Shown: positions 1 through 64,000 of the stretch, piece by piece
Numbering within the stretch: the stretch's first letter is position 1
Layout: every line of letters begins with the position of its first letter
Program-made: the position numbers and the translations under genes
Assembly (NCBI GenBank): GCA_050084515.1
Contig: CM114271.1
Span: 36,146,001-36,210,000 of the forward strand
Length of the DNA: 64,000 nt
Direction of reading: 5' to 3'
Source: Blasia pusilla
Taxonomy: Eukaryota
Notes under the pieces: model-generated
Databases searched by the model: none
What the model was told of the DNA's origin: nothing
The model's input: the letters and a program-made list of their open reading frames with translations, nothing else

Positions 1-1016
1 ACTTGTGAGTGTATCTTCGATCATCTCTCGTTTCGATTTCCTCATCTCTGTATATATTTTTGAGGGACCAAGTTTTGTCTACCTTCGATTGTGTCCACTT
101 CTTTTCATGTCCGTGTGCAAAATAAATTCCCTAGAGTTTATCAGTACTACCTTGAGTGATATTTGCTTATGGAAGATAGACCATCCAGTTAAAATAGTTG
201 TCCTCCTTTCTTAACCTGGATGATCTACCTTCCATAAGCAAAGTACTGTGCTACTCAACGTTTTGGTTTCAAAGCACATATGCTAAATTTCTGAGAAGGA
301 TGTATGGGCAGTATTCAAGAGAATATTTCTCACCCTCAAGCTTCAAATTATCTACAAGATATCCTCTTTTAGAGCCTTTTGAAAAGTTCTGCAGTGAAAG
401 AAGCTTTACATGTTCTTTGACACTCACCAATCATAAAAGGTAGAATCGAGTTTGACTTGAAAACTCGTGTTAGCCAATTTTTACCTAGCCTAATTAGCTA
501 CTTTCCATACAGCGTAAAAAGAGAAAGAAACTTTCAATTTTAATGAATTTCGTGTCCTTGTTCAGAATTAGGAAATGCAATGGACATCCAGATTCAAGAT
601 TGTATTCTCTGCAATCGATGCTTATCATAGTTGTGTCGCACCAACATTCTTGGTGTATGCACACCTTTGGATGTGGAAAGATGTTGGGGTATCTAGTTGG
701 AAGCTCAAATATGTTGGAGGTTTGTTGAAAAGCAAGCACATGATGGCATGTTAGAGACGGATCTCAAGGAAAATTCATTACCAATCAAGTCTAAGAATAT
801 GTTGAGACTCTGAACTTTCAACATAATATTGAACCCATATGGTTGTGGGCCATGTGTTTCCACTCTATGGGCATGTTGGAGGGCACAGCAGCTTTGTACA
901 GCATCTATGACTACCCAATGTCTATTACCTGGGGAGAAATTTGTGGGAGCTCTGAGATTAATTTGCACGACATTGTGCATGAGGAGTGATTGTGAAACTT
1001 GTTCAGAGTAACTCAT
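1..1016 (-). pseudogene. Degenerate coding remnant of unknown identity (probably TE-derived)
   Basis: Manual minus-strand translation gives protein-like runs (VKEHVKLLSLQNFSKGSKRGYLVDNLKLEGEKYSLEYCPYILL...) broken by isolated stops; no motif recognised. Confidence 0.25.
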
Positions 1017-1918
1017 GTGGCAAAGCGGATGAAGTGAGGTGGTGGATTTGTTAAAACTTTAACAAGGGTAATCCCTCACAAATGTTTTAATGTGGAAACA
1101 AAGCATGGTGGTGAAGATACTTAAATTGATCTCAAACGCCAACAACTTCTTGTGACTTGGGATTGACTTATCGACGAATGGATTCGTGTTGTAATGCACG
1201 ATTCTACCTCTGAGGATGGGTGCAAGATTTGTGAGAAGGATATCGTGAATCGGAGAAAACAAGAAAAGCGGCATTCGGAAATTTCCAAACGAACTACGAT
1301 TACAGATTCGATTGGAAGAGAGAGAAAGGCAAAACTCCCAAGATCTACAAACTGAAACACAACACTTCAGATTACCCGAGAACTAAACACATCAATCGGA
1401 TTCAATTAGAACGGAGACGGCTTTGAGATACACAAATATCTACAATTTATAGATTACCTAAAACGGGAGATGTCAAATGCGATTAGAGAGAGAACAATAC
1501 GGAATCGATGATTACACACATAAGTGAAGACTTCAAGAGGTTGCGTAGAAACCTTGCAATTTCAGTTCAATTATAGGCACAAGAGAGAAAATACTATCCA
1601 GAAAAATTGACGACTATCCGACCTCTCAAACAACTCAACAACATGCGGACGATAGACAACTTTCCAAGTTCCCTTTAAAATATTACAATTTCAAGTCAAC
1701 CACGAGAGGGAATAGATGTGTGATCAAGCATGTCGAGAAATCTGTCACTTCGATTAGTGAGTCACCTTCAAATTCAGGTGGAAGGAGAGATAGAGTAATG
1801 AATAAAGATAAAGGCAACTTACAGTTTCCAATCCCAAGGAATCAGAAGAGTGGAAGCCGAGAGTGAAGACGAAGAGCGATGGGAGAGGTGGGTGCTGGAG
1901 TGGGCACGACGAGAGAAC

Positions 1919-2168
<250 letters not shown>

Positions 2169-2378
2169 ACTCAGAGAGAGCATGTATCAACAATGTGTAT
2201 CAGGTTTCAACAATGCCGTGTTTGCACTAGAGTTAGCACCTGTATCCGAGCCTTCCTTCGTCCAAAAAAATATTACCAATCTCCCAAAACGCACCATATC
2301 ATACTTTCTCCCAAACAAGCCTCCTTCCCCCTCGCATTGCCTCGCCTCATCATCTTTCAACTTCCTTCCTCAATCGTC

Positions 2379-2502
2379 TCGCCATTGTTAGTAGGGTGTA
2401 GGAGCTTGCAAACGCGGGAATGTGCAAAGCCTTCAAAACCTCGCCCACTGTTAGTAGGGTGCAGGAGCTGCAAACATGGGAATGTGCAAAGCCTTCAAAA
2501 CC
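2379..2502. repeat. 62-bp tandem duplication (2 copies)
   Basis: TCGCC..TGTTAGTAGGGTG.AGGAGC..GCAAAC..GGGAATGTGCAAAGCCTTCAAAACC at 2379-2440 and 2441-2502. Confidence 0.9.
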
Positions 2503-2912
2503 GAATCGCATCGCACCGAAAAACAGAGCCAAAGCCAGGTCCTTGCCACGGCACACTCAACATGTCAAATAAGCCTACAACCCAGCTTGATTGCCACGTT
2601 GGCATAGAAAAAAAAAATGTGATACTCTAGGTGCCCATTCACATGGTGCTAAATTGTTGTCCATTCTTTTAGCATCCATAAAAATTTGGTGGAGAGAGAC
2701 ACCTAAAAATGTTGACCACATTGAGTTGGTTATAATTCCAAGTAGTAAATACCTACCCGTTTGCTTTGCTACATTAAGCATATGAAAAAAATTTACACAA
2801 AATCCAAACATGCGCATGCCCATGATATAAGTAAGAAGGCCCAAATAAGTCTTGAAGATTAGAGGGGTGGAGGTCACATCGCCAAGAAAAACCCTGCAAG
2901 AAATCTCACTGA

Positions 2913-3427
2913 GAAAAATGGAAGGAGCACTAGGAACATTACTTGTAAGTTACTCCTCTTCCACTTTCTTGTTCATTTGATGTTCCTTATCCTCCAAAAC
3001 AAGCCCATAAATCATGAAACTTGATCACACCATGCCCTTCACGTTAGGACCCAAGGGGGAAAAAAAATAAAACCCCAAATGCTTCTTGGGGTTTGGGAGT
3101 TAAAAATCAAAAACCCTTAGCTCAGGTCTTCATTTTTTAATGCAGCATGGAGAATTCTATATAAGATCTTACACCGTCCAAGTTCAAGAGGGGCATGACC
3201 ATCCACAAATTTCAGGTTTAAGCTCCATCCAACGGTGGCATCAAATGATGAGTGGCAACAAAGGTGAAAAATGGAAGGAGGACTAGGAAAAAGACTTGTA
3301 AGTCACTCCTCTTCCACTTTCTCCTTCATTTGATGTTCCTTCTCCTCCAAAACAAGCCCATAAATCATGAAACTTGATCACACCATGCCCTTCATGGTCA
3401 GGGCCCCAAGGAAAAAAATAAAACCCC
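2913..3427. repeat. About 165-bp direct repeat (copies near 2913-3076 and 3266-3427)
   Basis: Shared GAAAAATGGAAGGAG...CTCCAAAACAAGCCCATAAATCATGAAACTTGATCACACCATGCCCTTCA...AAAATAAAACCCC. Confidence 0.9.
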
Positions 3428-3939
3428 CTCAACCAAGAGTCGAAAAAAAAAGAAACGGTTCCTAGATAGCCACCCCAACCCCACGAACACAGGGAAGAAG
3501 AAAAAACTTCAAATGATCACTCACACATTGAATAAAAAATCGTAATCCCTAAATAAGGACTTTGATTTTTGGTACTAGCATAGAGGGCTATAGGATAGAT
3601 CCGAACCGTTGCAATTGTGGAGGCATTAAATAAGAAGGCATGTGCCAACTTTCAAGACCATCTAATGGTTGGAAGAAGAGTCAACACCATAATAACATGA
3701 AATTGCAACAAGGATTCGAAACAATCCTACTTAATGCCCTCCTCCCCCATCATGACACCTCTTTTCGACCCTCCCACCTCAACGAGGGGTCGAAGAATGA
3801 GAGAATTAATGCAAAGTCTTGTGCTTACTTTTATCACCATCTTATGGTTGGATGAAAATATATCTCCATGTTAACATGAAAATGACACAAGGACTCTGAA
3901 TAATCCTACTCAAAATGGGAGCATGAAATCATTTAAACA

Positions 3940-4158
3940 TATGAGTCGTTCTTTATGACTCATCTTTACTAGGCGAGTGAAACAAGTCGACTAAGCCGTG
4001 ACTAGTGGGTATTGAAAACTTCTTTAGTCATAAGGAGATGACTCAATGAGTTGTACGACCCTAAATTTTATGACTAAACCATTTAAGTACTAATTTGAGT
4101 CATTCTTTTTGTGAGTCATTTAAAGTCTAGTCATAAAAACCACCCTTTTCTTCTAGTG
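3940..4158. mobile_element. Right terminus of a CACTA (En/Spm) DNA transposon with subterminal repeats
   Basis: Ends ...AGTCATAAAAACCACCCTTTTCTTCTAGTG at 4158 (reverse complement CACTAGAAGAAAAgggtGGTTTTTATGACT); many ATGACT/AGTCAT subterminal motifs; matches the terminus at 56959. Confidence 0.85.
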
Positions 4159-4582
4159 CTCGGTGGATTGCTATCAGGGAAGTCTTCTAGAGTGGACAGT
4201 TTCAACCAGAGAGGGAAAGGTCGGATGCTTTCCATTGGCAATAGTCTCTGACCCGGTACACCAAATCTTGCATCAAGGAGAATAAGAGGACCAAGCATGT
4301 CACTCTACTCCAACGTTGCAAGGACAGCAAAACCTTGAAACAGGCCATGGAATGCCAAGAAGAACTTCATGGGTGATGGAGGAAGCATGCGATTGAGGGG
4401 AAGTACAAAGAGTTATGCTCTGGCTCAGTTGGTGGACTGTACAAATGAGACAATGGGGAAACTTCAAGCGGCAGGTCAGTTCACTATTTTGTCTTGTCTA
4501 GCTCATGTTGAGAATTTTTTGAAAAGTTGCAGCTCAATTTGAGAAGCGTTGGCACTATAGGGATTTCAAATCGAAGAAACCA

Positions 4583-5050
4583 AGCAACCCGTCGGATGCA
4601 ATGGGTTGCCTAAGTGTGCAACGAGTCGGAAACCGACGTGTTGCATCAAGAATGTTTGTGTTACCTGTCGAAGGGCGACATCATGCCCGAGGAATGTTTG
4701 TGCAACCCGTCGGAACCCGACGGGTTGCAAGTTGCGTGTATACCAGGCCTGCAAATAGTTTGACCCGGATGGATTGCAAGTCGTAAGGCTGCGAGTTAAC
4801 TCGGTCTGCAACCCGTCGGATTCCAGCAAGTTGCATCCGTATGCAACTCCTCGCATTCAGACAGGTTGCATCCGTATGCAACTCCTCGCATTCAGACAGT
4901 TTGCGGCTGTCTCCAAGTTGCATCCATACACGTTGCATCAATTCAAGTTAACTCGAACCCGTCAGATTCCAATGGTTGCAAAGCTTCGTGTGTGGACACT
5001 TCTTGCAAGCCAACGGAGTCATTCATGGGATGCCTCCGACTTGCAACCCC
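4583..5050. repeat. Cluster of GCAACCCGTCGG/CCGACGGGTTGC hairpin motifs plus a 35-bp tandem duplication
   Basis: Perfect hairpin TGCAACCCGTCGG-aac-CCGACGGGTTGCA at 4701-4729; degenerate copies near 4583, 4618, 4808 and 6661; TTGCATCCGTATGCAACTCCTCGCATTCAGACAG occurs twice at about 4831-4899. Confidence 0.85.
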
Positions 5051-5285
5051 AACACAAGTGGAGCAAAAAGTGTTCATTCCTCCTAGAGGTCGTCACAAGC
5101 ATGCCAAAGAATTTCCCTTGTGGAGGCATGCCAACAAGACCAGGCAAGAGCAATGCTACAATCTGCAGCATCCCATATCTTCCTCACAAAAGGCATAATA
5201 AAAGGAAGGGGGCCTTTGATTTATGAGCTCTATGTTAGGGCGGATGTGAGATCTGGTGATGAGAATCTCTATGTGGTAAGATCTC

Positions 5286-6480
5286 ATGATGAGAATCTCT
5301 CACATTGGTGGGGAAATTCATGGGCGTGTTTCAAGACGTCCCATACACATGGTGGTAGAGCATTTCGAGCGAGACACGTGGAGACCAGATAAGTATCTTG
5401 ACTTCAGAAAAGTGAAGAGGCAGCATCGAGGAACGAACCCGGTGATTGATTTGGATGAAGAAATAACGCCGCCTAGGTATTCGGAGACCCCGGATTGCTC
5501 CAAAATCCGTGATCCAGTAACTTCTCCAAAATCATTGAATATTTTATTTCAAAAGCCCTCCGTTGCTGGAAGTTCGCAACATCCGGTCGCTGGGGTGGTT
5601 CAAAAGTATGGGATTCCGGTCATTGAAGTGGATTGCAACCTCAAAAGGTGGCATATATTTTGGAGCAACCTTGGACGTGGACCCACTTGCAAGGCAGGAT
5701 CTGATGGCATTAGGAGAGCATGCGGCACTTTCCTAAATAAGGACAAGACGACCACTCCCTGGATTTTGGGGACCCAAAACCTTTGATCGTTTCACGAGGA
5801 GCGCGGATCAATTGAACTACTTCTTCCGCCCAAATGAATCTTGCACTTTCCGACAGTCTTATCCGGCTGCCATTAGAGCTCCAGGGAATACCCCCACGAT
5901 TTGGCCCATTGCCGCAGATACGAATTGCATTGAGGACGAAGTGGACAATCTTACAAGTGTCGATTTCAGACTTCTAGACAGAGGAAGTTTAGAGCATGTT
6001 CGCATTACAAAGACCTTCGAATTTTGTATTCAACCCAAGATTGATGTTAACATGTATGCGGAGAAGGTAGATGATCTCAATCCACTATTTTTGTTTGAGT
6101 CTAGAAATGGGGTGAAGAGAAACAGAATGTGTAGGCCAATGGTGGAGAGAGCAAAGCGAATCGCATAAGCTCGGGAGGCAAACATGGAAATCATCGCCAC
6201 AAAAGATGTCCATAGTGGGAATGGAATAGGAAGGACGTAATGGGTCAGGAACAACACTGTAAATTCAAGTGTCATAGGGATGTATGTGGTGCACATCTGT
6301 TGCTTCCCCATATTTTTCTGTGATGACTTTGTCCAAAGAGAGACAAGTGGGAAAAGGTATTTCCCTTGTAAGCATATGTACTATGTGTTGCTTGTAGTTT
6401 TAAGAGAGTCGGAGATAGGAGTAGGAATCCACCAACAATTCTGTCCCTCAAAGAAGTGCGAAGTATTTTAAACAAACCAC
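5286..6480 (+). pseudogene. Fragmented gene ending in a SWIM-type zinc finger (possibly MULE-like TE cargo)
   Basis: Collinear ORF fragments 5286-5786, 5812-6168 and 6280-6471; the last reads YVVHICCFPIFFCDDFVQRETSGKRYFPCKHMYYVL, fitting a degenerate SWIM CxC-xn-CKH pattern. Confidence 0.55.
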
Positions 6481-8567
6481 TTTGAGGATGCAAAATGAGG
6501 TTTTAGATTGTACTTTCATTTTCTAGAACCTTCACTTTGAGCTTGAACTCTATTCAGCCCAGAGCAAATGATAGATTTTTCGAGACCTTGGATGGAAAAA
6601 GTGATTTGTTCCACATTTATGATTCCACTGATTTTTCAGTTTTTAAAATTTTGTGCTAATTGCAACCCGTCGAATTCAGATGGGTTGCCAAAATGTGGAA
6701 GACAAAAAATAATCAGTAGGAGTGCCTAAGCACTAAAAACAAAAATGCAAAAAAATTCACAAAAATGTTTCCTCTCTTCAACCCAACGGAAACTCTCTTC
6801 AAATCACAGGAAACTCTCTTAAGAGAAAAGTATCTCTTTGGGTTGAAGGTAGTTTCCTCTCGGCTCTCTCCTCTCTTCCTCTCTTCCTCTCCTCTTATCG
6901 CTCCTCAGTACAAACTGAGATATTGGCCAAAAACGACTATGAGAGCAATCGGGTTGAGGGCCAATTGGAGAGGCGCGAGTGTCTTTCCCTAAATGTAGGG
7001 AACCTTGGAGATCCCTAGAAGTACTCGTAAGGGAGGAGCCTCTCCAAGATGTCTTGGAACATGAATCCCCATTTTGAGCACCAAACAACGTCTTAGAGGC
7101 ACGGGATGGAATGAGAGTTTGGCGTTGGAACTCGAAACCCAAACTTGATTCAAGGGAGTGGACTTTGTACGCCACAGCTGGATTCTGATACGAGATTCAC
7201 TTTATGCGAGTCTTGGTTAGGGACTCATTGGATGTCCATTGGAAAATTGGAACCGTGAGGCGCGAAATGCCGTTTGAGGTTCCTAAACCAATCAGAAAGT
7301 TTGTCCCAAGTCTTTCGAGACTTGCCTATGTTGTAACCGTGAAACTAGGAAGTTTGAGCTTGATGAAAGACTGAGACGAGAACTCAAAAAGTTAGCCTTC
7401 TGATTGATTCAAGGCCCGACTAACTTGAGTGCATTTTTGGATGTAGATCAGCGTTGAGAGCGTGACCTATTGAACGCACGCTTCCGCAACAAAGATTAAC
7501 GTTCAAGGAGAGTAGGCGCACGACACTTTACGAAGCGGAAAAGTGTTTTAAGAATAGGGATAGAAAGATAGGAAATGTTTTGAAGGCAGCGGAGTGAAAG
7601 AAAGTTGAAAGGAGGACTCTTCGCGGCGGCAGAAGGATAAGGGTTTTCTCGCGAAGATAAGAGCGCAAAGATAGGACTACAAAGCAAATATTGCAAAGAG
7701 CGTGAAGACTAAACCGTCGTGGCAGTTTCAGAAGCCAAAAATGGAACGACGTAGTAGTTAAAGAGGGAGGGGAAATGAATCGCCAATGGAACCAACCATC
7801 TTGGGAAGGTGGAGGGTTGGAGAATCTGAATGGAGAAAGCAGGAGTAGTAGTTAGAAATCTAGATTAGAATTGGAAGAGCAATCAAGGATTGTAAAAGAC
7901 TATTTAAAGAATAAATTAGAAGAAGAAGGGATCATTCCCTTGTGTCTTGAATTCCCCAATACTGTTATGTATATCTTGAGTTTACCAGCAGTCTTGGTGA
8001 GTGTGTAGGAAGTTTTCTTGAGGGATGATCCAAGCTGGAGAGTCTTTTACTTTCTCAAGCTTGTAATACTTTTTTAGTTCTTTCCACTCTTTGATGCAGA
8101 AGAAGAGGCTTCTCTCATGCTTTCTGATGTGCAGAGTTGAGTGTAAGACCTTATTAGGCTGTAGTAGAGAGAGAGTTGAGTCTTGAAGTTTCAAAATTCC
8201 AGAAGATAATGAGGAAGAAGTGTAGACAGTGAATAACTTGCCATGACAGATTTAGTTCTGAAAGTAGGGTGAGACGCCAATCTTGAGGTATCTTGGAGGT
8301 CTTTGTGGGGCTTTGTTATTCAAGATTCACAAGAGTTTTTGTGTGCACTTGAGAAGAGTCTTTTCCAAGAGGAAAGAAAATCCTTTTATTCTTTTGTACA
8401 TGTAAGATAGTGTCGTTGAAGTAGGAGTTTATTCTTGATTTTCTTTATAAAACCTCTCTTTACTCAGGAAACAGTGATCTCTTGGGAATGAACTTAGTAC
8501 TTTGTGATAGAAAGAGTATCTTTTTCCTAGAGTTGTACATTGCATAAGGAAATAGGTAAGAGAATTT

Positions 8568-8587
8568 TGGCGCCGCTGCCGGGGATC
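8568..8587 (+). promoter_or_regulatory. Primer-binding site complementary to the tRNA-Asp 3' end
   Basis: TGGCGCCGCTGCCGGGGATC, one mismatch from the Athila-type PBS TGGCGCCGTTGCCGGGGA. Confidence 0.8.
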
Positions 8588-8988
8588 ACTAGATCTCCCA
8601 AGCAAGGAGAGGTAGCAAGAGAGTAGAATATGGGAGTAGAACAAGTCTTAGGACCCCCACTTGGTATAAGACGGGTACTGCTGGCGGAGAATCCTCCTAC
8701 AGAGAGAGTACTGTGGAACTAAGAAGCTCATCCAAAGAGTCTTTATTCCCATGGAGTGGAGCCTCGAGTGCGGGGTGAGGCGTTTAAGATCTTTTCAAGT
8801 TCTAGATAGATCGGGAAAGAAGCATTGAAACGCACGAGCAAAAATTTGAGCAACGAAGAAGAGAAATAGAAGAGCGAAGTGCCTGGAGACTACCAAGGAC
8901 ACCTGTAAAGAACGGTTCCCCTATTCGTCCAAAGCCTACGAGGCGAAGACGAGAAAGGAGGAAGTCGCCTACGCCTCGTAATTCACCA

Positions 8989-9792
8989 ATGAAGCCAGAC
9001 CCAGAAGAGGAGTGGGATCAGTCTCACCATAACAGTTTGGACAGAGAGAATAAAAACAGTACCATAGGGGACATGCCTTTTCCATCCGGTGGCAGAAGTC
9101 CTCACAGCAGCAAAGACAACGAAGCACCAATGACACAACCACGCAACTCCCTACTGAGATATCCCACCTTTGCATGAAGCAAGAGAGATGATACGCATGA
9201 CTTTATTCTAGACTTTACCCATGTAGCAAAAGCAAATGGAGAAGGATCAGAGGAAGATCTTCTTAGAGTCTTTCTTGGACTCGTAAAGAAGCGTGCTAGT
9301 CAGTGCTATGAGGGGATAGACGCAAAGCACTTGGAAACTTGGAAGACCCTTCTTAAGGCGTTCCTTCATGAGTTTCGGGACTTAGAATTTGATGATCGTC
9401 CGCTTACAAAGCTTAGCGATCTTGAAAAAAGGAAGAAAGAGACTTTGAGAGAGTACACTTAGAGGTTTCGCAGCTTGGCTGGTAAGTTGGAGCACACCAC
9501 TATGGCACAGTTGGTAGATTGGTATGTGTCGAGTTTATCCAAGGAGATAGATCGCTACTATTGCAGGGGGCAACATGGTTCGTTAGCAGTTTTCATCGCC
9601 TTTGCAGAAGCTTATAAGGCTTCAAAGAAGTCGAGGTGGACGCGAAAGAAGAGACATCAAAGGAAGCGGACGAGCTCTTCATCAGAAGAGTCTTCGCCTT
9701 CTTCTGACTCTTTGGATACCTCGGCAGCAGGCAACACTAGGAGCAAAGACTCAGACTCCAAGGAAGACTCCAAAGGCAAGAAGAAGAAGTAA
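8989..9792 (+). pseudogene. gag: Retrotransposon gag (two in-frame stops)
   Basis: Read-through gives YPTFA*SKRDDTHDFILDF...LETWKTLLKAFLHEF...LEKRKKETLREYT*RFRSLAGKL...WYVSSL, a typical retrotransposon gag pattern. Confidence 0.8.
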
Positions 9793-10968
9793 TCAAGATG
9801 CCCAAGACGGTGTTGTATAGTAAAATCAGCCAGTGTGTAAACTCCTTCCTCATTAAGTGTTAGTATTAAGTAAATTAGCTTAGGAAAAGGAAATTCTCAT
9901 GTTTAAACTTCTTTATAGTGCCTCTTTTATGCGGGCCCTCTTTTATGCGGGCCCAACTTTAGGAAAAGAGGTAATAAATAAAAGATGACTTTATAAAAGT
10001 AAAGTAGTGAGGTTGGTGTTTTAATGAAAAACAAAAGTAGTCTTGGTTATAAGTGGGTAAAAGAGGATATTTTGGAAGATATAAGAGGAAATCTACTTGT
10101 GTCAAAATATGATTGGCCTTGATAGGAAGCCATGTGGCATAAGATAAGATTAGTTCTATTTTTTACTCTTGTGGATCCCTTGTGAGTATATAAAGAGGAG
10201 GGACCTTCAAAGGTTAATCACCTTCTATTTCACATCTTGAGTCTCTCCTGTCACTCTTGAGTGTATGGTTTTGGGATTGCTTGCTCTTCCAATGAGAGTG
10301 GATCACCCTTCTTGGGAGACTAACTTGACCATGGTCTATTCTTCGAGAGGTTTCTAGAGTGTGGTGTGTGTGAAGATGAGAGGCTTGTCACCTTAGAGGA
10401 GTTTAGTCATACTAAAATAGTGAATTTTTTGGCTTGTTATTTTCCGAATGAGACTTGATGAACTCTCTTGGGAGAATAATTCCGCCAAAACCCATTCTTG
10501 AGAAGACTAGAGAATGTCTATCAAGCATGGATAGGGGACGAGCACAAGTTGTGCTCGACTTTCCTTTCCTCAATCCTTATCATGTTAAGGTACTCTTTGT
10601 AGATAGGCACGGGTTCACTCGCTATTTAGTTTATCACTTTGGGGATGCGTTCATGAACCAGATCATGCAATGTCCAACTCCGGTGATTCTTCCTATCGTC
10701 ACATATGGAAGGACATGGGATTGTACTTTGTATGTTCTTATATAGCGCTCCATAGACGTCAATAGGCCTGCTCAAGTAGGGTTTGACACTAGTTGTGCTC
10801 TCTTCCTCGTATACAAGCCTAAAGTAGTTTATAAGGATTTTATAGTTAGGAATTTCAGGGCCCGATGGTATGAAGAAGTGATCGCCTTGGCACTTCCTTT
10901 GGTGATGGAAGCTTACAACTTCTTGAAGGATTTGGCTACCAGCCCAGCAAATATATCTTTATCTGTAG

Positions 10969-11010
10969 TTACTTATGGATAATCCCATTTATGGGATTAT
11001 CCATAAGTAA
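10969..11010. repeat. Perfect inverted repeat, 20-bp arms and 2-nt loop
   Basis: TTACTTATGGATAATCCCAT-tt-ATGGGATTATCCATAAGTAA; extends imperfectly to about 10960-11019. Confidence 0.95.
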
Positions 11011-13509
11011 TTGTAGATATGCCTAGGAGATTGAGACATGGCGACTCTACTATGATCCACACTATGTGTCATGGATGGAGTCGTTCCTAGATGAGGAAGA
11101 GGAGTCAGGAGAGAATACTTCCTCTTTCACTAGTGATGCTTTAGGAGGGGTCACTCGCATTGGAGCAGTTGCACCGTTTAGTCGGATGCGTTCCTAGTTT
11201 AACCCCGTGGTTGAGTTCTTTGCTGAGTTGCGGGCGAGCTACCAAGGGGTACGGACAGAGAAGTTGCAGAGCATCCACGACTTCCAGAGGCGCCCGGGTA
11301 AGAGTTTTCTTGAGGCTTACACTCGCTTGCGCCGGTTGATCAACGCCACCCAGGGGGTGATAGAGGCTCAAGCTACCCAATCATGGTACGCGATGTTGGA
11401 TAAAACGATGAGGACACGGATGCGGGAGGGGGTGCTTCTTATGAACACCTCCCCTACGTTGAGAGATATTTTTAGGACCGTCAAGAACATTGATCATAAC
11501 ATGGCAGAGAAGGGCGTAGCCACCATGGGTTCTAGGCCAGAGCAATCACGATTTCTGCACCACCAGTGCAACAACGTGGATTCCGAGATAGGTTTGTGGC
11601 ACCAAAAGCTTAGGGAGGATACCATGAGGCCGTGCCTCAGAGACGTGTGCCTTCATATGCGACTTAGCAGAAGCCGCGTGGGATTATTTGTTGGGCATGT
11701 GGTGGAGCCCATCACCACCGCAATTGCACTTGTCACGATCATCGACACGTGCCTCAGCTTGGAGAAGGAGATGGTTCTGCACGAGGAGGTAATTAGTGTG
11801 ACTATTGTCAAAGGTACGGTCATACAGGCGCCAGGTGTTTCAATTTGCATCCTGAGTTACGTGCGGACCGAGGGCCAGAGAGGGCACCAGAGCAAGTTGC
11901 GAGTCTGAGTGGGCCTAGAGGTTGTGCACCAGGTGGTTCCGTTGGGGCATGAGGAGCTGGAGTTGCCCAAGAGGTTGGTGGAGTTTCCAGTGGAGGAGGT
12001 AGAGTTCCACCACCTAGACGGGTTGAGGGAGACGCCGAGCGTGAGGCTGGGATTGCTGCTCAGATATAGCAGCTACAGCAACATATTGCTGGTATGGCAC
12101 TGGGATTATCCGATGCTGGATCGATGGCATCGATGTCTTATGGAGCAGCTAGAGATATGGAGGATGTGTGTTGGATGTGCGAGGTTGCCCAGATGGAGGC
12201 CACCATAGTTGTCACACGTGGAGAAGCCGTAGAGTTGGATCTATAGCAAGGAAAAGCCAAGAAACAGACCAGGCTTCTTTAGTCTTTCACGCTATCTAAG
12301 GCGATGAGGATCCCATGGATGGGTCCTGATCCGAGTTCTTTGAGAGTTGGTGATGTTGTTGGTGTGTAGGCATAGAGGGCGATGGGAGAGGTAAGTGCGA
12401 CAACTCCTATCGCTTATGCTCAGGAGGAGCATGTGTTGAGCGCATTGTTGGGGGCCACCATTGTGTACCGCGCTCCTTTATTTTCTGCTTTCGATGTTAT
12501 GACGTTGGGTGGTACGCCTGCCGAGGTTTTTTGGTTGGACGCTACGCTATGTGAGCGTGGAGTTGGAGTTCCTACATCAGGTTCAAAGGTGATTGCAAAG
12601 GAGGTGATGGACGTGCTCTTGGAGCCGATGTTCGGGCCGTCCACATCAGATTCATGGCAGGTTGTGGCTACTAGGATGGCGGAGATGTCCACTAGACCCA
12701 CGATAGAGTGTGCCATGGCTTCTCCTAGTGTTGTGTTATTGGGTAACTCGGGAGAGGTCTTCAAATTGGTGAGTCTAGGAGGTAGAGCTTTAAGTCCACA
12801 GCGCATCTTGTTGGATTTAGGAGCACAACCCCTGATGTTGGGGAAAGCGGCATTCAGAGGTTTGGGCCTGACCTAGGCCGATGTGGAGTTGTCATTCAAG
12901 ATACAGACATCCTTCGGTGGAGCGAGTACCACACAATATATCATTCGACATGAGGTCGTGGTGAGAATTCTCCCAGGATATCCTACAGATGAGTCGGTGG
13001 TGCAAGCCAAGGCGATAGTGACCGATGCAGAGTCCTACGACGTCTTGGTTGGTGGAACAATGTTGTATCCGATGGGGTTTTCCTTGGATTACTGGGAGGA
13101 GTCAACATCCTAAAACCAAGATGGCAGTTTGGTGATGGACAAATTTGTTCATTAATCGTTCGATTCACGGGTGGAGTGATCGAGCAACGGCCAAGAGAGA
13201 TGGCGACCTTAGCAGCATTTACTAGTGCCATCACTTGGACAAGTGATTTGATTGAGGGACATGTCCATGCAGAGGAATTACCATTTTTGACATTTCTATA
13301 GAGAGCAGTGTCATGGTAGCCGCATTATTCTGTGGAGGAGAGGTGCCGCTTTGGGGCTCGACTAAGGAGCTTCGACACTTAGCCGCTGAGCATGTGCAAA
13401 CCGTATGGAGAGAGACGTTTGCACCAGAGCGTGATGGGTGAAAGGAACCCGAGGTAGCCAAGAGTGCTATTATGACCCCTTTTGACGCCACCCCTGAGGA
13501 GAGTATTCA

Positions 13510-14420
13510 CGTATGGTGGATCTCTTTGGAGGGATCACCACTGGTTTAGCTGCTGCTCTGCTGGCTAGAGTGCATGTGCAGTAATACTTGTACATGGAAG
13601 TTGATGATGTTGCGAGGCGCGCTTTAATTCACAATGTGGCGCCATTCTACCTCCGCCATCTAGGATTACGAGAGTTCCCTACCAAGGGACATTTCATTGT
13701 TGGGGGCGCAGGACTTGGAGCGGGTAGGGACCATAGACTTGTTCATTGCAGATTGGCCGTGTCAAGGCCAATCGAGTGTTGGATGAGGTAACGGGTTAGC
13801 TAACTCTTGGTCTAAGTTGTTTTGGGAGATGATACAAATTTTGCGACACTTGAAAGAGTATTAGTTCCGTTCTCTAGCATACATTCTGGAGAATGTGCCA
13901 ATTTTGGGTGATTTGAGGTCTCGCATGGTGACGAGTGCACAACACGTGCGTGCATGGATCAACTCGACAGTGTTGTTGGATACGGCGAATATGGGTTCAC
14001 GAGCATATCGCCCGCATCTTTGGTGGACCGACTTGGTGGCACATGAGGTGTTGCGGAGGGTGTATGCGAGAGTGGAGTGCCCCTTCGATTTTTTGGTGGA
14101 TTCTATTTTCGATCCAGGTCATCGATCAAAGGCAATGAGGCACGATGATCGCCCGCTGTTGAGTGTGGTCAACACGATTGGCATGCCACGGGAAGCCTTT
14201 CCAACATTGGTGAGTTTTCCGGCTTCCTATGGGTTCAAGAAGGCCGGGCCTGCCTTGGTTTGGGATGACAAGGAACAGCGATTAATGGAGCCCAACGCCG
14301 ATGAGCACGAGCGAGCGATGGGATTTCCCACATGAGTGATGGTAGTACCGTCACAATTAGAGGCATCACGACGTCATGTCTTGGGTTAGGCGATGGACCT
14401 GAACTGCTTGACATGGATTT
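13510..14420 (+). pseudogene. DNMT3-like C5-cytosine methyltransferase domain of element 1 (degenerate)
   Basis: Motif I VDLFGGITTG (about 13516), motif IV IADWPCQG (PCQ 13757-13765), motif VI YILENVP (ENV 13889-13897), motif VIII GSRAYRPHLWW, motif IX EHERAMGF, motif X RRHVLG*AMDLN. Confidence 0.9.
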
Positions 14421-15227
14421 TTAGCTTAGGAGTAGCGGAGCAACATCGTTTTAGGTTGCGACAAATTACAAAATTGCGTTGGTGAGCCCAATGCCTATCG
14501 AGACGGTTGAGATAGTGGCTGGGGGCGAGACCCGAAAAGATTGACACACCACGGATGATCAAGTTGGGATGTGTTGCAAGTAAGTAGGAAGATGATAGCC
14601 ACAACATCAAGCGTGGTTCTAGGTACTGCACGTGGAGGAGATCAGATTTTACAATTGGCTGCAAGAGAGCAGTCGAATTCTATTGTCCAAGACGGAGTTG
14701 CACCATAGCAACCACCAACACTTGCGCCAGAGAGTCCTACGATGGAGAGTTGGGAGCCACATATGGGCCCTAAGTTGATAGGAGGAGAGCGGCGCCGGAT
14801 ACATAAGTTCCTAAGGAGTTATAGGAGTTGTTTTGCATTTAGTATGCATGATTTGGGTACACTGAAGGGTCCACGCATCCGCATTGAGATGTTGAGTGAC
14901 ACGCCGATGTTCCGAAAATCTTACACGTACAATGACATGGAAAGGGCTCTGATTCAGAGTAGTAGCCAGGACTTGGTTGGAGCAAGATAAGTGGAGATGT
15001 TGCATGGAGAGTATGCATGTGCCACTATCATGCCTGCCAAGAAGGATGTGCATGGCAATTGGATGGATAGGCGGATGTGTGGAGGTTATGGACTTATGAA
15101 TCGGTAGACGAAGTCCGATACGTATTCTATGCCCATGAGATCTCTGATGCTATTGGGCATCCAAAGGTCTTCAATTCCCTAAATCTTTGAGCCGGATACC
15201 ATCAGCTGCATATCAGATTGGAGGACA

Positions 15228-15594
15228 TGTCATGACCATACGGATTATGTCGTAGAGTATAGTGTGCTAGTAGAGGCCATACCTCATGTAGGGCCGTAGT
15301 GTCTAGGTAGAGATGCGGTTTCATATATAGGGGTCGGGGTTACTCAATTTAGGTGACTTTTCCAATAGGACCCGCTCTTAGGTTGGAGGATATAGTATGG
15401 AGTGCACTCAAAGAACAGTTAGTTCTTTGAGTTGAGTCTGTTGCGTTGGGAGTTAGCCTTGGTAGTGAGTAGAGCTCTTGGCTTAGGTGGTTCCCGCAAG
15501 CTTCGACCTGGATTCTCCCATCGTGGAGTGGGTTTGGCTCGATTGTATGTGATTCTATACATGTTTTATGACAGTACGTCTTTCACGGATTTCA
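15228..15594 (+). repeat. 5' LTR segment A1 (367 bp)
   Basis: About 96% identical by eye to 24174-24541; ends TTTCA directly before the priming site. Confidence 0.92.
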
Positions 15595-15605
15595 CTCAAA
15601 GAACT
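15595..15605 (+). promoter_or_regulatory. Tf1-type self-priming site
   Basis: CTCAAAGAACT directly after the LTR end is the exact reverse complement of AGTTCTTTGAG at 15421-15431, about 30 bp downstream of a TATA-like GATATAGTA at about 15389; no tRNA-type TGG PBS is present. Confidence 0.75.
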
Positions 15606-17088
15606 GGAGTAGATCGATGATAGCTTCGATTGTGGATCAGTAGGATCTGGTTAGGGCTCATTGTGTACTCAGTCGTGGATGTTTGTGGCTTGTGGCCTAT
15701 GTTGGAGGTGGAATCTGAAGCGTGGTTTTAGGGAAGAAGCGCCTTGATAAGAGCTTTCCAATGCACTTTAGATTGCCGGATTCCGTCGAGGGAGTTGGAA
15801 GTTATCAAGGATTGAAGATTCTGGTTCGTGTTCGGCGGTTTTCTGATGTGGAGAGCTTAGAGTGCGGAAGCTCTGTTGAAGTTCATCCAGATTGGGTGAG
15901 AGGTTCCTGTTGCTACTTGTATTGTGATCTCATGTGATGCTATTTGCTTGAGTGTGTGGAGCGTTGCGGATTTTTGCGTGCATGAATCTGGGTGGAAGCG
16001 TTGTCAGATTTGCGATTCTTGCGGTGTATGGATAGCAAGTTTTTCTGATTTTTAGCTCAGAGTAAAGAGCTCGGTTGTAGCTGATTTTTTGTGGAGAGAT
16101 AGCTATGGTGTCCAATTGAATTCAAGGTGAAACAAATTCAATTTTGGTTAAGGATTTGTGGAGTAATTGCTGATCGAAATTTTGCGGACTAGCTCAAGGT
16201 CAGCAGATCGGAGGGGTTGGTTGGTTGGTGATTCGTCTGTTGTTAGAGACGCCTATCCCGTTGGGGGCGCCTTGGTTGGGCCTCTCTCCATAACGAAGCA
16301 TGGCGAACGGGGCATGTCTCAAGCATTTCTTGGCATTTTGAGGCTTTGAGGCAACTCGTGGTAGCTCAAGGCGAGTGGGTATGAGATGCGGACTAAGGAG
16401 CAAGGAGCAAGCAAGCAAGCTTGCTTTGCTTGGGGGTGAGGCAGTTTTTGTAGGATTTGTGATTTTAGTGTTGCATAACTAGTCACCCATCTTTGGGCTA
16501 TTATGCCTGGAAGACGCTTAACTGCTAAGTTCTTAACTATGCCAGTGTACACACTGGTGTAGCTCATTTGGTGTTGTTCGGAGATGTGTTAGGCGCTTTA
16601 TGCATCTCAGGTTTTTGGTTGATGGACCTCTAGCGCATAGTACGGTGTAGCCTCTCCATGGAGGTGATATTTTCAGGAGTTGCGAGTCCGACTAGCACGT
16701 CATCGACCCGCGGCGGAGTAGCTATTGCGTTAGAGTTGTGTGGTGGGTTCTGTGGATTCAGGGGGCGCCACGTTTGGTGGATTTTGTTACCTTGATTTCC
16801 ATTTGCGATTGGAGGGTTGTCGTTGGACTTCCTATGTTTGGATCCCCTCCATTGTTGCTTCTTGCTTGCGCGCCCATTTTTAGGGTTGACGCTGATTTCC
16901 AGAGTAGTGTTACTACTGTATGCTACCAGTAGTGAGGCTGGAGTGATGACCAATAGACCGTGGGAGGCTTCTTCTGGTGATGAAAGGTTAGGTTGCCTAC
17001 ACCCATAGCTAGTAGAGCTAGAATAGTACAGCGACATCGATGTCACTTGGTTACTTCGTGGTGGTAATTTGGCGGTGGTGCGGCATCG

Positions 17089-19560
17089 GTGTTGGTCATC
17101 ACGGAGCTATCTGGTGGTCTGGTTGGGGACCGTGGTGCGGACAGTGGTGGTTTTACACGGAGTGGATTGAGGTATGGGCTACCTTTTCCATTTCCGACAG
17201 TTGATGAAGAGGAGGACGAGGGTGTTCCAAACACCAAGTCTTCTACGTTGTTATCGAGTGTTGCAGCTCCATTGATTTGGGATATGGACAGGATATATGG
17301 GGCCATGAAGGGACCACAATGATACTCGGGTGCAGTGGGCACCATTGAGCTGGAGGACTTCATGCAGGAGTTTGATATGTGGTGTGATATGCAAATGTTG
17401 CGGAACGCCACATTGTTTACACCCTTCTTGGCTTGGAAGGGGTTGTTTCAGCACTTGGAGGGACCACCCATGGATGATTACCATGAGTTTAGGAAGGACC
17501 ATGTTGCTGAGATTGAGGCATGGAGACAATATTGGTCTCCAGGCTATGTGTCTATTACCTAGGGTGGTATTGGTAGTAGTGCTCCTACTATGCCAGCCAG
17601 CTCGACGTTGAGTGGTACGAGTACGAGCCAGAGTGGGGGTACCAGTGGAGGTACCCATGGAGGTACCAATGGGGGTACTAGTGGAGATACTAGTGCCCCA
17701 CCATCGTTCAACCCGGTTGCAGAGTTCTTCAAGAGGTTGAAGAAGAACTATCAAGGAGTGAAGATAGAGAAGTTGAGGAGTCTTCAGGAATTTGAGCGAA
17801 AGACTGGTGAGAGTCTTTGTGAGGCATACACTCGTATAAGACCCTTGATTTTAGTTACCTAGGGTGTGTCTGAGGCTCACGCAGTCCAGTTTTGGTATGG
17901 GATCTTGGACAGAGAGTTGCACCGTAGGGTACGTGATGCTACTCTTATGAGTGATGATTCACCCACATTGACCCATGTGTTTGCTCTATGTGAGAAGATT
18001 GAGCTTGACATGGTGGAGGAGAGAGTGGTGACATCCGCATTTAGTAGGGATACAAGTACTACTTCTCGTGTTCAGCAGTCCACCTCACAGTCTCGTAGTA
18101 ATGATGGTGGTAGTAGTAGTGGGAGTCATGGGGGGTACACACGACCTCTGTCAGGTCCTAGAGGGACACTTGCGCAGAGACCATTGCCTTCATTTGCTGC
18201 CCCGCAGCAAGGACAGTCATGTTGGACATATGGAGGTGATCATGTTAGGAGGTTTTGTCCCCAAGAGGATGGGAGATGGACTTTGGAGGATGGTCCTCAA
18301 TCGGCTCCAACTCAGTGTGATCATTGCGGGAGACCAGGTCATCCTCGAGAGCGTTGCTTTAATCTTCATCCAGAGATGAGATCAGGCCGCAGCTGTGGTG
18401 GAGTAGCTCCGAGAGGCTGAGGTGGTAGAGGTGGTAGGGGTGGTAGAGGTGGACCAATGGTTGGAGAGCCTAACGTGGCTACTCCTTCCACTACGATAGA
18501 GTCAGTTATGGCTGCCAGGATTGAGCAGTTGGAGTAGAAGTTGGGTACTATGGCTGATATCGAGCATAGAGCAGGATCGGGAGGAGGGGCTTCCACCTCT
18601 TATGGAGGGGATGATCTCTCTTATATGGCGAGTGCAGCACACGTTGAGGCATCAGCTGCAGTTACGAGAGGAGCCACTCGAGCGTCAGAGCAACGTGGTG
18701 CTACTGTGGAGTTGGACCCACAGAGGGGTGAGGCTGGGAGGAAGGCTAGGCTTCCCTAGTCATTCTTGTTGTCCGAGGTGCTTAGGACTCCATCCATGGT
18801 TCCTACGCAGCCTATTGAGCCTACAGTGAGGACTGAGGCATCTACATTGCGTGTAGGAGACACGGATGTAGCATCCAGTGCAGTATTGCGGATGGCAACT
18901 TCAGTGTTGGGATTCCCATTGTTTTCGGCCACGGAGCTGATGGCTTTAGGAGTTGACTTAGCTCCTCTATTAGCAGCCATGTTGTGTGAACGTGGGGATG
19001 TTACTCCTACACGTGCAAAGGTGGATGAGGGTGTTGCGGTGGAGCAACCCTCTATGTCAGGTGTAGCATTGAGTACCAGTGCTACTTGGCAGGCAGCAGC
19101 GGCGAAGATGGATGCATTATCAGCCCGGCCAACCATTGATGGTGAGAGGCTTACACCTGATGTATGTATGTTGGACAACCAAAGTGGATATTCCGATTGG
19201 TAAGTCCTACAGGACAAGTGTATAGACCAGATAGAGTCTTGTTAGACTCTGGTGCCCAACCTTTGATGTTGGGAAAGGCGGCATGTATTGGTTTGGGTAT
19301 TCGGAGGTCAGAGCTTGAGCCTTGCCCATTCCAAATTCAAACATCACTTGGAGGAGCCAATGATAGGTCTCAATTCATGACACGGGAGAAGTTGTCTGTA
19401 TAGTTGAGACCAGGTCATGCGATTGATAGCTCTTGGTTGGGAGTACGTGCAGTGGTCACATCAGCCGAGTCGTATGATGTACTAGTTGGAGGAGCAATAT
19501 TGTACCCGATGGGTTTTCAGATGGACTACTTGACTGAGACAACGTCTTATAGACCTGGTT
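17089..19560 (+). pseudogene. gag: gag with two zinc knuckles, plus aspartic protease, of element 2
   Basis: Same-frame fragments 17089-19203; CWTYGGDHVRRFC and CDHCGRPGHPRERC knuckles; protease VLLDSGAQPLML after a frameshift at about 19170. Confidence 0.9.
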
Positions 19561-19970
19561 GGCAGTCCGGGAATGGACGTATGAGCCAGGTTCCTATGAG
19601 ATTTATTTATGGGGCTCGACCAAGAGGGTCTTCCCCAACGGTGTTAGCATTTGTGGCTGGTTTTAGTGGAGTAGTCACTTGGCCAGGAGACTCTTTGGAG
19701 GCTAATCTTTCTGCTATGGATTCTCCTGTGCATGAGGAGGTAGAGGAGGTCCCTAGTTTTGCAGCAGTGGCATCCTCATCATTGGATGTGCCACTTTGGT
19801 GTTCAGGCGGTGCACTACGATAAGAGGCTGATCGCCTAGTGTAGGAGGCTTGGTGTGAAGCTGTTATACCTCACTAGGAAGAGGAGGCCCCATGGCGGAC
19901 TCCTACTTCTGGTCCAGTTGGGTTATCCCCTTTGGATACTACATCCATTGTATGGCAGTATCGGCCGGAG

Positions 19971-20910
19971 GGCATTTGTGTGTTAGATCTCTTTGGTGGG
20001 ATTAGCACTGGTTTGGCTGCAGTGTTGCAGACCGGTATTCCTGTGCGGAGATACTTGTATGTGGAGGGAGATGAGACGGCCCAGAGAGTCTCATCCCGAC
20101 ATATCGGTCAATTGATGCGAAGATATCCTCAGTTGTTGCCGCCATCAGCTATTCGTGGATACCAGCGTGCTTTGCCATCACACATTGCATTGTTGGGGGC
20201 GTAGGACCTTGAGAGGGTTGGTTGTGTGGATTTGGTGATTGCTGGATGGCCATGTCAGGGTCATACATGTGCTGGTCATGGTGAGGGATTACACGACCCT
20301 AGGTCTCGATTATTTTGGAAGATGTTAAGGATGTTACGACATCTTCAGGTTCATCAGGCACATGCTCCAGTTTACATTCTAGAGAATGTTCCATTGTTGG
20401 GTGACACTCGGACCCGAATGATGGCGAGTGTTTATGAGGTGCGGTCTTGGATTGGACCAGCGGTATTGTAGGATGCAGCGCGAGTTGGCTCGCGTGCACA
20501 TCGTCCATGCTTGTGGTGGAAAAACTTGTTGCCTAGGGACATTCTAAGTCGAGCACATGATGCAGTGTAGCGGGATCCTTGCCTTACAATCGATAGTATC
20601 TTGGATACTGGGCGACTTTCTCAGGTGGTGAGGGTTATTGATCGGTCACCCATGGCAGTGGTGAACCGTGTGGGCCAGCCTAGGATGGCACTACCCACAT
20701 TTGTGAGTTTTCCCTCGTCACATGCCTACACGGAAGGTGGTCCTGGGCTTGTATGGGATTCTCATATGCAACAGTTGGTGGAGCCTAATGCTGTATGAGA
20801 GAGAGCGTGCGATGGGATTTGCTACTGGTGTGACAGCGGTTGCTTCCATTTTTGAGGTTTCACGACGTCATGTGTTGGGTCAGGCCATGGACCTGAATTG
20901 TTTGACCTGG
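19971..20910 (+). pseudogene. DNMT3-like C5-cytosine methyltransferase domain inside the pol polyprotein of element 2
   Basis: Ordered motifs: I VLDLFGGISTG (19980-), IV DLVIAGWPCQG (PCQ 20250-20258), VI YILENVP (ENV 20382-20390), VIII GSRAHRPCLWW, IX ERERAMGF, X RRHVLGQAMDLN; same frame as the upstream protease; several stops and one frameshift. Confidence 0.93.
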
Positions 20911-21261
20911 ATTTTGAGTCTTTGGATGGTCGAGCAGCGTCAACTTTGAACTATGTCTATGGGTCTTCCACCCCTTGTGATGAGCTCGATGGCTACCGGG
21001 ACGGTAGAGACATTGGCTGGGGAGGAGAATAGTATTTTGCATCCTTGGAGTAAATGGGATGTAATGGTTGGGCATGTGGAGTTGGTTGCTCATGCTGGTG
21101 GAGAAGTTATTTGCTTAGATGATGGTATAGCTAAGGGTGTACTATCTTGTGAGGGGGTTTCCGAGCAGCCAATAGTGTCGTCCTCTCCCTCTAGTGTGCC
21201 AGTGGAGGAGACTTAGGAGCCATTACTTGGGCCCAAGATTAGGGGAAGTGAGAAACGACGC

Positions 21262-22640
21262 TTGACACAATTGCGACGTGCTTATAAGAGTTGTTTTGCC
21301 TTTAGCATGAAGGAGTTGGGTGCTTTGGTTGGACCCGGTATACGGATTGATTTGGCTAGTGATTCGCCAATCTTCCGTCGTCCTTACCGATATAGTGATA
21401 TGGAGAGGGACCTGATTCAGAGTAGGACGTTGGACCTTTTGGAGGCTAGATTAGTGGAGTTGTCGTATGGAGAGTATGCATCAGCCATTGTCATGCCTGC
21501 TAACAGGGATGTGCAGGGCAACTACACGGATAGGTGGATGTGTGGAGATTACCGTCCTATCAATCGGCACACCAAGGCCGATAGGTATGCCATGCCTACA
21601 CCTGAGGAGATCTTTGATGTGGTGGGACAAGCAAAGAATTTTAGTACTTTGGATCTTCGGGCAAGATACCATCAGTTGCCAATTCGAGAGAGTGACAAGG
21701 CCAAGATAGCATTTTGGGGTGTCAACTCTCATGGCAATGATTGTTTGTACCAGTGGAAATTCTTACCCTTTGGGTTGAAGAATGCACCTGCCGAGTTTCA
21801 GAGAGTGATGGACAGGATCCTAGTAGGGTTGGATTTTGTTTGGTGTTACATTGATGATATCTTGGTGTTCAGTAACACGGTGGAGGAGCATCAGATACAT
21901 TTGCAGATTGTGTTTGAGCGGTTGAAAGCTCATGGTCTACGTTTGCATCCAGGAAAGTGTAAGTTCTTCCATGAGGATGTAGAGTACTTGGGTCATGTGA
22001 TCTATCCAGGTGGTTTGGGAGTTCAACAAGCAAAGGTGGAGGCTATTGCACTTATTCCTCATCCGGTAGATGTGAGTAGAGTTCGGGCATTCATGGGATT
22101 AGCGAACTACTATCGGAGGTATGTGAAGGGATTTAGTGCTATGGCAAAGCCTTTGAACCAATTGCTGAAATCAGATCAGGAGTGGCACTGGGGAGATGAT
22201 CAGGAGAGAGCTTTTGTGGAGCTCAAGGACCCAGTTGGTGACATGCACCTATCTTGAGGAGACCTATTAGAGGGTGCCCATTTCAATTACACACTGATTG
22301 GAGTAGGTTGGGACTTGGAGCGGTGTTGACACAACATGATGATGAGCACATGGAGTTTGTGGTGGCCTATGCAAGTCGTTCGAATAATGCAGCGGAGTCG
22401 CGCTATAGTTCATATGAGGGAGAGTGCTTGGCAGTAGTGTGGGCTATGGCACACTTTAGGTGTTACTTGTTTGGCACATAGTTTACCCTTGTTACTGATC
22501 ACCAACCGCTCAAGTGGTTGATGGAGTCTGACAAGCTTACAGGGAAGCTTGCACGGTGGGCTCTTATCTTACAGGAGTATGACTTCCAGGTGGTACATAG
22601 ACCTGGAGTTGCCAACCTTGATGCTGATGGGTTGAGTAGG
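21262..22640 (+). pseudogene. pol: Reverse transcriptase and RNase H of element 2
   Basis: MCGDYRPIN, FSTLDLRARYHQL, LPFGLKNAPAEFQRVMD, YIDD, EYLGH; RH FQLHTDWS, YEGECLAVVWA, TDHQPL, DADGLSR. Confidence 0.95.
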
Positions 22641-23039
22641 AACCCATGTACGAGCCAAGAGGATGCAATTGGGGCTAGATGGCATGGCGAGGTTGATGAG
22701 GAGATGGTGTCAGGTTGGCATGCATCTGCCTTTTTCTATTGGTTAGGGGTAGACTCTAGTATGGAGGACCACATGACATCTTACTCTAGTCAGAGGGTAG
22801 ATGGCCAGCCTTCAAATCCTAAGGTTGGAGATGGTCGTACGGATCAACGTGATATTCATGATGATGCGTTGGTGTTGGAGTTCCTACGGACCAGTAGGAT
22901 GCCAGGCATAGTGAGTGCCAAGGAGCGAGACCGTGTTCTTCAACGTTCTAAGAGGTATCGATTGGAGGGAACACATATTCTCCGTGTGTGGGAGGATGGT
23001 AGAGTACAAGTAGTGTCGTATTTGACTTAGAGAGAGCGC

Positions 23040-24052
23040 ATTGCACGACATGCCCATGAGGAGTTGGGACATTTTGGGGTAAAGCGTACGTATAGCTTAC
23101 TCCTTGGTCAGTATTGGTGGCGTGGCATGCATACTCAGGTGCAGCAGTTGGTGTCACGTTGTATGGTTTGTGACCGGGTGAGGGCATCATTCAATGCCCC
23201 TACACCATAGTTACACCCCTTGCCTATTATGGGGTTGGGTTACCGTTGGAGTGTGGACTTTGCGGGACCGTTACCGTTGACTGTACGACATCATCGATAT
23301 GTGTTGGTGATGGTGGAGCACTTCTCCAAGTGGATTGAGTTGGTGGCATTACCTGACAAGGCAAGTGAGGGAACGGCGTATGCGTTTCTTGATAGAGTGC
23401 TTAGTCATTTTGGTGCACCAGCTAAAGTGCTGACCGACTAGGGTACAGAGTTTGAGGGTTAGTTTCAGGTCTTGTGTGATAAGACGTAGATTGATCATCG
23501 GACCACGTCTCGAGATCATCAAGAGCGGATGGTTTGGCTGAGCGTGTGGTTCAGATGGTGAAGAGGGCATTACGCAAGTATGGCCTAGAGAAGGGGCATC
23601 TTGGAGACTGGGATATTCAGTTGCCATGGTTAGCCATGGGGTATAGGTTCAGTCGCCAAGCATCCTTGGCTTCCTTCTCACCTTATTTTCTGTTATACGG
23701 CCGAGATCCAGACTTGCCCACAGCAATTTTTCGGGAGTCTAGTGAGGTGGTGAACCTTGATGACCCAGAGATGTGGATGAGAGTGTGTTCTCAGCGGACA
23801 GAGCTCTTTCGGAGAGTTATGCCAAGAGCCTTTGAGAATCTTGCCATTGCTCAACACAAGGATACATTGCGGTATGCAACCATTCGGGGTGGAGGTTATC
23901 AACCATCGATTTGTAGGTTCCATGTGAGGGATTATGTCTATTTGCAGCAGAATGCACCGACAACGTTGGATGTGACGGCAGACCGCACTATTTTACGAGT
24001 GCGCGAGGTGTTAGCTTCTGGAGTTCTCATGTTGGAGGGTCGTGATGGAGTT
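23040..24052 (+). pseudogene. DDE integrase of element 2; C-terminus abuts the PPT
   Basis: HHCC zinc motif HEELGH...CMVC; core WSVDFAGPLP, LTD*GTEF, GLAERVVQMVK; SPYFLLYGR. Confidence 0.92.
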
Positions 24053-24055
24053 GTT

Positions 24056-24067
24056 AGGGGGGCGAGT
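24056..24067 (+). promoter_or_regulatory. Polypurine tract
   Basis: AGGGGGGCGAGT immediately before TGTGGTAC (start of segment B1). Confidence 0.75.
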
Positions 24068-24647
24068 TGTGGTACACTTGTGTTTGTGGATGCTCTCGAC
24101 TATGTTATGTATGTATGTGAGTATGGTATGTCAGCGATTTATGTTGTATGACGATGTGGATTTGCACGACAACTGTCATGACCATACGGATTATGTCGTA
24201 GAGTATAGTGTGCTAGTAGAGGCCATACCTCATGTAGGGCCGTAGTGTCTAGGTAGAGATGCGGTTTCATACATAGGGTTGGGGGTTACTCAGTTTAGGG
24301 TGACTTTTCCAGTAGGGCCAACTCTTAGGTTGGAGGATATAGTGTGGAGTGCACTCAAAGAACAGTTAGTTCTTTGAGTTGAGTCTGTTGCGTTGGGAGT
24401 TAGCCTTGGTAGTGAGTAGAGCTCTTGGCTTTGGTGGTTCCCGCAAGCTTCGACTTGGATTCTCCCATCGTGGAGTGGGTTTGGCTCGATTGTATGTGAT
24501 TCTATACGTGTTTTATGACAGTAGGTCTTTCACGAATTTCAGTTGTGGTACACTTGTGTTTGTGGATGCTCTCAACTATGTTATGTATATATATGAGTAT
24601 GGTATGTCAGCGATGTATGTTGTATGACGATGTGGATTTGCACGACA
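24068..24647 (+). repeat. 3' terminal repeats B1 (24068-24171), A2 (24174-24541), B2 (24544-24647)
   Basis: B1 and B2 are 104-bp copies with 4 differences; A2 matches A1. Confidence 0.92.
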
Positions 24648-26809
24648 GACAGGTAGAAGACGGCATTTAGGGGCATCGATCCTCATGGAAAGGATTCTTT
24701 GTACCACTGGCGATTCTTACCATTTGGGTTAAAGAACGCCCGGCCGAGTTGTAGAGGATCATGGATAAGACCTTGGCACGTGTGGATTTTGCTAGGTGTT
24801 ATATTGATGACATCATAGTCTTTAGCGCCACGGTTGAGGAGCATGAGCGACATCTAGAGGAGGTGTTTTGACAATTGCAGTAACATGGGATGAAGCTACA
24901 TCCAAGCAAGTGAGAGCTCTTCTACGAAAAAATTGAGTACCTTGGTCATACAATAAACCCAGGTGGCCTTGGTGTGCAGTTGACAAAGGTAGAGGCTATT
25001 TCACCCATTCCATGTCCTACAAATGTGAGTTGAGTTCGTGCATTCATGGGATTGGTGAGCTTCTATCGATGGTACGTCAAGGGTTTCAGTTTGATTGCGA
25101 AGCCGCTAACCTGCTGACTAAGATGGATCAGAAGTGGCACTTGGGGATGAGCAGGAGAGAGCATTCCAGCAGCTCGAGGACAAATTGTTATTTGCGCTCA
25201 TATTGTGGAGACCGATCAAGAGGCGTCCTTTCCAGTTGCATACAAATTGGAGCATGTTGGGGCTTGGAGCGGTGCTCACCCAACATGACGATCATGGTAG
25301 AGAGTTCGTGGTGGCTTACGCTAGGCGCTCAAACAACGCTGTAAAGGCAAAGTATAGCTTATATGAGTGTGAGTGCTTGGCTGCAATGTGGGTTATCGTA
25401 CATTTCATGTGTTATGTATTCGGCAACCCCTTTACCTTCATTATTGATCATCAGCCACTTAAGTAGTTGATGTAGTCCGATAAGCTTACAGAGAAGCTTG
25501 TGAGGTAGGCTCTTTTGTTGTAGAAGTATGACTTCCATGTGGTGCATAGACCTGGGATGCTCAACGAAGATGCAGATGGTTTGAGCCGTAACCTATGCTC
25601 GAGTCAGCGAGATGCATCTGGAGCTCGTTGGCATGGAGAGAGTGATGAGGAGTTGGTGCCATGATGGCACGCATCAGCCTATTTGGGCTTGTTGGCTATG
25701 GAGAGCCTGATTGTTGAGACTTCGATGGCGAGGTCTGATGGAGAGTCCTTAGATTAGAGGCCGGTGAGGAGACGACAGGTGGCCAAGATATTCACGACGA
25801 TGGAGTAGTCTTGGAGTACCTACGTACTGGCAACGTCATGAGGATAGTGGGTTCCAATGGGAGGGAACACATGTGTTGCGAATGTGGAAGGATGGTAGAG
25901 TATGTGTAGTGCCTCATCCTTCACAGAGAGCACGTTTGGTGCGTCATACCCGCAAGGAGTTGGATCATTTTGGAGTGAAGTGGACATATAGCTTACTCTA
26001 GATATAGTATTGGTGGCGAGGCATGCAGATTGACGTTCCACAGTTTGTTGCCAGGTGCATGGTTTGTGGTCGGGTCCAAGCATAATTCAATGCTCTGACT
26101 CCATAGTTGCATCCACTTTTGATCATGGGTTTAGGTTATAGATGGAGTTTGGATTTTGCAAGACCTTTGCCTTTGACGGAGCACCATAGTCATTATGTGT
26201 TATATGTCATAGCAACAAAACCACTGTGTTATCTTCCTCAAATATTTTGGATATAGCCATACAATCAAAATATGGTGGTGGAATACAAAATAAAAGAAAT
26301 CTTTGATTATTGCAAATAATGTAATACCAAAGTATTAAATGCATAAATGATAAGGAAACCCGATTCAATCATTCAATCTATTGAATAACCCAAGAGTTTT
26401 GATTCATAAAATATTTATTCATTTGTTTGTCTTGATGTTATTAATAGACACACAATTATGATTGATTTAATATGATACTTGTAACTCCAAACATACAAAT
26501 TATTTCTCATTTATGGTTGTCTTGTGATTTGTATCGTGATACAAATGGATCATTTGTATTCAATCTAAAACAACGATAAATTTGCAAAAAGTGTCTTTTC
26601 TTTATAAATAGCTACATATATGTTCAGCCTAAGTCCGCCATCTAACGTCTACTTCACATCTGTAGTAGGACAAGGCAAAAAAAACATGCACTGTTCACAA
26701 TAGTTGTAGGATTGGTGGTGTTATTGATAATGACAGATATATTGGAATTTGCATCTACATCCCTGATACGCCCGCCCCCCTCTTTGCCTATTGATGGATC
26801 GATCATCTA

Positions 26810-27560
26810 TTTGATATGGTAATTTAACTTCTTGTCTATCAACATAGCCCTCAAATAGTCTTTCACTCCCAATAGTTCATCGAGCTTGTATGGATTCTTC
26901 AACATCCTTAGTAAGATAACCTCAAGAGAGGAGATATCATAAAACTCCGTAAACGGTTGTTCTTTTAAATGATGTTTCGTTAACTTTGGAGCTATGTATG
27001 GACCGGGGTTAGGTTATGAATGTGGGTATTGAATGGAACCAACCAACCATGCGTGCTCAGATGTCTATGCAAACCCGATATCGGTAATCCTAACAAACAC
27101 TAAAGTGTGTTGAGCCTCTGAAGAGGAATTACTTGGCGATTGAAAATCCCAATTTGGAAAATGCAACAAAATATTCTGGGTGTGGAGATCCACCATGCAC
27201 CCATCTGTGGTTATAGTAATACGTGAGAGTCTTAATGAGGTCGAAGACAATGTCAACCATTCTCATTATGAACACCTTGCATTGGCCAAAATGAGGATTT
27301 TTCGGCCAAAATGTAGTAGCGATTATTGATTCCATCCTCTCCAATACCTTTCAGAGACTTCCATCATTCCAAAGGGGGAATACATACAAGAGTAGGAGTA
27401 CTCGAAATAGGAAGGTAGGAATTAGTCTGATGATTCCTACATGCTGCCTTTGCCATGCAACCATCTCCTTTTTCAACTCAAATAACCTTGATGTATGTAC
27501 TACATCTCCGTTTCACCATCATCGCTCCTAAAACATCTTTGCAAGATACGAGAATGAATC
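26810..27560 (-). pseudogene. Protein kinase pseudogene
   Basis: Frameshift-corrected translation: KKEMVAWQRQHVGIIRL...FPLWNDGSL...LTYYYNHRWVHG(+1 nt)DLHTQNILLH...VRITDIGFA...YIAPKL...YDISSLEVIL, i.e. subdomains III-IX in order. Confidence 0.75.
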
Positions 27561-29647
27561 TTCTATCCTTTTTATAAGTTTCGGCCTTAAGAACTTTCTT
27601 TGAAACATAACACATTCAACCCCTTAACAATGAAATGATTCCTCATATTCACTACTTCCAATTACTAGAATTGGAAGTAGTGAATATATCCCAAGAAATA
27701 GAGGCTATTCTCACTCACATGCTCCAAGTTATATCCATATATCCACTTAGGTTCAATTGAGGATTTCTTGTTTATGAATGCATATCATTTTTCCCACTCT
27801 CCACCCCGAGCAACAAACAACTTATTTTAATCGGGTTGAGAATTCAAGTCATTGATTTATCCTTTAAGTTAGATTTAATCCATCTTGTATAATTCACTCC
27901 AAAAATTCAATGCAAAAATATACTACTCCCAACTAATGCATCATAGTAGGAAATTTGCTAATGATTTTCCTCCCCATTGTTGAAAGATTAATCGACAATT
28001 TTAGCTATCTTCATCAAAATTCTCACAAATTTCTCAAATCCATCAAATCTTCCCTCGTTGTAGTTTCTATCTAAGATAGAAGTCTTATTAAATCTAATTT
28101 TACCCACAAACGCATCCACTTATGTGGAATTTGGGCATTATACTGTCCAAGGGCCTTCCTCTCATTCCTCCCTAACTTACGCCATTTATTCTTGCTCTTC
28201 CCTACAATGGGAAGGGATTGAGTTACGAATTTTTGGATCTCACCTTCCTTGCCTGAAGAATCTTCCATGCTATTCACAATCATACCAAAAAATTTTTGGT
28301 TACTTGTTTTTTATTAATAGATATATATATATATTTTTAATTAAAAAATATGAAAAAAACAAAGTAATTACCTCCAAAAAATCAAAAATAATAATATGAG
28401 ATCACTAGTTTGAAAAAAATGAGGATTATGAATAAAAAAAATGAACATACGTTTACTAGCTCGCCTAATTGAACGTACGTTTGTAATGAAATGCCGCGTG
28501 TAATAGTTTGGAGCATGCCAAATCAAATTTGTGGATACAAAGTATCCATACCTCAAACAATCGTAAGCGTTAACATGACAACCTGCATGATTTCGCACAA
28601 AATATAGATATCTCTTTCTGTCGCTTCCACTTAGAGTACCTAGAAAACCATTGAAAACAACAAATTGTGCTTGTAGTGACTTATAGGAAAACGATAGAGG
28701 TAGAAATGAGAATGAGGTGGAGATAAAAGTGTATGATCCATATGTAGGGGGAAATTTTTGGGTGGGGTTGGAGGGAGGGGTAGTTTTGGGTGCCGACCTA
28801 TATGTATGAGCAGATGCCTATGGGCAGAAAATCCCATATATGTGGGGTTTTTTTTCTAAAAAGAAAGAATATTTGGGATGTGCTACACCTTGTTTAAGAC
28901 CATAATTTAAAAATGAAAGATTCATTACAAACTTAGGAAAATATCCATTACAACCATTATAGCTTTTAAATCAACTTTCAATTCTCATAAAGATCGTTAT
29001 AAACATCCATTGGAATTTTTTTCCATGAATATCCAAAACAGATTTCCCCGAAAATTATGGCAAAAAAAAAGTTTAGTTCGTAAAAATTTCACTTTACTAT
29101 AAGAAAAACTTTCAAAAGAGGACTAAGCAAGGCAACAACGTCCCAAGAAGGGAAAGAGGCAAGAAATCGAACAAGAAGTGTGAAAAGAAACAACAATGCA
29201 CAAACATAAAAACAATTTAACAACCCAAGTAATTAATAATTTGAAACAATTCCGACACGAACACTAGTGGAATAGACAAGGAGATGAATAACTACCAACT
29301 AATTTAGTTTCGATGTATCAATTTGAATTCCTATCCACGTCATAGTACCACATAGATGTATGGCTATAGTAAATAGTGAGGATCGGGAAAGAAAGAGAGC
29401 ATGACTCTCAAGGGAATAACAAACACATGTTTTCATGAGAGGATAAGGGTTGGGCCATAAGGGTGTATGAGAAAAAAATTTATAATTCCTACGAACTAGT
29501 TTGGAGGGGAAGTTTTGGGAGGAGAGAAAAATGCCCTTGTTTGTACACACCACCAATAGAGTAGATGGGACCAAAAGAGAAAAAAAAAATAATATGAACG
29601 GGAGATGTATACGAGTATATGATATGGGATGAAACTACAAACTACCA

Positions 29648-29823
29648 CTAGTTTGTATACTAAGATAACCGCATGGAGAAGAGAAAATATAAGAAAAAAT
29701 ATAAACCATAGGAGCGAACCATAGTTTGTATTCCAAGATAAAATATTAAGTATATGAGGATAACCGCATGAAGAAGAGAAAATATGAACCATAGGAGGGA
29801 ACCATAGTTTGTATTCCAAGATA
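29648..29823. repeat. Imperfect tandem duplication (about 85-95 bp unit)
   Basis: GATAACCGCATG.AGAAGAGAAAATAT...AACCATAGGAG.GAACCATAGTTTGTATTCCAAGATAA occurs twice. Confidence 0.85.
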
Positions 29824-30497
29824 ATCCCACGGAGAATAAAAATACAAACAAAGATTAGCCGTATGGAGAATGTGAAATGGTGTATACCCCTCATATACAC
29901 CATTGGAGAGGATATTGGAACCCCGACATGTTACACAAATTTAATCACATTAATTTGAGTCACACAAGTGGGATTAAGGAAATGCACAATCACACATATC
30001 ACGGTCACACGAATCTGGTTATGGAGATCCTCGATAGATAGACACATAAAATTTGTATCCACGGTATGCAACAATCATCCTACACACACGGTGTTTACGC
30101 GTCATCCTACACCTACAAATTTTTTCGTAGGGATCGTACAAATATGTTAATAGACTTACATTGTTGCCACATTGAATGCAAAACATCTAATACATGTGGG
30201 GTTGTACACCAAATAAAACCTTCATGTTTCCTTTTTACTAGCAGGATGCAATGTGAAAGATATTTTGGCATTCCTTAAATATTTAGTCTTATTAATTTTA
30301 TTTTTTCTCTTAAATTTGACAGGTATCAATAATATATCAATTTTCAAAAGACAAGTTTTTCTTATACCATCAAATTTTAATAAAAATATTACTTTTCTTA
30401 AATTAACAAATAAATCAAAAAATAAGGAAACATTATAACAACTACGATTCAAACATCGGGCACACTTCTCGATTCTCGGCAGATTTTCGTGCTCCAA

Positions 30498-30546
30498 ACG
30501 CGTTGGCATCGGGCCGTTGACCATACGCGTTGGCATCGGGCCGTTG
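30498..30546. repeat. 27-bp period duplication
   Basis: ACGCGTTGGCATCGGGCCGTTG at 30498 and 30525. Confidence 0.9.
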
Positions 30547-33500
30547 GTTGTGGGGTTTCTAGAATGGGAATGTGCGCGGTGCAGCTGTCCGGATGCTAAT
30601 GAAATGACAATCCGAAGGCTTGTTAAGAGCCGCCAAGGATCTGCCATCGTTCGTTTCCGCGTGTCTTCCGGAATCCGGATGGCGGTCATTCGCTCATCCA
30701 TGAGTGATACCCTTCTGTGCAGCAGATACTGAATGTCTGAACTACACGCTGTTCATTGAACTGGAGTTCTTCACAAGCGGGCTCTAAGTTCTCACCTCCA
30801 GATTCGTTTCGATCACAGTTCACTCATGCGGATTGTGCCGTTTTCAGCTGCGGGACGAAACTTACGACTGAGCGTGCCCATGGAAGTCTTCGGTTGTGAA
30901 TCTGGGGGTGTTAAAGACCCACGTTCTGACAATCTTCCAGCAAAACGTTCCCCCGGCGCTCAAATCCTCTAATTCTCTGGCGAGGATACGTCGGATACGG
31001 CGAGCAAGAAACGTATGCAGCCACACAAGTCGGAAGATAAATGGAACTCCCACACCAACTGCTGTATTTGCGGACTATTCCAATTTTCAAACGTCATCCT
31101 GACATTCGAGAACGATTTTTAATTCCCAGCAGCCATACCTCGCAAATGATTGGTGCCGCGGATTATGGCGTCCAGACCTACGTTTGATAGTCATGAAGAT
31201 AACAGTAATATCTCTCAACTGAACGAGGTGCATAACAGATAACCTGATTCAATGAATGAGAGTGGCTACAGAGTTTTGCGTCTCCACCGTGACCAGAATT
31301 GCGTCTCCATCGTGAATGCGTACAAATAAGGGAAGGGGTCCACTTGGCTTCGCCCCTTTGCCCTTCTTTGAATTGTCCAGACCTAGTCGTGACGCGATGG
31401 ACGAAGGGACTAGAGGAGTACTAATTGGCCTAGGGAATGGACGAACAAACGTCAAGAGATCCTAAAAGCTCTGCGAGCTTGGATCGAAACCAGTTTGACT
31501 TTTGGAATCCGCTTGTTTCCAAGAACTCAGGCTCGGGGTCTGAGCGAAAGCGTTATCCAAGACCAGGTTCAGGTTTAGCGACACTGCCTGAGTCGGAATT
31601 GCTGTTCTGGTTCATACTTGAGGAAGAGTTGCACCGCTTTAACAGCTGTCTCACTCGTAATCAGCGACAGCGTAATACTCGTATCAGTTCCAGAAGACAC
31701 TCCCGCTGTTATTATTATCTTTCAATACAACGCCAAACAGACGGTCATGTTCCGATGGGTAATCTGAGGGTGATTCGTATCTATACCTATCTGACTGACC
31801 AGAAAGCCACCGCGATTCTGGCGCATTATATTCTTCTCAACGAGATTAAAAATGACAATGAACTGTCAGTGACAGAATAACTGTCTTTCAGAACCGCCCA
31901 GGAATCTTCCCAAACCTCTCGGACAATGTGGATTGGTTGGGGCTAGGTTTTATCAGCCTCTCGTTTGCCATAGGCACTCCGGTGCGTCGTGGCGTTCAGT
32001 CTCATAAACAGATCTGCTGCTTGCAATCGGCTGCAGACGGACGTTGTGTACAGCGATGTCTTATGCATCTTGCAACCCAGGTCTTCATTTTGAGCCACTA
32101 CAGCAAGTCGGTTTCACAGCAACAGTTGAGGGTTAAGAGAATTAAGAGGACCCGCAACCCTTTCTTTATACATCTAATTGCACTAGATGTATACAAGTGG
32201 TCATTAGAGCTGTGGTTTGGGAAAACAGTCAGTTATCTTCCGTGAGGTAAACAAAGTATGAGGTAATCTACTTGTTATCATGACATTTTTTACAGTCGAC
32301 ATGCGGGGCAGTTCTAAGTAGTGTAAGAAGCATGATCTCGACCATACAATGCCAAAATAATTCATTCGATCATTATTTGCATGTTTTTCTGAAGGACGTA
32401 TCTATATTCCCGACCTCCATCTTTCTAATTGTACACATTACTTTTGGAAGTATTTATCTGACGAATCCAAAGTCTAAATTAATTTGATATGCCTTTCTCA
32501 TGACTGAAACTATATGAAACTTTAGTGGTGAGGACGAGTATCCATAAATCTGGCTAGATCTATAATAGAGAGAGTAGTAAATCGGAAACTTGAATGATCA
32601 CAATGAGTATGCATAAATCTATCTAAATCTAACATGGATCGAGTAGTAACGCGGAGCCTCATTGTCTCCCTTACTAAGCATTCGTTACTTGTTTGTGACA
32701 GTTGTCCTCTTTTGATGTTTCATTTGAGGTTCGTGTTCTGAATAACGTGGATGAATGGAAAGTTAGTGACGGTGTCAATTCTTCTAGCTAGTGACAATGG
32801 CCAGTGACTATTAATTTTTGAGTGCTTTCCGGATGGACACGCATATTTTTTGCTTCTTTCGCTCTTATCTTCCAATCACTTTCAGTGAAGCAGTTACTTT
32901 GCGAGCTCAGTTGTTACTATCTTGTGAGTAAACTGCGCGTGGAGGAGTAAAGATCGCAAGTTATATTCGCTGTAAGCTGCAAGATTTTTCTCGTTTAGGA
33001 ACACCATAAAAGTGAAAAACGACAACCTAACTGACTGACTTGTATAGATGCAGATGTAGCGTAGAGATTGTAAGGCGCTTTACCTCAAATTGGAAATAAT
33101 TACCGTTTCTCCTTCAAGTAATCACGAAGAGCTCTGCGGAAATGTTAACGACAAACTCTTGAAGTTCGAAGTTCAGAAAGGTTTGGAATACATTTGAAAG
33201 AAATGACTTACAGTTAGTACCTTCGTCGAGCTTCAAATTCAAAAGTTTGGATCCAAAAGTAGTGTGATGTGGCCGAAAGAAAATGCACAGATAACTAGTG
33301 GAGACATTTTCTCCTCCATATATTAGAGCAGATGTGAATATATTCAGTCCAAAGAGACAGCTTTGCCCACTTCGCAATACCCATCATTGGAACTTGAAAT
33401 CCATACCAACGCTTATATAAATGGATCAAATCTGAACAGAAGTTGGGACAGCTGAATTGCAACGTGGCATGCGTCTGTTGGATGCCAGGTGTGGAGACGG

Positions 33501-35079
33501 TGACGACGAATGTGGAGTTGTGAGCCCTTGAATATAGACAAGAGGGGAACCGAAAGAACTCTGAAATGCTGAGAGCGGATAACTGGCCATCAGGGAATGA
33601 AGTTACATACTGTCCATGAGTGAAAAGTTTCACTGGGAATCCACATAGGTTCGAAGGTTAGAGATGTTCGCACATTACCCTCCATGAGCAACGAACTCTC
33701 AAGTGAGCCAGGAGAATTTCATTGATAACACTGGCTAGACGTTGGCATTTCCAACGTATCATCAGTCTGAACTCCAAAATCTTTGAATTCTTTCCGGTGC
33801 AAGCAACCAAGCATCGATGCTACTGAAATAGTGAGTCAGTGAGATCGTTTTATCCAGGGTTTAAAAAGAAATTCGCTCTCTCATACATGCTAGATTCATC
33901 TGCCTAAATAAGTTAGTTGATTCATCTGTAGTTGAAAGGGGGCGGCGAACTCGGCGCCATGACTTCCCACCATGCTTGACCAACGGTCGATAGAGAGTTT
34001 CAAAGCTCACATGCGAGTGATTTTACGATGATTTGGGGTAGAACTTCGGAATGTTCGAGATCAAAATGAGAACTCCACATCTGATACCATGAAGTATTAG
34101 CGTGGAAAAAAGGAAAGGTGTCAGATTGAGGAAGAAGAGTTTGATGCTCCACACAAATTCAAATTCTTTTTTTTTCCGGGAGTATAAACATAAGTGTTTA
34201 CAAATAAGAAAGCAATATCTCATAATAAATTAATAATATAAATGATGGTGTGTTACAAGGTAAGTTCTAGGACCTGGTATATAAGGGACTAGAATCCTAA
34301 GATGCACGATTCCTTATTTGATAATTCATGTTTCAATGTCATTCTCTTTACCAATCTCTTTGTATGACCTAGTTTCCTTGAACCATCTAGCAAAGAATCT
34401 ATTCTAAATTTTGGAATTTATGAAGCTCCTAGAGAAATCTTTCTCCAAAACAATTGTCGCACCTTCATAACTCATGATGGGATATTATAGCAAGATCTAT
34501 TTCTATGAGCATAGTACCTTGGAAAATCCATTATCTTCAAAAAATAAATATAGTTGCACCTTTCAAAAATGACACTCCTTACATTTATGGCACAAAGACT
34601 TGGTCAAATTAGTCAAAAAAATGAAGAAAATGAAAAAAGAAGATTAGGTCAAGGTTTTGGAGGACGTTAAGATGAAAGAATTTCCATTATGCATTTAATG
34701 GGTACCGCTGATTAAGAAGAGCAAAAAATCAAGAACTAAGTTCCTACATGTAAGTGAAACAAGAGCATGTGGGCCACTTGTGCATTCTAATGTTTGTGGA
34801 TTTATGTCCAAGGTTGCACAAAAATGGATTTGTCCATTGACATGCCCAAGGGGTCCCCTGCTCTTGTTTTTTTGTACCCCGGTCACCTACGCAGGCTTGA
34901 ATTAAGGATGCACGGTAAGGACCATATGGATAAGTGAGCTGCAAGCCCACGTCGAGCCAATGCATGGCCTGCATTGGCTGGCCCTGAATGGGCTAAACAC
35001 AGGCTAGTGTGAACTCAAGCGTGGGACCGACCCAAATGCGGGTCATGGGAATTCGAGCTTGCACAAACATGTCCATCCT

Positions 35080-37280
35080 AGGAACAAACATAAGTTTGCG
35101 GACACCAAATTTTATGTATGGAACCTTGCAGTATGCAACCTTTTCAGTTATCATGTTATCAATAATTTATTCTCTTTACTGATGATTATTCAAGGTTTAC
35201 AACCTAATACTTAATGAAGTATAAATACGAGACATTGAATGGTTTGAGATTCTCAAACCTAAATAAAAATGAGAATTCCACATTTGGTACCTTATGAAGT
35301 ATAAGAGTTATGTAGAGACTCAAAAAGGAATAAAAACTAAAAAACTAAGATATGGTAATGGAGGAGAGTACAAATCTGGAAACTTTAACAGATTGTGTGT
35401 AAAATATCATGGCATTTAATGCCAATTCACAACTCCACATACACCTCAACAAAACAATGTGGCATAAAAAAAAGAGAACACTCATTTAGGGTACTTTTTT
35501 ATGCTATTCCAATCAAATCTTATGAAATCCTATTGGGGAAAAGTAATGCACATATCTTATTATTTCCAAAATAGAACACCCATAAAGGCTATTGATGAAG
35601 ATAAGACTCCTTACAAATTATGGTTTCGAAGGAAACTTGATTTTTCTATTTTGAGGATATTTGGATGTTAGGCCTTGCCTATATTCACAAAGATAAGAGG
35701 AGGAAGTTGGACACAAAAATTTGGAAGAATGCATATTTTTAGGATATAATGAAGATCCCAAAGCATATGAACTTCAGTCAAAAAGTGTTGGGAAAATAAT
35801 TATTTGAAGAGATGTGAAGTTTGAGGAGAAATGATATACAAGCTTAAAGGAAAGCCCAAGGGTATACAAGAAGATAAAAGTTTGGAATCACATACCAAGT
35901 TTTTGTTACAATCACCAAATACAAATACTTTAGACCGTTCAGCCTTCCAGAAATGAATCACATTAATCCTTCTACACTTCCATCAATACCACAAGGAATC
36001 CTTTTTGTAGAAGTACAATTAAGTGGTAATCCATTGTAAGACACATATTATAGAGAGGGAGAAACTCCTCCCATATGAAAATTTAATGATTTAAATTGCT
36101 GGCTTCTTATGAAATAAATAAGCAAGATATAGAATTACTTCCACCAAGAAAGAGCAAAAGGATAAGGAGACCAACCCAATGTCTTCAAGATTATCATTAA
36201 TTTTTACTAAAGGACAACTAAAGGTCCAAATAATGTCAAAGAGCCTAAATTCATGGTTGAAGCATAAGCAAGTCTTGAGAGTTATCATTGGAGGAAAGCA
36301 GTTGATGAGGAGCATTTATCAATGAGGACAAATAAACTTGGACCATTATTAAGCTACCTCCAAGAAGGAAGCCGGTAGGATGTTAGTGGATATTTAAAAT
36401 AAAAAGGAAACCAAATAGGAGCATCTCTAGGTAGAAAGTAAGATATGTAGCTAAAGTATATTCACAAATTTGTGTTGTGGATTACACCAAAACATTTTCG
36501 CTATTTGTGAAAAAACCTTCATAATATCTGCTTTGGGGCCTCAACAACATTTAGAGATACATCAACTTGATGTGAAGACAACTAGTCTTTCCTTAATGGA
36601 ATGTTTGATGTGAAGCTCTCCATGGCTACTTAAAATCATATGCTACTGCAAAATATATAAATATATATATATATATATGGTACCTTGGAGCATCGAGGGA
36701 TTCATGACCTTAGCTTTGTAGTGATATGGGATAAATACATCAACTTCTTGGAATAGAAATCCGAAGAAATCACAAAGGAAGATGGATGAATATTTCTCAA
36801 GAAAGGTATCTAGTACATGGTAGAGAATCTCAACTACTTTCATGGAGTACATTGCAAGCCAATGATTACACATGTCCAACGGGCAAGTAAAGTCATGATC
36901 AAATATTCTTCTAGTATGGATTATGGAAAGAACTACATATCAAACTGTATTTGGAAGTTGAACGTGGGCAATCATGTGTACAAGACCAATCATGGGAAGA
37001 ATATCTCTATTTATGTCTAATCCTTGTCCAATACATTGGATACATCAATTTATCAAAGATATGCTTGGGACATGAATCTTTCCTACCAAGGAAAAAAAAG
37101 GGCATTAGCCTGAGTGGAAACAACAAAGCATTGTAATGGAAGCAAACATATTGATATAAAGAAGCAAGTATTGATAAGTTTAGACTATTATGATCCAAAT
37201 ATGATAGCAGATATATTAACCAAAAGTATTACTAAAAATAAATACAAATATTTAAATAGTAAACTAAGATTGAGGAGTGA
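35080..37280 (+). mobile_element. Highly degenerate Ty1/Copia pol remnant (INT-RT-RH)
   Basis: Motifs in Copia order: FTDDYSRFT, NGGEY, YTPQQN, RIFGC, CIFLGY, RDVKFEE, TWTIIKLPPRRKPVGC*WIFKIK, DYTKTFS, HQLDVKT, SKHIDIK, MIADILTKS. Confidence 0.88.
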
Positions 37281-39842
37281 ATCATTCCCCAATGGGAGTA
37301 TCTAAGATAAAATGTAAAATTTATTTCCTATACTTAAGAATATGTATCATGAATAAAAAAAACGAGAGGTCCTCGGTGCTGGTATACAGGAAATGGAGTA
37401 ACCTCATTCATTTCAATGTTCTAATAAATAAGAAGAAATCTCACCCAACCAATATTCACATGGACGAATAGCTATTTCATCCAGTTGAATATTGGTCGAT
37501 GAGATTTCGTAATTTGGACCCTTTGGCAAGGTTTCTGTAGGCCGGAAACGGATTCGTTCCTTCATTGTCTCACCTTCAACTCACAATCGTACGTACTTGT
37601 CCGGATATCACACTTCATTCTTCCAATCGCACGTACTCGTGCTACTATGTGCGCAAGCAAACCACGAGGAGCGTACATTGATCAGAACACCTGGTCCATC
37701 ATTCAAGTCTGTATGTGACAGATCTTGCAGAGCAGTCTTACTTAGAAGGCCATAGCGAATTAAAGTAATTGCAAGGCAATAGAGCGCAGCTCTAGATTTT
37801 CCGATCAGAAGATATGAATTGTTACTAAACAATTCCTCTCCATTTCAATAACGCTTCTGCTTCTAGGTGGATCCAGAACTCCCCTGAAGTGACGTTCGAA
37901 AGAACAGCAACGTGTTACTAAGATTCCTCTGTAAGTAACAGCTTCTCAGGGCTTCGACCACCAACGCGCGCGTAAGTATCCGAGCCTCGTTATACACGAT
38001 GTGAAGAGTTGCCTCGGACTCAAGTTTGGACTCAACTCTGGTATTCGACGCCATAAGCCAGGAACGCTGGCATTACATGGAGAACATGTGTGGACGCGCT
38101 GATGCGCACGTTTGGATAGGTTACCGTAGGTATTCGGCACCGAGTCCCCGACTAATGAGATAAAGACTGTCATCAATGAAGTTATGAAAACTTTCGTCCA
38201 GACAACACAAGTAGTATCTAGTATTCAGATTGCGAGAAATTGTGAAGCAGTAAGGAGCAAAGGAAGAAAGGAAAAAACCAATAGAGGGTTCTGCAATTTG
38301 AAAAGTTAGGTCCTTCGATTCAAATCTCTAGCTTTGAAAGAGGTAATTCGATACTATCCAGCACGATACTAAGTGCATATTCGCACCTGAATGTTCAATG
38401 GAGACATGCACGTGACACGACACTCTGGTGCCCCATGTAATAATTTTGTGTAAGAAATGTCATCGTGTGCTAACTCCTAATGGTGAGAGATGTCGTTATG
38501 TAGCGATGGATAAAAATCTCTGGTAATTTGGATCTGCTATGTCTACCCCACGAGCAGCTCCTAATTATAAGAAAGTAGTACCTATACCCAGTAGACAACG
38601 GAGCAGTTGATAATCCCGAGCTTTCAGCTATCGAGACTATTTCCCCCCCTTTTCCGATACTATTACCTTCATACTCATAGTACTGAACAAGCAATGCCAC
38701 ACAGGAATAATCGAGATCCAGCCTTCCGCACTAATTTTATGGTCGTCTCAATCCGAACCCTAGGCCGTCTGGGATTGTCACAGGCGTTGCTCAAAGTCGA
38801 GTATGGTTGGCCTCCTAGAGTGCTGGTAATCTGCTGTATACTTACTTAGGAGTCCCAGTTCGATCGATCCATTTTCTCCATTCAAGTCCAGTACGTAACG
38901 AACATGGACAATACGTAGTTCCAGGCCTTGAATCGGGTGGTCTTTGAGAAACGGAAGTAGCGGTTCCTGGTACATAACTGATGCAATCGTTAAAATGTCT
39001 ATACACAGACGTATCTCAAACGGGAATCCGGCTCCTTGACGCAAATGTGCAATCTCTCTGAAGGTCCACGTCCACGTATCGCTATGTACGTACGCTGCAC
39101 GGAATTCGACGCAACGCGATAGCGGACTAACGATCAAATGTCAGCGCTAGCTTTCGTGTGGTAACGTACCAAGTGATTGACTTGCTATGAAAATCGTAAC
39201 TTGTATTCTGAGGGTTCTACAAGACTAGTGTATATGACTTTGGAGTCTTGTTGAGATCAATTATCGATCGTAATTTTAGACCCATCCACTCCCTCAACCC
39301 TAAAAGCGGAGGACGAAGTAGTTAGGAGTCATTTGCAAGGTCGTCATCTCGTGAAAACCACTGTTTCGAGATTTTCCGTCATTGCCGGGAAATACTTGTT
39401 AAATCAATCTCAGCGAGAATCACTTTAAGCTAGAGCTTATGCACAGTTCTCTTGACCATATAGTTTGGAGATAGCGTTATTAAAACCGATGTTCATTGTT
39501 TTCTAAGGTGTCCATTCACGAGTTCAGAAATCATCTTGAAGCTCCTGCTCTAGAGCCACCGAGCCCAGTGGCGTTCATGGATGTCCCGGTCGAGCCAAAT
39601 GAAAGTTAACTTGAGTGTTTGTGTTTGGAACCCCATTCTCCACAAGACACCACGGCCTTTGATTGAATTGATCGGGAGAAGACTACCTACTTCGATCAAC
39701 GTATATTTTTATGTTACTCAAAGTTTCCAGCCGTCCATGGCTTGAATTGCTCATGCATGCTCGCAAAGTTGTCTGTACAAGTAGATCATGAAAATCGTAA
39801 TATGTAGTATTCCAATTCGCTTCATTATACAGTGGTACTTTG

Positions 39843-40808
39843 TTACTGGTTATGCAACAATTCATGCAACGACTTGTAGTGACGTTTGTTGGGTGGCCTG
39901 TCTAAAACGTCACAATCGTCTACGTCGAAGCCAAAAACTCTGGCAGGATCTGGGTGTCGGATTTGATTGGCTCTGATCCTCCTCTTTCGCAGCGTGCTTG
40001 AGTCGTGACTAAGCTTGGTGAATTGTGTCCGCGTTGTACTTTGATCGCTCGTCCAAGCTAACCTTGGGGAAATTCCTTCAGGGAGATCAAGAGTAGTATG
40101 AATTTCCTCTACTAGTTCCGATAACTCTTGAAAATCAGGGGACACAATGTAAAATTTGGATAAATCTCTTGCCGACTCGTGAGAGTCGTTGGGTGGCTCT
40201 TGGCCACAGGAATCTACACTTCCGGAATAGCTACTTAGCTCCAGAAGGTGGCAAGCTGCAGAAACATCGGCCATATCAAAGCATTCTATCCCAGGCACAA
40301 TACCTGAGGGGCATGACAGAATGTTAGCAGGATTGGCTGTCGCTGGGGGACCGGAGTCGCGAAACTGTGGCAATCTCATACTTCCAACCCTTCCAGATTC
40401 TTCGAATTCATTGCCGGAATCATTCGTGAATGGGGCTAGTCTCTCATCCATTTTATCAACATCGGCCAATGTGTCCAGCCCCAAGCTCGCTACCCTGGTC
40501 CTATTCTCGCTCAGGTTGGAGCAGCACTCGTCCATGCTGTGAAGCTCCTCCTCGTTTGCTTTGGGAGGTTCAGCGTAACCGTCGCCCAACTCCCTCTGAC
40601 GAAAAGGAGGCCAGGGTTCGGCGCTGAAGGCATGCGCAACGGCAGCTGAAGAAGTCCACGGATTCGATGCCTCAGTCCCCTCAGTTTCGAGATGCACGTA
40701 AAGCTCTAAACCTGAAGAAGAATAGGCTGATTGCTTCGATTCAATGCCGAGAAGAATGCAGAGCTGTAGACAATTTGAAGAAGCGACCTTGGTGTTCAGT
40801 AACTCCAT
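39843..40808 (-). CDS. Probable host gene, uncharacterised 321-aa protein with basic C-terminus
   Basis: Longest stop-free non-TE ORF; CpG-retaining context; splice acceptor (TGTCTTTTAG) at 40839-40840 just upstream, consistent with a 5'UTR intron; RKRRIR and PPNKRH NLS-like patches. Confidence 0.6.
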   Translation of the reverse strand: MELLNTKVASSNCLQLCILLGIESKQSAYSSSGLELYVHLETEGTEASNPWTSSAAVAHAFSAEPWPPFRQRELGDGYAEPPKANEEELHSMDECCSNLSENRTRVASLGLDTLADVDKMDERLAPFTNDSGNEFEESGRVGSMRLPQFRDSGPPATANPANILSCPSGIVPGIECFDMADVSAACHLLELSSYSGSVDSCGQEPPNDSHESARDLSKFYIVSPDFQELSELVEEIHTTLDLPEGISPRLAWTSDQSTTRTQFTKLSHDSSTLRKRRIRANQIRHPDPARVFGFDVDDCDVLDRPPNKRHYKSLHELLHNQ

Positions 40809-42589
40809 TGCTTCTATGACATTGGGATACGCATGTACCTAAAAGACAATCCAGTTTGCAGCGTAGCTTAATTACAAAATTGTTCAAAATTGCACTGGAG
40901 CTTAACTGCAAATCGATTGAACATCGTCCCCAGTTTCAAATCAATAACAAAGAAACGCGTTAAATCGAATGTACATGTATACGATCATGGAGTAAGCGGA
41001 CATCTTGAATAATATCTAGACCAATAAAGAACGTAGAATTTACTCAATCATGCCATCAGCATGCCAATTGCGGTTTAATCATGGTCATTTCAATTCCTTC
41101 CTGACCGTGGGCTGGGTGTGTACACGTAGCTCGAACACTACCTATCCTCAACACAGCTGCCGAATTGTCATGCGCTCAGCCACTGGGTGTCCAATGGATC
41201 TTTCAAGAACCCTAGCAAGCAACTTCTTCCTCCTAGTAAATCTGTTAGGCTTACAGAGAATCCTGGTTGACAAGATTATGATTCACACACTCAGCGCCTG
41301 TAAGAAAAAGATTTGATTGAGATCAATCACAAAGTATCTCCTGAACAAATCCCGCAATAGCTAAGTGCATCCTGTCGGACCAGGTATCTTCAATTGGAAA
41401 GGCCTGCCTTCCAGCATAGTCCAGGCGCCTAGTCATGTTCTCCCTCTCGTTCCAAATTCTCGTACACCTGTAAACCTCCGACCTCGCCTCCCAAACCTTT
41501 CCCTCACGACCCCGAACCCCGTCTGGCTCTCTCTCACCTTTACTGCAGCGGGAAACGACGAGCATTGCTGAGGTGCGGCTGGCTCAATTGATTTTCTCCA
41601 CCGGAAGTGTGCCCTCGACGCAGAAGCAGAAACTACACCCGAACTTGATCACAAAACCAAAGGTGCACGCTCTTAATACGTCCGCGACGTCGCCGAGACA
41701 ATCGATTTACCAGTGTACCTAAGAAACGCTTCCTGCGTTGCAAAGATTCTATGCCGAAGGCTTTGTGGAGAACTTCGAAGTGAAGATTTATGTTCAAGAT
41801 ACGCACAAACCCATGCTGCCAGAAGAGGCAACTAACGCGACCACCAAACCGCTACCCAAACCGGCTGTCGCGTACTTAAATCAAACACTTTGGCTACGCC
41901 CAGCGCAACTCGCCCGTCGAACGCCTCGATTGGACGGACAAGAATCTGTTCCGAGAAAGAGCCCACAAAAACCAAACGCGAGAATGTTCTCCGAAAACCT
42001 TCGTCATGATCAAAACCGGCACTCATTTGGAAAGTCCGGTACCACTACCGCAACTCCAACCACGCACTTGTGCATCCCAAATACACGCTAGCAACCGGGT
42101 AGTAGCCTTCATAATAGAAAACCCCACTAAGCAGGACGCAAGCAGCACCTGAGTCTCTTACATCGTATACATATCTCCACAATAAGACAATTTTACTTGG
42201 AGTAGTGTCTCTCTCCTCAATATAGAAGCTACTCTCCCTAACAATAAGGAATATGATATCCCGCATAACAGTGTGAATTACTATCCCCTCCTCCCAAAAA
42301 GTTAAATGCACACGAAATGAATCCAAACTCCAATGACACTCGAACTAATCACCAATGGTTGGGGAAGGCCTAGTTGGAGCGTCGGGGCCCACAAAAGTAG
42401 GCTCAGTGTGGGCCTTGAGCGCGCCGTCCATGGGCCTTGCGGGACTACTGCAAGCCTTGCACAAGCTGGTGCATGCCTCTATGGGCTCGATAAGGGCCTT
42501 AGAATGGGTAGCAAGAACAGGCAACGAGTCGTTGGATTGGGTGCGGGCTATTTGAGCTATAGTCTACGTTATGAGCTTGGATGAGGACC

Positions 42590-43700
42590 GTAGGAACTTG
42601 GACCCGTATAGACATGTTCCTCCCTAGGACAAACATGTGTGTCCTTAAGACAGACATAAGTCCACGGACACGGCCTTTGTTTGTGTGGAACCTTGCCGAC
42701 AAGAGCCAATTGTGTAGAAAATTACTAAAGTCCAGGGACGACTTTATCTCCAAGCCCAACAATATGAGTATCGTCTACCAACGATGGAAAGATGCAACCC
42801 AAAAAAGGCTCCACCATAGAAAGAACTGCTTGGTAGTGAGCCAAAGAAAACAATGTGCCACCTAGAGGCCGGATCACCTTCACGAGTCCCAATTGTAGAC
42901 TCCAAAATGGTAACCTCCTCCTTGGACCAACCATGATGGAAATAGAGGGTTGAAGGGGCCTCATAGAAAGCCTGCACGAAGGAAATATGGCCATTTGCAT
43001 CTCTCAACGTACTCTATGAAGATAGCTTCCCGTCACACTAAGTTTAAGGTGTTCGCCACATCCACTTGGAGGACCACCCACTCAATATGTACATCAAGGC
43101 AAGCCCTCAAATATAAGGCTACTGTCTCATAATTGGTTCGCCTGGCAATTCCAAACTGATGCAGACTCAAGTGTGATTGGAAAGCCTCACAGAATTGCAA
43201 AGCAATAATGCGGCTCACCATCCGCAAGAGCACCTCATCTATGGCAATGGAATGAATCCCTCCAGCCTCCTTTGACAATGCCAAAAATCGCCATGCCCCC
43301 AGTATCTGGGCCATTACGATTGGAAAGGAAGAGTGCTAATAGCAAGATGGAGCAACTCAAAATATCCTGTTGCGGAGTCCTTGAGAGAAAAGCAGTGATG
43401 AAGGTGTTCGTACATCATATCGGATAACCCTTCGATCGCAATCCTAGGAGAACATGTGAGTGCCCGTGCAAAGGGGACAGGTCAAGGCATATAGCCATGT
43501 CAAGATGGAATTCTTGTGCAAAATCTGGAATGTGAACCATTGGACGAGTATATAGCCTCAAGAGGGCATAGATGCTAACAACTGACAGAGGTGCCATGTC
43601 CATTGGGCTAAGCGCAAAAGCAACTCGTGAGTACTCATACGCTCGTCCAAGTGTCCTCCATCGTTTAAACTTGGCTACGACATGATCGTCCAATAAGAAA
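42590..43700 (-). mobile_element. Degenerate non-LTR retrotransposon reverse transcriptase, CRE-like
   Basis: LALSKEAGGIHSIAIDEVLLRMVSR, HQFGIA, VVLQVDVANTLN, GTREGDP(fs)LGGTLFSL, FPSLVDDTHIVG. Confidence 0.8.
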
Positions 43701-44954
43701 CCACTAGTATACTGCTCATGCTATGCACGAGTGAAAGGGCACATCACCTGTTACGCCTAAACCTGTTAAGTCACGTGTTAAACACTACACGTATAAGGAG
43801 GAGGCAAAAATTTATAAGGGTCAATCCGCTAGAAGGGATCCTCAAGCCCCATTACTGGATTGCATGTGCCACAAACTCGATTGCAAATATTTCCAATCAA
43901 CTCCTAGAAAATGCCTCACACGCATTGTGATACCCGTTGAAGCCGGAGTTCACCCCATTTTCTATACTCCCGAGCGGTTTCACAAGAAAAGAGAGTTTTT
44001 ACAAGTGCTTGCCCGGTTAGTTTTGTCTCCGCCCTTTGATGGGAACCTACGATGAAAGGGATTGTCCCCGAAAGCTCCACCCACAAGCGCACGCAAGAAA
44101 CTTCAGAAATCTAAGGTTCACGGCTAAGCCATATCGACAACATTCGGTATCAACACCAATTTCGGCATTCGTGGTGAATTAAAATATTTCTGGGTTTTCG
44201 ACTTTCTTGAAGTCATGCTTACAAGTAAAATAAGGACTTAAGTCCATTTAAATATGACCATATATTCAAGTTCTTTTGCAACCAATCAAGTCTCTTTTCG
44301 TTGCCGACAGCCTATATAGTATGATCTTGAAGTTAAAACGTTAAGAATAATGCTTACACTATTTATTTTGTTCGTTTCTTTTGACATCTCGGCAGAGCGA
44401 AGGCTAGCGTGTGATGTCGTTAAAGTTGTCGTACATCCGTCACAGCAATATTTGCAACATAAACTAATTTATTTCGTGAGTTCACAATAAAGGAGGTGGC
44501 GGACGACTGAATGCAGACTCTACCAAGGTTTGTGCGTTCGTCAGCCAAATCGGAGCTTAAGACCCAATTCCAAAGCATTCTCAAGTAAAGAAACAAATAA
44601 TCTTGGCCTCATGGACCCTCCACCCCAACCCCATTTCTCCCCAGCTGGCAAGAATTTGTAAAGTCCTGCTGCCGGTAGACCTACTACTGCCCGCTAAAGG
44701 AGTTGTTCGGGCTTTAGAATACATCCTACTGATATTTCTACGGCATTTGGAACTATTGTTCCACTGAAAGGTTATTGAATGGCGTTTAGAACTCTAGTTC
44801 CAAATCAACTCGGAAGTATTTGGTTTCTACCGGTCGAGATAGCCCTCAAGTTGATAGCGTAATGTGTTGGTTCAGCCCCGGAGAAGCTTCTACCAAGTGC
44901 CAAGAAAAAGCAATTGGAACTCTTGTTCCAAATGAGCTCGAAACTACATTTGTT

Positions 44955-46370
44955 GTCGACCCATAGGGATCTTAGGAGCAGGCCATTCAGAACTAAAGTT
45001 CCAACCAAGGATGGGGATTTCTCTTTACCGAACACCTTCTACGGCCGGAATTGGATCTTAGGATCCAATTGGACTCAGACTAAGTTTGGCTCCAAATGAC
45101 GTTCAGCAGTCGCGGCACTTTAGGACACAATCAAAATTAGGGTTCTGATTCTTCACTTGTTGCTCTGTTATTGAGATGTTAGGAGCAGGCCATTTGGACC
45201 CATTGTTCCAATTGAAAATTAGGGTTTAATATTACCAAACACCTTCTACGGTAGGAATTGGATCTTCGATTCCAATTGGACAACCAAAAAATATGTTCCG
45301 ATTCTACATTTGTTTTTGACCTATTGGGATGTAAGGAGCACGCAATTCGGAACTACAGTTCCAATTGAGAATAAGGATTTCCCTTTACCGGAGGCCTTCT
45401 ACGGCCAAAATTAGATCTTAGGATCCAATTGGACTCAAACTAAGTTTGGCTCCAAATTACCTTCAACGGGCGCGGCAGTCAAGGACACAATCAGAACAAA
45501 GGTTTCGATTCTCCAATGCTCGTCGACCTATTGGGATGTAAGGAGCAGATCCTTGATTGGAACTATAGTTCCAATCAAGGATGGGGAATTTCCTTTACCG
45601 GATGTCTTCTGCGGCCGGAATTGGATCTTAGAATTGAATTAGACTTTGACTAAGTTTGGCTCCAAATGACCTTCTACAGGCGCGGCAGTTTGGGACACAA
45701 TCACAACTAAGGTTCCAATTCTCCAATGTTTTCCAACCTATTGGGAGGAAAGGAGCAAGCCATTCAGAACTACAGTTCCAATCAAGGACGGGGATTTCCC
45801 TTTACCGGACGCCTTGTGCGGATGGAATTGGATCTTAGGATCCAATTGGACTCCGACTAAGTTTGGCTCCAAATGACCTTCAACGGGCGCGGCAGTTTGG
45901 GACACAATCAGAACTAAGGTTCCGATACTATACTTGTTGCCGACCTATTGGGATGCAAGGAGCTGGCCATTCAGAACTAAAGTTCCAATCGAGGATGGGG
46001 ATTTTCCCTTACCGAACGCCTTGTACGGCCAGAATTGGATCTTAGGATCGAATTGGACTCCGGCTACGTTTGGCTCCAAATGACCTTCAGCGGGCGCAAC
46101 TGTCTAGGACACAATGTCCGCTGCCCTATTGGGAGGTAAGGAGCAGGCCATTCAGAACTACAGTTCCAATCAAGGGTGGGGATTTTCTTTTATCAGACAC
46201 CTTTTGCAGCCGAAATTGGATCTTAGGATCCAATTAGACTGAGTCCACGTTTGACTCCAAATGACTTTCAGCCGGCGGGACAGTTTGGGACACAATCGGA
46301 AATAAGGTTTTGATTCTACAATTTTTCTTGAAGAAGGGATCTCAGGAGTTGGCTTGTAGTTCCAATTGAT
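44955..46370. repeat. Tandem array, about 207-bp unit, about 7 copies
   Basis: AATTGGATCTT anchor (one copy AATTAGATCTT) at 45049, 45256, 45409, 45619, 45826, 46033 and 46214. Confidence 0.92.
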
Positions 46371-48239
46371 CTAGAGGATGGCAACGTTGAGGATGCAAGC
46401 TCTACAATAAGAAACTATACACACATGTCACGTAACAAGTCCATCGCACGATCATTAGATGATAGTAAATCTGCTCATTGAATGTATAAGATTTGGAACT
46501 CAAGTTCCAATTCGGGATGATTAAAAAATATCCCCGACAATCACATGGCTTCACAATCTTTAGCTTCCACTTTTTGCAACATCTTACAGTTCTCGCAATC
46601 TTAGCTTCCATTCTCTGAAATAGGTTATAATTCGTGCTATACATGACTACAAATATCTAGTACCACAGAGTTTTCAAGTGGTGACAATGCATTTCCAATC
46701 GGAGGAGATTCTTATCCGTTGCTATATTTGTGACATTGATTGCCTCAAACCTAGGCAACATACTTCCTTAATTGCCCCCTTTTGAAAAAAGCAGTCCCGC
46801 ACACACCAAAAAATTTTGGCCTTCTTGACGAAAGATTCAGATAAATATCAGGAATCTACTAGCCTCTCAAGCATTTCAAGTGCATCTTCCCTATTCATCG
46901 TGGTCCCTTCATATTGTGGTCTACCAGGTTTCTTCGGCAATATACTTCTTGCCGAGGCCGCAGGCTTTGTAGACACCGGAGATCAAGGTGGAACTTGAGA
47001 TGTATTTTTTTTCTGTGCATTTACACATTTGATTGTTAAATTGCGTCTAGAGTTATTAGAATCCAATATTTTGAGTGCAGTGGGTAAGTCATTCCTGAGG
47101 ATAGTGTTTACTACTTTTCTAAGTTACGAGTCACCAACCGCTCAACACTCAGACGTCGACCTAATACGCGTTCCATCGTATGACTCATGCATGAAACCAC
47201 AATATGAGGTCTTCTTTACTAAATTCAAAGTGTGGAGACCCTAAATACAATGAGAACTTTAGATGAGTTAATCACTACTTTAGTTGCTCACCTGATTCGG
47301 AGAAGCCGGTAACGTTGCACTGAGCTTTTCTGTACCCTCAAGTTCCTCAATCTCCTTTTCTCCCTATGGAGTCTGCTTTTCCACTCCCTCGCTCTCCTCT
47401 TCTCCCTATGTAGTGGCAAAATGTTTGACATAATGATAACTTAACTTCTACATTAGTGCAAGAGGAGGCTTCTACATAATATGAAAGATTAATTTGGTTG
47501 CTCACCTCAGAAGGAGATTTCGATGATGGTGGAGTCTGCCTTTCCATCTTGAGGAGTCCCTCTCTCTCCTCTTCTTCTTGTATAGTGGCAAAATGGTCCA
47601 TATAATGAGAACTTAAGTTCTACATCAGTGCAAGAAGAGGCTGGGGAACTGAAATCAGAAAAAAAGGAAAAATAATTTGGTTGCTCGCCGGAGTAGGAAA
47701 GCCCAATGACGTCTAAATCTGCTTCCTCGTCTCAGCAGTCCCTCCCTTTCATTTTCTCCCTGTGAACACTCAACGTGATGAGAGATTTTATGGCTCAAGA
47801 CGATGGAGTCACGGAGAGGGATGAGGGTGAGGGATTGGCTCCCCTAACTTTTGAAAGGGTGACATTGCCTGATGTGTTGAACCCTACAATTTTGACACGG
47901 GAGACTAGTGCTCTAGCTTCTGCTGGTTCGGTAAAATATTCCACCAGAACTATCCCCACACCGCTAGGAGAAAATATCGTAAGTTCAATTTAAGAAGCTC
48001 GTTATGAAAAAAAATTTATGCTTTTGAGTGGGACAATGCTTGTTACATATGGAATTCTAATCTAAGTATCCGTTTGCGAAGAAATCATCTTCGATTGGTG
48101 GAAAATCACTTGGAGTATTGGCACTCACTCCCGAGGATGAGGAACTGATGGAGAGCAAATCCAAGCAGACGCCATCATCGAAAATACTAACTGCGATGAG
48201 AAACTTACATGATCCTCTATGATTCTCCTAATGCATGCA

Positions 48240-51017
48240 TCATCTTGGACTCCGCTTCCATGTTCGGGTCCTTTGCGATTTTGGGCATCCGCCTATTTTT
48301 TTGCCTTCGAAAGGTGCCACCTTCCGGTGTGGTTCAAATTTCACTAGAGGGTTAGTCCTTAGAAGACTACGGTTTGCATCAATCTTGAAGAATTGATCGA
48401 ATTTTAGGGAGAAGTCTGACAATTTTGCCCCATCCACTTGCGGACAGAATGCTTGGAAATTGATGCCCAAAATTTGCAATGATACCAGCTTTAGGAGTTA
48501 GTACCTATCTTCAAATAAGAACTTAAGCTGAATGCATATAATCATGATCAGAACTTAGGTTCCGAAAGAGAAACTCACCACTAGAGCTGCCAGTATGCGG
48601 CAACCTGGATTTCCCAGAATGGCATTCTTCCGCGCTCTAACCTTTGACAAGCCGGAGAAAATCTCCACGAGGTCACCCATTTGAAACTCGTTCTCTCCGA
48701 GGATTGGTAGGAATCTATAATCCTCGTTGATCATATCTCTTGTGTCACTGAGGGAAGCAAGAAGAACTTTTCCGCCAAGTACTCTATTTACAACAGCAAG
48801 TTGTTCGTCCAGAGTGGACTCATCAAAACCATTGACAAATACCGCTATAACAACCATGAGACATCCTCCACTCTGAATCCTCTGTCTCTTTGGATCCGTC
48901 ATTGGAAATCTCACTATATAAGGAATGACTCTAAACCAAAGATTGGAGGCTCTATGGCAAGCAACTATAAGATTCCTGGGTATTTTGATCTCAATGAAGA
49001 ACACCAGTAATCTTTTGATTGCATTGAGACAAGACCCCTTGGCAAAATATTCTCCGAATTCTTCTACATTAAGCCGCTCATAATCATTTGAAGTGCTAAC
49101 CATATTTACAAATACTATGTCAAAAATTACACCCCACTTTTCATCTTCCATCGCCCAATTTACAACAGTCCGGAAAAATCCGGGTGAGGTTGTATGAAAA
49201 CTCCTAATGACTTCCTTGTGGGTAGATATAAGAAAGTCAGTCATTGGGGGTTTGGCCCTCCGCAATCGCTTTGAATCTTGCAATGTTCTAAAAAATTCAT
49301 CAAGAGGAACACCAAATTTGGCTTTGCGTGCCAAAGGAGAGATGCTTCTTCAAATACATCTTCTCCTCGAGCAGAATGTCGAGGAGAATCTATGCATCAT
49401 CGATGCAGAATTCCTTATCCAAAATGAGCTTCTCATAGCAATCTCGGCAACTTCTCCCAACAAAGATCTCCCTCTCCGGGAAAAAGAACTTGGCGCCTAC
49501 ATTCAATTGTTCGCGTTTCAATATGTCGTAGTAGGATTTCAAGTCCATCAAGTCTTCATTTCATATTTTTCGAGTAGATGTTGGCCGTAATTGCACCCTC
49601 AATTGGAGGAGTTCTTCTGCCACTCGCATCACAATCTCCTCGTCAATCCCTTGGAGCAGTCTCAAGTCGGTCTTCTTGAGCCTCCTCTTCTCAACGCTCA
49701 TTTTATGTCTCAGCTAGTACTCGGAGTACGCGAGACCATCTTGTGCCATGAGTTTATCTTCCTCATAGGCAACCATGATAGCATCCCACATATTCCATGT
49801 ATAGTCAATGTTCTATTAGAATTCAAGTTCTAATAAGAAATTAAAATTTTGATTCAAATGGTACTACATTAGCAATCCTCAATGTAAGGAAACCCACCAC
49901 TTCTTGGTCTTCTTGATTGCTGCCAACTCGATATTGCTCATGTGGGCCCAAAAAGTGACAATATGCATTCTTATTGGAGTCTCCACTTTGCTGGCATATG
50001 CGTCCACTTCATTGTGAAGTGAGGAGAGGCTGCAATACCAAAGACGGTTTTCGGAATAATCTTCTCCCCAAACTAATGTACACGGGAGACTTTGCAAAAA
50101 ATCGTCCACTGTCGCCTCATGAAGTTTAGAGAAGGCGACTGCTGTATGCTGACCAAAAATTACCCACCAGTAGTTTTTTTTACCATCACCTAAGTACCCA
50201 TCAATTATCTCCTCTTCTAAGGGGAAAACTAGTAAATGGTCCCCCCGATATTCATCAAATGCTCTTGCAATATCATATGTACAAGGAACAACAATAGATG
50301 TATTTATCTTTTTTGCTATGACATTCCTAGTCCCCGAGAGACTATGCATTAGGGCATTCATTCGCTCCTGATAGCTTTGATGTCAAGCGGGGCAAGTTTG
50401 AAATCATTAACATCTAATTGAAAGATTTACACAGTAAAGTTCGGAATATAAATATCCTTGAACTGCTCTCACAATCTCTCATGTTTCAGCCCCACACACT
50501 CGACTAGTTCCTGTTTCGCCCTTGCATCAAGCTCAGCGACTTCATTTTCCTGGACTATGATAATAGACCTAATCTCTTACGTAGAGTCTACAGCCTTTGC
50601 TAGACGAGCACTTGTCATCTCTTTCCCCAACCCAATGCGTGCTATCTTTTTCTCTTCTTGTACCATCAATGATAACGCAAACTCGAGGGTAGCAATCCGA
50701 GTAGCTACCCGAATCACCTCTCTCCAAAATATACCGATGTCTTGAATCTCTGATGAAGTAGGACCTCTTATCACTAGCTCTTATACATTGGAGGGAAGAG
50801 TTTGAACTCCCAAATTCAATGCGGCTTGGTAAACGACGGATTGAGTAACATCCACATGATAGTTCTCTTCATTGTCCGCATCTAAAAGGTGCAACACCAA
50901 GAACGTGTCACTAGCAACCATGCTACACCCAATCAAGCGCATTCCATCCAAAATTGCGCTCTCCTTCCCTGCAAGTTTGACATTCAGTCTTATTTTAGAC
51001 ACCCCTTGTGCAGCCAA
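48240..51017 (-). pseudogene. Spliced degenerate gene(s) of unknown function; possible ParB/Srx-like and amino-MTase-like regions
   Basis: ORFs 50781-51017, 50577-50774, 49879-50361, 48555-49334 and 48240-48479; a phase-0 90-bp intron at 48489-48578 (GTGAGT...TACTAAC...AG) joins the last two in frame; second probable intron at about 49830-49897. Confidence 0.55.
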
Positions 51018-52939
51018 AATTCAAAAGTTTATCCCATAAGCCCGAACCATCGGCTTTAAAAATTCAAATTGAAAGGCACTTTTTAGTCGCGGATCAAAGC
51101 ACCTAGAACCTTTTTCCGGGTAAGAATCTACTTCTTAACCATGATTGTAGACAAAAAAACTTTACCGCAATACGAGAATTCGTAAGCAATGCGTTAAACA
51201 CAGGAGAGAAAACCCATTTCTTAACACACAGTAGGCAAGAATCAAGCAATATAGTACTTGTCATAAATCTATTTAGTGCGAACACATATAGACATGAACT
51301 AATCTTGGTGAATTGGAAAGTGGAGATCTGCACAACCTCAAGACTTTTGGAACTCGGTCCTTTGGGCACTTGTTGCTCTGGTGTACGGTGGAATTCAATA
51401 AGCTAAATATTTTTGAAACCAAGGGGTCAACTCATACCACCAGATTCAATCCGAACTCCTGATTCAGAAATGTATCACCTTTTGTCCTTCTGTTTCTCTC
51501 GCGAATCTCAGAATTCATACTAAAACTTACAACGATGACGTTGCCAACAATCGAGTGAACCCAAAAAGGATGATGTCCACCTTGGTCAGAAACTCACTGT
51601 TCAAAAGAGGAGGAAATTTGACAGCAGCCTAATTGTATTACAAAATTCCTTACCCAAACATACATTCCAATCTACCCCTACGGTTCAATCAAACTTCCAT
51701 ATTAGGTACTACCATACATTCAACCGCCAAAACTATGTAGGCTCCCGTGGCTACAATAGAGTACATTTGTAGGGCAGTTGCAGAATTACTCCCTCAAAAC
51801 CTCTACCAATCAAAACACGAAGTAGTGAACGGTAGCAATTCTTTGATTGGTTCTTTGTCCGTTGCACAAAAAACTTAGCACAACACTGGAGGGACTACGT
51901 CTGAATCGCCATGACGTAAGAAGTTGTGATACCTTCTCAAGGGGTACCAAGTCTCAACGGTTTCCAAGCCTGAAGGGCTACTACGTGTGAAGCGTTTGCA
52001 AACTTGAAGGGCTACAAGGATGGAACACTACCACGTCCGAGAGGGTACTGCGTCTAGATCCTTACCACGTTGGAAAGGCTAATATGTCAAAAATGTTACC
52101 GCGTCTGAACAAACCATTCCAGCATCGAAGGGGTACTACATTCAAACCAATAGCAAGTTCGGCTTTTGATGGCTTGCAATAGGATCTCAAGTCCAGACTT
52201 GAATGAACATGGCTAATCATAATCTGTGTGGTTCCTAGATGTAGATCTTAACATACTAATTGTTACGTCCGTTATGCAAACGACACGAGCCAATCCCTTT
52301 AATAAAAGTATATACACTGTCACAAAGAAACCCAAGCATTAGAGGCCAAGTATTACGGCCTTTGACGTTCCTCCTTCTCCTTGTCCCTCCACTATTATCT
52401 ACTTTAGTAAGATGGGACTAGAGGAGAGAAGTTTACACTAGGAACACAGTAGATATATAGACCAATGACCTAACTCCTTGAAATGCACGGCTAGCCAGTT
52501 GTAAAACACATTCAAAACTAAAACGGAGTAAGGCGATTGTAGGCCTCAGCGCCGCAATTGCACTGTGACAACCTCACTCGAATCATCCAAAGTTCCCTAT
52601 CCTAATCTATAGTAATTTTTCCCAATAACATCGCCAGCCTCTACAGGGACTACATAAGAATAAGAACTTTGGATCCAGTTCCAGAAATGCAAACTCATTC
52701 CAACCCAATTAGCAATTGGAACTCTAGTTCCAAAAGAATAAGCTGGCTTTGGTCGGTCGGGAGTACCTAAAAATCAAAACTATAGTTCTAGTTAAACAAA
52801 CGATCCCTAAAACCTAAACACTAACATGCACAACACTTCTAGAAATGATAGAACAACCAAAATACCTTCACGAAGGGCACTCAAGTATCCAGCTCTGCAT
52901 GACATCTCCCGCCCCATAATAAAAGCCATACATTCAATT

Positions 52940-54030
52940 GCAGAAGTATGGATCTAGGCTTAGTTTGATAGCTTTGAATCTAGAAATGAATGGATACCTA
53001 AACCCATGCTTTCAGAACTAGGGTTCCCAAATCCAATGCTGGCCTCTATGCTTGCTACCTCATAGTGGGAACTATAGATCTAGTTCTCGAAAATAGAAGG
53101 AGGATCAATCGGAGCTCAGGTTCCAATTCTAGACATGACACGTGAGCTCGAATAGCTTCTTTCGAAACTCTAGTTCCCAAATGAGATCGCGGGCCTCCTT
53201 ATTAGATTCCTCACTATCAGAACTAGAGATCCACTTCTTGAAATGAGAAGGAGGATCAATCGGAACTCACGTTGCCGTTCTTCACACGAGAACTGAGTCT
53301 GAACGGGGGCGTTTGAGGCTGTAGTTCCTAAATGAGATTGTGGGCCTCCTCCGCGGCTTCCACACCATCGGAACTAGAGAAGGAGGATGAATCGGAACTT
53401 AGGTTCCGGTTCCAGACACGAGGACTGAGCATGAACGGATGCTTTCGGAAGTGTAATTCCCAAATGAGATCGCCGTCCTCCTTCGCGGCTTCCTCACCAT
53501 TGGAACCCTAGATACTGTCTCGAAATGAGAAGGAAGATCAATCGAAACTTAGGTTCCGGTTCTAGTGACGGGAGTCCCTACCTAAACGAGGCCTTTCGTA
53601 ACTATAGTTCCCAAATCAAATCGCCGGCCTCCTTGATGGATTCCTCACTATCGACAATAGAGATCCACTTATCGAGATGAGAAGGAGGATCAAGGTTCCG
53701 GTTTGAGAAACGGGAGTCCCTACCTAAACGAGGGAATTCAGAATTGTAGTTCCCAAATCAAATCACTGGCCACTTTCCTTACTACCTCACCATCGGATCT
53801 CTACTTCCAGTTCTCAAAATGAGAAGGAGCATCAATCGAAACACAAGTTCCGGTTCCAGACTAATAAATTGAGCCCGAACGGCTGCTTTCAAAATTGTAG
53901 TTCCCAAATAAAATCTCCGGCCTCCTTATCAGATGCTTCAATATCGGCACTAGAGGTCCCATTCTCAAAATGAGAAGCAAGATCAATCGGACCACAGGTT
54001 CCGGTTCCACATGCGGGAGTCCCTATCTAA
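52940..54030. repeat. Tandem array, about 151-bp unit, about 7 copies
   Basis: GAAGGAGGATCAATCGGAACT-like anchor at 53096, 53247, 53379, 53529, 53681, 53823 and 53974. Confidence 0.9.
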
Positions 54031-55099
54031 ACAAGGGCCTTTGTATATCATAGGTTCACCAACTAACTTTCTCGTCACTTCACCCACTTCCTCCGGATTT
54101 CTCTCAATGGTCGCTACGTCTGCTAAATTGTTATCCTCATTTCTTACACATGTGGAATGAATATTACTCAAGCCCTAGCAGAGTACACAAATTGTGGAAA
54201 TTCCTCTTGCTTCAAAGCACAGATATCCACTATCTAAGATTTCTTTGAATACCAGCAAAGGTTTGTGCCCGATCATTTTTTGACCACAAACATGCTCTGC
54301 TAATGTCTAGTGTGTGTATGTTGCCCAATTGACCAGGATTGCTCATATCTTCATTCAAAAATTCAAGTACATATTTCACAACTTTCTCTGATGCATTTAT
54401 CGCCGTACATGCTTGGTGCCAAATAATACTTTTTCCTCGGCTTTGCCGTTGCTTTTCATAATCCGTCTATAATTCACACCTTCCAGTTGAACCTACCACT
54501 AGCATTTGTCTACAACTCTTCTCTGCTATCCATATTCAATTGCGGCCATGACATGGTCGCCATTCATGTACTCACATGATATTGGGTTGAAGCCTATTCT
54601 GAAATTATTATGGCAATAAGGTGATTAAGGCGTCCGCATAGAGAGCCGCCATCATAGAGTGTTTCCATTTGTTCACACTTATCAGTAATTGGTTTCCAAT
54701 ACCCATCAAACAAATTAGTGTTCTCAACAAATACCTTGTCTCTAGCTAATCGTTCTTCAAGCTCAGGAGAGATATAAGGGCAGCTTGATCGTTGGATTCA
54801 AAATTAGACCGGCCTATGAGAGGTTCGGATCAGATGCTCCTACTTCATTCCTATGTTTGACATATTTCTTTCCACGGGAAACCACATGTTCAACACATTC
54901 TTGATGCACTAACAATCTTGTAGTAAAATATTTCAGTGTTCAAAACCAACGAGCTTTTGCCTTCGTATACAGATATATCCCAACCATAAATAAGTAAGAT
55001 TGACTGAACATACTTCTCAACCAGAGTTTGAACTTCATGTTTGAACAAAGCATCATTGCACATCTACCAATTCCATTGGCTTCAGGATGGTTGGCTATC

Positions 55100-56300
55100 A
55101 ACTTGTAAATGATTGGCGGCTTCACCCAAGAACAATCCATTGATCTGTCTATCCCCGCTACCCTAAACCCTAATCTACATATCATGCAGCCAATAGTAAT
55201 CCATCTAGTTCTCTGTGCACTTCAGTTGGTAGTGTTCATGCTTCGGTGCTTGACACACTTGAGGATCAAGAGTTCACAAGATCAGTTGAAAAAACATAGC
55301 CAACCCGATTCTGCCTACTTGATATAGCGAAACCAATTCAGAAAAATCACCAAGATCATGTGCCTGTGCAGTGCGTCAAGACATTTAAATTCAAATTCAA
55401 CTAGACTTATTAACTCATATGTGTAATCAGTTTATTTTCATATGCAGAAGCTGCCACAATTTGGTGTGGCTAGCATAATCGAATCAACTACGAGAATATT
55501 GTCACCATGATTCTATCTGTGAACAAGCCTTAATGAATTTCAAACTCAATGATTAGGTGGAAACATCACCTCATGTTTGTAACCTAGCTCATTTTCATAT
55601 GGGGTAACTCCCATATTCTTGCCTAATTCATATAATATGATCAACTGAGGATTAATCACCAACGTCTTGTCATTGTACACGCCCTAATGACATTTAAAAT
55701 TTTTTTTCAAGTGCACTCATCACCTCAGAATAGTGGATCATCACTTTGCGAATTATCAAGGGCTTCACCCAAGAAACATCCATTGATTTGTCCACCCACG
55801 GCATGTGATAGTAAATCTTGATATCGTGCAGGCGACTGTGATCCATCTTGTTATTTATGGACTTTAGTTGGTAGTGTTTACCCTCTAGTGCTTGATAGGC
55901 TTGGGGATCAAAAGTTCATAAAACCAGCTGAGAAAATACAGTCACGGGCATTCTGCCTACTGACTTAACAAGATCAGTCGGGCCAAGTCACAAAATCGTG
56001 TGCTTGTGCAGGCCCTAACGACATTTGGGCTCAAAGTCCAACTAGACTCATTACCTCGTCTATATAAGTCAAGTCATTTCCATATACAGCAGGTGCCAAA
56101 GTCCTCCCCAGCTAACATAATAGAACCAGTTGCGAGAATACAATGACCATGATTCTGCACCTGAACATGCCTTATTTGTAACCCAACTTATTTCCATATG
56201 TGGTAACTGCCACATTCCTGCTTAATTAGCATAAGAAAACCAGCTGGAAACAGTCACTAACGTCGTGTTCCCCTACAAAACCTGACAACATTTAATCGGT
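55100..56300. repeat. Diverged tandem duplication, period about 645 bp
   Basis: GGCTTCACCCAAGAA..ATCCATTGAT.TGTC at 55117 and 55761 with collinear downstream matches (AGTTGGTAGTGTT, ATTCTGCCTACT, CAACTAGACT, ACCATGATTCT). Confidence 0.8.
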
Positions 56301-57660
56301 GTTCATTGGGGCTCATCAACTCGTGTTTGTAATTCAGCTCACACCACAGTTTTCTTGCCATTCACCTTTCTCTGAATCCAATTGTGATACATGAACATAC
56401 ATATCCTCATATAGCTTCGTCCTTAATACCTTTCCGATCATATTTGCTATGGCAAGGAGGATACATCCTCGCAAACATCTCCAAATTCTTCGACAAAGGT
56501 CCAGGCTAATAGCTTGCAAACTTCGGGCAAGAACTTGGAGAGCAAATAGAAATAAGTTGCTGCAAAGACCTATCAGCAAAGTGTGGTCCTTTATCTCTTT
56601 AATCGGACAATCCTAGGTCTGTCAATGCTCCAATGCTCCTGGATCTGTCAATGTCAAGCAGATGCTCTGTTGTGGTTACTGCAGTGCGGTATCATATAGC
56701 AATATCCAGTTACCTTTACAGTCTGTTCCCGACTACCCACCTTATGGACTCTATAATGAATACACGCTACACTATATGGTAGGTTCACCTGGAACTTTCT
56801 ACATATGTCGTCAATGCTCATCCACTACCAGCAAGACATCCACTATTGCAAACACCTGCTCTAATGTCTCTATGACACCTGCTTATATCACAGACGTATT
56901 AGCAGTAAACCCGTTACATCTACAACTTTTATCCCTGGTGGACATAAGGATTTGCATACACTAGAAGAAAACTATGGTTTTTATGACTCTACTATGAATG
57001 ACTTATGAATGAAATGACTAAAAATATGACTCTATTGGTGTTATCATTTTGTATGACTTAGAAAACCCAAATAGTCATAAATGAACAACTGAAAGAATAT
57101 TATAAATGACTCAGTTGTCTACAAGTTATATCCCATGACTATGTCAATCATCTGAGTCATAACTCTATCAATTATGTGAGTCATTTTTACACACATGTTT
57201 ATTAAAGAAAATTAATAGGAGAAGGTTATAGTTTTTTTTTTAAAAATTTGTGGTCTTATGACAATATTATAGTTGTCTTTGACTAAATAATCGGACATAT
57301 TTTATTATTTAAAAATAAAAGTATGTTATATTTTTATCGTTTTAAAATTTGATGCACGAGCATTCTCACTAGTGAGTCAATAACAATATATTGAAACCAT
57401 GCATAATTTATTTTTAAATTTTCTATTCTTATAAAGTATAATAAGAAAAGATGAAAATTTAAATTTAGAACAAAAAATTTTACCCAAAAAAATTTATGAA
57501 AATTTATATCAAAACTAGAGTAAAAAAAATGTAAACGATGAAAAAACTCACAAACTATTAAATCATAATTAATATGTAACTTTGGAAAATTTGAATAGAA
57601 CACTAACCTCCAAAGGTATTTGTCTTAAGAGGGTTAAGTGTAAACAAAGCAAACAATTCA

Positions 57661-57720
57661 GGCCGGGGTCGAACCTGTCTCAACCAGGACGAAGATGAGA
57701 CCCTACCCAATAAGCTAAAA
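57661..57720 (-). other. tRNA-derived Pol III promoter-like (SINE-head-like) sequence
   Basis: Minus strand A box TAGCTTATTGG (57717-57707) and B box GGTTCGACCCC (57675-57665), 31 nt apart; no complete cloverleaf seen. Confidence 0.5.
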
Positions 57721-60700
57721 CTCTCTCTTGTCTCACACATGTAATCTTTTAGATTTGTATCTCATATGTAAGTTTCTTAGATTTCGATATGTTGACATGA
57801 GACGAATCGTAAAGGGCAATCGGAAGGAAGGCAAGAGGGCGTGCACTAGAGAGACAGACTCGAGCACATGATCAAACATGCACACAGGAGTTAATTTGAC
57901 AACTAGGTGGTGGCCATCTAAGTAACATTATCCTCTTAACATAAACTAAGATTCTCTGAAATCCAGCCAGGAGTAATGTGTGAATACAAGTAGCATATAC
58001 AATGGTGAGGATAGATAAAATCTCAATCTGAAGCTCTAGAAGAGGGACATATATCAAACAAGTAAATATTGGGTACATACCAATTACAATGATTATTGAA
58101 AACTACATATACATCACAATTAGACCATTCTCTAATTGATGAAGCCAAAATATAAATGGTTCATTATATGGCAGAATCAAAGTGTTTACATCTGAACAAA
58201 TTGCAAGAAGGAACCAAGAGCATGTGGAAGCCAAACTACAAACTAATGACCTGATGGAATCATGGTGAAAGTTTAAAAAATTCTGAAAATCACAAAAATC
58301 CAAAGATCCTAATGAACTAGCTTCTTCAGATTCAACTCTAGCCAAATGATTGAAGTTCCAATTGCATCTCCAAGTGTGAGTGAGCAGGTTCGTCCATTGT
58401 ATTCGGCTCCCATAGTTGGTAATCCAATTGGGAAGCATCCTTAAGATCCACTCAAACTAATCCAGAACCTTTGTCCTTCCCATGGAACTTGTCTTGCACA
58501 CTCAAGCCTGAAACTACTCCATAACCCAAAATATTCCAGTTGAGTTTTGGTTGTGTGAGAAGAACTTCATCTCCCACACAGAGCTACATACATACCAATT
58601 CAAAACAGAAAGTTAATGGTGAATATAACAACATTATAACAATTGATAAATTAATATACTCTCAGTCATTACCTTGGTAAAGTCCTTGAAAATTTGACAA
58701 ACCCCTCCTGGTTGGGTACCAGAAATAAGAATAAAAAAAACAACTCATCCATTTTTGCTACATATCTACGAAAAAAACATGAAATATCTTTGCAAAAAGT
58801 AAAAGCTTGATTATTTTACCCTCTGCTTCTTTAGAACTTTCGGATCGCACTTGTAGCAGCAGTAGAGTGGATTGCAAGGAGGTAGAGTGGTAGCAGAATC
58901 AAGAGGGGAAGAGTGTTGGAGAATTGGGCAAGAACGATGTGAGGCAAGGTCATATTTGAAGAAGCAAATGAGGCCCACCACAAGGGCTACGTAGAGCGGT
59001 ATTAGTGCATCCGAGCTGCAAAATTTGACATTGTAGGATTGTATAGGGGAAGCCAAGGCAATAAAATCTGAGCTGCAAGTGCCCACAGAAGTAGAAGCAA
59101 TCAACTAGCTTGAAAGCTTGTGCAGCTTGAAAAGCCTAAGCAGCTTAAAAAATTGAACGGGGGGCGTCCATACATTAGACGCCCACACATTCCGTAGATG
59201 AGCTTGTAGACTCTCGGATCATGGAATTAGGTGAAATTACCTACTAGTGAGGTTGATCATTTTCTTCAGCAGTTCTGCCATGAGCTGTTTGATTTAACTA
59301 ACCAACACTACCTACGGGTACCCATAACTTCACTTGTAGTGAAGCAATCGTTAATTGTGTGCTGCGATTGGCTCCATCAGATTTCGTTGCACCAGTTTGA
59401 TTCTATGAAAATAACTTGACAACCTTAGCTACCAAAAGTAGAGGAGAGCAACAACGTCTCTCCTCTGCTTTGAACACATTTGAGGAATCTCAAGCGAAAT
59501 GGAGATGGTGTAGCAAAATGCGCATAGTAGGAGAAGTCCGACCGAGAGAGAGAGAGAGAGAGAAAAAAAATTGAAGAGGGGATTAGTTTTCTTCTTATTT
59601 AGTGCATTGTTTCTTCTAACAGAGCTCTTTGATGTTTAATTTGTGCGTAGGTAGCTTTAAAGAACTCTCACCAACAAGCTGTGCACAATTATCTATTTCA
59701 ACTTTCTTAGGAAAGGCTAAGAAACAGCCTCTGATTATGGAGGGAAACTTACCTTCCCGAAGATTCTGTGATTCAAAATATTTTTTGTTGAGGCTGCGTG
59801 GTCTTTCGGTGAATTTGAAGAAGAAGATATTGCAGAAGAGTAGGCCTTTAGGGATATTTGATTGGATCTTGGCTCTGCCAATCCTTGTACGCGTAAGGAT
59901 TTTGCAGTTGATTGATGATTCCAGAGGAAATAAACATGCCAATGGTTATAGGGTTGGGAAGACAACATCATTTGACGTGACAAAGCGTCATTTCTATGTT
60001 AGGTTTTTTTATTTTATTCTCCGCCATGATGATAGATACTCTTTACTTTCCTGGATAGTGGTCAAGATGGTTGATAAGGTCACTGTTCATATATGCCACG
60101 ATAAGCAAGGAATGGCTATTGGGACAGATACTGATGTAAATGTTACAAAATTGGTGCGTTTGTTAGAGTATGCAATTGAGGTCGGTGGGAAAAGTGTCCA
60201 AGTATGTTTAGAGTACAGTAATTTTTGGGAAGGGAAAATTCCATGAGAGCAAGTTTGCACTCACTCAAGGAACCAAATGGTTTCTGGAAGGATATGTATT
60301 TGTTGTTTCGGAATATGTTGTGGTGCTACATGGGAGAGAATTTGAGCACCTGATAGATATTGGTAGTTTGATTAAGCTTGTTAAAGGCCATAAAGTAGGA
60401 TTTTGATTAAAGTAACAACTTTTCATTAAAGAGATAAGATGAAATGATCGTGGTTTGTCTGCATATTTGACTTCGGATATGATTTGTTAAGCATCAAGTT
60501 TCTTTAGGAGTATTTGAATGTGACTCTAAAAAAAGTAACTCAGATGATAGCTTTTTTCTGAACAAGTCTATACTCTTCTTTCCTCGAGAGTTTCCAAGAA
60601 AGCTTCAGGACTGTCATGGATTGTTTTAGATAAAAGTATAGTAATAGCTCACTTTTTTACATAGGTGTAAGTGATCTATCATTTACATAAGCACTCATTT

Positions 60701-61055
60701 ATAGTGGGATATTGCAATCGTGTTGAGATCATCTAGATCTAATATGTCATGAATATGATGAAATAGCTTGCAGCGTTACACACACCATTTGAATCGGTCT
60801 GAGTTTTCAAAGAGTGCAGAAAAATAGACCATCCAAGAAAGGTATTTATCAATTCCCTTGCAAGAATTCTTTAGTGGACAGTAGATAAAGCAAGTGTGGG
60901 TAAATATAGGATTCAAGGGATTTTTTTAATATATCAGTAGGTGAGATATACTACATATATTGAACCATTGAGGTCCATCTTGGAAATCTATGTTTTTTTA
61001 TTCCCCTTGGTATGGTGTGGTGTGTCGGATGGTTTAAGCTTAATTACTCAATATT

Positions 61056-62050
61056 ATGGCCATGGAAACCACCTCCCTTGGACATAGGAAATCTTTACGT
61101 CATCCTAATAGAGTGGTTACGCATGACTTGAAGTTATGGCGTAGAGAGCTTGCTGGGACTCAGGAAAATGGCAAGAGACGTATAAAATGCCGTTGCAATA
61201 AGTGCAAGGGGCAGAAAACTATAACATTACATAAGATAGATGTTCACCTACGAAGGAATGGTAGATTTCCTTTGTGCCGGTTGTGGAAAGGGATAGAAGA
61301 AAGAGACTCCTCTAATGAGGAGTAGCTAGCTGAAGACCAAATGGATAGTAGACTTCATCAGAAGTATGGGATATGGCATATCTAGAAGGTTCAATTGATG
61401 ATGTTGGTAGTTTCTTACTCTAAACTAATATTCATTGTCCATTTAATTTTACAGGATTTATGAAGAGAGTGAAATTAACAATATGTCCTTCCAAGATTGG
61501 GTTCGTCCAGCCATTTTGGAAGCCATAGAAGGGAACCTTGAGAAGATTGATGAAGAGGAATTTGCTATCTCCATACCTCCTACCTCTAAACTTCTTTCCT
61601 ACAAGAGTATGAAACCTTGCGGTAATCATTATAGGGTGGAAGGGAATGAAGGATTAAGTTTCTCAACTTATGATTGTGGTATAGGAGCCGTATTTTTGGA
61701 TGATGAGGGGGGAAGATCCAACTCACATAGTGCTTATTCATATGTGGGTGTTTTAGTTGATATCTTAGCCTTTGAATACTAGATTATAGGGCAACCTCTC
61801 ATTCTAATGAGAGGTAGATGGGTTAGAGCATAATGGGACTCTAGGCGCCCATCCATGAAACGAGACGAGGAGGGTTTTCTTCTTACTAACCTAAATGATA
61901 ATGAGCCACTTCACTACTAGCCTTTTGTGTTTCTTTCACAAGAAGAATAGGTTTTCTGTGGAGATTCGGGTGACAGAGGTGTCTGGAGAGTAGTACTTAG
62001 GAAAAAAGCAAGGTCTCGCCGTAGCTTTGCAGATTCGACGGATGTGAATT
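61056..62050 (+). pseudogene. CACTA TNP2-related remnant: transposase-associated zinc domain plus DUF4216-like C-terminus
   Basis: IKCRCNKCKG...VHLRRNG; then YDCGIGAVF, YVGVLVDILAFEY, LMRGRWV, RDEEGFLLTNL, PFVFLSQ, WRVVLRKKARSRR. Confidence 0.8.
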
Positions 62051-64000
62051 GGGATAAGGAGGAGAGTGGTGAATACCATGGCCTGGAGGTGACTCCTTTT
62101 TAGGAAAGACATTTGCCCCGCATCAATACTCTCTGTGCCATTGAACTAAATAATGCTGAAGTTGCCATAACTCAATCACATTTTAGCCAAGTACATGTAG
62201 TGGAAGTTTTGCAGAGCATGGACACCGATGGGGATGAATGATATTAAGATCTTAGCAATTAGATCAGGATCTCATCGATTAGATAAACTAGAAGTCCATA
62301 GTTGTGCCTCTTGTGTGTATGTGTTTTTTAGTTCTTGTGGGGTTGAACCATTTGATAAACATGTTTTTCCTTCATACAACTTAAGAGCTATATTTGTGTA
62401 GGGATATAGAGCCAGCTGTTTCAGAGAGTGATTATTCCAATAGACAAGGTGAAGTAGGAGTCCAATGTGAGAAGAACCAAAAATCTAGTGTGTATAGTCA
62501 TGAGAAGACAAAGGGAGTTGAGGCCTCAAGAGACTCCAACCATGAGGTCCATGATGTAGATGCTCCCATTGATAATGAGGTGGAGGATACTAGCATGGCC
62601 TACGAGAAGAATCGTGAACGTAACATTCAGAGAAGGAAAGAGATGGAGAGAGTTATTTTTCAAAACTGCCAATTGACGTATGTTTTCTTGGCCTAGAGTA
62701 TATGGTTGGGGGATCCTTTAGTGGCTTTAAGTCAGTACAAGTAAATTTCATAGTGATTGTTGGTGAAATGAGGAGTACACATGATTACTCATGGCGTGGA
62801 ATGAATCATTTCATGTTTATTGAACTAATTGTGAAACATGGATAGTAATGGAGCAATTCAAAAAAAGAGGCAACTAGCAACAAAGATTCATGTTGCTCCA
62901 AATATGATAAGCCTTCGCTGACAAAGTGCACGCCTTAAGAAGACCCTAAATATTCCAGATTTCTCAGATAGGAAATCTGAGAAGGAACCAATGGGATATA
63001 CATCAGATGAAGACAATGTGGCCCGTTTGGATTCACCTGATCCTATAAGTATTGAATTATGGGATTATCCATATTATTCAATCGATTGACATTGATTTTT
63101 AGTGGGAGATACTTAATATGAGTATTATTCCTATGATCCTACCTTGTTTGCTAATTAAATTGAGCTCTTTATTGTGTATAGGGATGAGAATATATGAAAG
63201 GAGTCCATGGTGATAGTGTAGAGAGACAAAGATCCCAAGGCCAACAAAATATTGTTAAAGATGGGATGCATATACAGGGTTTAGGGTTTAGACCCCTCCA
63301 CGCTTAGACAGGGACAATATGTCCCATGAACCTCCATGGGAAACTCAGAGTTGGAGAGGAGGCCACTTGTGGGGTGGTTCTCCTTAGTGTGGATGGTACA
63401 ACCAACCCCCTCCCAATGTGTATGGAAGATCTCGAGAGTAGGACTCTCAACCCATGGATGAGAGAGATCTCCATGCAAGAGATGCAGAGAGGTACGTTGG
63501 AGGCATGTCAAGAGATAGATGTATGTGGGACCATTCATCCCCTTGGGGTAAATCACAGAGACCAGGTTCCTACAACCATGTACCATGTGTTGTAGTAGAA
63601 GATTGGAGGCATGGAGAGCACGGATATCCCCTTGTGAGTCGCCCTCAATGACATTCAGTGAGTACTTAATTTGATTCATTTTTTGAAATTTCACATGCCT
63701 TTACCATGTCTGAATGTATTTGTGATTTATTCTCCTCTAATATTCCTTTGCATAAACAGGTTCCACCTCTAAGAGAATTAGAAGGGCCTTCGGTAAGGTG
63801 TTGAATTCGGTATCTTTGCCATAACCTGTCATTGGTTATGATTTCAGATATATTCCATTCAATTGTAGATTTCAGATATCTCCAATGGCTTCTTCTTGTG
63901 CAAATGTTTAAGGGTCCACCGAGTAGAAGTCAATCATGTATGATTGCCACTGCACCAGAAAACACTCCATCTATAGGTGGCGGGATTCACACTTCTGGAG

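Follow-up and report, generated by a model that had tools for sequence, protein, structure and literature searches.

Which ends does a retrotransposon hand to its integrase when reverse transcription defines others? This question is raised by a single insertion at positions 15228-24647 of the 64-kb stretch of Blasia pusilla DNA analysed here (the window), in which two repeats, A and B, stand in the order A1, coding region, B1-AC-A2-G-B2 (Table 1). The textbook view is that LTR retrotransposons and retroviruses insert the linear cDNA made by reverse transcription and that circles are dead ends. In the window element, the polypurine tract (PPT) adjoins B1 and the putative primer-binding site (PBS) adjoins A1, and these positions define an LTR made of B+A, whereas the integrated copy begins with A and finishes with an extra B, its outer ends being TGTCATG (A start) and CACGACA (B end). 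Reverse transcription thus sets ends (B start, A end) that are demonstrably not the ones on which the integrase works (A start, B end), and some additional step has to intervene between them.

Table 1. Features of the insertion and its flanks, in positions of the window
Feature	Positions	Strand	Remarks
Repeat A1	15228..15594	+	Starts TGTCATG, ends TTTCA; terminal repeat at the 5' side of the integrated copy; 95.9% identity with A2
Repeat A2	24174..24541	+	353/368 = 95.9% identity with A1
Repeat B1	24067..24171	+	GT-rich; ends CACGACA; 101/105 = 96.2% identity with B2
Repeat B2	24543..24647	+	3' terminal repeat; ends CACGACA; 101/105 = 96.2% identity with B1
Internal B1/A2 junction CACGACA-AC-TGTCATG	24165..24180	.	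Both integrated termini adjoin, 2-bp spacer
A2/B2 join TTTCA-G-TTGTGG	24537..24548	+	The two RT-defined LTR ends abutted
Polypurine tract AGGGGGGCGAG	24056..24066	+	Adjoins B1; read from sequence
Putative self-priming minus-strand PBS ACTCAAAGAAC	15594..15604	+	Directly 3' of A1; 11-nt complement of 15422-15432
TATA-like box ATATAGTA	15390..15397	+	About 32 nt upstream of the primer-like arm; read from sequence, presumptive function
Hairpin in A, CACTCAAAGAAC - loop - GTTCTTTGAGT	15405..15432	+	3' arm complementary to PBS; recognisable in most related copies
Target-site duplication GACA, left copy	15224..15227	.	4 shared letters at the empty-site joint
Target-site duplication GACA, right copy	24648..24651	.	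Exact copy of the left one; empty-site joint
Older degenerate related Gypsy element, left half (RT region)	13865..15227	+	72-76% nucleotide identity to pol of the window element, 20779-21700
Older host Gypsy element, right half (RT, RNase H, integrase region)	24648..26201	+	72-73% identity to 21694-23281
gag-like ORF fragment	17863..18420	+	Two Cys-His zinc-knuckle-like motifs by eye; no Pfam match; homologues named CCHC-type
Protease-like region	19161..19823	+	LLDSGAQ motif by eye; stop breaks frame; no Pfam match
C5 cytosine DNA methyltransferase domain	19878..20471	+	PF00145 E=2.6e-10 at 20205-20468; FGG, PCQ, ENV motifs by eye; frame broken
Reverse transcriptase	21217..22257	+	PF00078 E=4.8e-30
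RNase H	22242..23030	+	PF17919 and PF17917
DDE integrase	23211..24064	+	rve core 23211-23438 (PF00665 E=3.9e-9), then C-terminal part; frame broken

The two integrated ends, TGTCATG and CACGACA, also adjoin each other inside the element at B1/A2, 2 bp apart, where they form an imperfect inverted repeat (6/7 match). An earlier note on this DNA had described this boundary, the B+A LTR, the start at A with an extra B at the far end and the end-to-end join of A2 to B2, and we find all four in the sequence. Besides A1, A2, B1 and B2, no further copy of A or B is present within the 64-kb window.

The element interrupts an older, related RT gene, one half of which forms each flank. The frame of this host RT and its alignment to the RT of the element are continuous only after removal of the insert together with one GACA, so that the GACA duplication is real. 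In addition, the exact empty site was recovered as a joint from 15223 to 24648 that leaves out 9424 bases and has 4 letters that could belong to either side; it is carried by 2 contigs of the DNA run X2 and by 3 + 1 RNA reads of the runs X22 and X23. The claim that TGTCATG and CACGACA are outer ends bordered by a 4-bp target-site duplication (TSD) is thereby upheld. The ends that the DDE integrase joins to the target, with a 4-bp duplication, are thus shown to be TGTCATG at the A start and CACGACA at the B end. A search of the window for the ends of the older host element found none.

The window element is best explained as a degenerate copy of a bryophyte Ty3/Gypsy family carrying a C5 DNA methyltransferase in pol. 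PF00078, PF17917/PF17919 and PF00665 succeed one another on the + strand in the Ty3/Gypsy pol order, and the short TSD and the TG...CA termini are those of this class; the two complete terminal LTRs of the class are lacking, since the 5' end is A alone and it is B1, not the terminal A2-B2 unit, that follows the PPT. From the DIRS order it has the split direct repeats A1...B1A2B2, with 4-bp TSDs and with no match to Phage_integrase, the tyrosine recombinase domain, in the 29 ORFs scanned (a first set of 14 and a second of 15, namely 8 from the 5' region and 7 from two relatives). An rve domain is encoded, as expected from the DDE integrase that had been proposed for the element. PF00145 lies inside the Gypsy pol both in the window copy and in the relative L013; Marchantia and Sphagnum homologues carry it too, some of them along with RT and RNase H. 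Distant full-length relatives have rve, an H2C2 zinc-binding domain and a PHD finger in precomputed Pfam annotation.

Is this arrangement peculiar to one locus? We compared 68 related metagenome loci, whose contigs are short-read assemblies. At 13 of 13 independent 5' ends an unrelated flank is followed by TGTCATGACCATA, which places A at the outer edge, and B directly after A1 was seen at none of the 13; ordinary copies with B+A LTRs at both ends, a possibility that the earlier note had raised, are not what these A-then-PBS ends show. The PBS motif (11 nt, two mismatches allowed) directly follows the A end in 11 of the 13 copies, about 310-340 nt downstream of the A start. An 11-nt PBS complementarity together with a TATA-like box at about -32 is found in most of the 13, the complementarity being what points to a putative priming, and a TATAG/TATAA-type motif keeps an equal distance from the primer-like arm in most related copies listed. 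The purine-rich tract is kept at the same position in two sequence variants of the family, TAGGGGGGCGAG and GGAGGAAG.

Among the 3' ends, eight independent ones have PPT-B-NN-A(-B), six being complete with B2 and two cut by a contig end or a deletion, and the other 8 of the 16 have PPT-B followed by flank (single B). The CA-NN-TG junction, with the spacer GC, AC or AT, was observed in 7 copies, and in all six complete copies the A2/B2 join consists of TTTCA or TTTTA, one G or A, and the B start, the latter being diverged in L055. Perfect 4-bp TSDs surround 5 of 6 two-ended copies (GACA, AAGG, TACA, ATTA, TGTG); L008 has both ends without a TSD. The 4-bp TSDs and the A-B-A-B order suspected from the single locus are found again in other copies. 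Identities of the A pair and of the B pair agree within copies, as in the window element (95.9 and 96.2%, the similar divergence of about 4% noticed earlier) and in L003 (92.3 and 93.8%). L036 (single B) and L046 (B-A-B) occupy one insertion site, with flanks identical at 428/450 positions; at least one single-B end is a later B/B deletion. The normal integrated form of this family is best explained as A - PBS - coding - PPT - B-NN-A-B. No end at any locus has more than one and a fraction LTR units, and the conserved A start gave 0 matches in viral contigs. Joints from B1 to B2 in the DNA run X1 (about 477 bases skipped) were not counted as single-B copies because they come from contigs of about 100 bases and near-identical repeats.

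Transcription was followed in two raw-read RNA-seq runs with the same species label, in 337-base bins, with reads counted from 90% likeness, so that related copies are mixed. Sense reads number 118 and 169 in the bin that takes in the PPT, B1 and A2 up to its nt 162, and 29 and 46 in the bin with the rest of A2 and B2, for 14 and 18 in the flank; depth thus drops about fourfold before B2. This fits with transcripts that end inside A2 and do not contain the A2/B2 join, in which case the join must be remade at every cycle. Molecule starts at 24335 in X22 were considered as a transcript end and rejected; they fall where conservation of A between subfamilies sets in (BLAST matches begin at A positions 158-182) and are read as clipped alignments of relatives.

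The best model that we can propose, and to which we give an even chance of being right, is that the ends of the cDNA are joined and that the integrase then opens the internal CA-NN-TG palindrome. Reverse transcription would be conventional: the minus strand would begin at the PBS right after A1, with the RNA of the element itself as the probable primer (as in Tf1), the plus strand at the purine tract right before B1, and the product would be a linear cDNA B-A...B-A. Its RT-made ends (A end and B start) would be joined as in a 2-LTR circle, and at the CA-NN-TG palindrome of the former 5' LTR the integrase would cut each strand 3' of CA, giving two recessed CA-3'OH ends with 2-nt 5' overhangs, equivalent to a normally processed substrate. 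Once integrated, such a permuted linear molecule would read A...B-A-B, the A2/B2 join being the scar of end joining, and the single-B copies would mostly be later B1/B2 deletions. Delelis et al. (2005, 2007; PMC1180852, PMC1905944) report that the integrases of foamy virus and HIV-1 cleave 2-LTR circles at their palindromic LTR-LTR junction, where, as proposed for the Gypsy family, a DDE integrase turns an internal CA...TG palindrome into two processed ends. In these reports, however, the palindrome forms where the RT-made ends meet and nothing is permuted, whereas in the Gypsy family it is situated within the RT-defined LTR, about 109 bp in, with a 2-bp spacer versus 4 bp in the retroviral circles.

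The joined-end model also predicts a mirror product, A-B-A-PBS...PPT-B, from cutting at the other CA-NN-TG site of the circle, and this was found at 0 of 13 independent 5' ends. Since each circle has two identical sites, the model needs an unexplained bias towards the 5'-LTR site or a fast loss by A/A recombination. Single-B ends (8/16) could also be a direct product, if both sites were cut or if linear cDNA were cut subterminally. We tentatively consider, as a less probable extension, that this Gypsy lineage replicates through an obligatory joined-end DNA resembling a 2-LTR circle, its integrase acting in a restriction-like manner on an internal CA-NN-TG att site, so that integrated copies are always circularly permuted with respect to the cDNA and the strict choice of the 5'-LTR site is imposed by something element-borne. 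One possibility for the source of this choice is the cytosine methyltransferase of the element, which would mark the CpG of the CACGACA half-site. If true, this would suggest why methyltransferases recur in split-repeat retroelements (DIRS, PAT, SymbioDIRS-Dnmt3, Gypsy-DNMT3).

Could the outer ends be restored without ligation, as in DIRS elements? RNA would then run from inside A1 to inside B2, and RT would rebuild the outer ends with B1-NN-A2 as a splint, a part played in DIRS-1 by the internal complementary region. This route is in our opinion unlikely, and so is its product, a linear or circular DNA with CACGACA-NN-TGTCATG ends or junction that the integrase would then process. The layout is exactly that of the PAT/Ngaro split direct repeats, whose accepted model has such a logic (PMC7192593); only the A...B-A-B orientation would be produced, which would explain the missing mirror forms, and the residual reads over the rest of A2 and B2 exceed those of the flank. 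Such restoration nevertheless leaves unexplained the purine tract exactly at the B start (in both variants), the self-complementary PBS exactly at the A end, and an A2/B2 join in which the PBS-side and PPT-side points abut. The fall in RNA depth before B2 also speaks against it, and we could devise no order of template switching that reproduces the join unless minus-strand priming takes place at the B2 end or past it, where no conserved primer site exists since the flank differs between all copies. Other schemes drawn on paper that dispense with end joining, whether primed at the B1/A2 junction, at the A2 hairpin arm or by fold-back of the RNA 3' end, gave A...B or B-A...B-A. Ligation would be equally unnecessary if the nascent minus strand, on a read-through RNA, jumped from B1 to B2, giving doubled LTRs (B-A-B-A at each end) from which subterminal half-site cutting would free A...B-A-B from linear DNA; the same cutting of ordinary linear cDNA would yield the single-B form. 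We judge this improbable: it needs the read-through RNA that the depth disfavours and demands a specific copy-choice and half-site choice at each productive cycle, and the multiple LTR units that it predicts are seen at no locus.

More trivial readings have still less in their favour. That an ordinary B-A...B-A Gypsy copy underwent a one-off rearrangement or was misassembled at the window locus might be thought because no contig of the DNA runs X1 or X2 spans the whole 15228-24647 stretch; yet independent diverged copies from other assemblies repeat the layout, the termini and the 4-bp TSDs, the exact empty site was recovered, and junctions of flank with the A start are impossible from collapse of an ordinary element. 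We regard this reading as very improbable for this locus, and at the family level it is refuted. The split direct repeats might also suggest a tyrosine-recombinase element (DIRS/PAT/Ngaro) that merely resembles Gypsy, but the rve domain, the 29 ORFs free of tyrosine recombinase, the 4-bp TSD with TG...CA ends and the domains of the distant full-length relatives make this scarcely credible.

Among known systems, Tf1 of Schizosaccharomyces pombe and its relatives prime their own reverse transcription. As in Tf1, a putative 11-nt PBS directly after the 5' repeat is complementary to a sequence in what would be the element's own leader, and a TATA-like box lies about 30 nt upstream of that sequence; unlike in Tf1, the primer complement of the window element is also found just upstream in A, where it forms a hairpin. 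PAT-like, Ngaro and TOC1 elements share the A1...B1A2B2 split direct repeats, in which the internal B1A2 junction corresponds to the joined outer ends, but they use a tyrosine recombinase, while the bryophyte Gypsy family combines TG...CA ends and 4-bp TSDs with an rve integrase. To our knowledge, no integrase-type TSD accompanies PAT-like, Ngaro or DIRS-order elements. PAT and DIRS also encode a methyltransferase (PMC7192593), and TOC1 is a non-autonomous DIRS element (PMC9940879).

The closest parallel is KnitGypsy-Dnmt3 of Klebsormidium nitens, for which the legend to Fig. 4c of de Mendoza et al. (2018, Nat Commun, PMC5890265) gives the repeat structure of a DIRS element and the domain composition of Gypsy. 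By layout and domain content it resembles our element (Gypsy domains, C5 DNMT inside pol, A-coding-B-A-B repeats); its host, however, is a charophyte alga and not a bryophyte, and the available parts of that article hold no termini, TSD, PBS/PPT positions or mechanism. The name Klebsormidium does not occur among the 60 homologue matches listed. The split-repeat layout of the bryophyte Gypsy family is hence of an unexplained kind already recorded once, in an alga, and the statement of the earlier note that such a geometry is foreign to DDE-integrase Gypsy elements is outdated. In the accessible portions of the literature searched, we found no description of termini or mechanism for a Gypsy element of A...B-A-B layout besides PMC5890265, and no discussion of this layout beyond that one figure legend; the consulted text of a 2026 preprint (10.64898/2026.05.21.726589) mentions streptophyte Gypsy-DNMT3 only in passing.

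The bryophyte Gypsy family is old and still transcribed. With the exact termini, the TSDs and a 2-bp spacer given, and with three forms observed or absent, the layout becomes a testable question: does a DDE integrase act in vivo on a circular or joined-end substrate, and where does the directionality come from? The layout also has a consequence for annotation, since LTR finders built to look for two equal LTRs will misplace the limits of split-repeat Gypsy elements or miss them.

Self-comparison of positions 13-27 kb recovers exactly the repeats described in the earlier note, and no A or B copy beyond these four was detected within the 64-kb window. Read directly, the 5' part of the Gypsy element consists of GACA, A1 (TGTCATG...TTTCA), ACTCAAAGAAC and then the coding region; in the 3' part, the coding region is followed by AGGGGGGCGAG, B1 (TTGTGG...CACGACA), AC, A2, G, B2 (...CACGACA) and again GACA.

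Repeats of the element, its flanks and tandem arrays (window positions)
Feature	Positions	Description
Repeat A1	15228-15594	353/368 aligned positions identical to A2 (95.9%)
Repeat A2	24174-24541	partner of A1, self-comparison of 13-27 kb
Repeat B1	24067-24171	101/105 positions identical to B2 (96.2%)
Repeat B2	24543-24647	partner of B1, self-comparison of 13-27 kb
Left flank	14286-15227	matches the element's own pol 20779-21700, 72-76% identity
Right flank	24648-26177	matches the element's own pol 21694-23281, 72-76% identity
Tandem array	1841-2216	8-bp unit, about 370 bp
Tandem array	44939-46408	unit of about 207 bp, 1.5 kb
Tandem array	52995-54062	unit of about 145-150 bp, 1 kb

Domain searches identified a C5 DNA methylase (PF00145), RT (PF00078), RNase H (PF17917/PF17919) and an rve integrase (PF00665), all on the + strand, where broken ORFs for gag with a zinc knuckle and for a protease-like region were also recognised by eye in the translation. 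No tyrosine recombinase was matched in 15 further ORFs (eight from the long 5' region, both strands; seven from two relatives). Since an rve integrase is present and no tyrosine recombinase was matched, the element is, judged by its predicted domains, of the Ty3/Gypsy type with a DDE integrase and has captured a DNMT. The DNMT-containing ORF has named homologues in Marchantia polymorpha and Sphagnum fallax, Calypogeia fissa is the named source of RT homologues, and more distant full-length relatives carry rve, an H2C2 zinc-binding domain and a PHD finger (PF00628). In two related metagenome loci, L032 (5600-5770) and L038 (4380-4608), the C-terminus of the integrase is longer and continues up to the start of B with a PHD-finger-like Cys4-His-Cys3 pattern. 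This stretch is absent from the window copy, where its place is 24053-24055; RNA reads part from the window copy exactly there (63-105 reads per loose end), so that the expressed copies have it.

Both flanks of the element are halves of one older related Gypsy RT gene. Separate alignment and translation of the two gave a host frame of ...HIRLED / DR*KTAF... against ...PIRESDKAKIAF... in the element, and continuity of frame and alignment is obtained only when the insert and one GACA are removed. A joint 15223->24648, at which 9424 bases are skipped and 4 letters fit either side, is carried by two contigs of DNA run X2 and by RNA reads (three from RNA-seq run X22, one from X23). It agrees independently with the frame-based insertion boundaries; its source may be either a paralogue without the insertion or an allele. 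No contig of DNA runs X1 and X2 crosses the whole locus, so its long-range order is that of its own assembly alone.

The earlier note had pointed out that ordinary B+A LTRs at the ends of other copies would make this layout a one-off rearrangement, and had proposed a check of the termini across the family. An RT search of metagenome contigs gave 68 loci, many of them clearly plant DNA and from a handful of samples, which were merged when they had common flanks (L003=L004, L005=L016, L007=L008, L009=L010, L022=L023, L048=L049). All 13 independent 5' ends consist of unrelated flank followed directly by TGTCATGACCATA (TCTCATG in L036), the start of A, and none has B before or after A1; this outcome favours the observation. 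With up to two mismatches tolerated, the 11-nt PBS motif (the putative minus-strand primer site) was found about 310-340 nt downstream, directly after the end of A, at 11 of these ends. At the 3' end, eight independent copies have PPT-B-NN-A, the purine tract being followed by B1, a 2-bp spacer and A2. Six are complete with B2 (the window copy, L003, L009, L044, L046, L055), one (L013) is truncated by the contig end and one (L048/L049) is changed by a deletion. In the latter, the end of B1 is fused to the start of A2 (L048 6940-6950, L049 13335-13345) by a deletion between two short ATGAC repeats that takes out the CA-NN-TG junction. The spacer is GC in L003, L013, L044 and L055, AC in the window copy and L009, and AT in L046. 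In all six complete copies, the join between A2 and B2 has TTTCA or TTTTA, then a single G or A, and then the start of B; B begins with TTGTGG in four of them, with TTGTGA in L046 and with a diverged TTATAG in L055. Perfect 4-bp TSDs (GACA, AAGG, TACA, ATTA, TGTG) flank five of the six copies with both ends, the exception being L008 (ATCA versus AACC). The A and B pairs have diverged alike within a copy (92.3 and 93.8% identical in L003). At the level of sequence, the comparison confirms A...B-A-B as the normal form of this bryophyte family.

In eight other independent copies (L016, L024, L036, L008, L020, L028, L032, L038), PPT-B runs directly into the flank and A2-B2 is absent. Three of the four single-B copies whose 5' end is also in the locus have a perfect 4-bp TSD, and some may be direct integration products. 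However, L036 (single B) and L046 (B-A-B) occupy the same insertion site with the same TSD, their flanks being identical at 428/450 positions and their interiors at 1048/1179, so that at least some single-B copies are later B1/B2 deletions, comparable to the formation of solo LTRs.

A purine tract adjoins the start of B in every copy, as TAGGGGGGCGAG or, in copies with the longer integrase, as GGAGGAAG, which places the plus-strand start at the start of B. Directly 3' of A1 lies ACTCAAAGAAC, whose exact complement, GTTCTTTGAGT, is found inside A; a second stretch of PBS sequence precedes GTTCTTTGAGT and could form a hairpin with it, and a TATA-like box lies about 32 nt upstream. Most of the 13 copies show this arrangement in recognisable form. 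It resembles Tf1-type self-priming, and the element's own RNA may serve as the minus-strand primer. Another stretch similar to the primer arm (ATTCTYTGAGT) is present at about position 254 of A in L003, L013, L016, L018, L022, L024 and L045, with about 85 nt separating it from the first arm upstream and from the PBS downstream. The A2/B2 join is made of the two RT-defined end points, abutted.

In two stranded RNA-seq runs (X22, X23) that carry the same species label as the best-matching DNA run, first mates lie nearly all on the - strand, which corresponds to sense transcripts in most stranded libraries. RNA depth is about 10-25 in the 5' part of the element, 118 and 169 in bin 23999-24335 (which takes in the end of the integrase, the PPT, B1 and 162 nt from the start of A2), 29 and 46 in bin 24336-24672 (remaining A2 and B2), and 14 and 18 in the flank; since reads from 90% likeness up were counted, mixing related copies in bins 337 bases wide, this pattern is only suggestive. 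It suggests a conventional R-U5-PBS...PPT-U3-R RNA, ending inside A2 and mostly without the A2/B2 join, whose U3 would be B+NN+the first part of A. A further RNA joint, 22812->23820 (16 reads in X22, 27 in X23; 1007 bases skipped, 9 other letters between), comes from either a deletion derivative that is transcribed or a relative that has diverged, in both cases without the N-terminal half of the integrase.

Insertion is of the integrase type: the inserted ends are TGTCATG and CACGACA, flanked by 4-bp TSDs, and the same two ends stand side by side inside the element with a 2-bp spacer; the other pair of boundaries, the end of A and the start of B, are the sites of PBS and PPT. The earlier note proposed a 2-LTR circle cut at an internal att-like site, and we give roughly even chances to a model of joined cDNA ends with internal cutting by the integrase. 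The cDNA would be synthesised as B-A...B-A, and its ends would either be linked to each other, as they are in a 2-LTR circle, or be kept together and sealed after strand transfer. The integrase would then cleave each strand of the CA-NN-TG in what had been the 5' LTR, directly after CA. Both new ends would have a recessed CA-3'OH and a 5' overhang of 2 nt, exactly the processed substrate, and the permuted linear molecule would integrate as A...B-A-B. A 2-LTR circle has two identical sites, and the mirror form expected from cutting the other one (A-B-A-PBS...PPT-B) was found at none of the 13 5' ends, which counts against this model. Either the reaction is directional or the mirror form is quickly lost by A/A recombination between repeats of 340-370 bp, in which case some of the eight single-B copies would stem from it. 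The main alternative, in which the ends are restored in the manner of DIRS with B1-NN-A2 as a splint (after the model in excerpts of PMC7192593), gives the correct orientation for free, but it leaves the positions of PPT and PBS and the form of the A2/B2 join unexplained and requires an RNA running into B2; we regard it as unlikely, and the remaining alternatives as less probable still.

Split direct repeats of the same layout characterise PAT/Ngaro/TOC1, but this family lacks the defining mark of that order, since no tyrosine recombinase was matched in the ORFs scanned, and it makes TSDs; its domain order, integrase, TSD and TG...CA ends are those of Gypsy elements, but it does not have two equal LTRs. 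Retroviral integrases, according to excerpts of PMC1180852 and PMC1905944, cut the palindromic LTR-LTR junction of circles, whereas in this family the palindrome is found about 109 bp into the RT-defined LTR. The observation in the earlier note is confirmed and extended to the whole bryophyte family, and its interpretation has partial support; its statement that the layout is not one of DDE-integrase Gypsy elements is contradicted by the Fig. 4c legend of de Mendoza et al. (PMC5890265), where the combination is already published. Streptophyte Gypsy-DNMT3 is mentioned in passing in the portion consulted of a 2026 preprint (10.64898/2026.05.21.726589). The partial texts searched say nothing about the TSD, termini and spacer of a Gypsy element with this layout, where its PBS and PPT lie or by what mechanism it arises. 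The family is thus of a known kind, first sighted elsewhere. Most specialists would nevertheless be surprised by a DDE-integrase retroelement that is integrated by ends demonstrably other than those of its cDNA, and this can be put to a direct test.

At many positions of 14900-25000, nearly all DNA contigs and RNA reads differ from the window copy, which fits an old, mutated member of a large, still transcribed family. Over 12001-24000, covering both nested elements, GC skew is +0.24 and AT skew about -0.1 (near 0 elsewhere), so that the + strand is G+T-rich there.

Follow-up and report, generated by a model that had tools for sequence, protein, structure and literature searches.

The window, a 64,000-nucleotide stretch of Blasia pusilla DNA, contains at 15228-24647 (+ strand) a decayed Gypsy-DNMT3 element, here called copy B, which was delimited by self-BLAST, junction alignment and tblastn with Marchantia proteins. 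Its termini read TGTCATG at the 5' end and CACGACA at the 3' end (TG...CA), and a 4-bp target duplication, GACA, lies on either side (15224-15227 and 24648-24651). Alignment of the junction to copy B's own uninterrupted reverse transcriptase (RT) shows that it interrupts the RT of copy A, an older and more decayed relative with the same methyltransferase (DNMT) domain. The features of the two copies are:

15228-15593, + strand: terminal repeat A1 at the 5' end, ~95% identical to A2 (24174-24540)
15594-17283, + strand: leader of 1.7 kb without a recognisable coding domain
17284-19188, + strand: gag, opening with MDRIYGAMKG and interrupted by stops, with CDHCGRPGHPRERC as CCHC knuckle (tblastn, read-through translation)
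19161-19823, + strand: aspartic protease (PR) region with LLDSGAQ and one in-frame stop (translation)
19878-20940, + strand: DNMT3-like C5 cytosine methyltransferase, motifs I-X in order (Pfam, profile, translation)
20941-21216, + strand: DNMT-RT linker whose RT frame contains two stops, aligning with the C-terminal parts of P0123 and P0124 (translation)
21217-22227, + strand: reverse transcriptase with a YIDD box (PF00078, E 4.8e-30, in ORF 21217-22257)
22245-22985, + strand: RNase H of Ty3/Gypsy type (PF17917, E 2e-8; tblastn)
23028-24055, + strand: integrase (PF17921, E 1.2e-15; PF00665, E 4.5e-12)
24055-24062, + strand: TAGGGGGG, polypurine-tract-like, directly 5' of internal repeat B1, which it precedes in 13 of 13 elements examined
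24063-24647, + strand: 3' repeat block, B1 (24063-24171)-AC-A2 (24174-24540)-B2 (24541-24647) (BLAST)
11018-15227, + strand: 5' part of copy A, with gag, PR, DNMT (~13477-14458) and the start of RT (tblastn, 31-62% identity)
24652-26211, + strand: 3' part of copy A, with the remaining RT, RNase H and the start of the integrase, truncated past ~26211 (BLAST, tblastn)

The A repeats were recovered as a BLAST pair (15218-15594 against 24162-24541), and self-BLAST gives identities of 95% for A1/A2 and 96% for B1/B2. Translated in its three + strand frames, the leader gave no Pfam match, either in copy B or in a related locus, L036. The coding space of copy B is fully assigned by tblastn to gag-PR-DNMT-RT-RH-INT, the gag being ~60% identical to residues 1-618 of the relatives P0123, P0124 and P0128 and the RT 70-80% identical to the Marchantia proteins P0125 and P0134. 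The VLLDSGAQ of the protease lies at ~19236 in the frame of 19161; in P0143 and P0151 the homologous region matches Asp_protease_2 weakly (E ~1e-4, under the Pfam cut-off). The integrase consists of an H2C2 zinc part (~23028-23186), the rve core (~23241-23510) and then a C-terminal part. Copy A is ~64-72% identical to copy B and colinear with it: 24657-25684 corresponds to copy B 21703-22735 at 72% identity, and 25857-26201 matches 22961-23305 (BLAST). Its 5' part has many stops and frameshifts. Elsewhere in the window, the single relative of a host-like ORF on the - strand (39843-40838) is a Marchantia polymorpha protein of 33% identity, a weak pointer to a liverwort distinct from M. polymorpha.

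Copy B has the pol order PR-RT-RNaseH-INT, with the integrase after RT (tblastn map and Pfam), and both a Gypsy-type RNase H and an H2C2/rve integrase, as in members of Ty3/Gypsy. Its complete order is gag-PR-[DNMT]-RT-RNaseH-integrase (H2C2 + rve). This order and the PF00145 matches described next support the original prediction, made from the sequence alone, of a Ty3/Gypsy-type element with a DNMT3-like domain inside pol. Copy B is very probably a decayed, non-autonomous member of a bryophyte Ty3/Gypsy-type family that carries this domain in a single polyprotein.

The proposed search with PF00145 gave significant matches both on the piece 20205-20471 (E 2.6e-10; 40.7 bits, cut-off 22) and on the read-through translation of 19878-20798 with stops as X (P0001; E 2.2e-9). 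The same family is matched by eight of nine relatives tested. In the search for relatives, scores reach E 6.5e-153, and chance is thereby excluded for the methyltransferase domain. Motifs I, IV, VI, VIII, IX and X can be read in translation between protease and RT in the order predicted (LDLFGGISTG, AGWPCQG, ILENVP, SRAHRPCLWW, ERERAMGF and RRHVLGQAMDLN, respectively), an order that is not rearranged as in DRM. The catalytic PCQ and ENV are intact as claimed, in copy B as AGWPCQG and ILENVP, and GWPCQG and ILENVP occur in both window copies. The further claim that the domain lies in the protease frame holds for motifs I-VIII and fails for IX and X, since a one-base frameshift near 20794, ahead of motif IX, puts these two in the next frame, which is that of RT. 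There are also in-frame stops at 20202-20204, 20469-20471 and 20568-20570. Broken at these four points, copy B is unable to make the enzyme; it is a dead pseudogene copy. In copy A the read-through of 13283-14458 contains eight stops and has motif I in another frame; PCQ, ENV and ERAMGF are kept.

The strings VLSLFDGIATG, DLVIGGSPC and AHRARYFW, offered earlier as parallels to DNMT3, are indeed DNMT3A strings in the alignment from the PDB search. In that search (phmmer), DNMT3A, 3C and 3B account for 29 of 32 matches, the best at 6e-11, and a profile run against the PDB ranks DNMT3A (5e-18) before DRM (7e-12), M.HhaI (7e-7), DNMT2 (~3e-4) and DNMT1 (0.36). Foldseek with an AlphaFold model of an intact relative, P0002 (pLDDT 89.9), found DNMT3A/B/C only, among the matches listed to rank 48 (TM <=0.84 on the target). 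By sequence, profile and modelled fold, the domain is nearest to DNMT3A/B/C within the set compared, that of solved animal and plant structures. The catalytic domains of DNMT3A/3B/3C (e.g. 6w89, 6f57, 8tci), which are the best matches on all three counts, have the unrearranged motif order I-X and the short VIII-IX region in common with the element's domain. Identity, however, is just ~20-23%, motif IV reads PCQ where the aligned human DNMT3A chain has PCN, and the element's domain lacks the PWWP and ADD domains and is embedded in a retrotransposon polyprotein.

A broken reading frame such as that of copy B is what might be seen if a host DNMT3 fragment had come to lie beside a retrotransposon by chance, or if a retrotransposon had inserted into a host DNMT3 gene, and it is the one observation in favour of such an origin. 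Either event is vanishingly unlikely, as copy A has the same colinear arrangement at ~64-72% identity, the target duplications enclose the whole unit, and the order PR<DNMT<RT holds in all 54 of the 80 related loci in which the three domains are present. The arrangement is also seen in the Marchantia gene models P0125 and P0134, where PF00145 occurs together with RT and RNase H. The original prediction had staked itself on other members carrying the domain at this position, and copy A and all 54 informative loci do so.

Relatives at E <= 1e-3 comprise 175 near-length and 39 longer proteins. Those that bear an organism name, a minority, come without exception from bryophytes, namely Marchantia polymorpha (with many gene models), M. 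paleacea, Riccia, Calypogeia and Sphagnum. Land plants therefore also have the kind of Gypsy-DNMT3 element reported for Klebsormidium. Since no close relative with a name comes from outside the bryophytes, the suggested extension of its range to embryophytes is supported. The family has what distinguishes this kind, a DNMT3-type domain in the Pol ORF in several copies. In the 80 related loci, which come from a few metagenomes, the full order gag-PR-DNMT-RT-RH-INT-PHD was found 19 times and a PHD finger after the integrase 32 times; a search of the 64-kb window for a PHD finger gave no match at E <= 10, both window copies being without one. Copy numbers in the family look high, to judge from the many Marchantia gene models and the 80 metagenomic loci. 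Among 82 copies (the 80 loci and the two of the window), ENV is retained in 78, LFGG in 69 and PCQ in 53. The 368-residue DNMT domain is stop-free in just two of the 80 loci (L001 and L006), so most copies seen are dead.

The full texts searched do not mention bryophyte retrotransposons that bear a DNMT; the supplementary trees and figures of PMC5890265 and PMC12344493 may show them. According to a 2019 opinion article, transposon-encoded DNA methylases are absent from land plants (PMC6338049), a printed statement that the occurrence of the family in bryophytes corrects. Some bryophyte gene models named 'DNA (cytosine-5-)-methyltransferase' are parts of retrotransposons, which affects counts of host DNMT genes.

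Selection on the family was estimated as dN/dS by the simple method of Nei and Gojobori. For the DNMT domain the ratio is 0.25 at dS 0.7-1.2 and 0.17 at dS >1.2, against 0.16 and 0.165 for RT and 0.275 and 0.25 for PR. Copies A and B of the window, compared with each other, give 0.18. In pairs of low divergence dN/dS climbs to 0.66-0.82, which fits neutral decay following insertion; the selection signal therefore leans on the saturated, deep comparisons and the simple method. On these alignments the DNMT domain is under purifying selection at depth, like RT and protease, and the non-neutral evolution that had been expected of it is borne out there (0.17-0.25 at dS >0.7).

The repeats of the family are arranged as A...B-A-B or A...B, the 5' end carrying A only, and do not form the two identical flanking long terminal repeats (LTR...LTR) by which Ty3/Gypsy elements are recognised. 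The full A...B-A-B layout is present in copy B and in loci L027 and L036, and its 3'-end part is visible in L043 and L069. Target duplications of 4 bp are perfect in eight of ten elements and have a one-base mismatch in the other two. An ordinary LTR pair altered by a chance deletion was considered and rejected, because the layout is repeated at independent loci, each with a target duplication of its own. The idea that the 1.7-kb leader might conceal a tyrosine recombinase was likewise rejected, no domain being found there. No tyrosine recombinase, the mark of DIRS, PAT and Ngaro elements, was found, and a DDE integrase is present instead.

A second arrangement of the same domains is found in a Scenedesmus sp. 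'pol' (P0229) and in other algal and metagenomic Gypsy-type polyproteins, which read RT-RNaseH-DNMT-integrase-PHD. These share with the bryophyte family a homologous DNMT, the same integrase type and a PHD finger after the integrase, but they place the DNMT after RNase H and before the integrase instead of between protease and RT. No Klebsormidium sequence occurs among the named relatives; an organism name, Scenedesmus, was attached to one of 20 representatives, and an Atlas search yielded generic methylase clusters only. The difference in position would suit a capture of host DNMT3 by the bryophyte elements that was separate from any in the elements of Klebsormidium and other algae, their likeness then being due to convergence and not to shared descent, and it is a theme of published accounts that retrotransposons have taken up DNMTs more than once (PMC5890265; bioRxiv 10.64898/2026.05.21.726589). 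Such an origin is nevertheless unlikely. Very similar DNMT domains are held by both architectures (the DNMT profile scores 243-413 bits to the best 150 representatives), and the PHD finger after the integrase is common to both. In a tree of element-borne DNMT domains, built without a host DNMT3 outgroup, the PR-DNMT-RT type forms one clade of 41 tips (27 of this type, none of the other and 14 of unknown type; SH-aLRT 98), and the two types are one change apart. The A...B-A-B layout, moreover, agrees with that of KnitGypsy-Dnmt3 from Klebsormidium nitens, whose repeats are described in a figure legend as of the DIRS type, A-coding-B-A-B, despite its Gypsy domains (PMC5890265). The single split on the DNMT tree is consistent with one relocation of the domain within one lineage.

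It is a paradox that retrotransposons should carry the enzyme used against them. In active elements the methyltransferase would be translated within Gag-Pol and packed into the particle beside RT and integrase, where it could methylate de novo the new double-stranded cDNA, or else the DNA around the insertion. The PHD finger of the integrase would read histone tails and direct insertion. The new copy would then arrive already bearing the host's heterochromatin mark, and might be quiet enough to spare the host or pass as resident DNA. This chain, taken whole, is a serious possibility that we place slightly below an even chance. In yeast, the DIRS-borne DNMT3 domains of Symbiodinium are reported to carry out de novo CG methylation (PMC5890265). 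In the same account the Klebsormidium Gypsy DNMT gave no methylation in yeast, a result that the authors did not regard as decisive, and RNA methylation was raised by them for a LINE-borne DNMT, both of which would agree with an element that keeps its methyltransferase for something other than DNA methylation, such as an RNA substrate like that of DNMT2 or a DNA- or chromatin-binding role in the polyprotein. This is quite unlikely: human DNMT3B failed the same yeast test (PMC5890265), the proteins closest in sequence and fold, DNMT3A/B/C, act on DNA, with DNMT2 at just ~3e-4, and alignments of diverse family members show little or no variation in the catalytic PC and ENV or in the arginines of motif VIII. 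CpG depletion was considered as a sign of special methylation and rejected, CpG o/e being 0.57 in the element and 0.60-0.67 in its flanks.

A wider picture, possible although doubtful in its entirety, would be that of a so far undescribed and abundant Gypsy lineage in liverworts and mosses, including the transformable Marchantia polymorpha, equipped with a chromatin kit that combines a DNMT3-like methyltransferase, located between the protease and RT domains, with a PHD finger carried by the integrase. This lineage would have arisen from an old green-lineage group, with DNMT between RNase H and integrase, by one relocation of the DNMT. It would insert by a DDE integrase, yet its ends would correspond to a cut in a palindromic junction inside the repeat, which suggests integration from circular or permuted cDNA, and active members would place methylation on the new copies they make. 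The hosts known so far, dinoflagellates and Klebsormidium, are difficult to manipulate. Should such elements prove common among bryophytes, and especially in M. polymorpha, for which genetics, methylomes and transformation exist, their function becomes testable, from the activity of the enzyme to the methylation of new copies at birth and the steering of insertion by the PHD finger.

Among known systems, the split direct repeats A1-B1-A2-B2 of the PAT and Ngaro tyrosine-recombinase elements, as described in PMC4157794, have the same A...B-A-B layout as the family, and SymbioDIRS-Dnmt3 has both this layout and a DNMT3 domain. The family differs from these in its DDE integrase (H2C2 + rve), its TG...CA ends and its 4-bp target duplications. 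Chromoviruses carry a chromodomain where the family carries a PHD finger, each being a chromatin-reader module on the integrase C-terminus, and chromodomains are reported to steer integration (bioRxiv 10.64898/2026.05.21.726589). Unlike chromoviruses, the family combines its reader with a DNA methyltransferase, the two window copies being without the PHD finger. The comparison with KnitGypsy-Dnmt3 (de Mendoza et al. 2018), made from its published description, gives as shared features a non-rearranged domain of DNMT3 type in the Pol ORF of an element of the Gypsy type, no introns, key catalytic residues kept, purifying selection (Ka/Ks <0.2 in the alga), DIRS-type repeats and a streptophyte host, the Klebsormidium elements having been placed in the DNMT3 clade in that paper (PMC5890265). 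The hosts differ, a charophyte for KnitGypsy-Dnmt3 and land plants (liverworts and Sphagnum) for the family to which copy B belongs.

Copy B, the decayed Gypsy-DNMT3 element of the window, carries a C5 cytosine methyltransferase domain on the forward strand at about 19878-20940, as judged from stop-to-stop ORFs and their translations. Motifs I, IV, VI, VIII, IX and X are legible in the translation and occur in that order, as the original prediction had it, between an upstream aspartic protease (LLDSGAQ; PR) and a downstream RT (PF00078, E 4.8e-30), RNase H (PF17917; RH) and integrase with H2C2 and rve domains (INT).

Motifs of the DNMT domain of copy B, from the translation
Motif I: LDLFGGISTG
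Motif IV: AGWPCQG
Motif VI: ILENVP
Motif VIII: SRAHRPCLWW
Motif IX: ERERAMGF
Motif X: RRHVLGQAMDLN

The Pfam search proposed earlier finds PF00145 both in the piece at 20205-20471 (E 2.6e-10) and in P0001, the read-through of 19878-20798 with stops written as X (E 2.2e-9). The domain was also said to lie in the protease frame, and this is so for motifs I-VIII; a one-base frameshift near 20794 places IX and X in the RT frame. In-frame stops occur at 20202, 20469 and 20568, and copy B is a pseudogene, an ordinary dead copy. Given these stops and the frameshift, the original prediction was right except for the frame of the last two motifs and its silence on the pseudogene state. When the window was compared with contigs from four public runs, whose sources are many related copies, one stop and the frameshift of copy B were absent from every contig counted at those two places.

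Self-comparison and junction alignment resolve the locus into two nested elements.

Features of the nested locus
11018-15227 and 24652-26211: copy A, the older element, its RT interrupted by copy B
15228-24647, forward strand: copy B, starting TGTCATG, ending CACGACA and flanked by a GACA duplication
15228-15593: repeat A1, 5' end of copy B
24063-24171: repeat B1, 3' block of copy B, followed by two bases and then A2
24174-24540: repeat A2, 3' block of copy B
24541-24647: repeat B2, 3' end of copy B

With the RT of copy B itself as reference, the sequence of copy A resumes exactly past the insertion. The copies are 64-72% identical in DNA and have the order gag-PR-DNMT-RT in common. Copy A is more decayed than copy B, its DNMT read-through containing eight stops with motif I in a different frame; PCQ, ENV and ERAMGF are still present. 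Short palindromes lie at 10960-11019, near the start of the copy A gag (60 bp, 87% self-complementarity), and at 27645-27687 (44 bp, 95%).

Elsewhere in the window are a long GA/TC dinucleotide repeat (1890-2170), reading as poly-(RE) or poly-(LS) among the ORFs, and two direct-repeat arrays unrelated to the DNMT element, at 44944-46408 (about 207-bp spacing, six copies, 62-78% identity) and 53038-53915 (151-bp unit, three copies). A host-looking ORF of 331 residues on the reverse strand (39843-40838) has no Pfam family, and the protein collection offers a single relative, annotated as hypothetical, from Marchantia polymorpha (33% identity over 89%). This match and the named relatives of the DNMT family described below indicate a bryophyte host, probably a liverwort but not M. 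polymorpha.

A word-index protein search found 175 relatives of similar length plus 39 that are longer, and the close matches named to an organism are bryophytes without exception, which bears out the proposed extension into embryophytes. Marchantia polymorpha contributes numerous gene models, reaching 1333 residues in length and 75% in identity, and some of these combine PF00145, RT and RNase H; the other named relatives are from M. paleacea, Riccia sorocarpa, Calypogeia fissa and three Sphagnum species. Some of these public bryophyte models are named DNA (cytosine-5-)-methyltransferase. Scanning of metagenome contigs gave 80 related loci. The domain holds the same position in other members, as would be expected of a standing part of the element: the order PR, DNMT, RT is found in all 54 loci holding all three and in copy A, and 19 of the 80 show gag-PR-DNMT-RT-RH-INT-PHD. 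A PHD finger directly follows the integrase in 32 of the 80 (L006, L027, L036 and 29 others; e.g. L036:14170-14424). Neither window copy has a PHD finger, and copy B is without the stretch from the end of the integrase (24055) to internal repeat B1. The Marchantia model P0152 (Mp_7g09570, 'PHD-type domain') also has a PHD finger after the integrase; it comprises the end of PR, part of DNMT, the integrase C-terminus and the finger, and looks like element pieces joined together, through deletion in the copy or through faulty gene modelling.

Most family copies are dead, a stop-free DNMT domain of 368 residues being present in just two of the 80 loci (L001 and L006). Across all 80 loci and the window copies the typical damage to DNMT is Arg to Cys or His and Gln to stop; many copies have RAHC, CAHH or HAHR in place of the RAHR of motif VIII, and 11/82 have PC-stop in place of PCQ. 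This is the pattern expected for deamination at methylated cytosines. In the contig comparison, A/T in the window against G/C in related copies is much commoner than the reverse (85 places versus 43 in run X1), an excess that agrees with deamination-type decay. The coding strand is G/T-rich and C-poor (copy B: G 0.31, T 0.29, A 0.22, C 0.18; GC skew about +0.25). Composition was taken over window positions 10001-26000 and in L001, L006, L027 and L036, and since copies with an open DNMT frame are also G/T-rich, the bias belongs to the family as a whole and did not arise through decay of copy B.

Pairwise dN/dS by Nei-Gojobori (codons aligned via tblastn, stop codons skipped, pairs non-independent, synonymous sites saturated at depth)
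dS below 0.2: DNMT 0.66-0.82; RT 0.47-0.49; PR 0.78-1.18
dS 0.7-1.2: DNMT 0.25; RT 0.16; PR 0.275
dS above 1.2: DNMT 0.17; RT 0.165; PR 0.25

High ratios at low dS are expected if recent differences are the neutral decay of dead copies. At depth the ratio is low, as in RT and PR, so the DNMT was under constraint comparable to that on these essential enzymes during the diversification of the family; copies A and B of the window give 0.18. Neutral evolution of the domain, an alternative raised with the original prediction, is thus opposed by deep DNMT values of 0.17-0.25, near those of RT and PR, although these come from saturated sites and a simple pairwise method.

The likeness to DNMT3 noted earlier is upheld by three kinds of search. 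With phmmer against solved structures, 29 of 32 matches are DNMT3A, 3C or 3B, the best at 6e-11; next come plant DRM and M.HaeIII. A profile built from 13 family members ranks DNMT3A (5e-18), DNMT3C and DNMT3B (1e-15) above DRM (7e-12 to 3e-8), M.HhaI (7e-7), DNMT2 (3e-4) and DNMT1 (0.36). The AlphaFold model of P0002, an intact relative (24-row alignment, mean pLDDT 89.9), retrieves DNMT3A/B/C alone among the Foldseek matches listed, to rank 48 (TM up to 0.84, target-normalised). DRM has a rearranged motif order, whereas that of the family is not rearranged. The domain is called DNMT3-like on the basis of solved structures and of where the Klebsormidium elements have been placed in the literature.

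Among 1.84 billion representatives, a profile search gave 469 matches at E <= 1e-30, the best 150 of which each exceed 243 bits, many being polyproteins of 1000-3456 residues. Twenty representatives were looked up, including P0229, a 'pol' of the green alga Scenedesmus. Three of four wider relatives tested with Pfam read RT-RNaseH-DNMT-integrase-PHD, and this order with a homologous DNMT is seen in P0168, P0178, P0229 and about 100 others, mostly metagenomic polyproteins. Two architectures are seen among 325 proteins, PR-DNMT-RT in bryophytes and the window versus RT-RH-DNMT-INT-PHD; the Scenedesmus domain lies between RNase H and integrase, that of the bryophyte family between PR and RT. A maximum-likelihood tree built from 162 DNMT domains (LG+G4, quick search, no outgroup) unites the PR-DNMT-RT type in a single clade with SH-aLRT 98. 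Its 41 tips comprise 27 with this architecture, 14 fragments whose type is unknown and none with the other architecture. A single change separates the architectures on this tree, which is unrooted and gives no direction. The simplest reading is that the domain moved once, inside one old group of the green lineage.

How active elements might work can be proposed tentatively, the whole chain seeming to us slightly less probable than not. From its position between protease and RT in Gag-Pol, the DNMT would be enclosed in the particle, the site of cDNA synthesis; it could there methylate new cDNA, or the insertion site, de novo, and alongside this the PHD finger on the integrase could read histone tails. 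De novo methylation of new cDNA or the insertion site is discussed for DIRS elements by de Mendoza et al. (PMC5890265), and that model is the best supported for the bryophyte family. The same paper reports that the Klebsormidium Gypsy DNMT gave no methylation in yeast, and human DNMT3B likewise none, a result from which its authors draw no conclusion.

Gypsy-DNMT3 as a kind is already known, having been described in Klebsormidium in 2018 (PMC5890265), and the bryophyte gene models are already public. Later papers refer to 'streptophytes (Gypsy-DNMT3)' (bioRxiv 10.64898/2026.05.21.726589; PMC12344493). The accessible full-text literature yielded no statement of such elements in bryophytes or any land plant; supplements may hold such data. 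Three features deserve attention from specialists: that such elements occur, and abundantly, in a land plant open to experiment; their PHD finger; and their unusual ends.

These ends are not an ordinary LTR pair. Repeats A1 and A2 are 95% identical and B1 and B2 96%, arranged as A...B-A-B. Eleven related loci (L025, L027, L028, L036, L038, L040, L043, L053, L069, L071 and L074) likewise lack an LTR pair: L027 and L036 have the full layout of copy B, L043 and L069 show it at the 3' end, and the other seven have A...B only. Both layouts share the termini TGTCATG (or a decayed version) and CACGACA and are flanked by 4-bp target duplications (eight of ten perfect, two with a one-base difference), so these termini are the true inserted ends. 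Three features complicate this picture: repeat A terminates in ...TTTCA, a conserved TAGGGGGG stands directly before internal B in 13/13 elements, and the B|A junction forms an imperfect palindrome. We infer that the inserted ends could derive from circular or permuted cDNA cut at that junction; recombination between B1 and B2 is an equally possible origin of the A...B form.

The integrase of the family is of the DDE type, and no tyrosine recombinase was found in family elements. The split direct repeats A1-B1-A2-B2 of PAT and Ngaro elements (PMC4157794) match the family layout, the family having a DDE integrase instead. The figure legends of PMC5890265 give a matching repeat layout for SymbioDIRS-Dnmt3 of Symbiodinium and for KnitGypsy-Dnmt3 of Klebsormidium nitens, the latter being described there as combining DIRS-like repeats with Gypsy-like domains.
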